Shown here: positions 1 to 64,000 of the stretch, one piece after another
Position numbering within the stretch: the stretch's first letter is position 1
How the letters are laid out: each line of letters starts with the position of its first letter
Assembly: GCA_964526595.1 (NCBI GenBank)
Contig: CAZGJF010000007.1
Coordinates: 827-64,826 of the forward strand
DNA length: 64,000 nucleotides
Source of the DNA: an uncultured Akkermansia sp.
GTDB taxonomy: Bacteria > Bacteroidota > Bacteroidia > Flavobacteriales_D > Crocinitomicaceae
Direction: 5' to 3'
Notes under the pieces: generated by a model
The model's input: the letters and a program-made list of their open reading frames with translations, nothing else
What the model was told of the DNA's origin: nothing
The model's database searches: none
Made by a program: the position numbers and the translations under genes

Positions 1-187
1 CGTTACTTGCCACATAAGTCCCGCTAGTTTTACCTCGTTTGGCTGTGTTTCTAATCAATTCTCTACTAATAGTAGATGGACTTACACCAAGTTCTTGAGC
101 AATCATTTTTTGTTTCATTCCTACCTTAATGTAGGCTTCAATCTGATATCTTTGTATCAAACTGAGATGTGTGTAATTTTTTGACAT
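1..187 (-). mobile_element. IS30-family transposase, N-terminal HTH portion only; the gene runs off the left window edge
   Basis: Reverse-strand translation from the ATG (complement of 185-187) gives MSKNYTHLSLIQRYQIEAYIKVGMKQKMIAQELGVSPSTISRELIRNTAKRGKTSGTYVASN... The 'GxSxSTISRELxRN' helix-turn-helix is the typical N-terminus of IS30-type transposases. It is absent from the ORF track because the window truncates it. Confidence 0.7.
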
Positions 188-298
188 AAGCAATCCAAAG
201 ATTGCACTACTTGGGAAAATGGCAAAATGCCCTCAAAAGCATTTTGTCATTTGTTTCTAAAAATTGCACTTATGTGTTGAACTCAGCTATCAACTAAA

Positions 299-1048
299 AT
301 GAAATTAGAGAATTTTACAAAGGAGCAAGTTGAACTTGGAGAATTTCCGTTAATTGAAATCTTAAGGGAATCATTATTCTACCCCGCATGCGGATTCGAC
401 GGTAATATTATTAGACTCTGTAATACACAGGTAACAGATTTTAGCATCAATAGCTTTATCTTTTGTGATTATCATACTGATGAGAGCGAATTGCAAGAAG
501 TCCTTAATAATTTCAAAGGATATGAAGTATTTGCAACTAGACATATATCTCCTAATGAACTGTATCCGCCTAACCATCAATCTAGATTCATTCTTCCACC
601 TACTGATGACAAAAGTAATTATTCTAAATCTTCGCGATTCAAAAATAATTGGAAACCTTTTGCAAAGTGGATAATATATGAACGTAAAGATAATTTTGAA
701 GGGAATCACGGTACAAAAAGATTTTCCATGCTATACATTGGTGGAGAAGCTGTTGAAGTATATCAAAAATTATATTGGGATAATTGCCTATTCCCTAAGG
801 CTCTGGCAATAATCAGACCTGGCACTGGTTTTGGATTCAATTACACCGATTTTTATGATCAGAATAAAGCATTAGCATGGTCTGTATTAAATAATGATGC
901 TGGTATACCGAATTTTATTTTTACCGATAGAAACGATTTAAATTGGTTTAACAAGTATGTTTTGTTTGATCATTTTAACGATTATCGTTATGAAACCTAT
1001 TTAAGATCTTACTATGGTTCAATAAAACTTTTTAAACAAATAAGTTAG
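299..1048 (+). CDS. Hypothetical cytoplasmic protein, paralog A of a tandem pair; no family recognised
   Basis: ATG-initiated 249-aa ORF with no signal peptide. It shares ordered blocks with the next ORF: FYPACGFDG / YYPGSGNDI, FIFCDY / FFCDY, RFSMLYIGGEAVEVYQKL / RFFQLGTEGVGTYRIL, and GTGFGFNYTDFY / DHGFGGNWHDNYW. Confidence 0.6.
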   Translation: MKLENFTKEQVELGEFPLIEILRESLFYPACGFDGNIIRLCNTQVTDFSINSFIFCDYHTDESELQEVLNNFKGYEVFATRHISPNELYPPNHQSRFILPPTDDKSNYSKSSRFKNNWKPFAKWIIYERKDNFEGNHGTKRFSMLYIGGEAVEVYQKLYWDNCLFPKALAIIRPGTGFGFNYTDFYDQNKALAWSVLNNDAGIPNFIFTDRNDLNWFNKYVLFDHFNDYRYETYLRSYYGSIKLFKQIS

Positions 1049-1075
1049 TATACAAAATATTTCTTATTCAGCATT

Positions 1076-1747
1076 ATGAAAACCAATAATTTAAACAATT
1101 CAAAAAATTATATCAAATCAATAACTAAAGTATATTATCCAGGTTCTGGAAATGATATAGATACCTTACAATTCATACTTAATGAATTTCCACATGCTAA
1201 AGAGATTTTTTTCTGTGATTATCTTCTCCACATTTCAACGGAAGATTTAGCGACAATTCAAGATTGGGAAGTGATTAGAATAATTAATTTATTTCCATCT
1301 GATTTTGGAAAACAAAGTTGGGGAGATTTTTGGTTTGAAAACCAAAATAGTACATCTTTTTCAGGACCGAACCAGAATCTATCCAATCTTTTTATTTTAT
1401 ATAATAAAATCACACACAATATTGTAAGGTTCTTTCAGTTGGGAACAGAGGGAGTTGGTACATACAGAATTCTGAAAAGCTGTGACCTAAATCCAAATTT
1501 GATTTTTTTAGCCGACCATGGATTTGGTGGAAATTGGCATGATAATTATTGGGGAGAGCCAGCTCCGAATTACAATGGCACTTCATATTTAAAATCATTT
1601 GCAAGATATAATAACTATATCATGGTGGATAAAATCACAAATCCTTGGACTGATTTCACCGAAAATAATGTTTTTCACAATTCTAGATGGACATTATATT
1701 ACAGAGCTTCACATAGAAATCGTTTAAATTCAAATCGAGGTCTGTGA
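1076..1747 (+). CDS. Hypothetical cytoplasmic protein, paralog B of the tandem pair
   Basis: ATG-initiated 223-aa ORF lying 27 nt after paralog A, with the shared motif blocks listed for 299-1048. The 'VYYPGSGNDxxxL..(about 20 aa)..IFFCDY' stretch looks like a Rossmann beta1-Gly-loop / beta2-acidic pattern. That reading is inference only. Confidence 0.6.
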   Translation: MKTNNLNNSKNYIKSITKVYYPGSGNDIDTLQFILNEFPHAKEIFFCDYLLHISTEDLATIQDWEVIRIINLFPSDFGKQSWGDFWFENQNSTSFSGPNQNLSNLFILYNKITHNIVRFFQLGTEGVGTYRILKSCDLNPNLIFLADHGFGGNWHDNYWGEPAPNYNGTSYLKSFARYNNYIMVDKITNPWTDFTENNVFHNSRWTLYYRASHRNRLNSNRGL

Positions 1748-1804
1748 TTAATTAATCAAAATGACCATTTCATCCCATTTTTTAGTGACTAAATTTTGTA
1801 ATTT

Positions 1805-2392
1805 ATGAAAAAGATAATCACACTAATTTTTTTGCTTTATTGTGTATGTTCTTGTGATACAAAGAATAATTCTCATAACAAATCAAAAAAACAAAAACCT
1901 AAAATTGAAATAATTTATGAAACATCAAATTTTAAATTGTACGGATATTCATCGATAGATAAATCTAAAATTTTAAATTCAATAATAAAATTTGAACCAT
2001 ATATTGGATTTGAAGATTTTAAAGTTGTAAATACTCTCGACACAAAACATGCCATTCTTGACTTAAAGTCAAATATAAATGCCTATAACTTTCGTACATT
2101 GATAAGAATAAAGTATAGTGAAAAAAATGCAAATTTTGCTGGCCATTATACTTTTGTTGATTGGGGTTGTGGGTCTCCTTGTTATAATAGTCTCTTAATC
2201 GATAGGCAAACAGGCAAAATATATGACTCTCCAGATGCCGTATTTGGATATGATTTTCGTTCAAATAGTAGGATGTTAATTGTAAACCCTCCAGATTCCA
2301 ATGGATTTTATTCTGATTTTGGTTATTCTAAACCAGTAATATACATTTTTGACGAACACACCAAGAAATTTTTATTAAGAAAACCAAAATAA
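1805..2392 (+). CDS. Putative lipoprotein, unknown function
   Basis: Signal peptide with Cys-rich lipobox-like end (MKKIITLIFLLYCVCSC/D), a Lys-rich linker, then a block FAGHYTFVDWGCGSPCYNSLLIDRQTGKIY. Confidence 0.55.
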   Translation: MKKIITLIFLLYCVCSCDTKNNSHNKSKKQKPKIEIIYETSNFKLYGYSSIDKSKILNSIIKFEPYIGFEDFKVVNTLDTKHAILDLKSNINAYNFRTLIRIKYSEKNANFAGHYTFVDWGCGSPCYNSLLIDRQTGKIYDSPDAVFGYDFRSNSRMLIVNPPDSNGFYSDFGYSKPVIYIFDEHTKKFLLRKPK

Positions 2393-2503
2393 GAAACATT
2401 TTTTTTGAATTTGGAACCCCTTTTTTCTCTGTAATTGGAATATCGCACAATAAAAAGACACTTTTTAGATGAGCTTAAAGGCCATCATTCAAATCTCATG
2501 ACT

Positions 2504-4678
2504 TTAATTGGCCATTTCACTCATGAATTTTATGCGCATCAGACGTAATTCCTCTTCGGTAAATTCACCATCAAATTCGTGGTATGCCGCTTTAAGGTCA
2601 TCCGTTTCAGCTTCCTTGAAGTATTCATAAATATCTTGTTGATTTTCTTTATCCAGAATTTCGTCAATATAATAATTGATGTTTACTCGGGTACCTGAAG
2701 AAACAATAGCCTCAATCTCTTCAATGACTTCTTCCAAGTTTTTTCCTTGAGAATGCCCGATGTCATCTAAGGGTAATTTACGGTCAATGTTTTGAATCAA
2801 TTGAACTTTTAAGCCTGATTTGTTAACTAGAGATTTTACAATTAAATCCTGAGGTCTTTCAATTTCATGCTCCTCAACATAATTTCTTATTAAGGCAGCA
2901 AAGGGTTCTCCATACCTTGATGCTTTTCCTGTTCCAACACCCTGAATATTGGTTAATTCTTCAATACTTATCGGATATTGAAAACACATATCTTTCAAAG
3001 AAGGCTCCTGAAAAATGACGAATGGAGGAACACCTAAATGTTTGGAAATACTCTTTCGAAGATCAAGTAACATGTCGTATAATGTTTCATCAAACGCAGT
3101 TCCCTTTCCTGACACAATAATAGTTGTATCATCATCAGTGTTTGAAAAATCATGTTCCTGAATCAATTGAAATGACTGTGGATTCTTCAGAAATTCTTTA
3201 CCTTGTTCGGAAAGCTTTAGAACACCATAGGATTCAATATCTTTGTATAATAATCCTCCTACTAAAACCTGTCTGATAACTGCATTCCAAAAATGTTCAT
3301 CCTTGTCTTTTCCACAACCAAATCCTGGATATGACTGATGCTTATACGATTTAATCTCCGAAGTAATGTTTCCGGATAAGAATGCACAATAATGCTTAGC
3401 TTTTTGGGTTTCTTTAAGGTCAATAACAGCCTGCAATAGCATTTGAACATATTCACTTCCTTCTTTCCGCTCTTTGGGATGTTTGCAATTATCGCAAAAT
3501 TCATTACAATCCTTTTCGTCAAACGTTTCCCCAAAATAATGCAAAATGAATTTTCGTCTACAAACGGAAGTTTCCGCATAAGAAACAATTTCATGTAATA
3601 ATAAGCGCCCTATTTCTAGTTCTGCTACAGGTTTTCCATGCAAAAATTTCTCTAATTTTTCTATGTCCTTATAACTGTAAAACGCAATACATTCTCCATC
3701 TCCTCCATCTCTGCCGGCTCTGCCGGTTTCTTGATAGTAACTTTCGATTGATTTGGGAATATCATGATGAATCACGTATCGTACATCAGGTTTATCAATT
3801 CCCATTCCAAATGCTATTGTTGCAACAATTACTTCTGCTTCTTCCATCAAAAACATATCCTGATGTTTTGCCCGGGTAGCAGAATCCAATCCGGCATGAT
3901 AAGCCAAGGCATTGATTCCATTGACTTGCAATAACTCAGCCATCTCTTCTACTTTTTTTCTGCTCAAACAATAAATGATACCACTCTTTCCTTGTTTTGA
4001 ACGGATAATTTTGACGATTTGCTTTTCAATATCTCTTTTAGGGCGTATCTCATAGTATAAATTTTCCCTGTTAAACGAAGACTTAAAAACAACGGCATCC
4101 ATCATATTCAAATTTTTCTGAATATCATACTGAACCTTTGGCGTGGCAGTTGCAGTTAAAGCAATGATCGGAACATTGGAAATTTTTTCAAAAATTTCCC
4201 TCAACCTACGATATTCAGGTCTGAAATCATGTCCCCATTCTGAAATACAATGTGCTTCATCTATTGCAAAAAATGAAATATCAACTGAAGTGAGAAAATC
4301 TATGTTCTCTTGTTTCGTGAGTGATTCGGGAGCAACGTATAGAAGTTTAGTTTTTCCGTTTTGTATATCTTGCTTAACATTAGCAATTTCTGATTTAGTT
4401 AAAGACGAATTTAAAAAATGTGCAATTGACTCTGAATCTGTAACGTTTCTAATAGCATCTACTTGATTTTTCATCAAAGCAATCAATGGAGAAACGATAA
4501 TCGCTGTTCCATTTAATAACAATGCCGGTAACTGGTAACACATGGATTTACCACCACCTGTTGGCATAATAACAAAGGTGTTTTTTCCGGAAAGCAGGTT
4601 GTTTATAATATCTTCCTGCTTCAATTTAAAAGTATCGAACCCAAAGTACTTTCGAAGTGCCTCCTTGAGATTGTGCAT
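2504..4678 (-). CDS. recQ: ATP-dependent DNA helicase RecQ
   Basis: Walker A MPTGGGKS, DEAH box FAIDEAHCISEWGHDFRPEYRRL, a Zn-binding Cys cluster (CRRKFILHYFGE...CNEFCDNCKH) and an HRDC-like C-terminus. The ORF-track start at 4687 is TTG, so I use the first ATG at 4678. Confidence 0.95.
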   Translation of the reverse strand: MHNLKEALRKYFGFDTFKLKQEDIINNLLSGKNTFVIMPTGGGKSMCYQLPALLLNGTAIIVSPLIALMKNQVDAIRNVTDSESIAHFLNSSLTKSEIANVKQDIQNGKTKLLYVAPESLTKQENIDFLTSVDISFFAIDEAHCISEWGHDFRPEYRRLREIFEKISNVPIIALTATATPKVQYDIQKNLNMMDAVVFKSSFNRENLYYEIRPKRDIEKQIVKIIRSKQGKSGIIYCLSRKKVEEMAELLQVNGINALAYHAGLDSATRAKHQDMFLMEEAEVIVATIAFGMGIDKPDVRYVIHHDIPKSIESYYQETGRAGRDGGDGECIAFYSYKDIEKLEKFLHGKPVAELEIGRLLLHEIVSYAETSVCRRKFILHYFGETFDEKDCNEFCDNCKHPKERKEGSEYVQMLLQAVIDLKETQKAKHYCAFLSGNITSEIKSYKHQSYPGFGCGKDKDEHFWNAVIRQVLVGGLLYKDIESYGVLKLSEQGKEFLKNPQSFQLIQEHDFSNTDDDTTIIVSGKGTAFDETLYDMLLDLRKSISKHLGVPPFVIFQEPSLKDMCFQYPISIEELTNIQGVGTGKASRYGEPFAALIRNYVEEHEIERPQDLIVKSLVNKSGLKVQLIQNIDRKLPLDDIGHSQGKNLEEVIEEIEAIVSSGTRVNINYYIDEILDKENQQDIYEYFKEAETDDLKAAYHEFDGEFTEEELRLMRIKFMSEMAN

Positions 4679-4870
4679 TGCTATCAAAAAGCTAAATTAT
4701 GATTAGGTTAATTTAATGATTTTTTAATTACATCTTAAAGTTAACCAAAACATTAAGATAATTTTGTTTTCTAATGAATTTTGAGACAAAATCATCTTGT
4801 TTGTTGCCCGATAATAACAAATTTCTACAATCGGAGAGAATGCGGATAATTTGCAAAAATAAATCTACGG

Positions 4871-7800
4871 TTACCTGATTAATGAAATGTGACCGGAATA
4901 TGTTTTGTATTCATCACTTTCAGATGATTTAAACACAATTCTCCAAGTGTAAATACCTTCACTAACCATCATAGCTGAGGATCCAGCTCCATAAGTTCCG
5001 TCCCAACCCACATTTGCATCATGCGATTCAAATAATGTTTGACCCCAACGATTGTAAACGAACAAGGAATAATTATAAGGATCATAACCCGATGAAAACA
5101 CTGGTTTAAATTGTTGATTAAAGTTATCTCCGTCAGGTGTGAATGTGTTTGGAATGAAGAATAGCAGATATTCTGATAAACGAACAATTTTAGTGGTACT
5201 GTCTCGACATCCTTCGGGTGTAATAGCCGTTAATGTAATGAGGTGATTGCCAAAATCTGCATTTGCATAATCGTGTTCAGGATTTACTTCAGTTGAAATT
5301 TCCGAACCATCTCCAAAATCCCAAAAATAGGTAACCGCACCCACAGAATTATTAGTGAATGTAACATTTGCATCAGATGATTCTACTGTTGTGGATGACA
5401 CATCGAATGAAGCCATCGGTGTTTCATTAACACAAATGATTGAATTTTGTGTACTTGAATTTATACAACCGTTTGATGTAGTAACAGTTAATGTAACATC
5501 AAAACAACCACCTTGATTAAATGTATTGAAAACGGAACCACACCCACTTAATGTGGTGCCATTACTGATAGTCCAAATACAGTTTGAGGACGAGGGTTCA
5601 TTATTGGTGAAATTAACATTCAGAGGCGTACACCCACTTAGTTGGTCAGCAACAAATGATGCATCAGGTAATGGATATACATTAACAACAACGCTATCAA
5701 AACCTGAACAGATATCAGATGTATCTGTCACTGTATAAGTGGTTGAACCCAAGGTAGGAGTGAAAGATACTCCATTTTGGATATTGTTGTTCCATACGTA
5801 TAAATTTGCACTGGATCCTGTGAGTGTTACTGTTTCGTTTTCACAAACATTCACATCATTCCCCGCAAAAATGGTGGAAACGGGATTCACATATACCATC
5901 ACTGAATCTGAATTTTTGCATCCAATCAACGTACTACCTATTACTTTGTATAGTGTTGAGTCAGTTGGAGTAAAAGCAACGTTATTAACAACTGAGGAAG
6001 GTGTCCAAGCGAATGTGTTTGCCCCACCTTGTGAAGCAATAGGTGTAACACTTAAAGTAATTTGTGTTCCTTCGCAAACAGTGATTGTATCCGGACCTAA
6101 TTCAACGGTTGGTAATTTTTTAATGTTAACATTTACAGTATCCATATCACTGCAGCCATTATCTAATGTGCCTTTCAGTACATATTTTATTACTGTATCA
6201 ACCGAAGTGGTATAACCCTGGAAAATAACACCGGAACCGGAGGTAGCGTTCAGGTAGCTGTTGGTATTACCTGGTAAAGGATCTAAGAGTGCCCAGATGA
6301 AAAAATTGGCTCCGGATCCTGTTAGAACTTTCGTCGTTCCGGAACACAAGTTCATAACATCATTCCCCGTAACAGTAGGAGGAGCATTTACAACCACATT
6401 GATGTTGTCAGAAGAAGAACATTCAGTGACTGCTGTTCCATCATTGGTATATGATACTGTTCCTGTTACTGCATAAGATATTGTACCTGAGCTTGGACTG
6501 ATAAAACTGATGGTATCACCTAAATCTTGATAGATAGGCACTGTTGAATTCCAAGTGTAATCAGTAGCACCATTTGCTATCAATTGGATAGTATCACCCT
6601 TACATTTCGAACTAATGGGAGTTATCGTTACATCAGGTGTTTGATTAACAATAACGGTGGTAATATCAGTTTTTGTACAGATACCATCTGTAATCGTTAA
6701 CATATACACTCCTGCCATTGTCGAATCGCAATTTGGAATAGTTGGGCTTTGTAAATTACTTGAAAAGTTATTTGGCCCAGTCCAACTATAAGTAAAAATT
6801 GTCGTATCTTCAGTACCACCCAATAATTCTATCGTTGATGAAGAGCAGTAAATACCAGAGGTGTCCGCTATTGCATTACACTGGCACGCTATGTCGTTTG
6901 GATCAAATACAGTAACTGTTGAATATGCTATTCCATTCCCGCAGGTATTTGTTCCAGTTATCTCATAAATCGTTGTTGTAGTAGGGTTGGCGTAAACTAG
7001 AGCTCCGCTCGTTGTACTTAATGCTGAAACATCACCCCCCCCCCAAACATAAGAATCAGCTCCGGATGCAGTTAATGTTGTGATAGAAGCAGGACAAATA
7101 CCGGCATTATTAACAACCACTACAGGTGGTATCCAAACAAATACAGTAGCCGAAGCATTGGAGATGCAACCATTTAAATTATAAACACAAGAATAAACGG
7201 TTGTATCATTTGGAGTAACTGTAATCGTTGAAGTAGTTTCTCCCCCAGGTGACCATAAAAACGTGCCTCCGGGTACAGAAGGTACTGCAGTTAAGGTTGA
7301 GCTTTCACCTATGCAAATCGTATCAGATAAAATGTGGAATGGCGTTGCAAAATTTTCAACCACGATCGTTTTCACAACCGGTGAAGTGCAAGAATTGTTA
7401 AAGTCATCAATAGTTACTGTATAAGTTCCCTCACTTAAATTTGAAGCGATTGGACCATTACCTCCTGATGGAGCCCACAAATAGGTATATGGTGGATTTC
7501 CTCCGACAGCAGTCACCTGAGCACTACCATTTCCTAATCCGCAACTTTCATTGATAATGGTATCTATTGTTGCAGTTAATGCACCATCGCATTGAAGGAA
7601 ATCGACAAAAACCCCTGAATTTAATACACCATCCTGAACATCAGAAATGGCTAGTTTAAAATGGTAAGGCTGGCACGGAACAACACTAATCTGTTTTGTC
7701 AATACAGTAGTTAATCCATCATAAACAATGGTTGTACTGCTCGAATTATTAATATAATAAGCTGAATTTGTGTTCTGATTAATATTATTGATACTAGCGA

Positions 7801-8341
7801 TGGTAACGTTATCAGGCAAAGTAGCCACATTAATGTTTGTGTAATTTCCTCCTGCAGGATTGGGACCGGAAACAAAAAAACCAAATGCATCGTTAAATGC
7901 CGTTCCAACCCATTCGGGGTATTCTTCCGATCCAAAAACGAAACGAAGAGTGATAGATTGACACTCAGGGATTACATCAAATTCTAAAATGCAACAATCG
8001 TGAGTTGCTGCTGGATCAAGTGAAGCTAGTTGAGGATCACTGCAATTTGTTCCATTATTGTTTGATGACAATGCAACAGCCAAAGTATCAACATTAGCAA
8101 CAGACCCCGAAGTTAGTAACACACCGCTTTCTAAGGTAATACTTGTATTGGAACCGTTATCAAAATTGGCATAAGCATTTGAAGGACAATTGATTACAGG
8201 GTTAGTAATGTTGAGGCCCGGGCCAATAAAATCATTGATGATTTCTTGTGCAGAGGCACCTATATTTGACAGAATCAATTGTGCAAAACTTTGAGAACTA
8301 AAACAAAAAATAACTGCTAATACAAATAAAAATCGCTTCAT
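4871..8341 (-). CDS. Large T9SS-secreted surface protein: choice-of-anchor-L-like N-domain, SprB-type repeat, Ig-like repeats, two PKD domains and a type-B (gliding motility-associated / CHU_C) CTD
   Basis: Signal peptide MKRFLFVLAVIFCFSSQSFAQ. The N-domain has FVFGSEEYPEWVGTAFNDAFGFFVSG. The SprB-like repeat is CGLGNGSAQVTAVGGNPPYTYLWAPSGG...GTYTVTIDD. The PKD motif is YFWDFGDGS. The C-terminus is IPNTFTPDGDNFNQQF...VYNRWGQTLFES...GWDGTY...GIYTWRIVF...GHISLIR. Confidence 0.85.
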   Translation of the reverse strand: MKRFLFVLAVIFCFSSQSFAQLILSNIGASAQEIINDFIGPGLNITNPVINCPSNAYANFDNGSNTSITLESGVLLTSGSVANVDTLAVALSSNNNGTNCSDPQLASLDPAATHDCCILEFDVIPECQSITLRFVFGSEEYPEWVGTAFNDAFGFFVSGPNPAGGNYTNINVATLPDNVTIASINNINQNTNSAYYINNSSSTTIVYDGLTTVLTKQISVVPCQPYHFKLAISDVQDGVLNSGVFVDFLQCDGALTATIDTIINESCGLGNGSAQVTAVGGNPPYTYLWAPSGGNGPIASNLSEGTYTVTIDDFNNSCTSPVVKTIVVENFATPFHILSDTICIGESSTLTAVPSVPGGTFLWSPGGETTSTITVTPNDTTVYSCVYNLNGCISNASATVFVWIPPVVVVNNAGICPASITTLTASGADSYVWGGGDVSALSTTSGALVYANPTTTTIYEITGTNTCGNGIAYSTVTVFDPNDIACQCNAIADTSGIYCSSSTIELLGGTEDTTIFTYSWTGPNNFSSNLQSPTIPNCDSTMAGVYMLTITDGICTKTDITTVIVNQTPDVTITPISSKCKGDTIQLIANGATDYTWNSTVPIYQDLGDTISFISPSSGTISYAVTGTVSYTNDGTAVTECSSSDNINVVVNAPPTVTGNDVMNLCSGTTKVLTGSGANFFIWALLDPLPGNTNSYLNATSGSGVIFQGYTTSVDTVIKYVLKGTLDNGCSDMDTVNVNIKKLPTVELGPDTITVCEGTQITLSVTPIASQGGANTFAWTPSSVVNNVAFTPTDSTLYKVIGSTLIGCKNSDSVMVYVNPVSTIFAGNDVNVCENETVTLTGSSANLYVWNNNIQNGVSFTPTLGSTTYTVTDTSDICSGFDSVVVNVYPLPDASFVADQLSGCTPLNVNFTNNEPSSSNCIWTISNGTTLSGCGSVFNTFNQGGCFDVTLTVTTSNGCINSSTQNSIICVNETPMASFDVSSTTVESSDANVTFTNNSVGAVTYFWDFGDGSEISTEVNPEHDYANADFGNHLITLTAITPEGCRDSTTKIVRLSEYLLFFIPNTFTPDGDNFNQQFKPVFSSGYDPYNYSLFVYNRWGQTLFESHDANVGWDGTYGAGSSAMMVSEGIYTWRIVFKSSESDEYKTYSGHISLIR
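7035..7044 (-). repeat. Homopolymeric G10 tract (C10 on the + strand) inside the adhesin coding sequence
   Basis: The + strand reads atcaCCCCCCCCCCaaac. On the coding strand this is GTT TGG GGG GGG GGT GAT, encoding VWGGGD. Confidence 0.95.
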
Positions 8342-8492
8342 TAATATTGGTTATAAAATTTTTAATAAAACAAGCCAGACTACACATTTTCATAGCTAAA
8401 TTAGAAAAAAATCTGATATAGTAAAGACGCTAAAGTTCATCATAGGTTGCCGACTATTTCTTCAAATGTCTATATCTGAACAATGAATAAAA

Positions 8493-9350
8493 TTAACATA
8501 TTCGCAATATGTTTCCGAAATACAGTTCTTTTCCTGAACTTGATTTCATCCACAATTCTCCAATCTCACTTTTTCGATTTGGAAAATACAAATCAGCCAA
8601 TGACTCAATCAACGAAATTTCAATAGCAGGAGAGTATGTATTCATGATTAAAAAGCCATTTGCTCCCAGTAAACTTGAGGCTGTTTGGAGTAATTCGTCA
8701 ATTTTATCTTCGATTTTCCACCGTTCACCTTTAGTCCCTAGTCCCCAGGCAGGAGGATCCATAATGATTCCTTGGTAATGGTTTCCACGTTTTTTCTCGC
8801 GAACCAAAAACTTCATGGCATCTTCCAAAACCCATTTGATATTAAGTAAATTACTTTTCTCCATATTCGTTTTAGCCCATGAAATTGCTTGTTTTACAGA
8901 ATCAACATGAATAGTTTCCGCGCCTTTAAATCGTGCAATACAAGATGCTGCACCTGTGTAAGCAAATACATTTAAAAAGCGTGCCATCGGATTAATATGT
9001 TCTCTGATAAACTCCCAATTTGTTTGTTGTTCGGGAAACAAACCCAGATGTTTAAACTTAGTAAGCGATAGTTCTATGGTTAACTTTTCGTATTGTATGT
9101 CCCATGAGCTGGGAGTTTCTCTACCTTTTAGATTTTTCCAATAACCTGAATTGGTACCTTTGGAAACAAATTCCCAGTGAGCTACAGAATCCCATTCTGT
9201 AAAAGGAATTCCTGATTTGAAGTATGCTTGGATTTCCGGTCGAATAGTAATAATGGAACCCCAACGTTCGAGCTTTTTTCCGCCTCCCGCATCGATTAAT
9301 TCATAATCTTTCCAGGGATTGGAAAAAATTCGATGAACATCTAATTTCAC
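8493..9350 (-). CDS. Class I SAM-dependent methyltransferase (RlmI/RlmK-like rRNA methyltransferase fold)
   Basis: Motif I-like LNVFAYTGAAS and motif IV IIMDPPAWG. It has a GTG start whose last base overlaps the upstream stop (TAGTG). Confidence 0.7.
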   Translation of the reverse strand: MKLDVHRIFSNPWKDYELIDAGGGKKLERWGSIITIRPEIQAYFKSGIPFTEWDSVAHWEFVSKGTNSGYWKNLKGRETPSSWDIQYEKLTIELSLTKFKHLGLFPEQQTNWEFIREHINPMARFLNVFAYTGAASCIARFKGAETIHVDSVKQAISWAKTNMEKSNLLNIKWVLEDAMKFLVREKKRGNHYQGIIMDPPAWGLGTKGERWKIEDKIDELLQTASSLLGANGFLIMNTYSPAIEISLIESLADLYFPNRKSEIGELWMKSSSGKELYFGNILRIC

Positions 9351-9931
9351 TAGCGTGCTTTAGGCATTTTCTTCCGTCCCCCCATCATCTGAGCCATACG
9401 CATCTGATTCTTGGAGGGAGCCATTCTTAGCTGATTTAGCATCTGATTAATCTGGTCCTTAAGCATTCCGCTATTATCCAGTTTTTTAGCTTCGATGAGT
9501 AATTTTTCAGCTTCTGATTTTCTGCCGGTTTGAACACAGATTCCGGCAAGATGCATGCGAGCAACTGCATTATCTTGTTTAGTGCGCAATCCCAAAGTCA
9601 ATGCTTTTCGGATATATTGTTCTGACTTAGTAAAACCGTATTCTTGCGCGTTCATGACAGCTTTAAGAAAAAGTACATAGGCATGTTGCTTACGTGGCAA
9701 CAAATTTGGATGAGTGATTTTATTGATGTGTTTTTTGGCTTTTTCAGTATTCCCTAAGCGCATTTGATTCAATGCCAATATCATTTGTTCGTTTCTGAAA
9801 AATGAGAAAATAATGAGGGCGGTCACCACAATAAATGAAATTCCCCAACCCCAATTTCCATTGATGAATAAAAAGATATTGAAGTAAGTAGCTGTCAGAG
9901 CAATGACGCAGCGAATGATAAAACGTGTCAT
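9350..9931 (-). CDS. Membrane-anchored TPR-like protein, unknown function
   Basis: Two N-terminal hydrophobic helices (CVIALTATYFNIFLFI, ISFIVVTALIIFSFF) followed by helical repeat-like sequence and a basic tail. Confidence 0.4.
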   Translation of the reverse strand: MTRFIIRCVIALTATYFNIFLFINGNWGWGISFIVVTALIIFSFFRNEQMILALNQMRLGNTEKAKKHINKITHPNLLPRKQHAYVLFLKAVMNAQEYGFTKSEQYIRKALTLGLRTKQDNAVARMHLAGICVQTGRKSEAEKLLIEAKKLDNSGMLKDQINQMLNQLRMAPSKNQMRMAQMMGGRKKMPKAR

Positions 9932-9938
9932 ATAATAA

Positions 9939-10373
9939 TTAATCTATAGTTGCTATGCATTTTAGTTCAATGGCTATTTGGGTTGGGAGTGAATTAATTT
10001 CAACCGTTGTTCTGCAAGGTAAATTATCTTTAAAATATTCTGCATAAATCTTGTTGTAAGCATGAAAGTCACGTTTCATGTTTACTAGAAATACAGTTAC
10101 ATCAACTAATTTATCCCAACTTGAGCCGGATTCTTCCAGTATGATTCTTACATTCTCAAAAACACTTCTGCATTGAGCTTCAAAGTCGAATTCAATGAAA
10201 TTGCCATTTTTGTCCAATTTTAATCCAGGAACTGCTGAATCGGTATCATCTGATCCCGCCACTCTTGGACCAACACCCGATAAGAACAGCAAATTTCCCA
10301 CGCGTCTTGCATGAGGATATAAACCGACAGGTTTAGGGGCTTTTTCAGTAGAAATACGTGAATGGTCGGACAT
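9939..10373 (-). CDS. ridA: RidA/YjgF family reactive-intermediate deaminase
   Basis: APKPVGLYPHARRVGNLLFLSGVGP ... RTTVEINSLPTQIAIELKCIA is typical of RidA/L-PSP. The ORF-track start is TTG, and the ATG at 10373 gives MSDHSRI... Confidence 0.85.
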   Translation of the reverse strand: MSDHSRISTEKAPKPVGLYPHARRVGNLLFLSGVGPRVAGSDDTDSAVPGLKLDKNGNFIEFDFEAQCRSVFENVRIILEESGSSWDKLVDVTVFLVNMKRDFHAYNKIYAEYFKDNLPCRTTVEINSLPTQIAIELKCIATID

Positions 10374-10440
10374 GATTATTTTTGATTGCAAATATACGTC
10401 ACATAAGTGAATTGTTTATGAATGGTTTAATCAAGTTGAA

Positions 10441-10785
10441 TCAAATTTGATCAAAATTTCTTTTCAGAGCTCGTTCTACTCTGACAAATAGAAAAATAAA
10501 TGAAATGAGCATCAAAATTAAACCAAGCAGTATATTGAAAAGTTCTTCGAGGTGTACAAAGAATCCCAAAAACGAAAGTGACACCAGCAAAAAACCTTGT
10601 CTCATCATTTCTTTGGAAGCATATTTTTGTGCAAAATCCCACCTTTCCTGATTTTTCATTGAATTGTTTGTCCGATATCCATACATTGAATTGATTTCTT
10701 TAGGTGGAAACTTGATCAGGATGAATCCGGCAATGATCAATACAGGACCAATTATCAACGGGATCAGTAAAAAGCTGTTAAACAA
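10441..10785 (-). CDS. SdpI/YhfL family membrane protein
   Basis: Small multi-TM protein with PPKEINSMYGYRTNNSMKNQERWDFAQKY, the SdpI-family signature region. The apparent start is TTG. Confidence 0.6.
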   Translation of the reverse strand: MFNSFLLIPLIIGPVLIIAGFILIKFPPKEINSMYGYRTNNSMKNQERWDFAQKYASKEMMRQGFLLVSLSFLGFFVHLEELFNILLGLILMLISFIFLFVRVERALKRNFDQI

Positions 10786-10825
10786 AATTCACTTTTATGA
10801 AAATAACAAAGATCTTTCCCTTTCA

Positions 10826-12454
10826 CTATCCCAAAAATGGGTAGCGATAATCGGCTGGTGCGACAAATGTTTCTTTGATCGTTCGGGCAGACACCCAACG
10901 CAGTAAGTTCATAGAGGCACCTGCCTTGTCATTTGTTCCTGAACCTCTTGCTCCCCCAAAAGGCTGTTGACCGACAACAGCTCCGGTCGGTTTGTCATTG
11001 ATATAAAAGTTCCCTGCTGCATTTGCCAGTTTTTGGGTCGCTAAACTAATGGCATATCGATCTCGTGACATGATAGAACCTGTCAATGCATAATCAGAGG
11101 TGTCATCAATTAAATCCAACGTAGTTTCAAAATTTTTATCTTCGTAAACATAGATTGTCAGTACGGGACCAAATATTTCTTCGCACATCGTACGAAATTT
11201 AGGGTTTGTTGTAACCACGGTTGTTGGTTCAACAAAGTAACCCTCGGATTTATTATAATTTCCACCGGTGATTATTTCTGCGTCCGCTTGTGATTTTATA
11301 TAGTCAATGTAAGAAGCAATTTTGTCAAAGGCCCGTTCATCAATTACTGCATTGATAAAGTTAGCAGTATTTTCAGGACTACCCATTTTGAAAGAATTGA
11401 CTTGTTTAATAAGAATTCGTTTGACATCAGGCCATAAATTTGCCGGGATGTAAGCACGTGAAGCTGCTGAGCATTTTTGCCCCTGAAATTCGAATGCTCC
11501 TCTCGATAAGGCAGTGGCAACTTCTGCCGGATCGGCCGATTCATGAGCAATGATAAAATCTTTACCTCCTGTTTCTCCTACTATTCTCGGGTAAGATCGA
11601 TATTTTTCAAGATTTGCTCCAATTTCTTTCCATAAATATCTGAAAACGGAAGTTGATCCTGTAAAGTGAAGTCCTCCAAAATGCTTGTTTTTGAAAATGA
11701 CATCACCAGCAACTGGACCATCAACAGTAATCATATTTATTACACCATCTGGGACACCAGCTTCACGGAACAGTTCCATGATGACCTGCGCTGAGTAAAT
11801 TTGTGAATCAGCTGGTTTCCAAATAACAACATTCCCCATCATGGCAGGTGCAGCACATAAGTTGGCAGCAATTGATGTGAAATTAAATGGAGTTATTGCA
11901 AAAACAAAACCTTCCAAAGGGCGATATTCTATACGATTCCACATTCCGGGTAATGATTCAGGTTGTTCCTTGTATATTTGAGTCATGTATTGAACGTTGA
12001 ATCGAAAAAAATCAATCAATTCACAAGCAGCATCTATCTCAGCTTGGTAAACATTTTTTGATTGAGCGAGCATCGTTGCAGCATTTATCTTATCACGGTA
12101 AGGTCCTGCTAATAAATCTGCCGCTTTCAAGAAGATTGCTGCACGTTCCTCCCATGCCAAATTAGCCCACTTAATTCTTGCTTCAAGCGCAGCCTCAATA
12201 GCGGCTTCAACATGTGTAGCATCTCCCATGTTGGCATACCCGATGACTTTTTGGTGATCGTGGGGCATAATCAAAGCCTTTTTCTGACTGGTTCGGATTT
12301 GATCCTTACCAATATACATTGGAATGTCAATCGGTGAAACACTTGACATTTCTCGATATTTGTTCAACAAACTGGTGTGTTCTGTTGATCCGGGAAAATA
12401 AGATCTTACAGGCTCATTTTGAGCTATCGGAACTTGAAAAAGGGCATTTGACAT
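10826..12454 (-). CDS. pruA: L-glutamate gamma-semialdehyde (1-pyrroline-5-carboxylate) dehydrogenase
   Basis: 542-aa aldehyde dehydrogenase with VGETGGKDF and FEFQGQKCSAASR (catalytic Cys) and the N-terminus MSNALFQVP...NEPV.SY.PGS typical of PruA. Confidence 0.9.
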   Translation of the reverse strand: MSNALFQVPIAQNEPVRSYFPGSTEHTSLLNKYREMSSVSPIDIPMYIGKDQIRTSQKKALIMPHDHQKVIGYANMGDATHVEAAIEAALEARIKWANLAWEERAAIFLKAADLLAGPYRDKINAATMLAQSKNVYQAEIDAACELIDFFRFNVQYMTQIYKEQPESLPGMWNRIEYRPLEGFVFAITPFNFTSIAANLCAAPAMMGNVVIWKPADSQIYSAQVIMELFREAGVPDGVINMITVDGPVAGDVIFKNKHFGGLHFTGSTSVFRYLWKEIGANLEKYRSYPRIVGETGGKDFIIAHESADPAEVATALSRGAFEFQGQKCSAASRAYIPANLWPDVKRILIKQVNSFKMGSPENTANFINAVIDERAFDKIASYIDYIKSQADAEIITGGNYNKSEGYFVEPTTVVTTNPKFRTMCEEIFGPVLTIYVYEDKNFETTLDLIDDTSDYALTGSIMSRDRYAISLATQKLANAAGNFYINDKPTGAVVGQQPFGGARGSGTNDKAGASMNLLRWVSARTIKETFVAPADYRYPFLG

Positions 12455-12469
12455 AATACAATTTTATTG

Positions 12470-12477
12470 CAAAAATA
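12470..12477 (-). promoter_or_regulatory. Candidate Bacteroidetes -7 promoter box (TAnnTTTG) for pruA
   Basis: The minus strand reads ...ctgTATTTTTGcaataaaattgtattATG. TATTTTTG matches the Bacteroidetes sigma-A -7 consensus and lies about 16 nt upstream of the ATG. Confidence 0.4.
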
Positions 12478-12680
12478 CAGATTGTAAACCATCTTCGCAA
12501 CGACGTATAGGCATGTCCCCCTTTTTATGTTTAATCCATGGTATCATATTTAATGGAAACGCTCTATTAAGACAAAGAAAGATATGATTTTGAATAAACA
12601 ATTGATTAAGTTGTTCAGCTAGAAATCTTGTTAATATCAGTTAAATACCTTGCAATAAAACCGCTTGTATTATCATGCTT

Positions 12681-12775
12681 TGTGTCTGCGTGCTGCCGTT
12701 TTGCGTGCAGGCGATGTTGCCTAGTGTTACGCCTGCGGCAAGGCAATTTTGCTTACACGCTGTTATAGGGCGCTT
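12681..12775. other. GC-rich structured intergenic element; function unknown (possible terminator, REP-like element or small RNA)
   Basis: A spot count of 12681-12740 gives 36/60 G+C, against roughly 17-40% in the other lines I counted. There is a 7-bp stem GCAGGCG (12707-12713) / CGCCTGC (12730-12736). Its loop contains TTGCC, which is complementary to two GGCAA copies at 12737-12746. TGCGTGC is a direct repeat at 12687 and 12702. Confidence 0.3.
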
Positions 12776-12799
12776 TTATTCATTCAATTTCTGTGATTT

Positions 12800-14674
12800 T
12801 TAGTATTTAATCGCTCTCATTTCCTTAAATTCTGACAAGTAATAGATTGTCCTTGAGACGTCATCCAAAATATATTTTGGTTCCTTATCCTTTCCAAAGT
12901 TTATTTCTATATTTTTTTGACCAGTAATCTTTGATATTCCAATCAATCCAAAATCTTTTGACTCCAATTTACCTAAAATAAACTGAACATCATTTCCGGA
13001 AGCAGATGCCTTGAAACGTTTTCTAACCATATCCATTTCTTTGGATGCAGCAGAAAGGTGGGCTGACGCACCCTTATTTGCAAGTTGTCCAATGGCATCG
13101 CAAAATTCTCTAGCTTCTGGAGACTTTACATTTTGCGATGTTAACTTTGCTCGAGCTTCTAAATCTGCGTATCGCATTGCATCCATTGTATTTAAAATCG
13201 CTGAAGTCGCATATAGCGCTTTTTTCCAGCCTGAAATCCCTGGTGCGGGAATATGAGACTTATATACTTCTTTACCATCTTTTGAATATGCAGCAACCGT
13301 TTGAGAAGAACTTAAAACAAGTAATTCTTTAATTAATTCGATTCGCGTTGGAACTTCTTTTTGTTCAAATTCAATTTTGTTTGCTACCAAAGGTTCTTGA
13401 GTAAGACCTTTTAGGTCTGTCACATATAATATTGATGTTGAAGGATTGAAAGAATACGATAAATTTCCTTCACGAATATTGATTAATGGCAATTCTTTAG
13501 ACGAATTATTCTTGTCAAAAATTGATTTGTTGGTTTCTAAACTTACAATATCTTCTTCCAATTCAGTTCTAACATAAACTGCGTTATCAACCAATTTCAA
13601 TTCTTGAACAGATCCATTTACCTTGTAAAAGTTTTCATATAGATAGGTTCCAGTTTCTAAGTTAACAATATTCAAAAGACTTGATCCATTTGAGTTTTCC
13701 ATACTAATAATCAACCCCTTATCACTGTAATTATACTTTTTTACGGTGCCTTTTAATTTAACTTGTTCCGCCCAAATTTCTGTTCCTGTTGCATAATCAT
13801 ACATGGCCATTGTTGGCTTGAACATTGTGTTATTCGGATCAATTGCGCTGGAAATAATTAAACCAACCGGATCATAAATCACTAAATCAGGTAGCCCTTT
13901 TTGCTTTGCGGGCTCTGACCAAATAGGTTTTCCTGTCGTTAAATCATAAGCCATAACCCCCTGACCTTTAATGAAAATGAACTTATCTTTTTCAAGGTAA
14001 GATAAAGCGAGCTTCGTTTCAGTTTTCGTCGTCGTTTGAGCACCCTTTAATTTAGGTAGCTCAGATTTCCAAATTTGCTTTCCATCCTTGGAGGAAAAGC
14101 AATAAATGGCTCCTCCTTTCATGCCTCCAGTTGTGGGAATTATAAAATTACCATCCTCGGTTTCAATTGGGTTTCCATCAATAACCTCTGCTAAAATACT
14201 CTTTCCAAAAACTTCTTTTAATTCCCACTTAACTGTTCCCGTTGCAGCGTCAACAAGAAAAAAAACAGATTCCATCCCTTTCAATCCTTGCATTAGAAAG
14301 TCGCCAGTACTCCCCAAAATATATTGTTTTCCAATAATAATATTTTCCTTTTTAGAGTCAAATAGAATCTTACCATCGGTTACATTGAAAATAACTTTTG
14401 TCTCCAATTTACCTTGACCCCGTGTAATCATACCAAAAGGTGTATTCGGAATCATTGTAAATTCATTTTCAGTTGGAGAATTTATTAAATTGACACTATA
14501 GTTAATTTCCCCCGTTTTATCATCCATGCCTGAAATACCGTCTAGTGTTCCCAAAATCAAATTTCCAGTAGGAGAAACTTGATACCAATTAACTGTTTTA
14601 TCTAATTTCACTTGCCATTGAGCAAACGAAATGAAAGAAAGAGAAGTAAAAATTGTAAGCGCTAATTTTTTCAT
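12800..14674 (-). CDS. Secreted PQQ-like beta-propeller repeat protein with a distinct helical C-terminal region
   Basis: Signal peptide MKKLALTIFTSLSFISFAQ. It has recurrent 'G(T/K)xxW' blades: TGTVKWELKE, DGKQIWKSELP, TGKPIWSEPA, TGTEIWAEQV. Confidence 0.6.
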   Translation of the reverse strand: MKKLALTIFTSLSFISFAQWQVKLDKTVNWYQVSPTGNLILGTLDGISGMDDKTGEINYSVNLINSPTENEFTMIPNTPFGMITRGQGKLETKVIFNVTDGKILFDSKKENIIIGKQYILGSTGDFLMQGLKGMESVFFLVDAATGTVKWELKEVFGKSILAEVIDGNPIETEDGNFIIPTTGGMKGGAIYCFSSKDGKQIWKSELPKLKGAQTTTKTETKLALSYLEKDKFIFIKGQGVMAYDLTTGKPIWSEPAKQKGLPDLVIYDPVGLIISSAIDPNNTMFKPTMAMYDYATGTEIWAEQVKLKGTVKKYNYSDKGLIISMENSNGSSLLNIVNLETGTYLYENFYKVNGSVQELKLVDNAVYVRTELEEDIVSLETNKSIFDKNNSSKELPLINIREGNLSYSFNPSTSILYVTDLKGLTQEPLVANKIEFEQKEVPTRIELIKELLVLSSSQTVAAYSKDGKEVYKSHIPAPGISGWKKALYATSAILNTMDAMRYADLEARAKLTSQNVKSPEAREFCDAIGQLANKGASAHLSAASKEMDMVRKRFKASASGNDVQFILGKLESKDFGLIGISKITGQKNIEINFGKDKEPKYILDDVSRTIYYLSEFKEMRAIKY

Positions 14675-14696
14675 AATACAAATATTAATTTAAACT

Positions 14697-15341
14697 TTAT
14701 TTTTTAACTTTTATACACCGAACTGAGAAACCTAGCACCCAAGGCTCTGCATAAGTTTCAACAGTGTTTTTTTCTGCCTCTAAATAGCGATCCCACGCAG
14801 AATTTTCATATTCAACTCCTTTACCTTCGGTTGAAGTCCACCATCCGCCACTTGATTCAAGTCCTGCAAATGTTCCATCTGCGATACAAAAACCTCCAGG
14901 TAAACCGTTAAAACCGTTCGGCGAAGAGCCATTTCCATTATTTTTCCAACCACTAGCACTCTTCAACTTTTTTCCTGCCTTCATGATACCTCCGCAATAA
15001 TCGACTAATATTTTCCACTCACTGTAAGTTGGAACTTTATTTCCGATTGGAGCCAAGCCAAGTTTATCGTTTACTGCATACCAATTATAAATTCGACCGT
15101 ACTTTTTTCCATTTTCAGGTGAAAAATTATAAAATGCCCAAATTGGTTTTCCTTCCTCTCCAGCCTTTTTCCATTCTTCGGCTGTTTTAGCTTGTGGGAT
15201 TAATTCACCGTTTCTGAATTTTGCTGTGTTCAGATTCGAAGCGGTCCAAATTTGTGCCCCGATTTTAGCTTCTTTAGCGGGCGTCTGAGCTAAAATAGCA
15301 AGGTTTAATAATGAGCAAAGAAATAATAGAAACCGTTTCAT
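14697..15341 (-). CDS. FISUMP (Fibrobacter succinogenes major paralogous) domain protein, secreted
   Basis: A signal peptide, then IGAQIWTASNLNTAKFRNGELIP...GRIYNWYAV...PTYSEWKILVDYCGG...AGKKLKS..GW...NGFNGLPGG...WWTSTE...VRCIK, the canonical FISUMP pattern. Confidence 0.8.
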   Translation of the reverse strand: MKRFLLFLCSLLNLAILAQTPAKEAKIGAQIWTASNLNTAKFRNGELIPQAKTAEEWKKAGEEGKPIWAFYNFSPENGKKYGRIYNWYAVNDKLGLAPIGNKVPTYSEWKILVDYCGGIMKAGKKLKSASGWKNNGNGSSPNGFNGLPGGFCIADGTFAGLESSGGWWTSTEGKGVEYENSAWDRYLEAEKNTVETYAEPWVLGFSVRCIKVKK

Positions 15342-15472
15342 ATTTTTATTTTTCCGATTTTAACAATAAATATACCAAGTTTTTTTTCAAATGTTACCGT
15401 TGGTACTAATAATGTAGTTGTTTTTTAAATGCCCTATAACTATCTGCTAGTGTCCTTAGTCTTAAAAGAAAA

Positions 15473-15859
15473 TTAATTTAGACGTGCCGGAAAAACCAAC
15501 GAAAAAGGAGGTATAACCACTCGAAAATTATCTCCCGTTTGTAGGTTTCGAAATGTATAAAATCCCTTCATTAATCCAATATCAGATCTTAACTCGCATC
15601 CACTGACGTAATCGTAGGCCTCATTTTTGCTGAGGATGGGTAATTCGCCGACAACTCCTTCTCCACTAATTTGTTTAGGCATGGAAAAAGAATCCAATAT
15701 AAGCCAATCTCTGAAACACAATTGAATATCATAATCATTTTGATTTAAAATGAATACACGATAGTTGAAGAAGTATTGTTGCTCATTAACATGCGACAGA
15801 TCATCTCTGAACCATGTTTTTACGCTTACTTGAACTCCTTTTGTAGTTGCTGTTTTCAA
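15473..15859 (-). CDS. apaG: ApaG (DUF525) protein
   Basis: TKGVQVSVKTWFRDDLSHVNEQQYFFNYRVFILNQND...RDWLILDSFSMPKQISGEGVVGELPIL...YDYVSGCEL...G.MKGFYTF is ApaG-like. The start is TTG. Confidence 0.8.
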   Translation of the reverse strand: MKTATTKGVQVSVKTWFRDDLSHVNEQQYFFNYRVFILNQNDYDIQLCFRDWLILDSFSMPKQISGEGVVGELPILSKNEAYDYVSGCELRSDIGLMKGFYTFRNLQTGDNFRVVIPPFSLVFPARLN

Positions 15860-16095
15860 TGGGGTTGTTTGTCTAATCTAACAATAATAGTAAAACTATA
15901 ACAAAACAATTCAATTTACAAATTAGTTTAGTGTCGTTACTAAAAATCGAAAATGATGAATAATATTATCGTTCAGCTTTATTGTACATAGAAGATTAGA
16001 AATAAAGTTGTTTCGCCTTATCTGATTTAGTTACCTGTAAAAGTGCTTTTAAAGAAGAAGTTATAATTCATTCAAAAAAGATAAACTAACTTTTC

Positions 16096-16983
16096 TCAGA
16101 CTTTTCTCGCTTGATTACTCTTCAAAATGGCGTTGAATACCACAACAAGCACTATCATTAAGGCTCCCATATAAAAATGAATGCTCAAGAGTTGATGTTC
16201 TTTCAAAATCAATACAGCCAATATAATCGTATAAACTGGCTCTAAGTTGATACTCAATGAAACGGTGAAGGCTCCTAATCGTTTAACAACTTCTATGGTT
16301 GCCAAAAAGGCAAACGAGGTGCATAGAATCCCTAAGAAAAGTAACCATAATAAGTCATTCCATTCCAACTGAAGTATCTTCCCATTGAATTTTCCCTGAA
16401 GTAAGATCAGAGTTGTTAAAAACACAAAGCCAGTAACCAATTCATAGAATGGGATCTGATGAGAAGCAATTGTCTGAGAAAGTTTGTCATTAAAAACAGA
16501 AAATAAGGCTGCGCACAGCGCTGCAGTCAATCCATAGATTAACGCAAGATATTCTGATGATTTGAAGTCACTGGATACAAAATAGATCCCATAAATGACT
16601 ATTAAACCTAACGTAAACTCAGTCCAAGAAAATTTACGTTTCATCACCAAAGGCTCCAGCCATGTTACATGAAGGGTAGTTGTTGAAAGGCATAAAATAC
16701 CTAAAGATGCAGTCGAAAGTTGAATGGACATGTAAAACGTCACCCAATGAAGCGACACAATGATTCCAACCCCCGTTAAATAGCTTAAATCTTTAATGGA
16801 GTCCAAAACCAATGATTTCTTCATTAAAAAAAGTGCTATTCCCAATGCTGTAAAGGCAATTAGAACACGATACCAAACAATATAAATGGCCTCAAGATGG
16901 ATCAGTTTGCCCAAAATTCCGGTAAATCCCCACATGAAAATGATGAGGTGGAGCAGGAGTTGGTAACTGAGTTTTTGATGCAT
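16096..16983 (-). CDS. EamA/DMT-family transporter
   Basis: About 10 predicted TM helices in two EamA-like halves. The ORF-track start is TTG, and the ATG at 16983 gives MHQKLSYQLLL... Confidence 0.7.
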   Translation of the reverse strand: MHQKLSYQLLLHLIIFMWGFTGILGKLIHLEAIYIVWYRVLIAFTALGIALFLMKKSLVLDSIKDLSYLTGVGIIVSLHWVTFYMSIQLSTASLGILCLSTTTLHVTWLEPLVMKRKFSWTEFTLGLIVIYGIYFVSSDFKSSEYLALIYGLTAALCAALFSVFNDKLSQTIASHQIPFYELVTGFVFLTTLILLQGKFNGKILQLEWNDLLWLLFLGILCTSFAFLATIEVVKRLGAFTVSLSINLEPVYTIILAVLILKEHQLLSIHFYMGALMIVLVVVFNAILKSNQARKV

Positions 16984-17103
16984 GGTAAACTTTAATTCAA
17001 AAGTAAACAACTACGAAAATGAAAGCTCTTTTTTCGTGTTATTTTAGTGTTCATATTCGTATAGAATGCCAAAAATATCGAAAAATCGACTACTTTTACA
17101 GAC

Positions 17104-18222
17104 ATGCAATTCAAAGACGTTGTTGGTCAGCAAAACCTCAAAAGACATCTTATTCAAGAGGTTCAAGCAGATAAAATAAGTCACGCTCAACTTTTTTTAG
17201 GGAAAGCAGGTTATGGTGGATTACCAATTGCCCTTGCCTTTGTACAGTATCTTTTTTGCCAGCAAAAAACAGAAGATGACAGTTGCGGTTCATGTCCCTC
17301 ATGCAACAAAATAAATCATTTGCAACATCCTGATGTCCATTTTTCCTTTCCGATTGTTCAGGCAATTAGCAAAAAATCGGATGCTTTCATTTCAGATTGG
17401 CGAAACCAAATCAATGAGAAACCATATTTTGCCTTAAACGATTGGATTAAGCGAATTGATGAAAAAGAACGTACTCCCATTATCGGAACGGAAGAAAGTC
17501 AGGAAATCATTCGCAAACTAACTCTGAAATCTTATGAAGGAGGATTCAAAGTGATGATTATTTGGATGGCTGAGTCAATGAATGTGACTTGTGCAAATAA
17601 GTTACTCAAAATTTTAGAGGAACCACCTCAAAACACCTTGTTTCTTCTTTTGTGTGAGTCACAGGAAAATTTGCTTCAAACGATCATCTCACGTGCTCAA
17701 ATCGTAAAAATACCTCGCATTTCAACCGATGAGCTAATTGCGTATCTCAAACAGCGGCTTTCAATGGATCAATCAGTAATTGAAAGCATCATTGCTCGGT
17801 CTGAAGGAGATCTTAATGAGGTACTTGTTTTATTAGGGAGTCATCAGGAACAGGATGATAACAGAGAGTTATTCATTAAACTCATGCGGGTTTGTTATAA
17901 AAAAGATGTTCTGGCGATGATGGATTGGGCAGAGCAGGTAACTTCGATAACAAAAGAACGGCAAAAAATATTTCTCCAATATGCACTTCACATGTTCCGT
18001 CAAAGTATGCTCCGAAATTACACCGAATCTAAATTGACCAATGTTTCAGTTGACGAGGAGCAGTTTTTGAGCAATTTTTCTCGTTTCATTACCGGGAATA
18101 ACATCCTGAATTTTATGGAGTCCTTTAATAACGCACATTACCACATAGATCGGAATGCTAATCCCAAGATTTTATTTACTAATTTGTGCTTCAATGTGAT
18201 GCGTTATATTCATGCGGCTTAG
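17104..18222 (+). CDS. holB: DNA polymerase III subunit delta'
   Basis: HAQLFLGKAGYGGLPIALAFVQYLFC, a Zn-module CGSCPSCNKINHLQHPDVHF, and SRAQIVKIP (sensor region). Confidence 0.85.
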   Translation: MQFKDVVGQQNLKRHLIQEVQADKISHAQLFLGKAGYGGLPIALAFVQYLFCQQKTEDDSCGSCPSCNKINHLQHPDVHFSFPIVQAISKKSDAFISDWRNQINEKPYFALNDWIKRIDEKERTPIIGTEESQEIIRKLTLKSYEGGFKVMIIWMAESMNVTCANKLLKILEEPPQNTLFLLLCESQENLLQTIISRAQIVKIPRISTDELIAYLKQRLSMDQSVIESIIARSEGDLNEVLVLLGSHQEQDDNRELFIKLMRVCYKKDVLAMMDWAEQVTSITKERQKIFLQYALHMFRQSMLRNYTESKLTNVSVDEEQFLSNFSRFITGNNILNFMESFNNAHYHIDRNANPKILFTNLCFNVMRYIHAA

Positions 18223-18293
18223 ACGGTGAATTCACCATACAAAGTACTCAATCTGTTTTAAATTCTTATTTTTACGACACTAATACAAGAATA

Positions 18294-19529
18294 ATGGCTT
18301 GTTCAAATTGCAGTAGTGAAGGAGGAACTCCACGCGGATGTAAGAATAATGGCACCTGTAGTTCGGGTGGTTGTAACAAATTAGAGGTATTTGACTGGCT
18401 AGCCAATATTTCTCCGGCTAACGGACAAAGCTCATATGATATTGTCGAGGTTCGTTTTAAAAACAGTCGCAAGAGTTTTTATCGAAATGCAAAGAATTTT
18501 TCTCTTCAGGTGGGAGATGTGGTGGTAGTAGAGGCTAGTCCTGGGCATGATGTGGGCGTAGTTTCTGTAGTTGGAGAATTGGCAAGGATTCAGGTAAAAA
18601 AGAAAGCACCCGGACTGAAGCCGGTTGAGACGAAGAAGATTTACCGCATCGCAACACAAGATGATATTGATAAATGGATTAAGGCGCGTTCGCTTGAAAA
18701 AGAAGTAATGTATAAGTCGCGTACCTTAGCGGTGAATCTAAACCTTGAAATGAAAATTTCAGATGTTGAATATCAGGGAGATTTAACCAAAGCTACTTTT
18801 TATTATACTGCGGAGGGACGTGTTGATTTTCGCCAGTTGATAAAGGATATGGCCGATCAATTTAAAATCCGTGTTGAAATGCGTCAGATAGGTTCGCGTC
18901 AAGAAGCTTCCCGATTGGGCGGTATTGGATCCTGTGGGCGCGAGTTGTGTTGTTCCACCTGGTTGACCGATTTTAGATCAGTTGCAACTTCAGCCGCACG
19001 TTACCAGCAATTATCACTCAATCCACAAAAGTTAGCCGGACAGTGTGGAAAGTTAAAATGTTGTCTGAATTACGAATTAGATATGTATTTAGATGCCATC
19101 AAGGCTTTTCCAAAAACAGATAATAAGTTACAAACTGAAAATGGAAATGCCTATTTCGTGAAAACAGATGTTTTTAAGCAACTTATGTGGTATTCTTATG
19201 AAGGTGAAGCAGGTGGAGGGTTGGTCTCGCTGACACCTGATCGGGTTCGTGAAATTGCTAAAATGAATGCCGAAGGTAAAAAGCCAAAAGAACTAAACGA
19301 ATTGGTTCAGGTAGAGAAAAAAGAACCGGATTATACAAATGTTGTTGGGCAAGATAGTTTGAATAGATTTGAGCATACATTCAAAAACAAAAAGAACAAG
19401 AAAAAGCCAGGCAAAAAAAATCGAAATCAGCAACAAAATTCGATGAATTCAGAGAGTGCCAATTTCAATCGAGGAGACAAAATTACACAACCATCCGATA
19501 ATAAAGCTAATCCGAAAAATAGTAGGTAA
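18294..19529 (+). CDS. ricT: PSP1 domain protein (RicT/YaaT-like)
   Basis: Cys-rich N-terminus MACSNCSSEGGTPRGCKNNGTCSSGGCNKL, then a PSP1 core (...YYTAEGRVDFRQLIKDMADQFKIRVEMRQIG.R..A...GG.G.CGRELCCSTWL). The ORF-track start at 18186 would overlap holB by 37 nt, so I use the ATG at 18294. Confidence 0.85.
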   Translation: MACSNCSSEGGTPRGCKNNGTCSSGGCNKLEVFDWLANISPANGQSSYDIVEVRFKNSRKSFYRNAKNFSLQVGDVVVVEASPGHDVGVVSVVGELARIQVKKKAPGLKPVETKKIYRIATQDDIDKWIKARSLEKEVMYKSRTLAVNLNLEMKISDVEYQGDLTKATFYYTAEGRVDFRQLIKDMADQFKIRVEMRQIGSRQEASRLGGIGSCGRELCCSTWLTDFRSVATSAARYQQLSLNPQKLAGQCGKLKCCLNYELDMYLDAIKAFPKTDNKLQTENGNAYFVKTDVFKQLMWYSYEGEAGGGLVSLTPDRVREIAKMNAEGKKPKELNELVQVEKKEPDYTNVVGQDSLNRFEHTFKNKKNKKKPGKKNRNQQQNSMNSESANFNRGDKITQPSDNKANPKNSR

Positions 19530-19996
19530 TGACTGCTTATCGATTTGTTCCCATTTTTGTTTTAGTAGTTCTGTTGAGTTCCTGTGGAGATTTGCCGGTG
19601 TATGAAAAGTCCTATTCATTTGAAAATCATACGTGGTCGCAACGGGTAAAGCCGGTATTTAAGTTCCCGATTATGGATACCTCAAAACAGTATGATTTTT
19701 TATTAACACTCAGAACGACTACTGATTATAAGTATAATAATTTATGGATTTATCTCAACACGAAGACTCCCGGAGGTCAAACGGCGCGAGAACCCTTTGA
19801 AATTAAAATAGCGAATCCTGATGGAACTTGGATAGGAAAAAAAACAGGCTCCATTGTAGAAAATGTTTTATATTTTAAGAGGCGAAAGTTGCCGGAGAAG
19901 GGAGCTTACATTTTTCAGTTGGAACAAGGAATCACTGCTTCAACTATTGATCAAGTATTGGATGTCGGTTTGCTTATTCAAGAAGTTAAGCGTTAA
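19529..19996 (+). CDS. gldH: Gliding motility lipoprotein GldH
   Basis: Lipobox LLSSCG, size about 155 aa, and KQYDFLLTLRTTTDYKYNNLWIYL...IKIANPDGTWIG...YIFQLEQG... resembling GldH. The start is coupled to the ricT stop (TAATG), as in Flavobacterium synteny. Confidence 0.75.
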   Translation: MTAYRFVPIFVLVVLLSSCGDLPVYEKSYSFENHTWSQRVKPVFKFPIMDTSKQYDFLLTLRTTTDYKYNNLWIYLNTKTPGGQTAREPFEIKIANPDGTWIGKKTGSIVENVLYFKRRKLPEKGAYIFQLEQGITASTIDQVLDVGLLIQEVKR

Positions 19997-20676
19997 CCTT
20001 TTTTAGATGACTTTTTATGAATACTGTAAATATAATTGAGAGAAAAAATATTTTTTCTCAATGGATTTGGGACGTTGATTTTTTGATCTTGGAGGTAACC
20101 TATTGTGAAACTGTGTGACTCTTTAAGGTTAGTCTGAATACCCAAAAATAATCGATACTTTATAAATTGTTTGCCATATAAACCATACACGGGATCGTAA
20201 AATCCTTCAAAGCTTATCACAGGAGAAATTGGGCTTCCCTTTATGTTATATGTAATTTGTGGTTTGATGCGTATTGCTTGGTCAAAGTCGGCGTTGTAAT
20301 TGGGTTTACTCTTTACATGGCTGAATGTCGATTGATAACGCAAACGCAACTCAAAGTTTAAACGGTACAATTCGTATTTCAATTCTGCATTCAAATTCAA
20401 TCGGTTGGAGTAGCGGTAATTTCCATAATCATCCAAATTTGAGATAAGGCGATAGTCTAGTGAAGGTCGCAACCATTTCGTTAACTTGAATTTTAGAGAA
20501 GTCTGACCGAAAGTAGTTTCTGCACCGTAGGTTCCAAAACGACCGGTCAATGCAACACTCCATTCTATTTTGCGATTGATGCTTCCTTTCACACCAAGTG
20601 TTGACCATAGCATATCTTCTCGTTGACTCAATAAACATGTAGGCAATAAGATTGCAAAAATCAGGATTTTTTTCAT
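19993..20676 (-). CDS. Outer-membrane beta-barrel protein (DUF2490-like)
   Basis: Signal peptide MKKILIFAILLPTCLLSQ when started at the ATG at 20676. It shows an alternating amphipathic beta-strand pattern with aromatic ends (RLNLNAELKYELYRLNFELRLRYQ...). The family call is from memory of DUF2490 and is not verified. Confidence 0.5.
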   Translation of the reverse strand: MKKILIFAILLPTCLLSQREDMLWSTLGVKGSINRKIEWSVALTGRFGTYGAETTFGQTSLKFKLTKWLRPSLDYRLISNLDDYGNYRYSNRLNLNAELKYELYRLNFELRLRYQSTFSHVKSKPNYNADFDQAIRIKPQITYNIKGSPISPVISFEGFYDPVYGLYGKQFIKYRLFLGIQTNLKESHSFTIGYLQDQKINVPNPLRKNIFSLNYIYSIHKKSSKKG

Positions 20677-20677
20677 G

Positions 20678-21112
20678 TTATTTCGACAGGTTGATGATCC
20701 CAAGATCACCCGTTTCATTTTTCTTAATAGTGATTTGTTTGATATAAGGTTCTAAGGTATAATAATCATCATCATTGTTGCTTGGATTATTTCCTGTGTG
20801 AAAAACCTTGTTATAAGCAAAAATGGTGTAATCACCGGGTTGAAGATAATCAAACTTGAAACTACCGTCATAGTTGCATTCAATATTATCGTCATAGATT
20901 AAATCATCAGTGCCGTAAACGATGTAAACATCCTCTTTGGCTCCGGGGTAGGAAACGGTTTGTGAGTATGAGCCATTGATGTACAGTTTTTCATCAATTG
21001 TTATCTTGCCGATTATAGCACTTTTTCCGCCCTGACCTTCGTATTTTTTACAGGATTGAACAAAAAATGAAACGGAAAATAGGCATAAAGGAATAGCATT
21101 AAATATTTTCAT
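20678..21112 (-). CDS. Lipoprotein with carboxypeptidase-regulatory-like beta-sandwich features
   Basis: Lipobox FFVQSC, then GKITIDEK...DGSFKFDYLQPGDYTIFAY (the G.F.F..L.PG.Y motif). Confidence 0.5.
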   Translation of the reverse strand: MKIFNAIPLCLFSVSFFVQSCKKYEGQGGKSAIIGKITIDEKLYINGSYSQTVSYPGAKEDVYIVYGTDDLIYDDNIECNYDGSFKFDYLQPGDYTIFAYNKVFHTGNNPSNNDDDYYTLEPYIKQITIKKNETGDLGIINLSK

Positions 21113-21253
21113 AGTAAACGTGAATAGAGTGTGAATTGAGCGACCAAATTTAAAAAAAATGCTTGTTTATTTGTTTTGTTGGCTTGTACGTAAGTTGTCA
21201 AAGTACTCCTTTAATTATGATTCAATCAGTGGCACTTCTTATCAAATACGGCA

Positions 21254-21487
21254 CTAACCTTTTCTGAAAAATTTCAAGAGTCGTTTTCGGAACAATAAGA
21301 ATAGCAAGATGTAAGGGATAATCATCAGATATAGAATCCCGTAATTGATATTTGTTCCAAAAGAAGATTCTTCCAATTCTGCCCCTTGTTCTGCCAATAA
21401 GCGACATTGAGAGCAACCCTGAGCAAATAAGTTTGCACCCAGAGAAACTATAATGAACGATGCTAAAAAAATCAACCGCCTCACCAT
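21254..21487 (-). CDS. Small signal-peptide/CxxC/C-terminal-TM protein, unknown function
   Basis: 77 aa: MVRRLIFLASFIIVSLGANLFAQGCSQCR...INYGILYLMIIPYILLFLLFRKR. I prefer it to the overlapping 21222-21494 frame because it has a coherent signal peptide plus TM helix. Confidence 0.5.
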   Translation of the reverse strand: MVRRLIFLASFIIVSLGANLFAQGCSQCRLLAEQGAELEESSFGTNINYGILYLMIIPYILLFLLFRKRLLKFFRKG

Positions 21488-21786
21488 ATTGCAAAGTTAT
21501 TTATTATTCAGTTTAAATATTAAAAACCTGTTAAAAATCTTACTGTAAATGACAATCATAATGCGGAAAATTATTAAATGGAATAGCTTTTTAAGTTCAA
21601 CTGAATTATAAGCAGATTAAAAAAAATCAGAACTTTGTCAATCTATTGAGAATTTTAAACTTATTTTGCTAAGATTAAAATTTTAAGTTTTTTCAAAATA
21701 GAATGTTAAATATTTTATTTTCAATTTTTTACAATTAATTAACATCTGATTTTGGATAGATAACTACTACTAAATACGCTATATAA

Positions 21787-24700
21787 ATGAAATTCGTCAA
21801 AAGTTTCCGCCTTAATTACAGCAATTATTTGTTAACGTTTTTACTCACAATATTAATTTTAGGTCGTTTGTATGCCCAACCGTCTTATGTGCCTTCAAAC
21901 GGTCTTAAAGGTTGGTGGTCATTTACCGGAAATGCTGATGACGGAAGCGGTAATGGAAATAATGGGTCAGTAACAAATGCCGTTCTTTCATCAGATCGTT
22001 TTGGAAATACAGATGGTGCTTATCTTTTTGATGGCTCTAGCAGTTATATTTCTCTAAACCCAATCAATGGACTGGAAATTAATAATGCAATCTCAATCAG
22101 TATCTGGGCAAAGATAACAGGCATTAATGGCAATACAGATTGTTCTGTCGGTTGCTCTCAATACTTGGTTTCAAGAAACACAGATGTTCAGCAAGAACAC
22201 TTCAGTATTCGCATCGATGAAGTGACATCATCCAATAAATTTTCAGGGCAGGTAAACGATAATTTTACGGCAGGTTGTGGTGTCCAGTCACCTGTTTCTA
22301 CCATTATTCCTCAAGCAGACTGGCACCATATTGTTTTGACCTATGATGGTTCTGAAGTGAAATTATTTGTAGATGGCATACTACAGGGAACATCTCCATA
22401 TACCGGACTAATGAATCCTTCAGGCGAACAAATCTTTTTTGGGATGCATAATGACCCTTTATTTCCTTATTTTGTCAATGGTTTACTAGACGATATCGGC
22501 ATCTGGGACCGTGCACTTACCGCGTGTGAAATTCAGCAACTGTATGATACGACTATTTTTGCACCTGACTTTTTACAGGATACACTTGGGGCATGTGGTG
22601 TTTCTACCGAACTTGTGGCACCCGATGGTTACACCTATGTGTGGAGCACCACCGAAACAAACGATACTATCGCCGTAGCCCAAAACGGGTGGTACAACTG
22701 CACGCTAACTGACGCTAATGGTTGCGCTGTAACAGATTCTGTGTATGTGGATTTACTCGATGCCCACATTGACCAAAATGATACTACAATCTGTGAGGGG
22801 GAAACACTCACTCTTTCAACTCCTGTTATAGGTGCAACAACAAGTGGATGTGCTCCGCTACCTTCCAACTTGCAAAATGGATTAGTAGCTTGGTGGCCTT
22901 TCTGTGGAAATGCCAATGATGAAAGTGGAAATGGGAATAACGGTACAGTGAATGGAGCAACGTTGACAAGTGACCGGTTTGGAAATTCAAATAGTACCTA
23001 TAGTTTTAGCGGGTCTGATTTTATAACTGTCCCTGATAACAATATGTTGGACCTAACTAATAATTTTTCTATTTCTACATGGTTTAATGCATTTTCATTT
23101 CCTGGAAATTCTTTTGGCGGACCAATTAATTTAATTCTTTGTAAAAGACAAAATGTACCTTCAAATATTATTGATGGTTTTGGAGGTTTTGGTGTCTGGG
23201 AATCAAATGGAAATCATATTGTTTCAACTCAAAGCTATCCTAACGCTGGCACGCAAAATTATGCAAGTTCTAGTTACAATATACAGGATTCTGTCTGGTA
23301 TAACTACGTTGTAACCTACGACGATAATACGGATACACTAAAATACTATTTGAATGGGGCGCTTATCTTTAATGAATACTTGCCTTTAGAAATAATAAAT
23401 AATTCTTACGAAATGTTTATTGGTGCATTAGGTTCAACCCCAACCTACTTTTGGAATGGTAAAATAGATGACATTGGCATTTGGAACCGTGCTTTAACGC
23501 AACAAGAAATTCAACAGTTGTACACTCAAGGTCAAGCCACCTACAACTGGTCCACCGGAGATACCACGGCAAGCATAAGCGTAACACCAACACAAACAAC
23601 AACCTATTATTGTACAGTAGACAACGGTATCACGAGCTGCACAGATAGTGTGCTTGTAACAGTTTCTCCGACAACGTATGCAGACCTTTACGATACTGTA
23701 TGTAATGAATATACGGCTCCAAGTGGCCTGTTATATTATACGTCCGGAATTTATTTTGATACCATTCCGAATGCTGCCGGTTGTGATAGTGTTATGACAA
23801 TTTATTTGACTGTGAATCTAAATGATACTGTTTCTATAACTGATACAGTTTGCGATATGTATACGCAAGATGGACAAATGTTCATGTCATCAGGTCTATA
23901 TTCCTATACGATTCCAACGGTAAATGGGTGTGATAGTGTAATCAACTTGGATTTAACTGTTTTGATGTCTTCGAGTAATTCGATCGTAGAAGCCACATGC
24001 AGCCCCTACATCGCGCCGGATGGACAGTCTTTCACAAGTTCGGGATTGTACAATGTAGTCATTCCAAATAGTGTAGGTTGTGACAGCAATATTACGATTG
24101 ACTTGACAATTTTATCGGATTCTATTTATCTGCCTGTTAGTGAATGTTATAGTTATACGGCACCGGATGGAAACACCTATTTTGAGTCAGGCTTATATAC
24201 AGCTGTATTTACTAATCAATACGCTTGTGACAGCACCATCTACATTGATTTAGCTATTTTATCTAACGATACTACCCTTATAGATACAGCTTGTGAATTT
24301 TACACTGCTCCTGATGGTCAAATATATACCACATCAGGTATTTACACGGCAATCCTTCAAAATGCATTCGCTTGTGACAGTACGATTACGATTGATCTTA
24401 CCATGCATTACAATGCTACAAACACAATCGTTGAGTCAGTTTGTGAAACATATACTGCTCCGGATGCTCAGGTTTACACGACCTCCGGAATATATACAGC
24501 AATTATTCCTGCAAGTAATGGTTGCGACAGTATAATTACGATTGATCTTACCGTGAATTACAATACTACAAACACAATTGTTGAGTCGGCTTGTGAAATG
24601 TACACTGCTCCGGATGGACAAATGTTTATGACAAGTGGTATTTACACAGTTACAATCCCTACCACTTCCGGTTGTGATAGTGTTATCACTATCGATTTGA

Positions 24701-25968
24701 CAATTCATCAACCAACTTTTAGTACAATTAATGAAACGGTATGTTCAACGTATAATGCACCTGATGGTCAAATTTATACCATGAGCGGTATTTATACTGC
24801 CATTATTCCAAATATTTATGGATGTGATAGCACGATAACAATCCATTTATCTATTAATAATTCAACTTCCGAGTTGTTCCAAGAGGCTTGTTTAAGTTTT
24901 ACTGCACCCGATGGGGCAGTTTACACAAGTTCTGGTACTTACACGGCACTTATTCCTACTGTGTTTGGGTGCGATAGTTTGATTACAATTTATTTGACAA
25001 TATTTACTCCTACCTCAAGTTTCATAACAGAAACTGCTTGTTCAAGTTATACTGCACCTGATGGTCAAATTTATACTTCATCCGGAACATATACCGCTAT
25101 GATTATGAATGCAGGTGGTTGTGACAGTATAATCACTATTGATTTAACCATTAATCAACCTACACAAAGTACAATCAGTCAATCGGCATGTACACAATAT
25201 ACAGCTCCTGATGGCCAAGTTTATTTTTTACCAGGAACATACGTTGCAGTGATTCCAAATGCTGCAGGATGTGATAGTGTTATAACAATAAATCTGCAAA
25301 TTAATTCAACGACAGCAACGATTACTGATACTCAGTGTTTGTTTTATATTGCACCGGATGGTCAAACTTATACCACCTCGGGTCAGTATTTGGCAGTGAT
25401 TCCAAATAGCGTGGGTTGTGACAGTATAATTGCCATCAACTTAACGATTGTAGATACGGCAGAATGCACGGATGATGCTGATCATGATGGGGTAATTGAC
25501 AATTTGGAAATTTTAGATGGAACCAATCCTTTAGACTCTTGTTCGTATCTAATAACTTCCATGACTTTGGAACAATTGTCGGGAGCCGACTGTGATATGG
25601 ATGGTATTCTTGATACAATTGAGATTAATAATGGAACTAATCCATTTGATTCATGTGATCCAAACAAGATCGGTATTCAATGTCAGGATGGTACGTTCTT
25701 GCCAACCGGATTTTCACCTAACGGAATTGGAGATATTGAAAATGAAAAACTCTATATTCTTCTTGGGAAAAATGTAGCGAACTTCACGTTGTACATTTAT
25801 GATCGTTGGGGGCATTTGGTCTTTACTACAACGGATGATTCTGTTGGTTGGGATGGAACCTATGAAGGTAAGCCATGTAATAGCGGTGTTTATGCCTATG
25901 TCTTAAATGTTACATATACAGACAGATACCCTGACATTAAAACCGGTAACATCACATTAATACGATAA
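21787..25968 (+). CDS. Giant T9SS surface protein: 2x LamG (concanavalin-like), 12 tandem Cys-repeat modules, 2 Asp-rich Ca-binding-like repeats and a type-B CTD
   Basis: The LamG hallmarks occur twice: GNGNNG(S/T)V..A.L.SDRFGN....Y.F.G ... DD(I)GIWNRALT..EIQQLY. There are 12x C..YTAPDGQ.YT.SG.YTA.IPN..GCDS.ITI.LT. The Asp-rich repeats are DADHDGVIDNLEILDGTNPLDSC and DCDMDGILDTIEINNGTNPFDSC. The C-terminus is YIYDRWGHLVFTT..DSVGWDGTYEGKPCNSGVYAY...GNITLIR. Confidence 0.85.
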   Translation: MKFVKSFRLNYSNYLLTFLLTILILGRLYAQPSYVPSNGLKGWWSFTGNADDGSGNGNNGSVTNAVLSSDRFGNTDGAYLFDGSSSYISLNPINGLEINNAISISIWAKITGINGNTDCSVGCSQYLVSRNTDVQQEHFSIRIDEVTSSNKFSGQVNDNFTAGCGVQSPVSTIIPQADWHHIVLTYDGSEVKLFVDGILQGTSPYTGLMNPSGEQIFFGMHNDPLFPYFVNGLLDDIGIWDRALTACEIQQLYDTTIFAPDFLQDTLGACGVSTELVAPDGYTYVWSTTETNDTIAVAQNGWYNCTLTDANGCAVTDSVYVDLLDAHIDQNDTTICEGETLTLSTPVIGATTSGCAPLPSNLQNGLVAWWPFCGNANDESGNGNNGTVNGATLTSDRFGNSNSTYSFSGSDFITVPDNNMLDLTNNFSISTWFNAFSFPGNSFGGPINLILCKRQNVPSNIIDGFGGFGVWESNGNHIVSTQSYPNAGTQNYASSSYNIQDSVWYNYVVTYDDNTDTLKYYLNGALIFNEYLPLEIINNSYEMFIGALGSTPTYFWNGKIDDIGIWNRALTQQEIQQLYTQGQATYNWSTGDTTASISVTPTQTTTYYCTVDNGITSCTDSVLVTVSPTTYADLYDTVCNEYTAPSGLLYYTSGIYFDTIPNAAGCDSVMTIYLTVNLNDTVSITDTVCDMYTQDGQMFMSSGLYSYTIPTVNGCDSVINLDLTVLMSSSNSIVEATCSPYIAPDGQSFTSSGLYNVVIPNSVGCDSNITIDLTILSDSIYLPVSECYSYTAPDGNTYFESGLYTAVFTNQYACDSTIYIDLAILSNDTTLIDTACEFYTAPDGQIYTTSGIYTAILQNAFACDSTITIDLTMHYNATNTIVESVCETYTAPDAQVYTTSGIYTAIIPASNGCDSIITIDLTVNYNTTNTIVESACEMYTAPDGQMFMTSGIYTVTIPTTSGCDSVITIDLTIHQPTFSTINETVCSTYNAPDGQIYTMSGIYTAIIPNIYGCDSTITIHLSINNSTSELFQEACLSFTAPDGAVYTSSGTYTALIPTVFGCDSLITIYLTIFTPTSSFITETACSSYTAPDGQIYTSSGTYTAMIMNAGGCDSIITIDLTINQPTQSTISQSACTQYTAPDGQVYFLPGTYVAVIPNAAGCDSVITINLQINSTTATITDTQCLFYIAPDGQTYTTSGQYLAVIPNSVGCDSIIAINLTIVDTAECTDDADHDGVIDNLEILDGTNPLDSCSYLITSMTLEQLSGADCDMDGILDTIEINNGTNPFDSCDPNKIGIQCQDGTFLPTGFSPNGIGDIENEKLYILLGKNVANFTLYIYDRWGHLVFTTTDDSVGWDGTYEGKPCNSGVYAYVLNVTYTDRYPDIKTGNITLIR
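23671..25458 (+). repeat. 12 in-frame tandem repeats of about 147 bp (about 49 aa) inside the LamG adhesin gene
   Basis: Read from the translation. Neighbouring units at 24385-24466 and 24532-24613 are offset by exactly 147 bp and differ at about 10 of 82 nt by eye. Confidence 0.9.
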
Positions 25969-25970
25969 TT

Positions 25971-27008
25971 ATGAAGAAGATAATATTATTAATTTTTGCT
26001 ACAGTACAATTCACTGTAGTTTTTGGACAAGATTTCCATTTCTCTCAAACAGCTAATACTCCTTTAGTTATAAACCCGGCGGCTGCAGGTGTTTACGATG
26101 GTTGGGAGCGTATTATTGTAAATCACCGTAGTCAGTGGTTGGGTTCGGGTACTCAATTTATGACTACTTCAGTTGCAGCGGATGCGAATTTTTTTAAAAG
26201 TGAAGTAACCCGTAAGGCTCATATAGGAGTGGGGTTGATGTTTTACAATGATATAGGCGGTGATTCGCGCTATGGGGTGCAATCAGCGTTATTGTCACTT
26301 AGTGGGATTTTACCTGCCGGAAAAAAAGGTTATTTTTCTACAGGTATTCAGGGTGGCTATGGAAGTCGAAAAATGAATGTAAATAATTTAACATTTTCAT
26401 CTCAATGGAACGGAGTTACGTTTGATCAATCTGTATTAAGTGGTGAGGGCAACATTGCATCATTTCAATACATGGACGCATCTGCCGGTATGTATTATGT
26501 TTATGATGGTGGTAAAACTTCTTTTAAACGTAACAATGATTTGAAATTTCAATTAGGTTTAGCTGGTTATCATTTAAATAGGCCTAACTTAAATTTTAGT
26601 ATCGTAAATGGAGATCATATGTACACAAAATGGGTCAGTCATGTCGGAGTGGTGAGTGATATTTTTAATCAGGACTTTGCTATTGATGTAAGTGCTGTCC
26701 ATATCATACAAGGCCCTCACACTGAAACCATTTTGGGAGGTATTTTAAAATATCGCTTTATTAATGGAACAAAGTACACCGGTCACTCTCAAGATGCCTA
26801 TGTTGGTATCGGTTCATACTACCGTATCAAAGATGCCATTGTTCCAACCTTGACAGTTGACTGGAAGGGATTTCGATTTGGTGTGTCTTATGATGTAACC
26901 GTTTCAGCTCTTAGGCAGGCTTATAAAGGAGGATCGTTAGAATTTTCTTTAACCTATACAAACTTAAAGTCAGCATTGTTCAGAAACAGAAATGATCGCT
27001 TTAAATAG
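25971..27008 (+). CDS. PorP/SprF-family T9SS outer-membrane protein
   Basis: The signal peptide is followed by the family signature QDFHFSQTANTPLVINPAAAG, then a beta-barrel-like sequence. It starts 3 nt after the stop of the type-B CTD adhesin. Confidence 0.85.
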   Translation: MKKIILLIFATVQFTVVFGQDFHFSQTANTPLVINPAAAGVYDGWERIIVNHRSQWLGSGTQFMTTSVAADANFFKSEVTRKAHIGVGLMFYNDIGGDSRYGVQSALLSLSGILPAGKKGYFSTGIQGGYGSRKMNVNNLTFSSQWNGVTFDQSVLSGEGNIASFQYMDASAGMYYVYDGGKTSFKRNNDLKFQLGLAGYHLNRPNLNFSIVNGDHMYTKWVSHVGVVSDIFNQDFAIDVSAVHIIQGPHTETILGGILKYRFINGTKYTGHSQDAYVGIGSYYRIKDAIVPTLTVDWKGFRFGVSYDVTVSALRQAYKGGSLEFSLTYTNLKSALFRNRNDRFK

Positions 27009-27094
27009 CAGTTGCTTTATCTAGCAGAATATGTTGATATACTCCTTGTTAGGTGAACTTGCATTCAGGAGGTTTGAGGGGTGTAGCTGAATGA

Positions 27095-27241
27095 GATTGC
27101 ATTTGTTCGTTGAATTTAAGAATCAATAGCAAAACGAAACAGATTGATTTGACCCATTTGATCAATGGGAATTATAAATTAAAACTAAAAGGAAATAATT
27201 TAGAAGTCATTAAGCGAATTCAGCTAAAACACGTTCACTAA
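27095..27241 (+). pseudogene. Remnant of a type-A T9SS C-terminal sorting domain; the upstream body is missing
   Basis: The open frame reads DCICSLNLRINSKTKQIDLTHLINGNYKLKLKGNNLEVIKRIQLKHVH*, which resembles the distal half of a Por_Secre_tail domain (..IDLS.L..G.Y.LK......K.I.L). Another frame just upstream reads LIYSLLGELAFRRFEG. There is no start codon or N-terminal body. Confidence 0.35.
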
Positions 27242-27292
27242 TGAAGAAATTCAATTTTTTGTTATATTCGTAAACTTTAACATTATTAAAAC

Positions 27293-28114
27293 ATGAAATT
27301 ACCTCTATTTAAAACTTCAATTCTTGCTTTGATTTTTGGCTATGTTTCACATCTATCAACAGCACAAACTTCAGGATCGCTTACATTTAACTTTACTGAG
27401 GTTTCAAAATCAAATTCAGTAACATACGGCAACCAAGGCCGTCACGTAATGGCTGTATGGATACAAACAAATACCGGTACATTTATCAAGACAATGATGC
27501 GGTATGGTGGACAAAATAGTACATCAGATCATTTACCAATTTGGGCGGGAGTTTCTTCAAATGGTTCTACAACAAATTGTATGTCTTTAAGTTGCAATAC
27601 TGTTGGCGCATCTACAGGTGCTACTTTAAGCAGTTGGTCTGCTAAAACTATCACATGGAATGGCAAAGACGCAAGTGGAAACCTTGTTGCTGATGGGTCT
27701 TATCAGGTTGTGGTTGAAGAATGCTGGGCACACGGTACTTCAGGTAAAATAGTGAGGTATTTTGACTTCACAAAGGGAACATCGCCAGATAATAAAACGC
27801 CTACTACTGATGCTAATTTTTCAAATATTTCGTTGGTATGGAGTCCTTCTTCAGCAGGATTAGAAGAAACAAAGTCAGTTGCAAATATAAAGATCTACCC
27901 TAATCCATCAAATGGAATTATTCATGTAGATTACGATAAAGCTACAGATTTAAAAGTGGTTAATGTTTTAGGGGTTACGGTTTTTGAAGATAAACTTGAA
28001 AACATCAAGGGGTCTAAAAATATTGATTTGTCAGGTTACACCAATGGTGTTTACTTTTTTATTGTATCAGACGGATCAAAAAAGTCAACATACAAAATAA
28101 TACTCAATAAATAA
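27293..28114 (+). CDS. DUF2271-like secreted protein with an ApbE-type flavinylation motif and a type-A T9SS CTD
   Basis: Signal peptide MKLPLFKTSILALIFGYVSHLSTAQ. The DUF2271-like blocks are RHVMAVWIQTNTGTFIKT, GASTGATLSS and ADGSYQVVVEECWAHGTSGKIVRYFDF. The CTD is IKIYPNPSNGIIHVDY...VVNVLGVTVFE...IDLSGYTNGVYFFIVSDG...YKIILNK. Confidence 0.65.
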   Translation: MKLPLFKTSILALIFGYVSHLSTAQTSGSLTFNFTEVSKSNSVTYGNQGRHVMAVWIQTNTGTFIKTMMRYGGQNSTSDHLPIWAGVSSNGSTTNCMSLSCNTVGASTGATLSSWSAKTITWNGKDASGNLVADGSYQVVVEECWAHGTSGKIVRYFDFTKGTSPDNKTPTTDANFSNISLVWSPSSAGLEETKSVANIKIYPNPSNGIIHVDYDKATDLKVVNVLGVTVFEDKLENIKGSKNIDLSGYTNGVYFFIVSDGSKKSTYKIILNK

Positions 28115-28137
28115 ATAATTGTTTTATTAATTATAGT

Positions 28138-28170
28138 GGGCATTCTTTAAGGGATGCCCTTTTTATTTTT
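28138..28170 (+). terminator. Rho-independent terminator shared by the convergent DUF2271-like and apbE genes
   Basis: GGGCATtctttaagggATGCCC hairpin followed by TTTTTATTTTT. The T-tract overlaps the apbE stop codon. Confidence 0.6.
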
Positions 28171-29164
28171 CTCCAATTATGATGTCACCAAGCCCGGATG
28201 TTTTATATACTTTGTAATCTCCATGTTCATCAGAGTAAATCAAGTAGGCTTGAATTTCAGGATGTTTATCCAAGTAATTTATTGCAGCATTGAGTCCCAT
28301 AACCAAAATTCCGGTAGCAGTAGCATCTGAAGTAATGCACTCATTTGCAAAAATGGATGCACTCAATAAATTATTCTTTGTAGGATAACCTGTTTTTGGG
28401 TCAATATGGTGCGCATATTTTACACCATCCTCAATAATGAATCGCCTATAATTTCCTGACGTTGCAATTGCTCTGTTTTCTAATTTAGCGATGGCATAAT
28501 AAGTGTTTCCAGACAATTTGTTGTCATAAGGTTCTTCAATTCCAACAGTCCAGTTTTCGCCATTAGACTGTATCCCCCTTGCATATACTTCTCCACCAAT
28601 CTCAACGATAAACGATGTGATTCCATTTAGTTCTAAATAGCTTGAAACAACATCAACAGAATATCCTTGAGCAAATGCATTAAAATCCAACGTAACTCGT
28701 GGGTCTTTTTTGACAATTTTATTTCCGCGTCTTAGATTTATTTTCTCAAATCCAACAAAGGAGATCATACTGTCGATTTGGTTTTGTCCTATTATTTTCT
28801 TTTTTCCGGGACCAAATCCCCATGCATTCACCAAAGGATAAACAGTTGGATCAAATGCACCACCTGTATTTGTCCAAATTTCTTTTGCCTTGTTAAAACA
28901 GGTGATAAAATAGTTGTCGAGTTTTACGTTTTTCTCATTGCGATTGATTCGTGAAATGATTGAATTCGGTTGATACGTAGAAACCGATAGATCAAAATCG
29001 CGTAAAATACTGTCTATTTGAAATTGTAAATCACGGTTTTGATGATCGTAGTAACTGATGTGATAAAATGTCCCTTGGGCCTCACCCTCCAATGTTTTGA
29101 ATGTTTCTTGTGAGTAAAAAATACTTGAAATGAATATCGAAGAAGCTAATAATAGTGTTTTCAT
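28163..29164 (-). CDS. apbE: FAD:protein FMN transferase (ApbE family)
   Basis: GGAFDPTVYPLVNAWGFGP, AIATSGNYRRF and YAHHIDPKTGYP are ApbE hallmarks. The ATG at 29164 gives the signal peptide MKTLLLASSIFISSIFYSQ. Confidence 0.9.
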   Translation of the reverse strand: MKTLLLASSIFISSIFYSQETFKTLEGEAQGTFYHISYYDHQNRDLQFQIDSILRDFDLSVSTYQPNSIISRINRNEKNVKLDNYFITCFNKAKEIWTNTGGAFDPTVYPLVNAWGFGPGKKKIIGQNQIDSMISFVGFEKINLRRGNKIVKKDPRVTLDFNAFAQGYSVDVVSSYLELNGITSFIVEIGGEVYARGIQSNGENWTVGIEEPYDNKLSGNTYYAIAKLENRAIATSGNYRRFIIEDGVKYAHHIDPKTGYPTKNNLLSASIFANECITSDATATGILVMGLNAAINYLDKHPEIQAYLIYSDEHGDYKVYKTSGLGDIIIGEK

Positions 29165-29619
29165 AATTATCAAACAAAACGTAAATATACTATGGAGGAT
29201 TTTATGAATAATACAGTATTTTTATTTCAATTCTGGATGCAATAAATTAAGACCTTCCAGTAAATAAGAATTTTTCTACATTGATTCAGTGGTTATAAAT
29301 TATGAATACTCTGGATAGTGTATGATTCACACATATAATTAGAAAAATGTTAAATTAGTTTAAAAAAAAGATGTTTCATTTGAATAGATATGAAAATTCA
29401 AATTAATTCAGGTTACCTTTACTATTAAAAGCAACTTTTACATAAACAGAAACGTCTTAAATAGGTCTAAAATGAATATTTCCAGTGCGATAATATATTT
29501 TAACAGTGAAAACAAAATATTTTAACAGTAAATATTGCTACGGCTTTGTATTATTAATGACTATTGCACACTGAAATAGAACAAATACTATTTTTTTATT
29601 AATTTATTAACACATTATT

Positions 29620-30006
29620 ATGGATTTACATATCGGACAATTAATTAAGGAGCAACTGGAAAAATCAGGAATGAAAAAAACCGAGTTCGCTCGTCGTATA
29701 AACATTACTAGTCAGAATGTTTACCACATTTTTACTCGTAAATCAATCGATACTGGTTTGTTAGAAAGTATTTCAGATGTTTTAAAATTCAATTTTTTTG
29801 AGTCTTTGGAGATGCATTACTCAAGGAAGTCAAGTGAAACATGGAACGAAATGGCTCAAAAGTACGGTTCAGCTACGAATCTAATGGAAGCTCTTGAAAA
29901 AGCAAACCGTGATTTGAATACAAATAAAGTACAAACGAAACAATTACAAAAAGAGGTTGACTATCTCAAGGAAATTAATCGATTATTACAAAAGAACGGT
30001 CATTAA
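29620..30006 (+). CDS. XRE/Cro-like helix-turn-helix protein with a coiled-coil tail
   Basis: GMKKTEFARRINITSQNVYHIFTRKS is HTH-like. The C-terminal heptad-like region is KVQTKQLQKEVDYLKEINRLLQK. Confidence 0.6.
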   Translation: MDLHIGQLIKEQLEKSGMKKTEFARRINITSQNVYHIFTRKSIDTGLLESISDVLKFNFFESLEMHYSRKSSETWNEMAQKYGSATNLMEALEKANRDLNTNKVQTKQLQKEVDYLKEINRLLQKNGH

Positions 30007-30018
30007 TAAACAATAGAT

Positions 30019-33000
30019 TTATTTCATTATTGTTACATTTCCTTTTACAATGGTTTCAGTACCGTTTAAACAGGATGCCTTTAAATAATAGTCGAACACA
30101 TCCGGTTCCAGCTTTTTTCCCCTGAACGTTCCATCCCATCCTTTGTTGCGTTCGGTTGTTTCAAATACTAACTCTCCCCATCTGTCAAAAATTCGAAAGA
30201 CTATTTGATCGATGATTTTTCCACGAACATATAAAATATCATTTTCGTTATCACCATTTGGAGTAAAAGCATTCGGAACATATACAAATGGTTGGTCGCA
30301 AATGTATTCCACGGCTTTTATGAATACAGTATCTGAACGTTTACATATTCCATCGCTGACCGTCAAGGTATAAAGCATACTCTCATTAATTAATGCTTGT
30401 GTGTTTTGGCTAGTGGGATTTGCTAAGCCATCCAAAGGTTGCCACTCATAGTTCATTCCGGAGGGTTTTCCTAATAATTTAGTGCTTCCTCCAACGGGAA
30501 TGATATAGTCTGTTGCTGAAGCTTCAACTTCGTTTTCTTGCAAAATCCCTACATTCATATACACAGAGTCTTTTATAATGCAACCATTAGAAGCCTGTGC
30601 TGTGACAAAAAGATATTGGCTTGTGTTCGCTTTTATAATGACTGCATTTTCAGCAACCTGTGAAACAACAATTGAATCGGGAATCCATACGAATGCAAAT
30701 GCAATTTCAGGATTAGTATTAATCGCACTAATAGTGCTATTTTCACCGATGCATAGGGAGTCTTTTCCTGTTAAACTCAGGTCAGAGCTGATGAATTGGA
30801 AATATACACTATCAACTGTTTCACAAGCTGTATTTTCCGCTTTTATATAGAATGTTCCTGATCCTTCAGGAGTAATAATCAGCGTAGAGTCAGCTAAATT
30901 TTCGTTTAGTGTGTCAGAAAAAGCTGAATTTGAAGACCATACAAATTGATTTGCTGTTCCTTGTGTGTTTGCTACAACAATCCAAGGCACAGGTTTACAT
31001 AGTTTAACAGAGTCCTCGACTTGAAGCTTCACTGAATCAATAACTGTTATCTTGATTTGCGCAGTATCTGTCAATAAGCATACACTGTCTTGAACGTATA
31101 AGTTAATTGTATAGATTCCTGTTTCATTGTAGGTAAGTGTAGGTTCGAAAATAATAGAAGAAGTATCGCCATTGCCAAAATCCCATAAATAGCTGTCTGA
31201 ATCAGATGATTGGTTGATTAGTGTTACTGTAAAAGGGACACAACCAATCGTTTGATTCGTTGAGAATTGAGCCTTAGGGATTAGTTGAAAATCAAATTTA
31301 AAAATGATATTGTTGCAGTTAGTACTTAGGTTGGTGTCAGACCATGCCCCCGGCGTGGTCGGAAAATCTGAAAAACCACTACATCCCCCACAGACTGATT
31401 GATATACAACACCATTTTTATCAAAACGTGAAGTGCCCCCGTCAACATGTTCATATGCTTGATTACCACCTAAGTATGTCCCATAAAGCATGTTGTTAAA
31501 ATTCCTGTCGATGACTAATAAATAAAAATCAAAACCATTTGGTGGAGAAGCTTGGAAAGCGTTTGTCGTGACGGGCATACCTGATAGAGGATTTCCTTGA
31601 AGGATATTCGCTCCCCAGCCTGAAATGTAAATATTTCCGCAAATATCGACCATAAATGCAGACGGTGATATGTTTAAAAGGCCATTCCCATTTCCAAATA
31701 TGGTAGAATTCAGATTTGCCGTTAATGTTGGGTTGAGTTTAATGACAAACTGTCCACTATTAGTGTTTACAAAATTGGAATTTTGAATTGGAAATTGACC
31801 TCCACTTGATTGTCCAACCAAAAAGACATTGTCATTTCTATCAATTTCAACAAAAAATGCTTGGTCATAATGCTGCGTACCTATGTAACTTGCATTTACA
31901 ATCGTATTATCTGCCGGATTTAATTTTACAACAAATCCATCTGTTTTACCACCCAAAAAATTAGAATTCAAACCATTGCTTGTAAATAATAGATTTTGTG
32001 AGCTTGTTCCGCCACAAAAAACAATATTCCCGGAAGAATCAACTTTGACTGAATAACAGGCGTCATTATTACTGCCACCATAGTAACTTGAGAATAGAAG
32101 ACTGTCAAGATCTGATGTCAGTTTGAAAATAACACCATCTTGCATACCTGCATTGTTTGACTGAAAAGCATTTTTTAATGGAAAGTTAACTGATTTAGTA
32201 CAAGTTGCAACGATGCAATTTCCAATTGAGTCTAACATGATCTCCCCTCGAAACTGATCACCATAATTAGTCGTTAAAGAATCATAAGATTCAACAGTAT
32301 TATAAATACCTGAACTTACTTTGGTATTGATTCCATCGTTCATTGTTCCCCCAATGTATGTAGAAGCTAAGAGTTGATGTCCATCGGCACTTATTTTTGA
32401 AACATAAATATCGGTTCCCTGATCGGTAAAATGTACCCCATTAAAGGTGAAATTAGCATTGGAGGCTCCACCAGCATGAAAAGATTGATAACCATTCACA
32501 ACAGGAAAATCAACACTTGATGTTGCTCCATATACATATAGGTTGTCAAATTGATCACAGATTAAACTGTGAGCTGTTTCAGTACCCTGATTGTTATCAC
32601 CTCCTCCAAGATAAGTTGTCCAAAGCATGGTAGTTCCATCTGATGCATATTTAGATATAAAAACATCGGTGATACCATCCACCATATTATTTTGAACGGT
32701 AAAGTTTGAGTTTACATTATATGCATTTAAATACGGCGTAGGATATGCATTGCCAAAAACAGTTCCAGCCGAATAAGCGGAGCCATCATGTCCATATGTT
32801 GCAGTCATTCCAAAATTGTCTGTGACAGAACCTGAGTATGTGGCAAAAACTAAAATAGGATCTATAACCAATACCATATTCTTACGATAGAATCCCAGTT
32901 TAAAGCTAACCTTATTTTCTTGAACCTCAAATGAGCAGGATACTGGAATGATTTTTCCATTCACGATTTGAAAAGCATAGGGCTTTTTTTCAGTGATTGT

Positions 33001-33603
33001 CCCTAAAGGAGTAGTAATGAGTAAATCTCCTTTTTCACTAATACTGACTTTTTGCTGCCCCTCCAATTGGAAGTGAATGAGATTGGGATCAATATTTGGT
33101 TTCAAATGAAATTCATATTTCAATCTTGAATCCTGTTCAATGATTTTTAAATCGATCCCGTCGTAAAAATCAATCAATGTAGCTTCACCATAACCCCGAA
33201 CGTCGGATACCCACTTCGATTGATTATTTCCGATAAAATAATTGAAATAATAATCAGAAGGGTATTTCTTTTCGATAGAATTTATTTTATTAGCACCAAT
33301 AAAATTCAGATGAACAACATGTTGTTTATTTGCTGAATTGGAAATGCTCAAATCTTTTGATATTGGATGTTCATGCATTTCTTTGGTGTATGAAAAATCT
33401 TGCAGATGAAAAACAAATTTTTGTTGCTGAATCCATAAATTTCCACCGGAAAAACCTGCTTTGAATAGTATTTCAGGTGCCCATTGACCTTTGTTTTCTA
33501 TGAATTTGTAATGAGTTTGGTGTTTGTAAATTAATTCTTGCCCCTGAATTGAAATAGTCAAGAAAAAAAAACAATAGACAAAACTCGCTGTATAAAATCG
33601 CAT
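30019..33603 (-). CDS. Large T9SS surface protein with SBBP beta-propeller repeats, a PKD-like domain and a type-B CTD
   Basis: The SBBP-type repeats are TYLGGGDNNQG...DNLYVYGATSSVDFPV, STYIGGTMNDG, SYYGGSNNDACYSVKVDSSGNIVFCGGTSS and GTYLGGNQAYEHVDG. The PKD-like motif is YLWDFGNGD. The C-terminus is VPNAFTPNGDNENDILYVRG...IFDRWGELVFET...KGWDGTFRGK...GNVTIMK. Confidence 0.85.
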   Translation of the reverse strand: MRFYTASFVYCFFFLTISIQGQELIYKHQTHYKFIENKGQWAPEILFKAGFSGGNLWIQQQKFVFHLQDFSYTKEMHEHPISKDLSISNSANKQHVVHLNFIGANKINSIEKKYPSDYYFNYFIGNNQSKWVSDVRGYGEATLIDFYDGIDLKIIEQDSRLKYEFHLKPNIDPNLIHFQLEGQQKVSISEKGDLLITTPLGTITEKKPYAFQIVNGKIIPVSCSFEVQENKVSFKLGFYRKNMVLVIDPILVFATYSGSVTDNFGMTATYGHDGSAYSAGTVFGNAYPTPYLNAYNVNSNFTVQNNMVDGITDVFISKYASDGTTMLWTTYLGGGDNNQGTETAHSLICDQFDNLYVYGATSSVDFPVVNGYQSFHAGGASNANFTFNGVHFTDQGTDIYVSKISADGHQLLASTYIGGTMNDGINTKVSSGIYNTVESYDSLTTNYGDQFRGEIMLDSIGNCIVATCTKSVNFPLKNAFQSNNAGMQDGVIFKLTSDLDSLLFSSYYGGSNNDACYSVKVDSSGNIVFCGGTSSQNLLFTSNGLNSNFLGGKTDGFVVKLNPADNTIVNASYIGTQHYDQAFFVEIDRNDNVFLVGQSSGGQFPIQNSNFVNTNSGQFVIKLNPTLTANLNSTIFGNGNGLLNISPSAFMVDICGNIYISGWGANILQGNPLSGMPVTTNAFQASPPNGFDFYLLVIDRNFNNMLYGTYLGGNQAYEHVDGGTSRFDKNGVVYQSVCGGCSGFSDFPTTPGAWSDTNLSTNCNNIIFKFDFQLIPKAQFSTNQTIGCVPFTVTLINQSSDSDSYLWDFGNGDTSSIIFEPTLTYNETGIYTINLYVQDSVCLLTDTAQIKITVIDSVKLQVEDSVKLCKPVPWIVVANTQGTANQFVWSSNSAFSDTLNENLADSTLIITPEGSGTFYIKAENTACETVDSVYFQFISSDLSLTGKDSLCIGENSTISAINTNPEIAFAFVWIPDSIVVSQVAENAVIIKANTSQYLFVTAQASNGCIIKDSVYMNVGILQENEVEASATDYIIPVGGSTKLLGKPSGMNYEWQPLDGLANPTSQNTQALINESMLYTLTVSDGICKRSDTVFIKAVEYICDQPFVYVPNAFTPNGDNENDILYVRGKIIDQIVFRIFDRWGELVFETTERNKGWDGTFRGKKLEPDVFDYYLKASCLNGTETIVKGNVTIMK

Positions 33604-33762
33604 GATGGAAACTAAGATAGTGAAATATCAATTCATGAAGCGCGTTTTTCTAGTTTACGATGTATTTATACCATTCTAATTAAAAAGCGAACTAAATAGT
33701 CAGGTAAACATTGAAAAACAAGTAAATTAGCATGATTTTTAGTTTTAGCATTGTATTAATTT

Positions 33763-34716
33763 ATGAAGAACAGAATTACGGAGTTATTTTCAATACAATA
33801 TCCATTGATTCAGGCGGGCATGATTTGGTGTTCCGGTTGGAGATTGGCATCCTCCGTCTCTAATGCCGGTGGTTTGGGAGTAATCGGTTCCGGGTCAATG
33901 TATCCTGATGTTTTGGAAGAACACATTATCAAATGCAGAAAAGCTACTGATAAACCTTTTGCTGTGAATCTACCTATGTTATATCCTGATATTGATAAAC
34001 ATATTCAAACAATCATCAAGTATCAGGTACCTATCGTATTTACATCTGCAGGAAATCCGACTGTGTGGACATCCATGCTGAAAGAAAACGGAATTAAAGT
34101 CGCACATGTAGTTTCCGGACTCAAATTTGCTTTGAAAGCTCAGGATGCGGGGGTTGATGCAATTGTAGCTGAGGGATTTGAAGCAGGTGGACATAACGGT
34201 AGAGATGAAACAACAACTTTTTGTTTAATACCTATGATTGCTGAAAAAGTAGATATTCCTATGATTGCTGCAGGAGGTATCGCAACTGGAAAAGGTATGT
34301 TGGCGGCTATGAATTTGGGAGCTGAAGCTGTCCAAATAGGTAGTCGATTTGTTGCAACAGAAGAGTCAAGTGCTCACGATTTTTTTAAAAAAGCCGTTGT
34401 TGATGCCGGAGAAGGGGATACGTTGTTGACTTTAAAAGATCTCACGCCGGTTCGCTTACTTAAAAATCCATTTTTTCATACAGTACAGGATGCATATAAG
34501 CATGGAGCAACTAAAGAAGAACTCATTTCGTTATTGGGAAGAGGGCGCGCAAAAAAAGGAATGTTTGAGGGTGATATGATTGAAGGAGAATTGGAAATAG
34601 GACAGATCTCCGGGTTGATTCATCGAATCATGCCTGCAGCTGAGGTGGTGCAAGAAATTATTTTAGAATATAAAGACACTTTGCTGAAACAACAAAGTGA
34701 TAAATACCTTTTTTGA
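33763..34716 (+). CDS. NAD(P)H-dependent flavin oxidoreductase (nitronate monooxygenase / FabK-like family)
   Basis: YPLIQAGMIWCSGWRLASSVSNAGGLGVIG, AEGFEAGGHNG and IAAGGIATGKGMLAAMNLGAEAVQIGSRF. Confidence 0.8.
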   Translation: MKNRITELFSIQYPLIQAGMIWCSGWRLASSVSNAGGLGVIGSGSMYPDVLEEHIIKCRKATDKPFAVNLPMLYPDIDKHIQTIIKYQVPIVFTSAGNPTVWTSMLKENGIKVAHVVSGLKFALKAQDAGVDAIVAEGFEAGGHNGRDETTTFCLIPMIAEKVDIPMIAAGGIATGKGMLAAMNLGAEAVQIGSRFVATEESSAHDFFKKAVVDAGEGDTLLTLKDLTPVRLLKNPFFHTVQDAYKHGATKEELISLLGRGRAKKGMFEGDMIEGELEIGQISGLIHRIMPAAEVVQEIILEYKDTLLKQQSDKYLF

Positions 34717-35963
34717 TGGTTAAATTTGAGCGGTTCAAACTGCAAAACGGATTAACGGTTTTATTCCATAAGGACATCACAACACCCATGTGTGTTGTAA
34801 ATACGTTGTTTGATGTTGGTGCTCGTGATGAAACCGAAGATAAAACCGGTTTCGCGCACCTTTTCGAGCATCTAATGTTTGGAGGTTCTGTCAATATTCC
34901 TGATTTTGATGCACCTTTACAGTTAGCAGGGGGAGAGAGTAATGCTTTTACTTCAAACGATATTACAAATTATTACAATATCTTGCCTGCTCACAATTTA
35001 GAAACAGCACTCTGGCTAGAAAGTGATCGCCTATTATCCCTTGCATTTACAGAAAAAAGTCTTGAAGTACAACGCAATGTAGTTATTGAAGAATTCAAAC
35101 AACGCTATCTCAATCAGCCTTATGGTGATGTCTGGTTGAATCTGAGACCTTTGGCATATAAAGTTCATCCGTATAAATGGGCAACAATTGGTAAAGAAAT
35201 CAAGCATATTGAGAATGCAACTATGGATGATGTTAAATCTTTCTTTTATGAGCATTATAATCCCTCAAATGCCATCTTGTGTATTGCCGGAAATTTTGAA
35301 TTAGAGTTTATTAAATCAATGGTTGAAAAGTGGTACTCTGATATTCCATCAGGACTCAAACCACCGCGTATGCTCAATGCAGAACCTAAACAGACTGAAT
35401 TTCGTGAGAAAACAATCAATCGTGCTGTACCGGCTGATGCTTTTTACTATGCATTTAAAATGCCTGAACGCAAAAGTGAGGGCTATTACACATGTGATTT
35501 GTTGTCTGATGCATTAGGTCGTGATAAATCATCCAGATTGTATGTGACATTAAAAAAAGAACAAAAACTTGTTTCTGAAATCGGAGCTTACATTTCCGGT
35601 TCGATGGATGAAGGGCTGTTGGTTATATCCGGGAAGCTTAACGAAGGTATTTCATTTGAGCAATTGGATAAGGCCTTGTGGCAAGAATTAAAAAAACTCA
35701 AAGAAAAGCCTATTGAAAAACATGAAATGGATCGTTTGAAAATAAAAATACATACTTCGAGGGAATTTCAGGAGCAAGGCTTGTTAAATAGAGCGATGAA
35801 TTTATGTCATTTTGAATTGTTGGGGGACGCAGATGGAATCAATACAGAACACGAAATATATCAGTTTATCCAATCGGAACATCTCCAGGAAACAGCCATT
35901 CGAATCCTTCAACCGAAAAATTGCTCTTTGTTAAAAGTAAAAGCAAGCCATCATGCTGAATAG
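34716..35963 (+). CDS. M16 (pitrilysin/insulinase) family zinc peptidase, catalytic-type subunit
   Basis: Inverted zinc motif HxxEH in GFAHLFEHLMFGGS. The ATG at 34716 overlaps the upstream stop (TGATG). Confidence 0.85.
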   Translation: MVKFERFKLQNGLTVLFHKDITTPMCVVNTLFDVGARDETEDKTGFAHLFEHLMFGGSVNIPDFDAPLQLAGGESNAFTSNDITNYYNILPAHNLETALWLESDRLLSLAFTEKSLEVQRNVVIEEFKQRYLNQPYGDVWLNLRPLAYKVHPYKWATIGKEIKHIENATMDDVKSFFYEHYNPSNAILCIAGNFELEFIKSMVEKWYSDIPSGLKPPRMLNAEPKQTEFREKTINRAVPADAFYYAFKMPERKSEGYYTCDLLSDALGRDKSSRLYVTLKKEQKLVSEIGAYISGSMDEGLLVISGKLNEGISFEQLDKALWQELKKLKEKPIEKHEMDRLKIKIHTSREFQEQGLLNRAMNLCHFELLGDADGINTEHEIYQFIQSEHLQETAIRILQPKNCSLLKVKASHHAE

Positions 35964-37209
35964 AACCATTGCCCCAAAATTGACAGATATTCATAAGATT
36001 GATTTTGTCAAGCCGCAAATTTTCGATGTCTCCAAAAATGTCAAATTGTTTTTCATGCAGGAGGTGTCTGACGAAACAGCAAGATTGGATTTGTATTTTA
36101 ATGCAGGAACCACTCAAGGAGAACCGGCTATAGCATCTTTTGTAAATGGCTTGCTGCTTTCCGGTACATCAAGTAAAACATCTGTTCAAATTCATCAAGA
36201 AATTGATGCATTGGGAGGCTTTTACGAATCGGGAATTTCCGCTGAAAATGCGGTAGTTACGATGTATTCTCTACGTGACAAATTGCTTCCTATTTCTCAA
36301 ATTTTGAAGGATGCCATAGAAAACTTGGTTTTTCATGAACATGAAGTAGCAGAATTGCTTAGCGATCGTCGGCAGAAGTTCAAGGTTAATATGGAAAAAG
36401 TTAGTTTTTTAGCTCAAAGGCAGTTTCAGAAAAATCTGTTTAATAATCCAGTTTATGGTAGGGTTAGTGAAGAACGTGATTTTGATACGATCACTACAGA
36501 CAAATTAAAGCATTTTTTTCAGCGTCATTACCTTCAAGGACTTACCAAAATAGTATTGGTTGGCAATCTGTCTCAAGATGAGGTCGATGAATTGATTGAC
36601 TGCTTTGGAAATTGGGTAATTGATCATATCCCAACTTATAATAATGATATTCATAACTTGCCAGGAGTCACTCATGTGTCAAAAGAAAAAGCATTGCAGA
36701 CTGCTATTCGAGTAGGTAAAACGTTATTTAATAAAACCCATAAAGATTACACTGACTTCTTGGTTCTTAATACCATTTTAGGTGACTATTTTGGAAGCCG
36801 TTTAATGTCCAACATCCGAGAAGAAAAGGGATTTACGTATGGTATTGGCTCTATGGTTGCCGAATTACATGACTTTGGTTACTTTCTGATTGCTACAGAA
36901 GTAGGTGAAAAATTCAAGGATGCAACATTTGTTGAAATTAGACGTGAAATTGAAAAGATTCAAAATGAGATTGTTACGATAGAGGAGCTTGTGCTGGTTA
37001 AAAATTACATGTTGGGGCAATTACTTAAAAGTGCTGATGGTCCGTATGCCTTGATTGATTTGTATATGGGAGTAGAACCTTATGGGATGGGACTTGATTT
37101 TTACAATCAGATGATTGAATCTATCAATCGGATTACTCCTCAACGGATTCAACAATTGGCTCAAGATTATTTGAATTGGGATGAAATGACCATTGTTTCA
37201 GCAGGTTAA
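35953..37209 (+). CDS. M16 family peptidase, non-catalytic-type partner (no HxxEH)
   Basis: It has the same fold-length and M16 C-terminal-type sequence, lacks the HxxEH motif and overlaps the preceding M16 gene by 11 nt. Confidence 0.75.
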   Translation: MLNRTIAPKLTDIHKIDFVKPQIFDVSKNVKLFFMQEVSDETARLDLYFNAGTTQGEPAIASFVNGLLLSGTSSKTSVQIHQEIDALGGFYESGISAENAVVTMYSLRDKLLPISQILKDAIENLVFHEHEVAELLSDRRQKFKVNMEKVSFLAQRQFQKNLFNNPVYGRVSEERDFDTITTDKLKHFFQRHYLQGLTKIVLVGNLSQDEVDELIDCFGNWVIDHIPTYNNDIHNLPGVTHVSKEKALQTAIRVGKTLFNKTHKDYTDFLVLNTILGDYFGSRLMSNIREEKGFTYGIGSMVAELHDFGYFLIATEVGEKFKDATFVEIRREIEKIQNEIVTIEELVLVKNYMLGQLLKSADGPYALIDLYMGVEPYGMGLDFYNQMIESINRITPQRIQQLAQDYLNWDEMTIVSAG

Positions 37210-37250
37210 CTATGTTTATACTAATTCTAAGTTAATTGCGTTTAGTATTC

Positions 37251-39314
37251 ATGCACAGGCTTTTACTTGTATTTTTTGTCGTGATTTCGTGTGTCGGATT
37301 TGGAAAAGCGGAGAATATTGCGCCCATAATAAATATGCCTGATCCTTCGGATTGTGAATTGACATTGCCTGTTATTCAATGTTTGTCCACAGATGAATTT
37401 GGTGTTGTCACTATCACCTGGATCCCTTCTACAGATCCAAATGGTGTTTTTATGGAATATCGAATCTACTCTGTTCAAGATGGTTTATTGGCCACAATTA
37501 CTAATATTTCAATGAGTAGTTTTACGGTTCCAACAGCAGTAACCCAACAAAATGATTATTACATTTCTTTAGTTTATGACTGCAATGGAACTAATATAGT
37601 TCAAAGTGATACAGTTAACAATCTTTTTTTAGATGTAACTAATCCTTCGGATGGAACCGCAAATCTTCAATGGAATACTCCAATCGAAAGTCCTGTTTCC
37701 ACTATGTCAACTTATTATCATATTTTCAGAGAATTTCCGGCAGGAAATTGGCAGTTGATTGATAGTGTACCCTATAGTGTTCAATTCTATAAGGATACGA
37801 TTGATATTTGTGATGCTTTTTTGAGGTATCAGGTTGTTTTAGAAAATGGTTCATGTAGTTATACATCTAATCATGATGGAGATAATTTTCAAGATATGTT
37901 GACACCGGATATCCCTCACATTCAAAAGGTAAGTATCGATACTTCGAGTAATAAAGTTGTCATTTCTTGGAATCAAAACTATCAGTCCGACACCTATGGC
38001 TATGTGATTTATACATACGATGCCAATGGTTTTTTGTTTGAATTGGATACGCTTTGGGGAATAAATAATACCACATACCTCCACAATACAGATATCAGTC
38101 AGGGTCCTCTTTCATACTCTGTTGCTGCATTCGACTCCTGTCTTACAGAGTCCACTCCTGTTACGTTCCAAACTTCAGCAAAAGCAACAATTAATACATC
38201 CGTATACTTAGAGAGTGAACTGCAAATATGTAACAATTTAGTTTCATTAAATTGGTCGAACTATGTTGGTTGGGATAGTGTGCTATATTATGAAATCTGG
38301 TCTCAGAAGGATCATTCTATATGGCAAAGACTTGACTCAACAAATGGTTTGAGTTTTTCAACTTCGGTTGAAAGTTTGAAAGATTATTGCTTTTTCGTGA
38401 AAGCAATCTCGTTAACAGGTACACAAGCATTTTCAAATCAATCATGTCTTTCTGTGATTGCTCCCACGCCTGCATCTTTTCATTATTTACAATTAGCAAC
38501 GGTAAACGAAAAGCAGGTAGATCTCAAACATTTGGTGGATGCATCGGGTGGGGTAAGGTCGATTTCCTTCGAACGGATGGGAAAAGATGGTACTTTCGAA
38601 GAAATAGCTCAGATTCCCGTCATTTCAAATGAAGTTTTATATACAGATACAGACGTTGAAGTTGACAAACACTCATATCGTTATAGAACTCGTATAGTTG
38701 ATAGTTGTGGGCAATATGGGGTAGTTTCTAATACGGCTCAAACAATACTTTTAAATCACCAAAAAGATGAAATTGAGCAAGTTGTTTATTTGAACTGGAA
38801 TTCATATGAACAATTCAATGGTGGTGTGTTGGGATTTCTGATTTATCGGATTATTGATGATGGTTTCCCTGAGTTAGTGGCGACTTTACCGGGTGAACAA
38901 TTGTCTTATCAGGATGATTTGGCAGAATTAACCTTTCAAGGAAGTGCCTGTTATTTCATTGAGGCAGTGGAGGGTGATAATATTTACAATGCACCACAAA
39001 GTAGCCTATCTAATCGTGTCTGTGAGACGTTTCGACCAATTATTTACGTTCCTAATGCTTTCATGCCGGAGGGGACAAATAATCATTTTTTACCGGTTTT
39101 ATCAATTATTGATCCACAAGATTATCGATTGACTATTTATGACCGAATTGGTCAAATAGTTTTTGAGACGGATAATCCTTCGATCGGATGGGATGGCACT
39201 ATCGGTACAACCGGAATAAAGGCTTCTGCAGCTGCCTATATTTATCGCTTACAGATACATGATGGGGATGGTGTTGAAATTGTCAGACGTGGGCATGTTA
39301 CGTTAATTCGCTGA
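37251..39314 (+). CDS. T9SS surface protein with FN3/Ig-like repeats and a type-B CTD
   Basis: Signal peptide MHRLLLVFFVVISCVGFG from the ATG at 37251 (the ORF-track start at 37236 is TTG). The C-terminus is VPNAFMPEGTNNHFLPV...YRLTIYDRIGQIVFET..PSIGWDGT...AAYIYRLQI...GHVTLIR. Confidence 0.8.
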   Translation: MHRLLLVFFVVISCVGFGKAENIAPIINMPDPSDCELTLPVIQCLSTDEFGVVTITWIPSTDPNGVFMEYRIYSVQDGLLATITNISMSSFTVPTAVTQQNDYYISLVYDCNGTNIVQSDTVNNLFLDVTNPSDGTANLQWNTPIESPVSTMSTYYHIFREFPAGNWQLIDSVPYSVQFYKDTIDICDAFLRYQVVLENGSCSYTSNHDGDNFQDMLTPDIPHIQKVSIDTSSNKVVISWNQNYQSDTYGYVIYTYDANGFLFELDTLWGINNTTYLHNTDISQGPLSYSVAAFDSCLTESTPVTFQTSAKATINTSVYLESELQICNNLVSLNWSNYVGWDSVLYYEIWSQKDHSIWQRLDSTNGLSFSTSVESLKDYCFFVKAISLTGTQAFSNQSCLSVIAPTPASFHYLQLATVNEKQVDLKHLVDASGGVRSISFERMGKDGTFEEIAQIPVISNEVLYTDTDVEVDKHSYRYRTRIVDSCGQYGVVSNTAQTILLNHQKDEIEQVVYLNWNSYEQFNGGVLGFLIYRIIDDGFPELVATLPGEQLSYQDDLAELTFQGSACYFIEAVEGDNIYNAPQSSLSNRVCETFRPIIYVPNAFMPEGTNNHFLPVLSIIDPQDYRLTIYDRIGQIVFETDNPSIGWDGTIGTTGIKASAAAYIYRLQIHDGDGVEIVRRGHVTLIR

Positions 39315-39336
39315 GCAATTCATTTTAACTACCTTT

Positions 39337-40314
39337 GTGTTAGTGAATCGAATTTTGATTATTCAAACTGCATTTTTGGGTGATGTGATTTTAGCAACAC
39401 CATTGATTTCTGAATTAAAGAGAATTTATCCGGAGGCTTTCATAGATGTATTAGTGAAAAAAGGAAATGAGTCCTTGTTATTTAATCACCCGGCAGTCAG
39501 TACTATTTTGACTTTTGACAAGCGAAATCCGAAAATTATATCACTTTGGAAATCAATTCGAAATATGCGAAAAAATCGTTATGATTTGGTAGTTAATGTG
39601 AATCGTTTTGCGAGTTCAGGTATTTTGACTTTATTTTCCGGAGCCGCTAAAAAGTATGGATTCCAAAAAAATCCGTTTTCTTTTACTTTTAACAAAAAGT
39701 TTCCCCATCAGATTGGAGACGGGACTTATGAGGTAAGCCGTAATTTGAATTTGATCGCTGAATTTGGAGCTTTAAAAACAGTTCGTCCCCAATTGTTTCC
39801 AACAGAAAAAGATCATCAGTTGGTTAGCAAATTTATTTCAGACATCTTTTTTTGTTTTGCTCCGGCCAGTGTTTGGTTTACCAAACAACTGCCGAAGGAA
39901 AAATGGGCAGCTTTGATCAAGAAAAAAGCCCAAACTGCTCAGGTTTTTTTGATAGGGGGGATTGATGATTTCGAACTTTGTAAAGATATTATTAGTTTGT
40001 CCGGCGTTTCCAATGCTATTAATTTAGCAGGAAAACTAACGATTTTAGAATCAGCGGCCCTAATGCAAAGAGCATTAAGAAATTACGTTAACGATTCAGG
40101 ACCACTTCATGTGGCATCTGCTATGAATGCTCCTGTTACTGCATTTTTTTGTTCGACAATTCCTGCTTTTGGGTTTGGTCCTTTATCAGATGATTCGGTT
40201 GTTGTTGAAACTGATTTGTCTTTAGATTGTCGCCCTTGCGGACTGCACGGTCATTCAGCTTGCCCGAAAATTCATTTTAATTGTGGTAATAGCATTGATG
40301 TCAACGGATTGTAA
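39337..40314 (+). CDS. Glycosyltransferase family 9 (heptosyltransferase-like)
   Basis: The N-terminus RILIIQTAFLGDVILATPLISELKR and C-terminal NDSGPLHVASAMNAPV are GT9 hallmarks. The start is GTG, with no in-frame ATG nearby. Confidence 0.8.
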   Translation: MLVNRILIIQTAFLGDVILATPLISELKRIYPEAFIDVLVKKGNESLLFNHPAVSTILTFDKRNPKIISLWKSIRNMRKNRYDLVVNVNRFASSGILTLFSGAAKKYGFQKNPFSFTFNKKFPHQIGDGTYEVSRNLNLIAEFGALKTVRPQLFPTEKDHQLVSKFISDIFFCFAPASVWFTKQLPKEKWAALIKKKAQTAQVFLIGGIDDFELCKDIISLSGVSNAINLAGKLTILESAALMQRALRNYVNDSGPLHVASAMNAPVTAFFCSTIPAFGFGPLSDDSVVVETDLSLDCRPCGLHGHSACPKIHFNCGNSIDVNGL

Positions 40315-40795
40315 ACCCCATGACATAATCTTCCATCAGGTAACCATTTCCGATGTCAATATTTTCCTCTTTTATAATAGAAAAGCCGATATGTTGGTAA
40401 AATGACACGGCTTTATTGAAACGATTGACATTCAAAATAATATGCCTTAATCCTTTTTGTTGTGCTAAAAAAAATGCCGTTTCCAATAATTTTGTTCCGA
40501 TTTTCCTTCCTTGTTTATCTGGTAAAACATACAATTTGTGAATTTTTAGTGAATCACTTTGCGGAAAAAACGCTTGTATTCCAATGAAGCCTAGTGGTGT
40601 TTTTTGTTCAAAGCATGCATAAAATTCATGTCCCGAATTCATGTTGTCGCCTAAACTGTCAAGATGATACATCCAGTTTAGCATGTAATCGATTTGTTTC
40701 TTTGAAAGAATGTCATGAAATGTTATAGGCCAAGTTTGGTAGGCAATTTCACGAACGATTATCAACTCTTCAAGATCCAGTTTTTTGATTAACAT
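40301..40795 (-). CDS. GNAT-family N-acetyltransferase
   Basis: The acetyl-CoA-binding motif is LYVLPDKQGRKIGTKLLETA. The ATG at 40795 avoids overlapping the upstream S8 gene, whereas the ORF-track TTG at 40816 overlaps it. Confidence 0.8.
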   Translation of the reverse strand: MLIKKLDLEELIIVREIAYQTWPITFHDILSKKQIDYMLNWMYHLDSLGDNMNSGHEFYACFEQKTPLGFIGIQAFFPQSDSLKIHKLYVLPDKQGRKIGTKLLETAFFLAQQKGLRHIILNVNRFNKAVSFYQHIGFSIIKEENIDIGNGYLMEDYVMGFTIR

Positions 40796-40802
40796 GGAAA
40801 AT

Positions 40803-42968
40803 TTACTGCTTAACAAAAACCTGTTGTTGAATATGTCCGTTAACTTCAGCTCTGATCCAGTAAGTTCCTGATTTGAGGTCGCTAACTTGGATGCGAGAAT
40901 CTTTGAGTTGTTTCGTAATCACTTTTCCCATACCATCAATGATTTGAACACTAGATGGAAGCTCGTCAATCAAGGTGAAATGTAATTCATTTGAAACAGG
41001 ATTGGGATAAACAGACCAAGGAATCACTTGATCATTTTCTTCCAATCCAATTGTATTTAAAGCTAATTTAACTGCTAAATAAGCATTTAGTTTTCCCCAA
41101 CCCCATTGAGTACTTCCGTTTTCAGGTATTACACCGGTCTTGTTGTCTTCTCGAGCTGATTGAATAATGATGTCTTTGACTTGCTGTGATGATAAGTAGG
41201 GATTTGCTTCCAAGATCAGTGCAGCCACACCGGTTACCATTGGTGCAGCCATAGATGTTCCTGAAAAACGTGCAAACGGATAGGATCTTCCATTGAAATC
41301 TACAGATGTGAGTGTCGTGAAATCATTGTCTGTATATGATGATATTGATGATGCTACAGAAACTCCCGGTGCCGAAATGTCAGGCTTTAGTACTTCATCA
41401 TATCGTGGTCCTATACTTGAAAACGTTGCTATGTTTCCTCCACCTTGAGTACCGTTTAATGTAAGAAATCCACTTGTGTATGCAGCAACACTGATAACAC
41501 TATTTGTGCAAGAAGGTTCGCTGATACCATATAAATTATCACCGATGGTACTGCCTGAACCAAAAAATGAAAATGGCATACCCCAATTTCCAACATCATT
41601 TGATAATTCTGTCACATTCCAAAAGTGAACAATGCCTTCTGTGGCGGTAGATTTTAAAATAACTCTTAGTCCGACATTTGTACATTTGACACGTAAGCGC
41701 ATCTGAGGTCTTCCGTTTTGTGGGTGAGCATTGTCCGCTGAAATGTTATACCAAATAGTATCAGTTTCAATGACCAAGAAGGTGTCAATGTACTGATTCG
41801 TTGTGGAAGTCGAGTAAAAAGGACTTTCTTTTAATATGATTCCTGTGGGATCACAGATATTGATTCCTGCCGCAAAAGAATTACCTTGTTCCCCCCATGC
41901 ATGAATACTCTGACCCCACATATTTGCATTTGCAGAGTAGTTATAAAATTCAATTCGAGACCGTAAGGTATCATTGTCAAAAGTCTTTTTGATATGAAAA
42001 TTGACATCACCATTATTTCCTCCTGAATTCGAAAAAACCACTCCTAAAGCCGAATAAGAATCGATCGCCTGACTAAGTAATGAATTCCCATCTAAAGTTC
42101 CAAAATGATAGAGTCCCCAACTCATATTGACGACTAATCTTCTGGATTCTGCCTGTGCTTTTTGGTACATCCATTCCCATGCATCTAACACTGCTCCTTC
42201 GTCAACCAGAAATGTGACCAATAAGAAATTGGCATCAAACGCTATTCCTCTATAAATCGTTCCGGCACCACTTCCTCCTGCAATTCCCGCTACATGTGAT
42301 CCATGAGTGGCATAACTGTAAATATTGGCTGTATCTGCTCCGGCAGTATGTAAATCTTGAGCATTTAGATATTCAGTTCCATAAGAGAATCCATCCGGCG
42401 AAGGGCCACTTGTTTTGAATTGATCCCATGCAGCAAAAATTCGGGTATTTTGCAATAAGGTGTCATAAAACATTGGTGAAGAATAGTCAAAGCCCCAGTC
42501 TGTGATTCCGATGAAAACGTTTTTACCTGTATATCCTTGTGGTAGGCCGATGCCGGCGTGGACACTATCAGCTCGAATATCCTTCACTGCTCGATCCAGC
42601 TGAGGTTTTATTTTTCCTGCGAGTTGAATTGAACGAATGCCGGGAAGTGAGTGTACATTGTTTAATTGCTCAATTGGCACCTTTAAAGTGATGATTTCAT
42701 TGATTTGACCACCGATTATTATTCCAAGATCAGATAATAATTGATTAGAGAAAGTAGGCCCTTTAGTAGCCAATAATGATATGTAGTAAGCGTTGTTTAA
42801 CTTATGAATGGCAAATCGGGATTGAATATCTTCAGATGGTTTTCCCTTGTTGATTGATATATCATTGATGATTATAGATAAATCAGCCTTTGTGTTTGCA
42901 GGTATGATAACTTGTGCCATAAACAAACGGAGGCAAAAAAATGAGAGTAATGTTAGTTGTATTTTCAT
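40803..42968 (-). CDS. S8 (subtilisin) family serine peptidase with a type-A T9SS CTD
   Basis: The triad contexts are GITDWGFD (Asp), THGSHVAGIAGG (His) and SGTSMAAPMVTGVAALI (Ser). The CTD is WSVYPNPVSNELHFTL...SGTYWIRAEVNG...VFVKQ. Confidence 0.9.
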   Translation of the reverse strand: MKIQLTLLSFFCLRLFMAQVIIPANTKADLSIIINDISINKGKPSEDIQSRFAIHKLNNAYYISLLATKGPTFSNQLLSDLGIIIGGQINEIITLKVPIEQLNNVHSLPGIRSIQLAGKIKPQLDRAVKDIRADSVHAGIGLPQGYTGKNVFIGITDWGFDYSSPMFYDTLLQNTRIFAAWDQFKTSGPSPDGFSYGTEYLNAQDLHTAGADTANIYSYATHGSHVAGIAGGSGAGTIYRGIAFDANFLLVTFLVDEGAVLDAWEWMYQKAQAESRRLVVNMSWGLYHFGTLDGNSLLSQAIDSYSALGVVFSNSGGNNGDVNFHIKKTFDNDTLRSRIEFYNYSANANMWGQSIHAWGEQGNSFAAGINICDPTGIILKESPFYSTSTTNQYIDTFLVIETDTIWYNISADNAHPQNGRPQMRLRVKCTNVGLRVILKSTATEGIVHFWNVTELSNDVGNWGMPFSFFGSGSTIGDNLYGISEPSCTNSVISVAAYTSGFLTLNGTQGGGNIATFSSIGPRYDEVLKPDISAPGVSVASSISSYTDNDFTTLTSVDFNGRSYPFARFSGTSMAAPMVTGVAALILEANPYLSSQQVKDIIIQSAREDNKTGVIPENGSTQWGWGKLNAYLAVKLALNTIGLEENDQVIPWSVYPNPVSNELHFTLIDELPSSVQIIDGMGKVITKQLKDSRIQVSDLKSGTYWIRAEVNGHIQQQVFVKQ

Positions 42969-43237
42969 ATTGATGATGTAGCTAAAGGTAACGAAAAATT
43001 AAACAAAACTAAAAATCAACCCAAAAATACAGCCAAAATGAGAATGGTAGTTTTCGATACTTGTTTTTTTTGAACATTGAAATATTAAACAAAATATGGA
43101 TGCTGTTTATAGTCTAAATACCTAATAATCATTAAGATTTATTGAACACAATTCATAATTTGATTTTTGGGGACATTAATAAAAATCTCTGATCCGTTTT
43201 CCTACTTTGATTATGTCTCTATTTGTATAGGAAATCG

Positions 43238-43245
43238 TAATTTTG
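43238..43245 (+). promoter_or_regulatory. Candidate Bacteroidetes -7 box (TAnnTTTG) for gldF
   Basis: TAATTTTG lies about 20 nt upstream of the ATG at 43266, which supports the shorter gldF start. Confidence 0.4.
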
Positions 43246-43265
43246 CAACTAAACATAGTTTATTC

Positions 43266-44009
43266 ATGACAGCGCTTTATTTCAAAGAAATAAAAAGTTT
43301 TCTCAGTTCAATTATTGGGTATATTTTCATTTTAATTTATCTGACTGCCTCCGGTTTGTTACATTGGTTGATGCCCAACAACAAGTATTTATATGTTAAT
43401 CTGTTGGAAGGAAGTGAGTCCACTTTAATTCCCTTTTTTACGATATCACCTTTTATTTTTATGGTACTGATTCCTGCGATAACCATGCGTATGATTGCAG
43501 AGGAACGAAGATCAGGAACCATAGAGTTATTGTTTACCCGACCTATTTCTGACTTAAATATTGTACTTGCAAAATATTTCGCAGGTGTCACACTGGTTTT
43601 TATCTCCTTGATTCCAACTTTGATATATTATCTTTCAATGCATTTTCTCGGAAATCCGGTTGGAATCATTGATGATGGGGCCACAGTAACTTCCTATCTT
43701 GGTTTGCAGTTTCTGGGTGCAGTATTTGTTGCAATTGGAGTTTTTGCATCATCTTTGACTAATAATCAGATTGTTGCCTTTATTGTCGGCGTTTTCCTTT
43801 GTTTCATTTTTTATTCCGGATTTTCATTACTAGGATCCTATGTTTTGCTTGGCAAAGCAGATTCAGCTGTTCAATACCTCAGTCTAGTTTTTCATTACGA
43901 TTCCATCATGAAAGGAGTTATTGTCACCAGTGATTTGGTGTTTTTTATTTCTGCTATCGTTGTTTTTATTGTAGCCGCTTTGACGGTAATCAAAACGTTA
44001 AAAAAATAA
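43266..44009 (+). CDS. gldF: Gliding motility-associated ABC transporter permease GldF
   Basis: ABC-2-type permease of about 247 aa (MTALYFKEIKSFLSSIIGYIFI...ERRSGTIELLFTRPIS) lying directly upstream of a GldG-like gene. Confidence 0.75.
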   Translation: MTALYFKEIKSFLSSIIGYIFILIYLTASGLLHWLMPNNKYLYVNLLEGSESTLIPFFTISPFIFMVLIPAITMRMIAEERRSGTIELLFTRPISDLNIVLAKYFAGVTLVFISLIPTLIYYLSMHFLGNPVGIIDDGATVTSYLGLQFLGAVFVAIGVFASSLTNNQIVAFIVGVFLCFIFYSGFSLLGSYVLLGKADSAVQYLSLVFHYDSIMKGVIVTSDLVFFISAIVVFIVAALTVIKTLKK

Positions 44010-44012
44010 GCT

Positions 44013-45800
44013 ATGGCTACTTCAAAAAAAATATCATCAGGTCTTTTCAATTGGAGCTTTTTAACCATACTTGTCGTTGGCCTATTACTGGTAAATGTCA
44101 TTAGTTCTTTGCTTTACAAACGAATTGATATGACGGAAGATCAACGCTATTCGTTAAATCAGGGTTCTGTCAGTTTTTTGAGTAATCCGACCAATTTTAA
44201 AAATAGGTTGAGTATCAAAATTTATTTTGAAGGTAATTTGCCATCCGAGTTAAAACAATTACGAAATGCTATTGAGGACAAACTGAAAGAGTTTAAACAA
44301 TATGCAGGTGATCGGATAGAATATCAATTTATTGACCCAAATATCGGGACTGAAGGAGAAAAACAGGCACTTTTTGAATCATTATATGCCAGAGGAAAAG
44401 GAATAATACCAATGGATTTGGTCTTCATGAAAGATGGGGGCCAACAACAAGTATTACTTTGGCCGGGTGCGGTAATAGATTATGGGGGAGCGACTGTTCA
44501 AAGCATTCAGTTTTTGCCGGGTACTTCACCCGGAAAGCCATATAGTTTGGATGGGATGACTGAAATCATTGAGAACTCAATGAACAATCTTGAGTATATT
44601 TTGATGAGTTCAATTCGTCGGACAACCCAAAAAGACAAACCCAGAATCGCATTTTTACAAGGGCATGGGGAGCTTTCCTTCGCCGAAACACAGCGATCTA
44701 GAGCCTTAATTGCCCCCTATTTTTCAATTGCAGACATTACTATTAACGAATCTATTGCAGCACTTGATGATGTTGATGGTTTAATCATTGCAAGACCCCG
44801 GCAAGCATTTTCAAACCGAGACTTATATGTCATTGATCAGTTTGTGATGAGGGGAGGAAGATTGATGTGTTTTTTGGATGCACTTGTGCTCAATGAAGAT
44901 ACGCTCAACAAAAATGGAATGACTCATACCATGCGTAATGAAACAGGTTTGGAGCGCATGCTTTTTGACTATGGGCTCAAGTTAAATGAAAATTATGTCA
45001 TTGATGTACATTGTGCCCCCAAGCCTGTTCCGTTTGCAAAACAATCGTTGATACCTTGGTATTTTCATGTACTTGCAAGCCCAACTAAACATCCTATTTC
45101 ACGTAATTTGGAGCCCGTATCACTGAAATATGTCAGTGAAGTTCAGTTTGTAGGTGAAAGTCAAAATCAAATAGCTTTAACTCCCGTTTTAACATCTTCA
45201 ACCAATTCAAATGTTACAGGTTTAGCGCCAATGGTTAGTTTGGGAATGCCTTTGAGTTTTGGTAAAAATCCAGAATTGGTTGCAAATCCTGATGCTGAAA
45301 TCAACAAACATTGTTTGGCCGGTTTATCTGAAGGATTTTTTCAATCACACTTTAAAAATAGAATAGTGGATGAGTTTGCCAAAAACCCCATTATAAAGTA
45401 CAAGGATAAAAGCATCAAGGAGGGGAAAGTACTATTGGTTGGTAATGGCAGATTTATCGCAAATTCTTATGACTCTTTCCCTAAACGAAATGGTCAGAGC
45501 TTTGACTATATTCCCAAATCTTTTAACGATTTAAGAATGGATCCTGAAATAGCACAACTTGGAATCCCTTTGTATTTCGGTAATCAGGAATTTTTTCAGA
45601 ATTTGGCCGATTATATGATGGGCGATAACTCAGTATTAGATATTCGAAGCAAGCAAATAGATATTCATGCCTTAGATAAAGAGAAAGTACAGGCAGATTC
45701 TACCTTTTACAAACTTGTAAATATTTTCTTGCCAATTTTACTTGTTTTGTTATTGGCCTTAGTAATGACCTATTTGAGAAAACGAAAATATGCAAATTAG
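44013..45800 (+). CDS. gldG: Gliding-associated ABC transporter accessory protein GldG
   Basis: It has an N- and a C-terminal TM helix flanking a large periplasmic domain (TEDQRYSLNQGS...; IAFLQGHGE...). The size and the position after gldF match GldG. Confidence 0.75.
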   Translation: MATSKKISSGLFNWSFLTILVVGLLLVNVISSLLYKRIDMTEDQRYSLNQGSVSFLSNPTNFKNRLSIKIYFEGNLPSELKQLRNAIEDKLKEFKQYAGDRIEYQFIDPNIGTEGEKQALFESLYARGKGIIPMDLVFMKDGGQQQVLLWPGAVIDYGGATVQSIQFLPGTSPGKPYSLDGMTEIIENSMNNLEYILMSSIRRTTQKDKPRIAFLQGHGELSFAETQRSRALIAPYFSIADITINESIAALDDVDGLIIARPRQAFSNRDLYVIDQFVMRGGRLMCFLDALVLNEDTLNKNGMTHTMRNETGLERMLFDYGLKLNENYVIDVHCAPKPVPFAKQSLIPWYFHVLASPTKHPISRNLEPVSLKYVSEVQFVGESQNQIALTPVLTSSTNSNVTGLAPMVSLGMPLSFGKNPELVANPDAEINKHCLAGLSEGFFQSHFKNRIVDEFAKNPIIKYKDKSIKEGKVLLVGNGRFIANSYDSFPKRNGQSFDYIPKSFNDLRMDPEIAQLGIPLYFGNQEFFQNLADYMMGDNSVLDIRSKQIDIHALDKEKVQADSTFYKLVNIFLPILLVLLLALVMTYLRKRKYAN

Positions 45801-45803
45801 TAA

Positions 45804-46859
45804 ATGAAAAAACTTTTCATCATTAGTACCCTTCTGATCGTTATCGCGATATTGGGATTCTTTACCAAACAGCTGTTTGAACAAAAGGGCAAATCCGATA
45901 CTGAATTAATTGATTTTGCAATAGCAGATACAAGTTCAGTTGACAGAATTATCATTGCTGATGCTTTTTCTAACACAATGGAGTTGATCCGTAAGGATAA
46001 ACGTTGGGTTGCAGCAGACGGTTCTTGTGTCACACTAGAAAACGTTCAGTTTATCTTGGATGCATTTAAAAATATCGAGTTTAAGGGTTATTTATCAGAT
46101 AATTCACAGGAACACTTTACAAGAATCATGTCATCCCAACACGTCAAAGTGTCGATTTATCAGAATGGTGATTGGACCAAAACATGGTATATAGGTCCTG
46201 CTTCGCAAGATCATTACGGTCAGATCATGTTGTTAGATTCAAAAGAATACGGGAAAAGCAGTTTGCCTGTGATGATGAAAATAAAGGGACTTAATGGAAT
46301 CATAGAACCTCGTTTTTTTGCAGATCAGCGAAAATGGCGTTGTACACAAATTTTTGCTTTGCCGATTGAGCGAATTGCTAACGTTCATGTTCAATTTTTG
46401 GACGATCCTACACTCAGTTTTACAGTAAGTAAAAAAGGTAATTTCATGCAGGTATATCAACAAGATAGGAAGTTGAAAAATGTTCCTCCATCAATGATAT
46501 TCAGGTATTTACAAAATTTCAAAAAAATTCACTTTAATTTGGTCAATTTTGAATTAAACGACAGACAAGTTGACAGCTTGAAGCGGTCAATGCCATTTGC
46601 CAAAATGACCGATCGGGAAACCAATGGTTTTATTACAAAGCTTCGTATGTTCAGAATCAAATCACAAGAAAATCAAACCAATGAATTTGGTGAGATCGTC
46701 AATATGGATATGAATTTATTTTGGTGTGAATTGCCAAGCGGTGAATTGGTAAAATGTCAATATTATGTCTTTAATCCTTTACTGATGGGGCATGTCTATT
46801 TTCCAATGGATTTGACAAAAAGAAAAACTGGTAATCAGACAGAAAATAATCGAAAGTAG
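45804..46859 (+). CDS. DUF4340-like protein (commonly follows gldG-type genes)
   Basis: N-terminal TM anchor MKKLFIISTLLIVIAILGFF. The size and position are typical. The family call is by synteny and memory only. Confidence 0.5.
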   Translation: MKKLFIISTLLIVIAILGFFTKQLFEQKGKSDTELIDFAIADTSSVDRIIIADAFSNTMELIRKDKRWVAADGSCVTLENVQFILDAFKNIEFKGYLSDNSQEHFTRIMSSQHVKVSIYQNGDWTKTWYIGPASQDHYGQIMLLDSKEYGKSSLPVMMKIKGLNGIIEPRFFADQRKWRCTQIFALPIERIANVHVQFLDDPTLSFTVSKKGNFMQVYQQDRKLKNVPPSMIFRYLQNFKKIHFNLVNFELNDRQVDSLKRSMPFAKMTDRETNGFITKLRMFRIKSQENQTNEFGEIVNMDMNLFWCELPSGELVKCQYYVFNPLLMGHVYFPMDLTKRKTGNQTENNRK

Positions 46860-47105
46860 GTAAAGACTAATCAAGGATGTTTTCCCACCTTGAAAAGTTA
46901 ACTTTAGTAGTTGATATTCAATTGTTACTTAACAATAAGTTGAGTGTTCTGAAGTTAATCATCGACATTTATTCGTAAGCTACTTGTGGCATTGAAAGTG
47001 TTAATTAGTCCCTTTATTTGTTGAAAAATAATATAACAATCAGATAACATGTCAGTAGTAATTAGCTAATTTTAGGTTTCCAAATTAATAATACATTTAG
47101 GCCGA

Positions 47106-48224
47106 ATGAATTTTATCGTATCAAGTACCACCTTATTAAGACATTTACAAAGCATATCGGGTGTATTAAGCACAAGTGTTACCATACCGATTTTAGACAA
47201 TTTTCTTTTTGAGATTGATGAGAAGCAGCTAACCGTTTCTGCTTCGGATCTTGAAACCACCATGCGAACAACCTTGGAGGTTGAAGCCAATGAAGTCGGA
47301 AAAATCGCAATTCCGGCAAAACTCATTTTGGACGTTTTGAAGAATCTACCGGATCAACCATGTACTTTTTCGGTTGATATGTCAAATTTTGGTATCGAAA
47401 TAGCATACGATAACGGGAAGTCAAGAATGGTTGGATTTAATGGGGACGATTTTCCCCGAATACCTGCCATCGAAAATAGCAGTTCGATTAAAGTCTCAGG
47501 AGACATTCTGTTGAGAGCAATCAACAAGACATTATTTGCAACCGGAAATGATGATTTAAGGCCGGTTATGAGTGGTGTTTTTTGTGAGTTCAGTCCTGAA
47601 AATATAACATTTGTGGCAACAGATGCCCATAAGTTGGTACGTTACCGAAGAACCGATTCTCAAGCAGAAAGTAGCTCGTCTTTTATTTTACCCAAGAAAC
47701 CACTCAACCTTCTCAAAGTAAATTTGGGCGGGAACGAAGAAGTTCTGTTGGAATACAATGAGTCTAATGTGGTGTTTACGTTCAATGATATCGTTTTGGT
47801 TTGTCGATTGATAGATGGTAAATATCCAAATTATGAGGCGGTTATTCCGAATGAAAATCCAAACGTATTGACCATTGACCGTCAACAATTTTTGAGTTCT
47901 ATCAAACGAGTTTCGATTTTTGCCAATAAAACAACATATCAGGTTAAATTGAAGTTGGCAGGATCAGAGTTGTCCTTGTCTGCGGAAGACATTGATTTTT
48001 CAAATGAAGCAAATGAACGTCTAACGTGTAATTATGATGGAGATGATATGGAGATTGGCTTCAATTCACGTTTTTTACTTGAAATGTTGAATAATATTGA
48101 ATCTAATGAGGTGAGACTCGAGATGAGTGAACCGTCCAGAGCAGGATTATTGATGCCCGCTGTAAAAGACAATCAGGACGAAGATATCTTGATGCTTGTT
48201 ATGCCGGTAATGTTGAATCGATAA
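47106..48224 (+). CDS. dnaN: DNA polymerase III beta sliding clamp
   Basis: MNFIVSSTTLLRHLQSISGVL....IPILDNFLFEI....L.VSASDLE..., 372 aa, and a C-terminus ending ...LVMPVML. Confidence 0.95.
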   Translation: MNFIVSSTTLLRHLQSISGVLSTSVTIPILDNFLFEIDEKQLTVSASDLETTMRTTLEVEANEVGKIAIPAKLILDVLKNLPDQPCTFSVDMSNFGIEIAYDNGKSRMVGFNGDDFPRIPAIENSSSIKVSGDILLRAINKTLFATGNDDLRPVMSGVFCEFSPENITFVATDAHKLVRYRRTDSQAESSSSFILPKKPLNLLKVNLGGNEEVLLEYNESNVVFTFNDIVLVCRLIDGKYPNYEAVIPNENPNVLTIDRQQFLSSIKRVSIFANKTTYQVKLKLAGSELSLSAEDIDFSNEANERLTCNYDGDDMEIGFNSRFLLEMLNNIESNEVRLEMSEPSRAGLLMPAVKDNQDEDILMLVMPVMLNR

Positions 48225-48415
48225 CTTGTTTTTTCGGGTTTTTTATAAAATATCCGAAATTATTCTCGATTGATTACTGATTTGTCATTAGTAATTGAAT
48301 TTTTTATTGTTTCCGTACGCAAAATCGGATAACCTTCTTAATTTTATTCTTGTTTGGCTTTTGATTTTTCAATGGATTATTTGTCAAATGTTTGTTTCAC
48401 AGATTTATCCTGGAA

Positions 48416-50926
48416 ATGACTGATAAAAGATGTTTTTGGCATTTCGACCGTGAATATTGGTTTGAAAAATTACATAGCTCTACCCATGGATTATCAAGTA
48501 TTGAAGCAGAGAACGCTCTAAAAAAAGGATTGCATATCCCAAAAAACAATTCAAGAAAACAGAAAGAAATACGCTTATTTTTAAGTCAGTATAAAAATCC
48601 CCTAATGTTGATGTTGATAGGTGCTGCAATTCTATCTGCTTTTTTAGGAGATACCTCAGACGTTTTCATCATACTTTTTATGGTACTGTCAACAGGTTTA
48701 CTAAGTTATTTTCAAGAACGAAATGCAAACAAAGTCGTAGAGAAATTGCAATCGCTGATAGCTTATAAATCAACGGTTTTAAGAGATGGCATTGCGCTTG
48801 AGATAGCTTCCGGTTTGATCGTTCCTGGTGACGTATTGCTATTTAAAGCAGGAGACATCATCCCGGCGGATTGTTTGATTTTGGAAGTCAATGAATTATT
48901 TGTCAATGAGTCTAGTTTAACAGGAGAATCATTTCCGGCAAGAAAACAAGTTGGGGTCCTTCCTGAAAATTCGACCTTGAGTGAACGAATAAACTGTTTG
49001 TGGGAGGGAACTAATGTGATTAGTGGAACAGGATCCGCTCTTGTAATTAACACAGGATCGGAAACAATTTTTGGAACCACCATTAAAAGTGCTGAAACAT
49101 ATCAGGAGACAGCTTTTGAAAAAGGAATCAAAGATTTTGGTTATTTTTTAATGAAAATCACACTTTTTTTATCCGTGTTTATATTGATTATCAACTTGAT
49201 TAATGGGAAGTATGTGATAGAATCTGCGTTATTCGCTTTAGCGTTAGCCGTAGGTATGGCGCCTGAATTGCTACCAGCTATTTCAACTATAGCCATGAGC
49301 GCCGGTGCGAAACGTTTATTAAACAAAAAGGTAATTGTCAAAAAATTAGCATCTATTCAGAATCTGGGAGAAGTCGATTTGCTCTGTACCGATAAAACCG
49401 GAACGATTACGGATGGTGTCATTACTGTTGACTCAATTGTTGATTACGAGGGTAACAAATCTGATTTTGTCCAAAAACTTGCCTATTGGAATGCCAAATT
49501 TGAAACAGGATATGCTAACCCGATAGATGTTGCATTAACAAAGTTGAATCTTACGTCCGATGAAGATGTAATTAAGCAATCCGAGATACCCTATGATTTT
49601 ATACGTAAACGCCTGAGTGTCTCTTTAAAAATTGATGATTCTGTAATGTTGATTACGAAAGGTGCATTTCCACAAATAATGGAATGTTGCACTTCGCTTA
49701 GATTAGAAGATGGATCAACTAGTCCGATAGCACCTTATTCCGACAAAATAGAAAGTCAATTTGAACGGTATGGTCACGATGGGCTTCGAGTAATAGCTGT
49801 ATGCTACAAATTAATTGATTCAAAGTCAATTGTTATTAAGGATGAAGCTGAGATGATTTTTGCAGGTTTTGTCTTGCTCAGTGATCCTATTAAAACCGGT
49901 ATTGTGAATGTCATTTCTGATCTTAGACAATTAAAAGTTAATTTAAAAATCATTACGGGTGATAATATAAATGTTGCTAGAGCCATCGGTAAAGGAATTG
50001 GCCTTTCCAATCCAATTGTCATGACTGGGAAAGATTTGTCCAGAATAAGTCCTGAGGCTCTGCAACAACAAGTAAAAAAAACGCAGATTTTTGCTGAATT
50101 AGAGCCCCAACAGAAAGAACGGGTTATTCAATCGTTGAAACATTCATACACTGTTGCTTACATGGGAGATGGTATCAATGACGTAGCTGCATTAAACATG
50201 GCGGATATTGGTGTGTCGGTTGATAACGCTGTGGATGTAGCTCGGGAGGCTGCTGATTTTGTATTGATGGAAAAAGATCTTTCCGTGTTGATTGAAGGAA
50301 TTAAGGAAGGGAGAAAAACGTTTGCTAATACCTTGAAATACATATTTATTAATACCGGGTCTACTTTCGGAAATATGTTTAGTGTTGCCATAGCCTCTCT
50401 TTTGCTTCCATTTTTGCCCATGCTTCCCAAACAGATTCTCTTGACAAATTTCATAACGGATTTCCCCTATTTATCAATTGCATCGGATAACGTTGACAGC
50501 GAGCAATTAAACAAGCCAGGAAAATGGAACCTTCGTTTCATTCGTTTGTATATGGTGATTTTTGGTTTGCACAGCTCCTTGTTTGATTTATTGACATTTT
50601 TCGTTTTATATTATGGATTAAAGGTCAAAGAATCCGCATTTCAGACAGGCTGGTTTATTGAATCAATTTTGACTGAATTATTCATATTATTCATCATTCG
50701 AACACATCAGAATTTTTTCAAAAGTAAACCGGGCAATCTACTTTTAATATTGAGTGTTTTAGGCTTACTTATTACGGTCGTTTTACCCTACACTTCAATA
50801 GCTTCAGATATTGGGTTACAACCTTTGCCAATTCAATACGTTAGCATACTTTTTTTGATTGTTTTATCATACGTTTTGACAGCAGATTTTCTCAAAGTTT
50901 GGTTTTTCAAACGATTTCACAGGTGA
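48416..50926 (+). CDS. mgtA: P-type cation-transporting ATPase, MgtA-like
   Basis: DKTGTIT (phosphorylation site), ITGDN and MGDGINDVAAL. TM4 GMAPELLPAI and ...ASDNVD resemble Mg2+-type pumps. The ATG at 48416 is preferred to the TTG at 48392. Confidence 0.7.
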   Translation: MTDKRCFWHFDREYWFEKLHSSTHGLSSIEAENALKKGLHIPKNNSRKQKEIRLFLSQYKNPLMLMLIGAAILSAFLGDTSDVFIILFMVLSTGLLSYFQERNANKVVEKLQSLIAYKSTVLRDGIALEIASGLIVPGDVLLFKAGDIIPADCLILEVNELFVNESSLTGESFPARKQVGVLPENSTLSERINCLWEGTNVISGTGSALVINTGSETIFGTTIKSAETYQETAFEKGIKDFGYFLMKITLFLSVFILIINLINGKYVIESALFALALAVGMAPELLPAISTIAMSAGAKRLLNKKVIVKKLASIQNLGEVDLLCTDKTGTITDGVITVDSIVDYEGNKSDFVQKLAYWNAKFETGYANPIDVALTKLNLTSDEDVIKQSEIPYDFIRKRLSVSLKIDDSVMLITKGAFPQIMECCTSLRLEDGSTSPIAPYSDKIESQFERYGHDGLRVIAVCYKLIDSKSIVIKDEAEMIFAGFVLLSDPIKTGIVNVISDLRQLKVNLKIITGDNINVARAIGKGIGLSNPIVMTGKDLSRISPEALQQQVKKTQIFAELEPQQKERVIQSLKHSYTVAYMGDGINDVAALNMADIGVSVDNAVDVAREAADFVLMEKDLSVLIEGIKEGRKTFANTLKYIFINTGSTFGNMFSVAIASLLLPFLPMLPKQILLTNFITDFPYLSIASDNVDSEQLNKPGKWNLRFIRLYMVIFGLHSSLFDLLTFFVLYYGLKVKESAFQTGWFIESILTELFILFIIRTHQNFFKSKPGNLLLILSVLGLLITVVLPYTSIASDIGLQPLPIQYVSILFLIVLSYVLTADFLKVWFFKRFHR

Positions 50927-50949
50927 TGTGTTAGTGCAGTTATTTTCAA

Positions 50950-52614
50950 TTAAAACTGAAAATAAACAAATGGCTTAAATGTATCTGAAACTGCTTGATA
51001 TATCATTATCACAATGATTGCAACAGTTAATGCCTGTAATGGTAAAGGAAATCGAGTGAATAACTTTTCCCAGTTTTGTTTTATTCTGCTTGGTAACCAA
51101 TGCAGTGTGTAACCCATCAGTATTACCCAAAAAACACTTTGATAAGTGGTCAAAACTTTTACAAAAACTTGCCAATTGAAACCAAAGTTAGAAGTAATGT
51201 GATTCAACATGGCTAACGGTTCACCTTCCCCATCAAGACGGAACCAAATACGCGTGAATGTGATGAAATTGAAAGTCAGGAAAATTTTCCAGAAATTAAT
51301 CAATACATGAGGTTTATTTTCGTAAGGAGATATTTTTTTCCAGTAGTTGTAGAAAATTAGAGCAAGACCATTCATGGCACCCCATAAAACAAAGTTTTCA
51401 CTGGCTCCATGCCACAAACCACCCACGACCATTGTTACCATTAGGTTCAGATCACGATGAATATGTTGTTTTAATTGAGGGAACAATAAAATGCCAATCA
51501 AAAATAGCGAAGCTGTTCCTAAGTAAATAAAGACTAATTCATACCATTGTGTGATGAAAAAAAGAAAAATCAGAACAATTGCAATAGCTACATAAGTGCC
51601 TGATGTAGCCTTTTTATTTCCTCCCATCGGAATATATAAGTAGTCTCTCAGCCAAGATCCGAGCGATTTGTGCCACCTTCTCCAGAAATCTGCAACACTT
51701 TTGGCTTTGTAGGGTGAATTAAAATTTTCTAACAGTTGTATCCCCATTAAGCGCGATAAGCCGATTGCAATGTCAGTATATCCTGAGAAATCCCCGTAGA
51801 TTTGAAGGGAATAACCCCACATCGCCAAAATGCTTACAAACCCGGGGTATGATTCCGGCGAGTCCACTATCTTGTCAATGAAATGCACAGCGATGTAGTC
51901 CGCCAGCACAATTTTTTTGATTAATCCCTTCATGATTTGAATAACAGACCAACTAAACGAATCTTTATCCAGCTGATATGGCTTGGTTAGTTGAGGAATA
52001 AAATCTCTTGCCCTAACAATAGGACCTGCGACCAGATGAGGAAAAAAACAGACAAAAAAAGTATAATCAAAAAAGTGCGATACAGGTTCAATTTCTTTTC
52101 GATAGATGTCTATGAAGTAAGAAATACTTTGAAAGGTGAAGAACGATACGCCAACGGGAAGAATTATTTTATCTACCGTAAAGTAGTTGCCGTCAAAAAA
52201 GGAATTGCCCCAATGTGCCAAATGATTGATAACTTGATATTTGGTGTGAAAAATCTCATTAAATGAATTGGTGAAAAAATAGGCGTATTTGAAGTAAATC
52301 AGAATCGTCAAGTTAAAAAGTACTCCAATGCCAATCAATCCCTTTTTTTTATGTTCTTGGGGCGTTTTGAAAACCTTTTTTCCAATATAAAAATTGAAAA
52401 CTAAACTGATAAAGAGTAATATCAAGAATAGTCCGGATGTTTTGTAGTAAAAAAAGAAACTTACGACTGTCAGAAAAATACTTCTAGCTACAAAGTGTTT
52501 ATATATAGCAGAGAATACAATCATTACGACCAAAAAAAACAACCAAAAATCTAATTGAGTAAAAATTAAAGGCTCTTTTTCATTGAACGAGAATATCTGT
52601 GTGATTCGATCCAT
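50950..52614 (-). CDS. MBOAT-family membrane O-acyltransferase (AlgI/PatA/DltB-like)
   Basis: A polytopic protein with FWRRWHKSLGSWLRDYLYIPMGGN and GLWHGAS (MBOAT catalytic His region). Confidence 0.85.
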   Translation of the reverse strand: MDRITQIFSFNEKEPLIFTQLDFWLFFLVVMIVFSAIYKHFVARSIFLTVVSFFFYYKTSGLFLILLFISLVFNFYIGKKVFKTPQEHKKKGLIGIGVLFNLTILIYFKYAYFFTNSFNEIFHTKYQVINHLAHWGNSFFDGNYFTVDKIILPVGVSFFTFQSISYFIDIYRKEIEPVSHFFDYTFFVCFFPHLVAGPIVRARDFIPQLTKPYQLDKDSFSWSVIQIMKGLIKKIVLADYIAVHFIDKIVDSPESYPGFVSILAMWGYSLQIYGDFSGYTDIAIGLSRLMGIQLLENFNSPYKAKSVADFWRRWHKSLGSWLRDYLYIPMGGNKKATSGTYVAIAIVLIFLFFITQWYELVFIYLGTASLFLIGILLFPQLKQHIHRDLNLMVTMVVGGLWHGASENFVLWGAMNGLALIFYNYWKKISPYENKPHVLINFWKIFLTFNFITFTRIWFRLDGEGEPLAMLNHITSNFGFNWQVFVKVLTTYQSVFWVILMGYTLHWLPSRIKQNWEKLFTRFPLPLQALTVAIIVIMIYQAVSDTFKPFVYFQF

Positions 52615-52631
52615 CTGAATAAATGGGGTTT

Positions 52632-53939
52632 TTAGTATGTATTACTGAATTGATCCATAAATTTTAAAAAAGCATCAATCAGCAATGCGCCCTTCAGATG
52701 ATAACCTGAAGCTGTAAAATGGACCTTGTCAGGCTGCATTAATTGATGTTGAAGCCATATTTTGGAAGATCCCAGTCCCCCCATGACGCCATAAAAATCC
52801 CAAACAGCTGCTTCATATTGTTGGGCCAGCTCTAAAATAACCTCGCGAATTTTGCCAATATTATGATTGGGATATTTTCGCTGATAATATGAATCATTTG
52901 GCACTGTGAGTAACAATGCACAAGAGGGATTGGTATGAAGGGCTTTCAATATTAATTTTTCCAAATTAGCTTTATATATCATTGGATTAAATCGATATGA
53001 AGGTACATTGGCATCATTAGTTCCTACTGAAAAAACAAATAAATCGGGTGGATAAGAAGCCAATTGTTCCTCGAAATTAACGTTTTTCAAATAGGTACTC
53101 AATGAAGCACCGTTAACTCCGATTGTGTTATAAGAAAATCCCGGATCGTTGTTCATAAACAAAAATCCATAAAGCTCTAATTCCGAGACTGAGTTGTCTA
53201 TTCTGGTGAGTTGAATGTCCATCTCATATATCGGATCATTGAAATGAATATCGGTAAATCCTTTTTCCGGAAAATGTTCTTTATAATTGATTAAGATTTC
53301 ACTATTCCCAAAATTCATTTCAAATGGAAAATCTCCTTTGTTATGGTATATTCTAAGCTTTGTAAAAGGTGGTTTGACATTCGTCAAATCATGCTTAAAT
53401 GTGATGTTAATGATTGAATCTCGGCAAACAATTACTGCCCCCATTAATCCGTAATCTAAGGTAGATTCTCTGTCATTTACACTACGATAAGCTTTCCAGT
53501 GATTTGGTGATGAAAAATCATAATTGGCAGGGTTATTTGTGTTAGCAAGTTCGAAAGGAAAAACTAATCCGCGTTCTCCGGGTAATTCGTCCCAATGAGA
53601 TTGAAGAAAAGTTCTAAAATCGTGAGTGTAAATGTCTGCTTGTAAATGTGATCCGCCAATATGATAAAAAGTCAGTTTACCTGTTTTGTTGGTCACCATT
53701 CTCTCTATCTTTTCATAAAGAAGTTTCCACTGGTCACTCTTTGTGCTATAAAATTTAAAGTTGTTTTTTCGCAAATCAACAAAAGGACAGCTTGTTTTCA
53801 GAGAACTGTCAATTTGAAATATATCAGGGTAAACATACGTGCTAAGTGGAAGAGGGGATGGGTTGATGCTATTTTGTCCTAATCCCCAGACTAAAGGACA
53901 TAGATAAAAAAACAGTATCATATTTTTGAAACCAAACAT
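52632..53939 (-). CDS. SGNH/GDSL-like hydrolase/acyltransferase, variant block I
   Basis: FYHIGGSHLQAD (degenerate block I), FSVGTNDA (block III) and PDKVHFT (block V, DxxH). The ATG at 53939 gives the signal sequence MFGFKNMILFFYLCPLVWGLG and sits just after the upstream stop. Confidence 0.65.
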   Translation of the reverse strand: MFGFKNMILFFYLCPLVWGLGQNSINPSPLPLSTYVYPDIFQIDSSLKTSCPFVDLRKNNFKFYSTKSDQWKLLYEKIERMVTNKTGKLTFYHIGGSHLQADIYTHDFRTFLQSHWDELPGERGLVFPFELANTNNPANYDFSSPNHWKAYRSVNDRESTLDYGLMGAVIVCRDSIINITFKHDLTNVKPPFTKLRIYHNKGDFPFEMNFGNSEILINYKEHFPEKGFTDIHFNDPIYEMDIQLTRIDNSVSELELYGFLFMNNDPGFSYNTIGVNGASLSTYLKNVNFEEQLASYPPDLFVFSVGTNDANVPSYRFNPMIYKANLEKLILKALHTNPSCALLLTVPNDSYYQRKYPNHNIGKIREVILELAQQYEAAVWDFYGVMGGLGSSKIWLQHQLMQPDKVHFTASGYHLKGALLIDAFLKFMDQFSNTY

Positions 53940-53943
53940 TGGA

Positions 53944-55416
53944 TTACTTTTTTTCTGTCCATTTAGCATAAGCTGACCCCAGCGCTTCAAAAAAGAGTTC
54001 AGAAGCAATACTGGCTCCTTTGTTTGAGAAATGGATGTAATCACTGCCCGCCAACCCTTGTTCAACCCACGACGGCATTGAATTTATTCCACCCATTGCA
54101 TCGAACAAATTCCAAAATCCCGCACCTGCCTCAATCGAAGCTTTCTTCATTTGATTCACACAATAAGGAAGTAGAGGATATGATACAAAAGCACCATTTT
54201 CAAGTTTGGACATGTCACTTGGACCGATCACTATGATTGCTGCTGAAGGGCGTATTTTCTTTAGCGTATTCAATTGTTTTTTAAAGTATCCTGCAAAATT
54301 CCTTACAGCTGTGCTATCCCTGAAAAAAGGAACCGAATTTCCCCCAAATTGCATGATAATCATTTCTGTGTTAAGCTCTTCATACATCTTACTTAACAAT
54401 GATTTATCCATCCGGTTAAAGATGCTTCCACTTGAACCTCGCATGCCGATATTGCTTACCTGAACCCCATAGTCCCCTTCAAGCGAAAATCCTGTAATGG
54501 TTGGACTTACAGTTGCAATAAACTGAAATTTTAGTTTACCCGGTGTTTGTTGAAAATCAAGCTTCAATGCATGTGCCTTACCATCATGTTGCAGACTGTC
54601 CTCGCGGATTAGTTTGCCATTATTAAAAATTCTCAAGCCACACGGAACATAACAACTATTATAATACATTGTTACTTTATTGTATTCCTTGGCTCTGTAG
54701 TATTTTGCATGACCCGGTTCAATTTCTACCCATGCCTCATGCAAAACACTTTCTTTGTGCGCACGCAGACTGTCAAATTCTTCGGTAAATCTGGCTGCAG
54801 AACCCAACACGCCATATCGCTTATTTTTCAGTTTTGCGCCTCCGAAACATGTGTAACGAATGAAATTTGACGAATAAGATTGTTTGAAGGTAAAGGTGTT
54901 GTAAACATTCATTGCCGGAATCATTCCCGGACCATTTCCGCCAAATTGATCTTGTAATCGCTGACGAATATATGAAGTCATTCGATCACCCTCAATCTGA
55001 GAATCTCCATAATGTAAAATGTGAATCTTGTCCCTCGTTGAGGTAAGGTCTTTCAATTTACTGAACAGTATATACAGTTTGTCCCTGCATGCATCACTTA
55101 GGATAATTGCATTTGTACTCGCTGTGTCCAAAATCCCGGCACTTGGCGCCCCAATACCAGAATTTGATTTTTTCTTATTGTTTGCTTCCCCGGTCTGATG
55201 AATGAAATCATCGATTGTTTTTTTAGTGACAACATGTGAAATATCCTTTTTTTGCTGTTTAGTTGGTTGATAGATTTCTCTTTGATTTATAAAACGAATT
55301 TTCAAACGACCCAACTGCATGCCGTTTTCAGGAAAAAAATAGGAAAATAAGCCTAGTGTCAAGAGAATTGCTGTAAGGAATAGCAATACATTAAATGGCT
55401 TTAATTCGCGAGACAT
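53944..55416 (-). CDS. Membrane-anchored SGNH/GDSL-like hydrolase/acyltransferase
   Basis: N-terminal TM FNVLLFLTAILLTLGLFSYFF. The blocks are HILHYGDSQIEGD (block I GDS), MQFGGNS (block III) and GSDYIHFS (block V DxxH). Confidence 0.7.
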   Translation of the reverse strand: MSRELKPFNVLLFLTAILLTLGLFSYFFPENGMQLGRLKIRFINQREIYQPTKQQKKDISHVVTKKTIDDFIHQTGEANNKKKSNSGIGAPSAGILDTASTNAIILSDACRDKLYILFSKLKDLTSTRDKIHILHYGDSQIEGDRMTSYIRQRLQDQFGGNGPGMIPAMNVYNTFTFKQSYSSNFIRYTCFGGAKLKNKRYGVLGSAARFTEEFDSLRAHKESVLHEAWVEIEPGHAKYYRAKEYNKVTMYYNSCYVPCGLRIFNNGKLIREDSLQHDGKAHALKLDFQQTPGKLKFQFIATVSPTITGFSLEGDYGVQVSNIGMRGSSGSIFNRMDKSLLSKMYEELNTEMIIMQFGGNSVPFFRDSTAVRNFAGYFKKQLNTLKKIRPSAAIIVIGPSDMSKLENGAFVSYPLLPYCVNQMKKASIEAGAGFWNLFDAMGGINSMPSWVEQGLAGSDYIHFSNKGASIASELFFEALGSAYAKWTEKK

Positions 55417-55608
55417 AATTGTCAAAGTTAATCAAGTGATTGGTGTAAGTTTGTTAAACCAGTCAAACTTGTTAACAATCAATTTTTCAGATTGATACGC
55501 AATTAGTGTCAATCTTTCATTGATTTGCTTCATTTTCTGCCACCTTGTCCGACTATTATAATTGGTCTTATCTTTGTGATTGGTTTTAGGAACAAAAAAA
55601 GTTGAAAA

Positions 55609-56151
55609 ATGGCAGAGGAAGATACAAAAATCAAAAATCAGGATGAGGTAGTCAATGATCAAAATGCTATTGATAAAGACCAATCTGAACAGGAGGAAAC
55701 GTCTAAAGAACCGACGTTAGAAGAGAAGTATGCGGAGTTGAATGATCGTTTTGTACGTCTTTATGCTGAATTTGATAATTTCAGAAAACGTTCAAATAAA
55801 GAAAAAGTAGATTTGATTAGCACTGCAAATGCGGGTGTTTTGGTTGATTTACTGCCAGTATTGGATGATTTTGAGCGCGCAATTCAAAGTAATGAGACAG
55901 CTGAAGACATCGAAATTATCAAGGAAGGTTTTTCGCTAATCTTTAATAAATTCAAATCAATTCTAGAATCTAAAGGCTTGAAGCCCATGAACTCGAAGGG
56001 TCAAGCTTTTGACAGTGAGTTACATGAGGCTATTGCCAACGTACCGGCGACAAACGAAAATGACAAAGGTATAGTCATTGATGATGTAGAAAAAGGATAT
56101 TATCTGCATGAGAAAGTAATACGATTTGCAAAAGTGGTGGTAGGTCAATAA
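55609..56151 (+). CDS. grpE: Nucleotide exchange factor GrpE
   Basis: RLYAEFDNFRKR, VLDDFERA and the C-terminus YLHEKVIRFAKVVV. Confidence 0.95.
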   Translation: MAEEDTKIKNQDEVVNDQNAIDKDQSEQEETSKEPTLEEKYAELNDRFVRLYAEFDNFRKRSNKEKVDLISTANAGVLVDLLPVLDDFERAIQSNETAEDIEIIKEGFSLIFNKFKSILESKGLKPMNSKGQAFDSELHEAIANVPATNENDKGIVIDDVEKGYYLHEKVIRFAKVVVGQ

Positions 56152-56195
56152 TCATTTACTGCATTGAATTATTACCACCTTAATTCCCCAAATAA

Positions 56196-57308
56196 ATGAG
56201 TCAAAAAAGAGATTATTACGAGGTTCTCGGTGTTTCCAAAAATGCTGATGAAAATGAAATCAAAAAGGCTTACAGGAAATTAGCCCTAAAGTACCATCCC
56301 GATAAAAATCCGGGAGACCACAACGCTGAAGAAAAGTTTAAAGAAGCGGCAGAAGCATACGAAGTATTAAGTAACCAAGAAAAGAAAGCTCAATATGATC
56401 GCTTTGGACACGCCGGACTTGGGGGTCAGGGTGGCTTTGGTGGTGGGATGAATATGGAAGATATCTTCTCGCAATTTGGTGATATTTTTGGTGGTGCTTT
56501 TGGTGGAAGTTTTGGCGGTAGCAGAAGTGGCGGTAGCAGAAATGTCAGAGGAACGAACTTGCGTGTAAAAATGAAGCTGACGCTGGAGGAAATAGCAGAG
56601 GGTGTTAAAAAGAAAATCAAAGTAAATAAGCTTATTAATGCTGAAGGTGTTACCTACAAAAATTGTTCAACTTGTAACGGAACAGGTCGAGTAACTCGTG
56701 TCGCACAGACCTTTTTGGGGGCCATGCAAACCCAATCTGCATGTCACGTTTGTCAAGGGGCTGGAAAGATGATTGATAAGAGGCCCTCGGATTCTGATGC
56801 ACAAGGATTGAAACGTCAGGAAGAGGTCATTGAAATCGATATTCCGGCAGGAGTAGAAGAAGGAATGCAGTTAAGTGTTACAGGAAAAGGAAATGCTGGA
56901 CCGTTTAATGGAATTCCGGGAGATTTAATTGTCGTTATCGAAGAGGTGGAGCATCCTGAATTAAAGCGAGACGGTGAAAATTTACATTATGAGGCTTTCA
57001 TCAATTTTGTGGATGCTGTTTTGGGGGAATCAATTGAGATTCCTACGATTTCCGGAAAGGCCAAAATTAAAATTGATCCAGGTACTCAAAGCGGCAAAGT
57101 ATTGCGACTGAAAGGTAAAGGACTTCCCCATGTTCAACGCTATGGACAAGGAGATTTATTTGTTCACATCAATGTTTGGACCCCAAAAAAGATATCTAAG
57201 GAAGAACGTGAGATACTTGATAAATTAAAAAATAGTGAAAATTTTAAACCTCATCCTGATAAAAACGATAAGAGTTTCTTTAATCGCATGAAAGATATGT
57301 TCAGTTAG
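56196..57308 (+). CDS. dnaJ: Molecular chaperone DnaJ
   Basis: J-domain [35 protein letters not shown], a G/F-rich linker and the Zn-finger CSTCNGTGR...CHVCQGAGK. Confidence 0.95.
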
Positions 57309-57310
57309 CC

Positions 57311-58255
57311 ATGACTTTCCTTAATCATGCTACTCTCGGAGTTAATTCTTTCCGAAGTTATGTCATTTCTTTACTTTTCATATTTGCAGGTTTTGTAATA
57401 ATAGGACAACTGCCATTTCTGATTGAATTTGCTTTTAACAAAAATTTCCGCGAATTTTCCGGCAATTCTGATTTGTACATCAATCTGGCATCATTCGATA
57501 AAAATAAATTATTAGTTTATTTGTTGTTCCCTTTTTTTGGAGCTTTAGGAGCTTTATTCATTGCCATTAAATACGTCCACAAAAGACCAATTAAATCACT
57601 TTTTACGACCAGAAATAAATTTCATTGGGGGCGGTTTTTTACTTCATTTTTAATTTGGGGCTTTGTTTTAAGTGTATTTTTAACCCTTTCTTGGATTATA
57701 GATAAAGAAATTTCTTGGAATTTTAATCCAAAAACTTTTGTCCCGCTTTTACTAATTTCACTGTTTTTGATTCCCGTTCAGACGACCTGTGAAGAAGTGT
57801 TTTTCAGAGCATATTTGTTACAATCTTTGGGGCGTTCGTGGGGAAGAGGTTGGCTTTCTATAGTTGGTTCCGGGATCCTGTTTGGCTTAATGCATATTTC
57901 CAATCCGGAGGTCGAAGTATTGGGTTATTCTGTTTTGATTTATTTTATTTTTTCAGGATTTTTTCTTGGCTTGATTGCAGTCATGGATGATGGGTTAGAA
58001 TTGACGATGGGTTATCACGCTGTGAACAATATTTTTGGAGCTTTAATCGTTACGAACAACTGGCAAGCTTTTCAAACTGATTCTATTTTTATTGATAACT
58101 CTAAACCTATGATTGGTTGGGACATTGTATTGACTTTGGTTATCATTCAACCATTATTGATTTGGTTTTATTCAAAACTATTTTCTTGGAAAGATTGGAA
58201 TGAAAGGCTACTGATAAATCAAAGAAGTTCAATTACAACGAATTCAAACCAATAA
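57311..58255 (+). CDS. CPBP-family intramembrane glutamic endopeptidase (CAAX protease / Abi-like)
   Basis: A polytopic protein with EEVFFRAYL (EExxxR), FGLMHISN (FxxxH) and YHAVNN (HxxxN). Confidence 0.8.
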   Translation: MTFLNHATLGVNSFRSYVISLLFIFAGFVIIGQLPFLIEFAFNKNFREFSGNSDLYINLASFDKNKLLVYLLFPFFGALGALFIAIKYVHKRPIKSLFTTRNKFHWGRFFTSFLIWGFVLSVFLTLSWIIDKEISWNFNPKTFVPLLLISLFLIPVQTTCEEVFFRAYLLQSLGRSWGRGWLSIVGSGILFGLMHISNPEVEVLGYSVLIYFIFSGFFLGLIAVMDDGLELTMGYHAVNNIFGALIVTNNWQAFQTDSIFIDNSKPMIGWDIVLTLVIIQPLLIWFYSKLFSWKDWNERLLINQRSSITTNSNQ

Positions 58256-58304
58256 TCACGTAAGTCAATTCTATTTTTGTAGTTTTATCACTCAATCAAA
58301 ACGA

Positions 58305-59231
58305 ATGCTCGAAATTCTGAATATTTCTAAGTCATTCCACCGAACTTGTGCATTGGATGACATTTCCGTACATCTTAGAAAAGGAGAGATTTTAGGTTTG
58401 TTGGGGCCAAATGGCGCGGGAAAAACAACCTTGTTACGAATTGTTAATCAAATTATAAAACCTGATTCCGGATCAATTCGTTTTTTAGGAGAGTTGTTTT
58501 CGCCCAAACACCTTTTACGTATTGGCTATTTACCTGAAGAACGTGGTTTGTATCGTTCGATGACAGTTGAGGATCACGTGATGTTTTTAGGGCGCTTGAG
58601 AGGAGTCTCTAAAGTCGAGGTGAATAAGCAACTATCTTATTGGCTTCAAAAGTTCGAAATTGATTCATGGCGCAAAAAACGAATTGAAGAACTTTCCAAA
58701 GGTATGGCACAAAAAGTTCAGTTCATTTGCTCAGTAATTCATCGACCCGAACTTTTGATTTTAGACGAACCCATGAGTGGATTCGATCCGGTTAATGTCC
58801 AGCTGATAAAACAGGAGTTACAGGAAATGAAATCCAATGGTAAAACGGTTTTGATTTCAACACATGATATGCAAAGTGTTGAAGAGGTCTGCGACAGAGC
58901 CTTATTCATTCATCGATCCCGAAAGGTGCTTGAGGGAAACATTTCAGATTTGCGCGAAAAACGGAAAAAAGGTTTGTTTGCAGTTCAATTCAAAGGAAAT
59001 ATGATTGCCTTTGCAAATGCGATGTGGACAGGTTTTGAACTCATTCATCAACAAAATATAGCTGATAACCGCTTTGTTGTTCATGTCAAAATGCGAGGAG
59101 ACAATACCCTGGATGATTTATTGAAAACCTTAATTGGTCAGGTGAATATTCAGGCTGCATGGGAAATATTACCATCAATGCAAGATGTTTTTATTGAAAC
59201 AATCCAAACTAAAAATGATTCTCCATCATGA
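58305..59231 (+). CDS. ABC transporter ATP-binding protein
   Basis: Walker A GPNGAGKTT, signature LSKGMAQK and Walker B LLILDEP. Confidence 0.9.
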   Translation: MLEILNISKSFHRTCALDDISVHLRKGEILGLLGPNGAGKTTLLRIVNQIIKPDSGSIRFLGELFSPKHLLRIGYLPEERGLYRSMTVEDHVMFLGRLRGVSKVEVNKQLSYWLQKFEIDSWRKKRIEELSKGMAQKVQFICSVIHRPELLILDEPMSGFDPVNVQLIKQELQEMKSNGKTVLISTHDMQSVEEVCDRALFIHRSRKVLEGNISDLREKRKKGLFAVQFKGNMIAFANAMWTGFELIHQQNIADNRFVVHVKMRGDNTLDDLLKTLIGQVNIQAAWEILPSMQDVFIETIQTKNDSPS

Positions 59232-60565
59232 AAAATAGCTGGCTCATTGCACTTCGGGAATTTAAACAGAGATTGGGGTCTCGTTCGTTCATTCTTATGT
59301 CTGTTTTGGGACCTCTTTTTGTGTTGGCTCTCCTTTTTGCTCTTTTCAAAAATGGAAGTGAGGGCAGGAAACATTGGAATGTATTGATTGTAGATCCTAC
59401 CGGTCTGATGGAGAATAAAATCATGTTGGCTGAAGAAAAAAATATTTCATATTTTTTTACAGACCAGTATCTTGAAATGGAAGAATTTAGGGTGGCCAAG
59501 CAATTTGCCGGATTTGATGCTCTGATTGAAATCAATGAAAAGGTATTATCCAACAAGACCATTTTCATTTTTCACAGAAACAAACCTTCTGTTCAAATGC
59601 AGATCATGCTTCAATTTCAGATTGAGAGACGTTTGGAGGAAGTGATGGTTGAGCATTTTACAAAATTGACACTCCAACAGTTTCGATCGATTAAACAGCC
59701 AATGAATGTTACCTTCAGAGATGTGAACGACCCATACAACAAATCATCGGATATCCGCGGTTGGGTGGGATTTTTTTTCGGAGCGGTCATCATTTTGTTC
59801 ATCCTGTTTTTCGGCATGACTATTCTCCGAAGTGTCATGTATGATAAAAGCAATCGCATTGTTGAAGTGATGCTAGCTTCTGTAAAACCAAGTGAATTAA
59901 TGCTTGGAAAAATAATTGGCATTGGACTTCTAGCGTTGATTCAATTTGTATGTTGGATACTCTTTATTGCAATTGGCCTTTTTGCTATGCGTGAGTTGTT
60001 GTTCCCCAATATGTTTGATGCATCTATTTCTGAAATAACCCAAATGACGAAAGAAATGTCCAATCAAAACAATAGTAATTTGTTTTTTAATACTGTAGAT
60101 TACAATCAACTTGTTGACTTAGTGTTCGAGCGGATACAATTTGGAAATATGTTGATATTCTTTCTTTTATTTTTAATTTTTGGATATCTTTTCTATGCGT
60201 CATTTTTTGTAACTATTGGGGCGACAGCAGGTTCAGAAAGTGATGGACAACAATTTATTATTCCAATGGTTTTACTTTTGACGTTGGCGTGTTATTCAGG
60301 TTATTATTCCGTCTATTTTCCGGAAAGTGCATTCGTTGAATTTCTCCATTTTTTACCATTTACATCTCCCATTGTCGTTCTTGTTAAACTTGCCTATGGG
60401 TATGAAGTAGGTCATGCTTACGAACTTTATGTTTCACTTTTGATACTGATCATTTCATCGATTTTAATGCTCATTTTAGCAGGTCGTTTGTATAAAAATG
60501 GTATCTTACATGTCGGTCACCGAATTAGTTTGGTAAAATTGTTTCGGTGGATGAAAAAAACGTAA
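59228..60565 (+). CDS. ABC-2 type transporter permease (NatB-like)
   Basis: An N-terminal TM helix, a large extracytoplasmic loop, then 5 TM helices. The ATGA overlap couples it to the preceding ATPase gene. Confidence 0.75.
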   Translation: MKNSWLIALREFKQRLGSRSFILMSVLGPLFVLALLFALFKNGSEGRKHWNVLIVDPTGLMENKIMLAEEKNISYFFTDQYLEMEEFRVAKQFAGFDALIEINEKVLSNKTIFIFHRNKPSVQMQIMLQFQIERRLEEVMVEHFTKLTLQQFRSIKQPMNVTFRDVNDPYNKSSDIRGWVGFFFGAVIILFILFFGMTILRSVMYDKSNRIVEVMLASVKPSELMLGKIIGIGLLALIQFVCWILFIAIGLFAMRELLFPNMFDASISEITQMTKEMSNQNNSNLFFNTVDYNQLVDLVFERIQFGNMLIFFLLFLIFGYLFYASFFVTIGATAGSESDGQQFIIPMVLLLTLACYSGYYSVYFPESAFVEFLHFLPFTSPIVVLVKLAYGYEVGHAYELYVSLLILIISSILMLILAGRLYKNGILHVGHRISLVKLFRWMKKT

Positions 60566-60566
60566 G

Positions 60567-61457
60567 ATGAATAGAAAGGCTGTCATTGATTTGGGTACAA
60601 ACACGTTCAATTTGCTGATTGCCGATGTTACAAACAAAGGATTCCAAGTTGTACATTCGGAAAAAGAAGGTGTTGCGTTAGGAATGGGTGGAATCAATCA
60701 AAACATCATCGTTCCGGAGGCTACTGAGCGAGCAATTCAATCATTGCAACGATTTTCCGAAACATGTAAGAAATTCAAAGTGGATAGATTGGTTGCTATA
60801 GGTACCTCTGCTATTAGGGGGGCTAACAACGCCACAAAATTCATTAACGAAGTTAGACAAAAAACAGGCTTAGAAATTCAGGTAATTTCAGGTGAACGTG
60901 AAGCCGAATTGATTTATCATGGCGTCAAGTGGTCGTTTCCGTTTCGGGAAGCATCAACGGTCATGGATATTGGTGGTGGGAGCACTGAATTTGTCTTTGC
61001 GGACAACGAGGGCATACGTGATCTGATTAGTTTAGATATTGGTGTTTCAAGGATTTTTCAAAAATATACCTATGCTGATCCTATGTCTGATGAAGATATT
61101 TCACGTATAGAAGCATGGTTGGAAAAACAGACGAAAGGGTATTTTGATAATAAAAAAGAACAAATTTTAGTAGGTGCTTCCGGAAGCTTTGAGACTTTTT
61201 ATGAATTGATTAACAATTGCTCATTTCCGTGCCAACAAAATGCCGTTGAGTTGCCCGTGCCTTTTCTCAGAAGTGAATTAAATAAAATCATTTCCTCTAC
61301 TCAATCAGATCGGGAACTAAATCCTTGGATTATTCCGATTCGAAAGAAGATGGCTCCATTTGCAGCAGTAAAAACGCGATGGATATTGGATAAATTGAAA
61401 GTAGAACGTGTATTTGTTTCACCATATTCACTCAAAGAGGGTGCACTTACCATTTGA
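60567..61457 (+). CDS. Ppx/GppA-family phosphatase (short, N-terminal ASKHA domains only)
   Basis: VIDLGTNTFNLLIADV, IGTSAIRGANNA and MDIGGGSTEF. Confidence 0.8.
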   Translation: MNRKAVIDLGTNTFNLLIADVTNKGFQVVHSEKEGVALGMGGINQNIIVPEATERAIQSLQRFSETCKKFKVDRLVAIGTSAIRGANNATKFINEVRQKTGLEIQVISGEREAELIYHGVKWSFPFREASTVMDIGGGSTEFVFADNEGIRDLISLDIGVSRIFQKYTYADPMSDEDISRIEAWLEKQTKGYFDNKKEQILVGASGSFETFYELINNCSFPCQQNAVELPVPFLRSELNKIISSTQSDRELNPWIIPIRKKMAPFAAVKTRWILDKLKVERVFVSPYSLKEGALTI

Positions 61458-61542
61458 TGGACTTCAAATCAATTAATATTAAAGTTAATATGCTACTTTT
61501 AGTAGCTTGTCGAAAACGTAGTATGGTACATTTCATTTCTGA

Positions 61543-62709
61543 ATGATGGGAGATATTTTAATTATTGACGATGAACGAGCCATTCGAAGATCATTAAGAG
61601 AGATTCTTGAATTTGAAGGGTTTCATGTTGACGAAGCAGAAAATGGCAAACATGGTTTAGAATCAGCTTCAAATACAAATTATGACATTATCTTTTGCGA
61701 TGTCAAAATGCCATTAGTAGATGGAATTGAAGTATTAGATAAGTTGATGGAATTAAAAGTTGAAACTCCCGTGATTATGATAAGCGGACATGCGAATATC
61801 GAAATGGCCGTCAGGTCAATCAAAAAGGGAGCATTTGATTTTATTGAAAAACCATTGGATTTAAATCGAATTCTTGTCGCCCTTCGAAATGCTCGTCAAA
61901 AAAATAACCTGATAGAGCAAACCAACATATTAAAATCGACTATCAAAAAAATCAAAGGAAGCAATATCATCGGTGAAACACCCAAAATAAATCAAATAAA
62001 GGAGTTGATATCCAAAATTGCACCAAGTGATGCTCGTGTATTAATTACTGGCGAAAACGGAACCGGTAAGGAGCTGGTTGCCAGATCTATACACGAACAA
62101 TCAAATCGAAGTAAAATGCCCTTTGTTGAGGTTAATTGTGCTGCTATTCCGTCTGAATTAATTGAAAGTGAGTTGTTTGGTCATGAGAAAGGTGCGTTTA
62201 CATCAGCCATCAAAGAAAAAAAAGGAAAATTTGAAATAGCAGATGGAGGTACGCTTTTTTTGGATGAAATCGGAGATATGTCCTTGGAAGCTCAAGCAAA
62301 AGTCCTCAGAGCATTGCAAGAGAATGTCATACAACGCGTAGGAAGCGAACGGGACATCAAGATAAATTGCAGAATTATTGCAGCTACCAATAAAAATCTG
62401 TTTACCGAGATTCAACAAAGTCGTTTTAGAGAAGATTTATATCATAGATTGGCAGTCATTGTTGTCCATGTTCCCTCGTTGAATCAACGCAAAGAAGATA
62501 TTCCATTGTTAGCTGATCATTTCATGAATTCCATTTGCTCGGACTATGGAATGCCGACTAAAGAATTTACAAATGATGCGATTGAGGCATTAAAAAATAT
62601 TGATTGGACCGGAAATATCAGACAACTTCGAAATTACATAGAACGCTTCGTGATTTTGTGTGATTCACCCATCAACGTTAAAGATATTGAAGCACATGCC
62701 AAAAGATAG
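61543..62709 (+). CDS. Sigma-54-dependent response regulator (receiver + AAA+), lacking a C-terminal DNA-binding domain
   Basis: The receiver is ILIIDDE...IIFCDVKMPLVDG. The AAA+ Walker A is GENGTGKE, with GAFTSA (a GAFTGA variant, nt 62191-62208) and Walker B LFLDEIG. The protein ends 18 aa after IRQLRNYIERFVIL. Confidence 0.85.
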   Translation: MMGDILIIDDERAIRRSLREILEFEGFHVDEAENGKHGLESASNTNYDIIFCDVKMPLVDGIEVLDKLMELKVETPVIMISGHANIEMAVRSIKKGAFDFIEKPLDLNRILVALRNARQKNNLIEQTNILKSTIKKIKGSNIIGETPKINQIKELISKIAPSDARVLITGENGTGKELVARSIHEQSNRSKMPFVEVNCAAIPSELIESELFGHEKGAFTSAIKEKKGKFEIADGGTLFLDEIGDMSLEAQAKVLRALQENVIQRVGSERDIKINCRIIAATNKNLFTEIQQSRFREDLYHRLAVIVVHVPSLNQRKEDIPLLADHFMNSICSDYGMPTKEFTNDAIEALKNIDWTGNIRQLRNYIERFVILCDSPINVKDIEAHAKR

Positions 62710-62716
62710 CAGTCCT

Positions 62717-63538
62717 CTAAACAGTCATAAATCCATATTGCGCACCCAATATTGTATTTTCGCTGTCGATTGTTAGCACCGGAATATGTAGTTCATTTTT
62801 AGAAAGCGCCCGCACAAAAGAGTCTGTAAACAAGTGAAATGAATTTTGGTAATAGGTAGCTGCGAGTAAATCCGCATGCTGATTTCTGCAGACATCAAAA
62901 ATATGTTGAACAAATGCTGAACCATCTACCAGTTCAATGGAATAATTGATCCCATTTTCATTTAGATATTTTTTGCAAACGTTTAGGTTCAATTCTATTT
63001 TTTTCTTGAACAGTTCATCAGAATGATTAATACCAACCAAAATGATCTCTGAATTGAACATTTTACTGATTGAAGCTACGTTTTTGATGATTTGTAAACT
63101 TTCTTTTTCAAGGTCTATGGTCATCACAATTTTTTTGATCTCGTGAAATTCGGTTCCCTCCTGAACAATAATCAACGGCACTTTGCTGTGTTCAACTATC
63201 TTAAAAGCGTAACTGCCAAACAATTTTTTCATCCCAGTTGCGCCATGGGTTGCAAGAATGATTAATGAGGCTTTCATGGACTCAGCAGCGATGGCAATGT
63301 CTGTGTTTACTTTACCGATGATTACTTTGGTAGAGAAATTGTCAAACCCCTCCAAATGTTTAGAAGCAAAGTCCTCAAGTTGCAGTTCTGCGGCGGTTCT
63401 GTCGAATTCACTTCCAACTATATGAAACAAACAAACATGATTTCCCTTTTTTCGGGCAAGATCAAGGGCGAATTTAGTAGAACTGTATGATGCGGAGGAA
63501 AAGTCCACCGGAACAATTAATAAATGTGAATTATCCAT
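62717..63538 (-). CDS. Tandem universal stress protein (UspA-family) domains
   Basis: It has two Usp-like halves (LLIVPVDFSSAS...LIILATHG; KIVMTIDLEKES...HIPVLTI). The ATG at 63538 is preferred to the TTG at 63544. Confidence 0.7.
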   Translation of the reverse strand: MDNSHLLIVPVDFSSASYSSTKFALDLARKKGNHVCLFHIVGSEFDRTAAELQLEDFASKHLEGFDNFSTKVIIGKVNTDIAIAAESMKASLIILATHGATGMKKLFGSYAFKIVEHSKVPLIIVQEGTEFHEIKKIVMTIDLEKESLQIIKNVASISKMFNSEIILVGINHSDELFKKKIELNLNVCKKYLNENGINYSIELVDGSAFVQHIFDVCRNQHADLLAATYYQNSFHLFTDSFVRALSKNELHIPVLTIDSENTILGAQYGFMTV

Positions 63539-63780
63539 ATCCAATGCTTTAATTTCTAATGTATCGATTATTCAAAGGTAAGCTGAATAAAGAATCAAAA
63601 ATAGTTTTGAAATAAAATCATCTCTAAACTTGATTTTGGTCAGCTTACTTCTAAATTTAACTAATTTTCTTAAATGTTGAAGAATAACAATCAATGAAAA
63701 TGAATACAAAAGCCGGCATAGTGGATTTTAAACAGCTAATCTGATTTTAATTTTACTGTTTAATCCTAAAATGAATCGAC

Positions 63781-64000
63781 TTAAAAAGTCTTTGTAAATT
63801 CAATTAATAAGGTTTTAATATCAGCAAATTCACTGAAGGTTAAATTTTCATAGGTGTCATTTACATCATGATAATTCTTGTTTGGCCCCATGGTATATAT
63901 AAAAAATGCAGGAACTCCTTTTTGAGTGAACCAATAATGATCAGAATTTGCAGCAGGTCCACGAGGTTTAATAAGAGAAAGTAACTTATTATCTTGATTA
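63781..64000 (-). CDS. C-terminal fragment of an M28-like peptidase; the gene runs off the right window edge
   Basis: The reverse-strand frame reads ...KPRGPAANSDHYWFTQKGVPAFFIYTMGPNKNYHDVNDTYENLTFSEFADIKTLLIEFTKTF*. The 'SDH..F...GVPA......YH...D' pattern is M28-like. It is absent from the ORF track because it has no start in the window. Confidence 0.5.
   Translation of the reverse strand, partial: NQDNKLLSLIKPRGPAANSDHYWFTQKGVPAFFIYTMGPNKNYHDVNDTYENLTFSEFADIKTLLIEFTKTF

Follow-up and report, generated by a model that had tools for sequence, protein, structure and literature searches.

A DUF2271 protein with a type IX secretion sorting domain and a predicted ApbE flavinylation site, encoded tail-to-tail with apbE in a Bacteroidota genome

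The convergent gene pair and its products

The window, i.e. the whole 64-kb stretch of Bacteroidota DNA analysed here, carries on its + strand a gene for a 273-aa protein (27293..28114) that combines a DUF2271 domain with a type-A sorting domain of the type IX secretion system (T9SS), as assigned from the ORF, Pfam and NCBIfam matches, and homologs. Convergent to it on the − strand lies apbE (28163..29164), encoding a putative FAD:protein FMN transferase of 333 aa when counted from the ATG; TTG 29173 is given as an alternative start in the ORF listing. The stop codons of the two genes are 48 bp apart, and the gap between them contains a G+C-rich hairpin (28138..28159, + strand; fold dG −16.3 kcal/mol, z −2.76) that was detected by a terminator scan and is terminator-like for the + strand gene. 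The original prediction had both genes share one terminator hairpin. A single hairpin was indeed found; because it has an adjoining T-run on the + strand but none on the − strand, its sharing was only half borne out. In this convergent arrangement, the genes of the presumed substrate and enzyme are not co-transcribed, which counts against the pairing.

All sequence blocks on which the domain assignment had originally been based (RHVMAVWIQ, GTFIKT, GSYQVVVEECWAHGTSGKIVRYFDF, KIYPNPSNGIIHVDY, GVYFFIV, and KIILNK) are present in the 273-aa ORF. Its N-terminus, as read by eye, resembles a Sec signal peptide, as had been claimed: a K-rich segment is followed by a hydrophobic segment and ends with ...STA|QT (aa 1–24, 27293..27364, + strand). 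The predicted cleavage at A24|Q25 would leave an N-terminal Gln; an alignment of 24 close homologs shows almost no variation at Q25 and T26.

The signal peptide is followed by a DUF2271-type beta-sandwich domain (aa 24–186, 27362..27850, + strand), which was delimited by the PF10029 match, the span of the family HMM, and the AF2 fold. PF10029 matched aa 52–158 (nt 27446–27766) with an E value of 3.7e-6 and a score of 27.2 bits, 0.1 bit short of the gathering cutoff of 27.3. The match is precomputed for 20 of the 24 close homologs and was obtained at E ≤1e-3 for 37 of 40 wider relatives (best value 1.7e-13), in line with the DUF2271 assignment of the original prediction. The AF2 model, of middling quality overall (pLDDT 72.4), has a beta-sandwich N-domain, with a pLDDT below 50 across aa 70–108, immediately N-terminal to the S-T-G-A-T site described below.

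Sequence and fold searches retrieved no solved DUF2271 structure; the matches comprised sorting domains, FlgD, and, as the only Foldseek matches for the N-domain, generic beta-sandwiches. The Pfam model FlgD_ig also matched the 273-aa protein with 27.4 bits, a score as good as that of DUF2271 (27.2 bits). Both observations would fit an N-domain that is no flavoprotein at all and instead serves an ordinary T9SS cargo protein as a structural or adhesin module of the Ig-like FlgD_ig type, in which the TGAT sequence is kept for folding and apbE is inherited synteny; the properties of the site given below make this very improbable.

A T9SS type-A sorting domain (aa 201–270, 27893..28102, + strand) had also been predicted and was recovered above both curated cutoffs, with 50.7 bits for Por_Secre_tail (PF18962, cutoff 27) and 40.7 bits for TIGR04183 (cutoff 23). 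It is located at the extreme C-terminus, within aa 201–271 of 273, and resembles 8glk_D, a sorting domain of T9SS cargo for which a structure within the translocon is available, both by sequence (1e-8) and by fold (TM 0.76, normalised to the target).

The product of the convergent gene was matched by PF02424 over its full length (278.7 bits, profile positions 2–266 of 266) and has a signal-peptide-like N-terminus (...FYS|Q, by eye), in agreement with the predicted ApbE carrying its own signal peptide. Its closest solved relative is the V. cholerae ApbE (6nxi, 6e-51). The catalytic His, i.e. the residue changed in 6nxj, is conserved, with YAH-HIDP of the window protein aligned to YSH-IIDP of the V. 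cholerae enzyme.

The predicted flavinylation site and the linkage to apbE

The 273-aa protein contains the sequence S-T-G-A-T-L-S-S at aa 107–114 (27611..27634, + strand), exactly where the original prediction had placed an ApbE flavinylation site, with TGAT at aa 108–111, the codon of the candidate Thr111 at 27623–27625, and ...VGASTGATLSSW... as the peptide containing Thr111. Among the 19,620 residues of 47 window ORFs, the motif [ST]GA[ST] was found once, at this position. ApbE flavinylates DUF2271 proteins at the Thr of [S/T]GA[S/T], a motif that has been defined experimentally and in which a T-to-A change abolishes flavinylation (PMC8238504). The DUF2271 protein of A. ursilacus is flavinylated by its own ApbE at the motif Thr (Meheust 2021, eLife; PMC8238504), and the site of the window protein was equated with this position as the family's only conserved motif of this kind rather than by direct alignment.

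The 24 close homologs show no variation at A106, T108, G109, and A110 and at least 90% conservation at T111; xTGA[TS] is kept in 24/24, one of which has Ser at the predicted modified position. The site is likewise retained in 87 of the 89 domain copies from species-level loci and in 96/103 sequences of a wider set, so that the expected conservation of the xGAT loop among orthologs was found at every level. The TGA[TS] tetrapeptide is constant where adjacent loop residues vary.

This pattern argues against the Ig-like structural module introduced above: the tetrapeptide modified by ApbE is invariant amid varying loop residues and unique among the window ORFs, and the one constant neighbour of the gene encodes the modifying enzyme. 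Paralogs on long Ig-repeat stalks at a single locus (L079) that have lost the site (AAAT, TAAT) are in favour of a structural role, since they imply that the fold can serve without it. For the window protein, the flavoprotein reading is preferred.

The protein belongs to a large family, with at least 541 protein clusters (90% identity) at E ≤1e-20 and 923 clusters (50% identity) at E ≤0.001, and its carriers are mostly freshwater Flavobacteriales metagenome-assembled genomes (MAGs). A role in iron or redox metabolism could therefore matter for life in the water column. Public annotation labels the family proteins by one of their two domains only. Gaetbulibacter sp. M235 (WP_394881029.1) is among the carriers that can be cultivated, and OZ252050.1 and OZ245863.1 are complete genomes with the gene.

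The gene context was surveyed at 79 species-level loci, 77 of which have room to show the neighbour. The apbE gene lies tail-to-tail with the DUF2271 gene in 64 of the 77, with a convergent gap of 16–304 bp (median 64), and elsewhere within the locus in four more; nine are without a nearby apbE. The outer flanks, both upstream and downstream, differ widely among loci. The proposed adjacency of apbE in relatives is thereby upheld despite changing flanks and fails in a distant subfamily of 243–250 aa, which keeps the site and has no adjacent apbE.

A different explanation of the neighbouring enzyme has to be weighed here, namely that the window apbE encodes the genome's only general flavin transferase for NqrB/NqrC encoded elsewhere, and that the DUF2271 protein is an extra client or a mere neighbour. 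We regard this as a serious possibility, somewhat short of an even chance. Most Bacteroidota carry Na+-NQR, and the window ApbE is most like its V. cholerae counterpart, whose client is NQR. Moreover, five loci (L008, L052, L074, L172, and L173) encode sorting-domain DUF2271 proteins with the site and have no nearby apbE, so some unlinked ApbE must serve them. On the other side, unless linkage is under selection, adjacency at so many loci with changing flanks would be difficult to account for, and a housekeeping function of the enzyme is itself compatible with flavinylation of the DUF2271 protein. As originally stated, no nqr or rnf genes were found: Nqr, Rnf, FMN_bind, PepSY, and DUF4198 gave no match in the 44 Pfam-scanned ORFs covering 0.3–60.6 kb. 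Little follows from this lack of nqr/rnf, since apbE can be encoded at a distance from nqr and may be the general ApbE of the genome. The linkage favours the reading of the convergent genes as a substrate–enzyme pair.

Export, electron-transfer partners, and proposed mechanism

T9SS components counted within the window comprise GldH (108 bits) and PorP/SprF (112.6 bits; TIGR03519, 149 bits), whereas the core genes gldKLMN and sprA lie outside it; five other window proteins carry T9SS sorting domains. The PorP/SprF gene upstream of the pair (25971–27008) was considered as a member of the system and rejected, as it pairs with the preceding gene of a CHU_C (type-B) cargo instead; it is not conserved beside DUF2271 at other loci.

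Among the species-level loci, the sorting domain is retained in 84 of 89 domain copies. In longer relatives, the same N-domain with an intact site is carried on PKD/Ig_7 stalks that precede the sorting domain, and these proteins look like a surface-displayed head. A shorter 190-aa form without the sorting domain occurs in four species (L081 and L084–L086); its gene still adjoins apbE and shares an operon with those for cytochrome c, YceI, and DUF5777. This form suggests that the domain can work in the periplasm, like canonical DUF2271 (PMC8238504), and would be in favour of a flavinylated protein that remains periplasmic or sits on the inner side of the outer membrane, with a sorting domain that is inactive or serves turnover or anchoring only. 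Such a destination is highly unlikely for the window protein in view of the near-universal retention of the sorting domain, with scores far above the curated cutoffs, and of the stalked variants that look built for surface display. Taken together, the reading of a flavinylated and exported protein is supported by computation.

No electron donor is encoded nearby: PepSY, DUF4198, cytochromes, DUF5777, and YceI were not found in the 64-kb window. The usual PepSY-like membrane partner is not present at the window locus, and the canonical PepSY-system reading was rejected there after both PepSY and DUF4198 had been sought and not found. No PepSY-like or DUF4198 protein is annotated among the called genes of six related loci.

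In some relatives, the DUF2271–apbE pair adjoins an upstream cytochrome c–YceI–DUF5777 module. In several lineages and in at least four gene orders, the DUF2271 gene lies beside one or two genes for small c-type cytochrome lipoproteins, a YceI-like protein, and a DUF5777 outer-membrane barrel; one such locus also has cytochrome bd genes alongside. HMMs for the module had no match in the window with the threshold relaxed to E ≤1, and among 80 metagenome loci found from DUF5777 outward, the DUF2271 domain was present in two and apbE in one. The module as an obligatory partner of the pair was ruled out on account of its absence from the window and of the 2/80 DUF5777 loci with DUF2271. Because it is free-standing, the idea of an outer-membrane conduit was downgraded, and we consider it unlikely that a T9SS-displayed FMN-DUF2271 protein forms the external terminus of a route, specific to Bacteroidota, by which electrons cross the outer membrane, together with the cytochromes, the YceI-like protein, and DUF5777. 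If true, respiratory electrons could reach external Fe(III) or other oxidants along such a route, which would correspond to the Mtr and PplA systems but have a flavin at its tip and T9SS as its basis.

With these data, we propose that the convergent genes probably encode a substrate–enzyme pair for periplasmic FMN loading at Thr111, T9SS export, and, more tentatively, an external redox relay, as judged from the sequences. In the first step, Sec would export the 273-aa protein, and the signal peptide would be cut before Gln25. Periplasmic ApbE would then transfer FMN from FAD onto Thr111 in the A-x-T-G-A-T loop, a step assigned by homology and modelled on the reaction shown for proteobacterial DUF2271. 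In the third step, the T9SS would recognise the type-A C-terminal domain and pass the folded flavoprotein to the surface or the medium. Finally, and more speculatively, the covalent FMN outside the cell may act as a small redox relay. The leading guess for the job of the exported flavin is that it reduces Fe(III) or some other oxidant outside the cell, by analogy with periplasmic DUF2271 systems, whose clusters are iron-responsive (PMC12004947, PMC7190382).

The flavin would auto-oxidise in oxic water, so that a steady role as electron relay needs a supply route. In this context, an exported flavoprotein with a function other than a relay, such as an extracellular oxidase or peroxide generator, a light absorber, or a vehicle for the delivery of bound flavin, was considered. 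The lack of an electron-supply partner among the window genes is in its favour, as is the origin of most carriers from freshwater habitats that are assumed to be oxic. However, electron transfer is the function of every ApbE substrate studied (PMC8238504, PMC11334425), and in several lineages the gene lies beside those for c-type cytochromes or cytochrome bd; a non-relay function appears rather improbable, and the redox relay is retained as the preferred role.

Comparison with known flavinylated proteins and T9SS cargo

ApbE flavinylation of DUF2271 has already been published (Meheust 2021, PMC8238504), and its coupling to T9SS is the new element. The window protein shares with the canonical DUF2271 proteins of PepSY-like/DUF4198/ApbE clusters the common Pfam domain, a single [S/T]GA[S/T] motif, the signal peptide, and the linkage to apbE (PMC8238504). 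It differs from them in the C-terminal T9SS type-A sorting domain and the Bacteroidota host, and the window locus is without a PepSY-like, DUF4198, or TonB-receptor partner. Canonical DUF2271 and apbE are arranged in an operon and the destination is the periplasm, whereas the window pair is convergent and the protein is predicted to reach the surface or medium. In our literature search, no report was found of a fusion of DUF2271 with a T9SS tag without PepSY/DUF4198 partners.

With NqrC/RnfG and NqrB/RnfD, the window protein would have in common an FMN phosphoester that is installed by ApbE on the periplasmic side at the last Ser/Thr of S/T-G-A-S/T; these subunits of inner-membrane ion pumps have unrelated folds. 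ApbE flavinylation is known for pumps of the inner membrane and for proteins in the periplasm and, where the bacterium lacks an outer membrane, in the cell wall. If the proposed pathway is true, this chemistry would be placed on the outer surface of outer-membrane bacteria via T9SS.

A further likeness is to extracellular electron transfer by PplA/FmnB of Listeria monocytogenes, which Light and co-workers reportedly described in 2018 and in which an ApbE-family transferase reportedly loads FMN on a surface protein. In both cases, an FMN-loaded, surface-exposed protein would pass electrons to external acceptors, as predicted for the window protein. PplA has FMN_bind domains, is a lipoprotein of an organism without an outer membrane, and receives its electrons from known donors (Ndh2, DMK, and EetA/B); the window protein, in contrast, has a DUF2271 fold and is predicted to cross the outer membrane via T9SS.

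Ordinary T9SS type-A cargo, such as NucA, whose sorting domain has been solved in the F. johnsoniae translocon (8glk), and gingipains, shares the Sec signal peptide and the C-terminal PF18962/TIGR04183 beta-sandwich. The original prediction had regarded such a redox module as not characterised among T9SS cargo; in agreement, the searchable literature yielded no report of one, nor of any T9SS cargo with a covalently attached redox cofactor. If true, the window protein would be, as far as we have found, the first T9SS cargo reported to receive a covalently bound redox cofactor ahead of its export. Known T9SS cargo proteins are hydrolases, adhesins, and motility proteins, unlike the flavoprotein predicted here, which, judged from its sequence, would be a type of surface redox protein not yet described for T9SS.

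Domains and predicted flavinylation site

The 273-aa ORF (27293-28114, + strand) contains all sequence blocks quoted in the original prediction, which had read its product from sequence alone as an ApbE-flavinylated, T9SS-exported protein. The type-A sorting domain assigned there was recovered over cutoff by both Por_Secre_tail (Pfam, aa 201-270, 50.7 bits versus a cutoff of 27) and TIGR04183 (NCBIfam type-A sorting domain, 40.7 versus 23). The Pfam DUF2271 model matched aa 52-158 with 27.2 bits (E = 3.7e-6), 0.1 bit below its gathering score of 27.3 bits, yet PF10029 was found at E ≤ 1e-3 in 37 of 40 diverse relatives (best 1.7e-13), and a precomputed PF10029 match was present in 20 of 24 close homologs. 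Judged by these profiles, membership of the family in DUF2271 is clear. FlgD_ig (Pfam, 27.4 bits) matched a short W-x-G-x-D...G-x-Y stretch common to these β-sandwiches. By eye, the N-termini of this protein and of the neighboring ApbE both resemble signal peptides ending right before a Gln.

The predicted flavinylation site, S-T-G-A-T-L-S-S, lies as originally described at aa 107-114 (27611-27634, + strand), with the codon of the putative acceptor Thr111 at 27623-27625. It is the sole instance of [ST]GA[ST] in the 47 window ORFs (one per 19,620 residues). The site was kept in all 24 closest homologs (41-100% identity), where A106, T108, G109, and A110 are invariant and position 111 is Ser in one and Thr in the others. 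It was likewise kept in 87 of 89 N-domain (DUF2271-type) copies from 79 species-level loci, the sorting domain being present in 84 of the 89, and at the homologous column in 96 of 103 listed profile-search sequences aligned to the family profile. A Cys-x6-Cys pair (N-C-M-S-L-S-C-N) is located in the loop directly ahead of the site (27560-27610, aa 90-106); it is present in many, not all, of the closest homologs, is missing in shorter-loop relatives, and may form a disulfide shaping the site. The AF2 model comprised two β-sandwiches (pLDDT 72.4) with low confidence at aa 70-108 and Thr111 opening strand 111-113. Foldseek matched the sorting domain to 8glk_D (TM 0.76, normalized to the target) and the N-domain to generic sandwiches only.

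At E ≤ 1e-20, at least 541 proteins were retrieved by the profile search; the 120 matches listed all carried PF18962, and nearly all of them PF10029 as well. With the N-domain only, 923 clusters (50% identity) passed a threshold of E ≤ 0.001, and 257 of them one of E ≤ 1e-10; among the best 150 of the 923, approximately 90 had a C-terminal type-A sorting domain and approximately 97 kept D-A-x-[ST]-G-A-[ST]. Both site-less copies (AAAT and TAAT) were large proteins with many Ig-like repeats: at one locus (L079:3428-5479 and 5795-9559), T9SS proteins of 683 and 1,254 aa have an N-terminal DUF2271-like domain followed by such repeats, and they look like adhesin-type derivatives devoid of flavin. 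Two other stalked forms have an intact site, then PKD/Ig_7 repeats, then the sorting domain. The N-domain search also yielded P0044 (955 aa), with three DUF2271 domains, and P0167 (1,080 aa), with two; DAx[ST]GA[ST] is intact in every one of these domains, and both proteins may be flavinylated at several sites. In four species, a 190-aa form that lacks the sorting domain is still found beside apbE (L081:9950-10522, same gene in L084-L086), directly 3' of a cytochrome c gene and with the TPR gene absent; it represents a natural periplasmic counterpart with which the sorting-domain protein can usefully be compared.

Pairing with apbE

The convergent neighbor is, as had been claimed, an apbE, and it is full length (28163-29164, - strand, from ATG; Pfam ApbE 278.7 bits). 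Its product is closest among solved structures to Vibrio cholerae ApbE (6nxi, 6e-51), and the His mutated in the companion entry 6nxj aligned to a His of the window enzyme. The 48-bp stop-to-stop gap contains one hairpin (28138-28159, ΔG -16.3 kcal/mol, z -2.8). A terminator shared by both genes had been proposed; the hairpin itself was found, with a T-run on the + strand only and none on the minus strand. A small Cro/C1-type HTH gene (29620-30006), divergent from apbE across a 446-bp gap, was conserved beside the pair in no other locus.

Using one genome per species (GTDB), 79 loci were compared, mostly from freshwater Crocinitomicaceae or Flavobacteriales MAGs; their proteins are 36-53% identical to the 273-aa protein. 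An apbE was convergent and immediately downstream in 64 (gap 16-304 bp, median 64), otherwise arranged within the locus in four, and not found in nine despite >1.1 kb of downstream sequence; in the other two the contig end was too near to judge. As these two lack enough downstream sequence, 64 of 77 loci keep the arrangement of the window. Clustering of all neighboring ORFs revealed that the outer flanks vary on both sides: one downstream gene of the window is common to one other locus and the rest to none, and the pair persists. A 270-kb contig had the identical convergent arrangement with other flanks (62% identity over the N-terminal domain). The adjacency fails in Gaetbulibacter (41% identity) and in a subfamily of 243-250 aa (30-36% identity), where no apbE was nearby and the site was kept. 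Pairing with apbE is tight in one large subfamily.

T9SS genes and candidate electron supply

The window also encodes the gliding/T9SS lipoprotein GldH (19529-19996) and four further sorting-domain proteins (4871-8341, -; 30019-33603, -; 37236-39314, +; 40803-42968, -), namely three CHU_C proteins (CHU_C is accompanied by PKD in one, by DUF7948, SBBP, and PKD in another, and by no other domain in the third) and an S8 peptidase with Por_Secre_tail; therefore, the organism clearly uses the T9SS. Cargo genes are dense in this stretch. A PorP/SprF homolog (25971-27008) directly upstream of the DUF2271 gene was considered as part of the DUF2271 system and rejected: it was found beside DUF2271 in no other locus and follows, 2 bp on, a type-B cargo gene (both within 21787-27008). 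It is best read as partner of this 1,393-aa cargo, in which two Laminin_G_3 domains are combined with numerous Cys-containing repeats of ~70 aa and a CHU_C type-B sorting domain.

As originally stated, nqr and rnf are lacking: the Pfam scan of 44 ORFs (0.3-60.6 kb) gave no Nqr, Rnf, FMN_bind, PepSY, DUF4198, cytochrome, YceI, or DUF5777, and no electron donor gene near the pair is encoded in the window. In 10 of 27 relatives' loci with ≥5 kb either side, the pair adjoins a block in the order DUF5777 outer-membrane barrel, YceI-like protein, small membrane protein, CxxCH lipoprotein (115 aa, probably a monoheme cytochrome c), and TPR protein. The block is inverted beside the pair in L023 and L024 and is separated from the DUF2271 gene by apbE in L035, L039, and L063; L088 has a divergent apbE and two cytochromes. 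In L174, a distant relative, DUF2271-DUF5777-YceI is found beside cytochrome bd genes; the genes for oxidase subunits I and II (L174:3069-5749) immediately precede the one for the DUF2271 sorting-domain protein, and hemerythrin genes are nearby. The conserved and seemingly undescribed module combines a DUF5777 outer-membrane barrel and a YceI-like protein with either one or a pair of CxxCH lipoproteins of ~115 aa; in some cases a four-helix membrane protein of ~125 aa is added. It is widespread in metagenomes (e.g. L021:7250-9927, L005:6842-9934, L088:4082-6980, L174:6879-8309; free-standing in L092-L171). It had no match in the window even at E ≤ 1, and no mention of DUF5777 was found in the literature searched. 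Searching outward from DUF5777 gave 80 metagenome loci, two with DUF2271 and one with apbE, which weakens the link to the pair: the cytochrome c-YceI-DUF5777 trio is a free-standing module, and its role as electron supply is hypothetical and outside the finding proper.

Proposed export route and comparison with known DUF2271 systems

The original observation was confirmed, and every computational test run supported the predicted ApbE-flavinylated, T9SS-exported protein. The protein would be exported by Sec with cleavage of its signal peptide, and ApbE would then move FMN onto Thr111 in the periplasm, a step with strong comparative support from homologs. The T9SS transports folded proteins; recognition of the sorting domain would deliver the folded flavoprotein to the surface or medium. 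The weak step of the scheme is the flavin's job outside the cell, where, by analogy with canonical DUF2271 proteins, we favor that it reduces Fe(III) or some other external oxidant.

DUF2271 is already known as an ApbE substrate (Meheust et al. 2021, PMC8238504): the A. ursilacus protein is flavinylated by its cognate ApbE, and Thr→Ala exchange in [S/T]GA[S/T] abolishes flavinylation (PMC8238504). Neither the main text of PMC8238504 nor the literature searched was found to link the T9SS to flavinylation, ApbE, or DUF2271, and public annotations read 'DUF2271 domain-containing' or 'T9SS type A sorting domain-containing', never both. The usual context comprises a PepSY-like protein, ApbE, DUF2271, and DUF4198 and has been proposed to serve iron reduction (PMC8238504); later studies of Caulobacter and Alteromonas connect such clusters with iron limitation (PMC12004947, PMC7190382). 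Unlike these canonical clusters, the window pair lacks the PepSY-like and DUF4198 partners, and its DUF2271 protein differs by the fused T9SS sorting domain. What appears to be new is a widespread Bacteroidota form of DUF2271 that is fused to a T9SS sorting domain, is closely paired with apbE within a single large subfamily, and occurs without the canonical partners.
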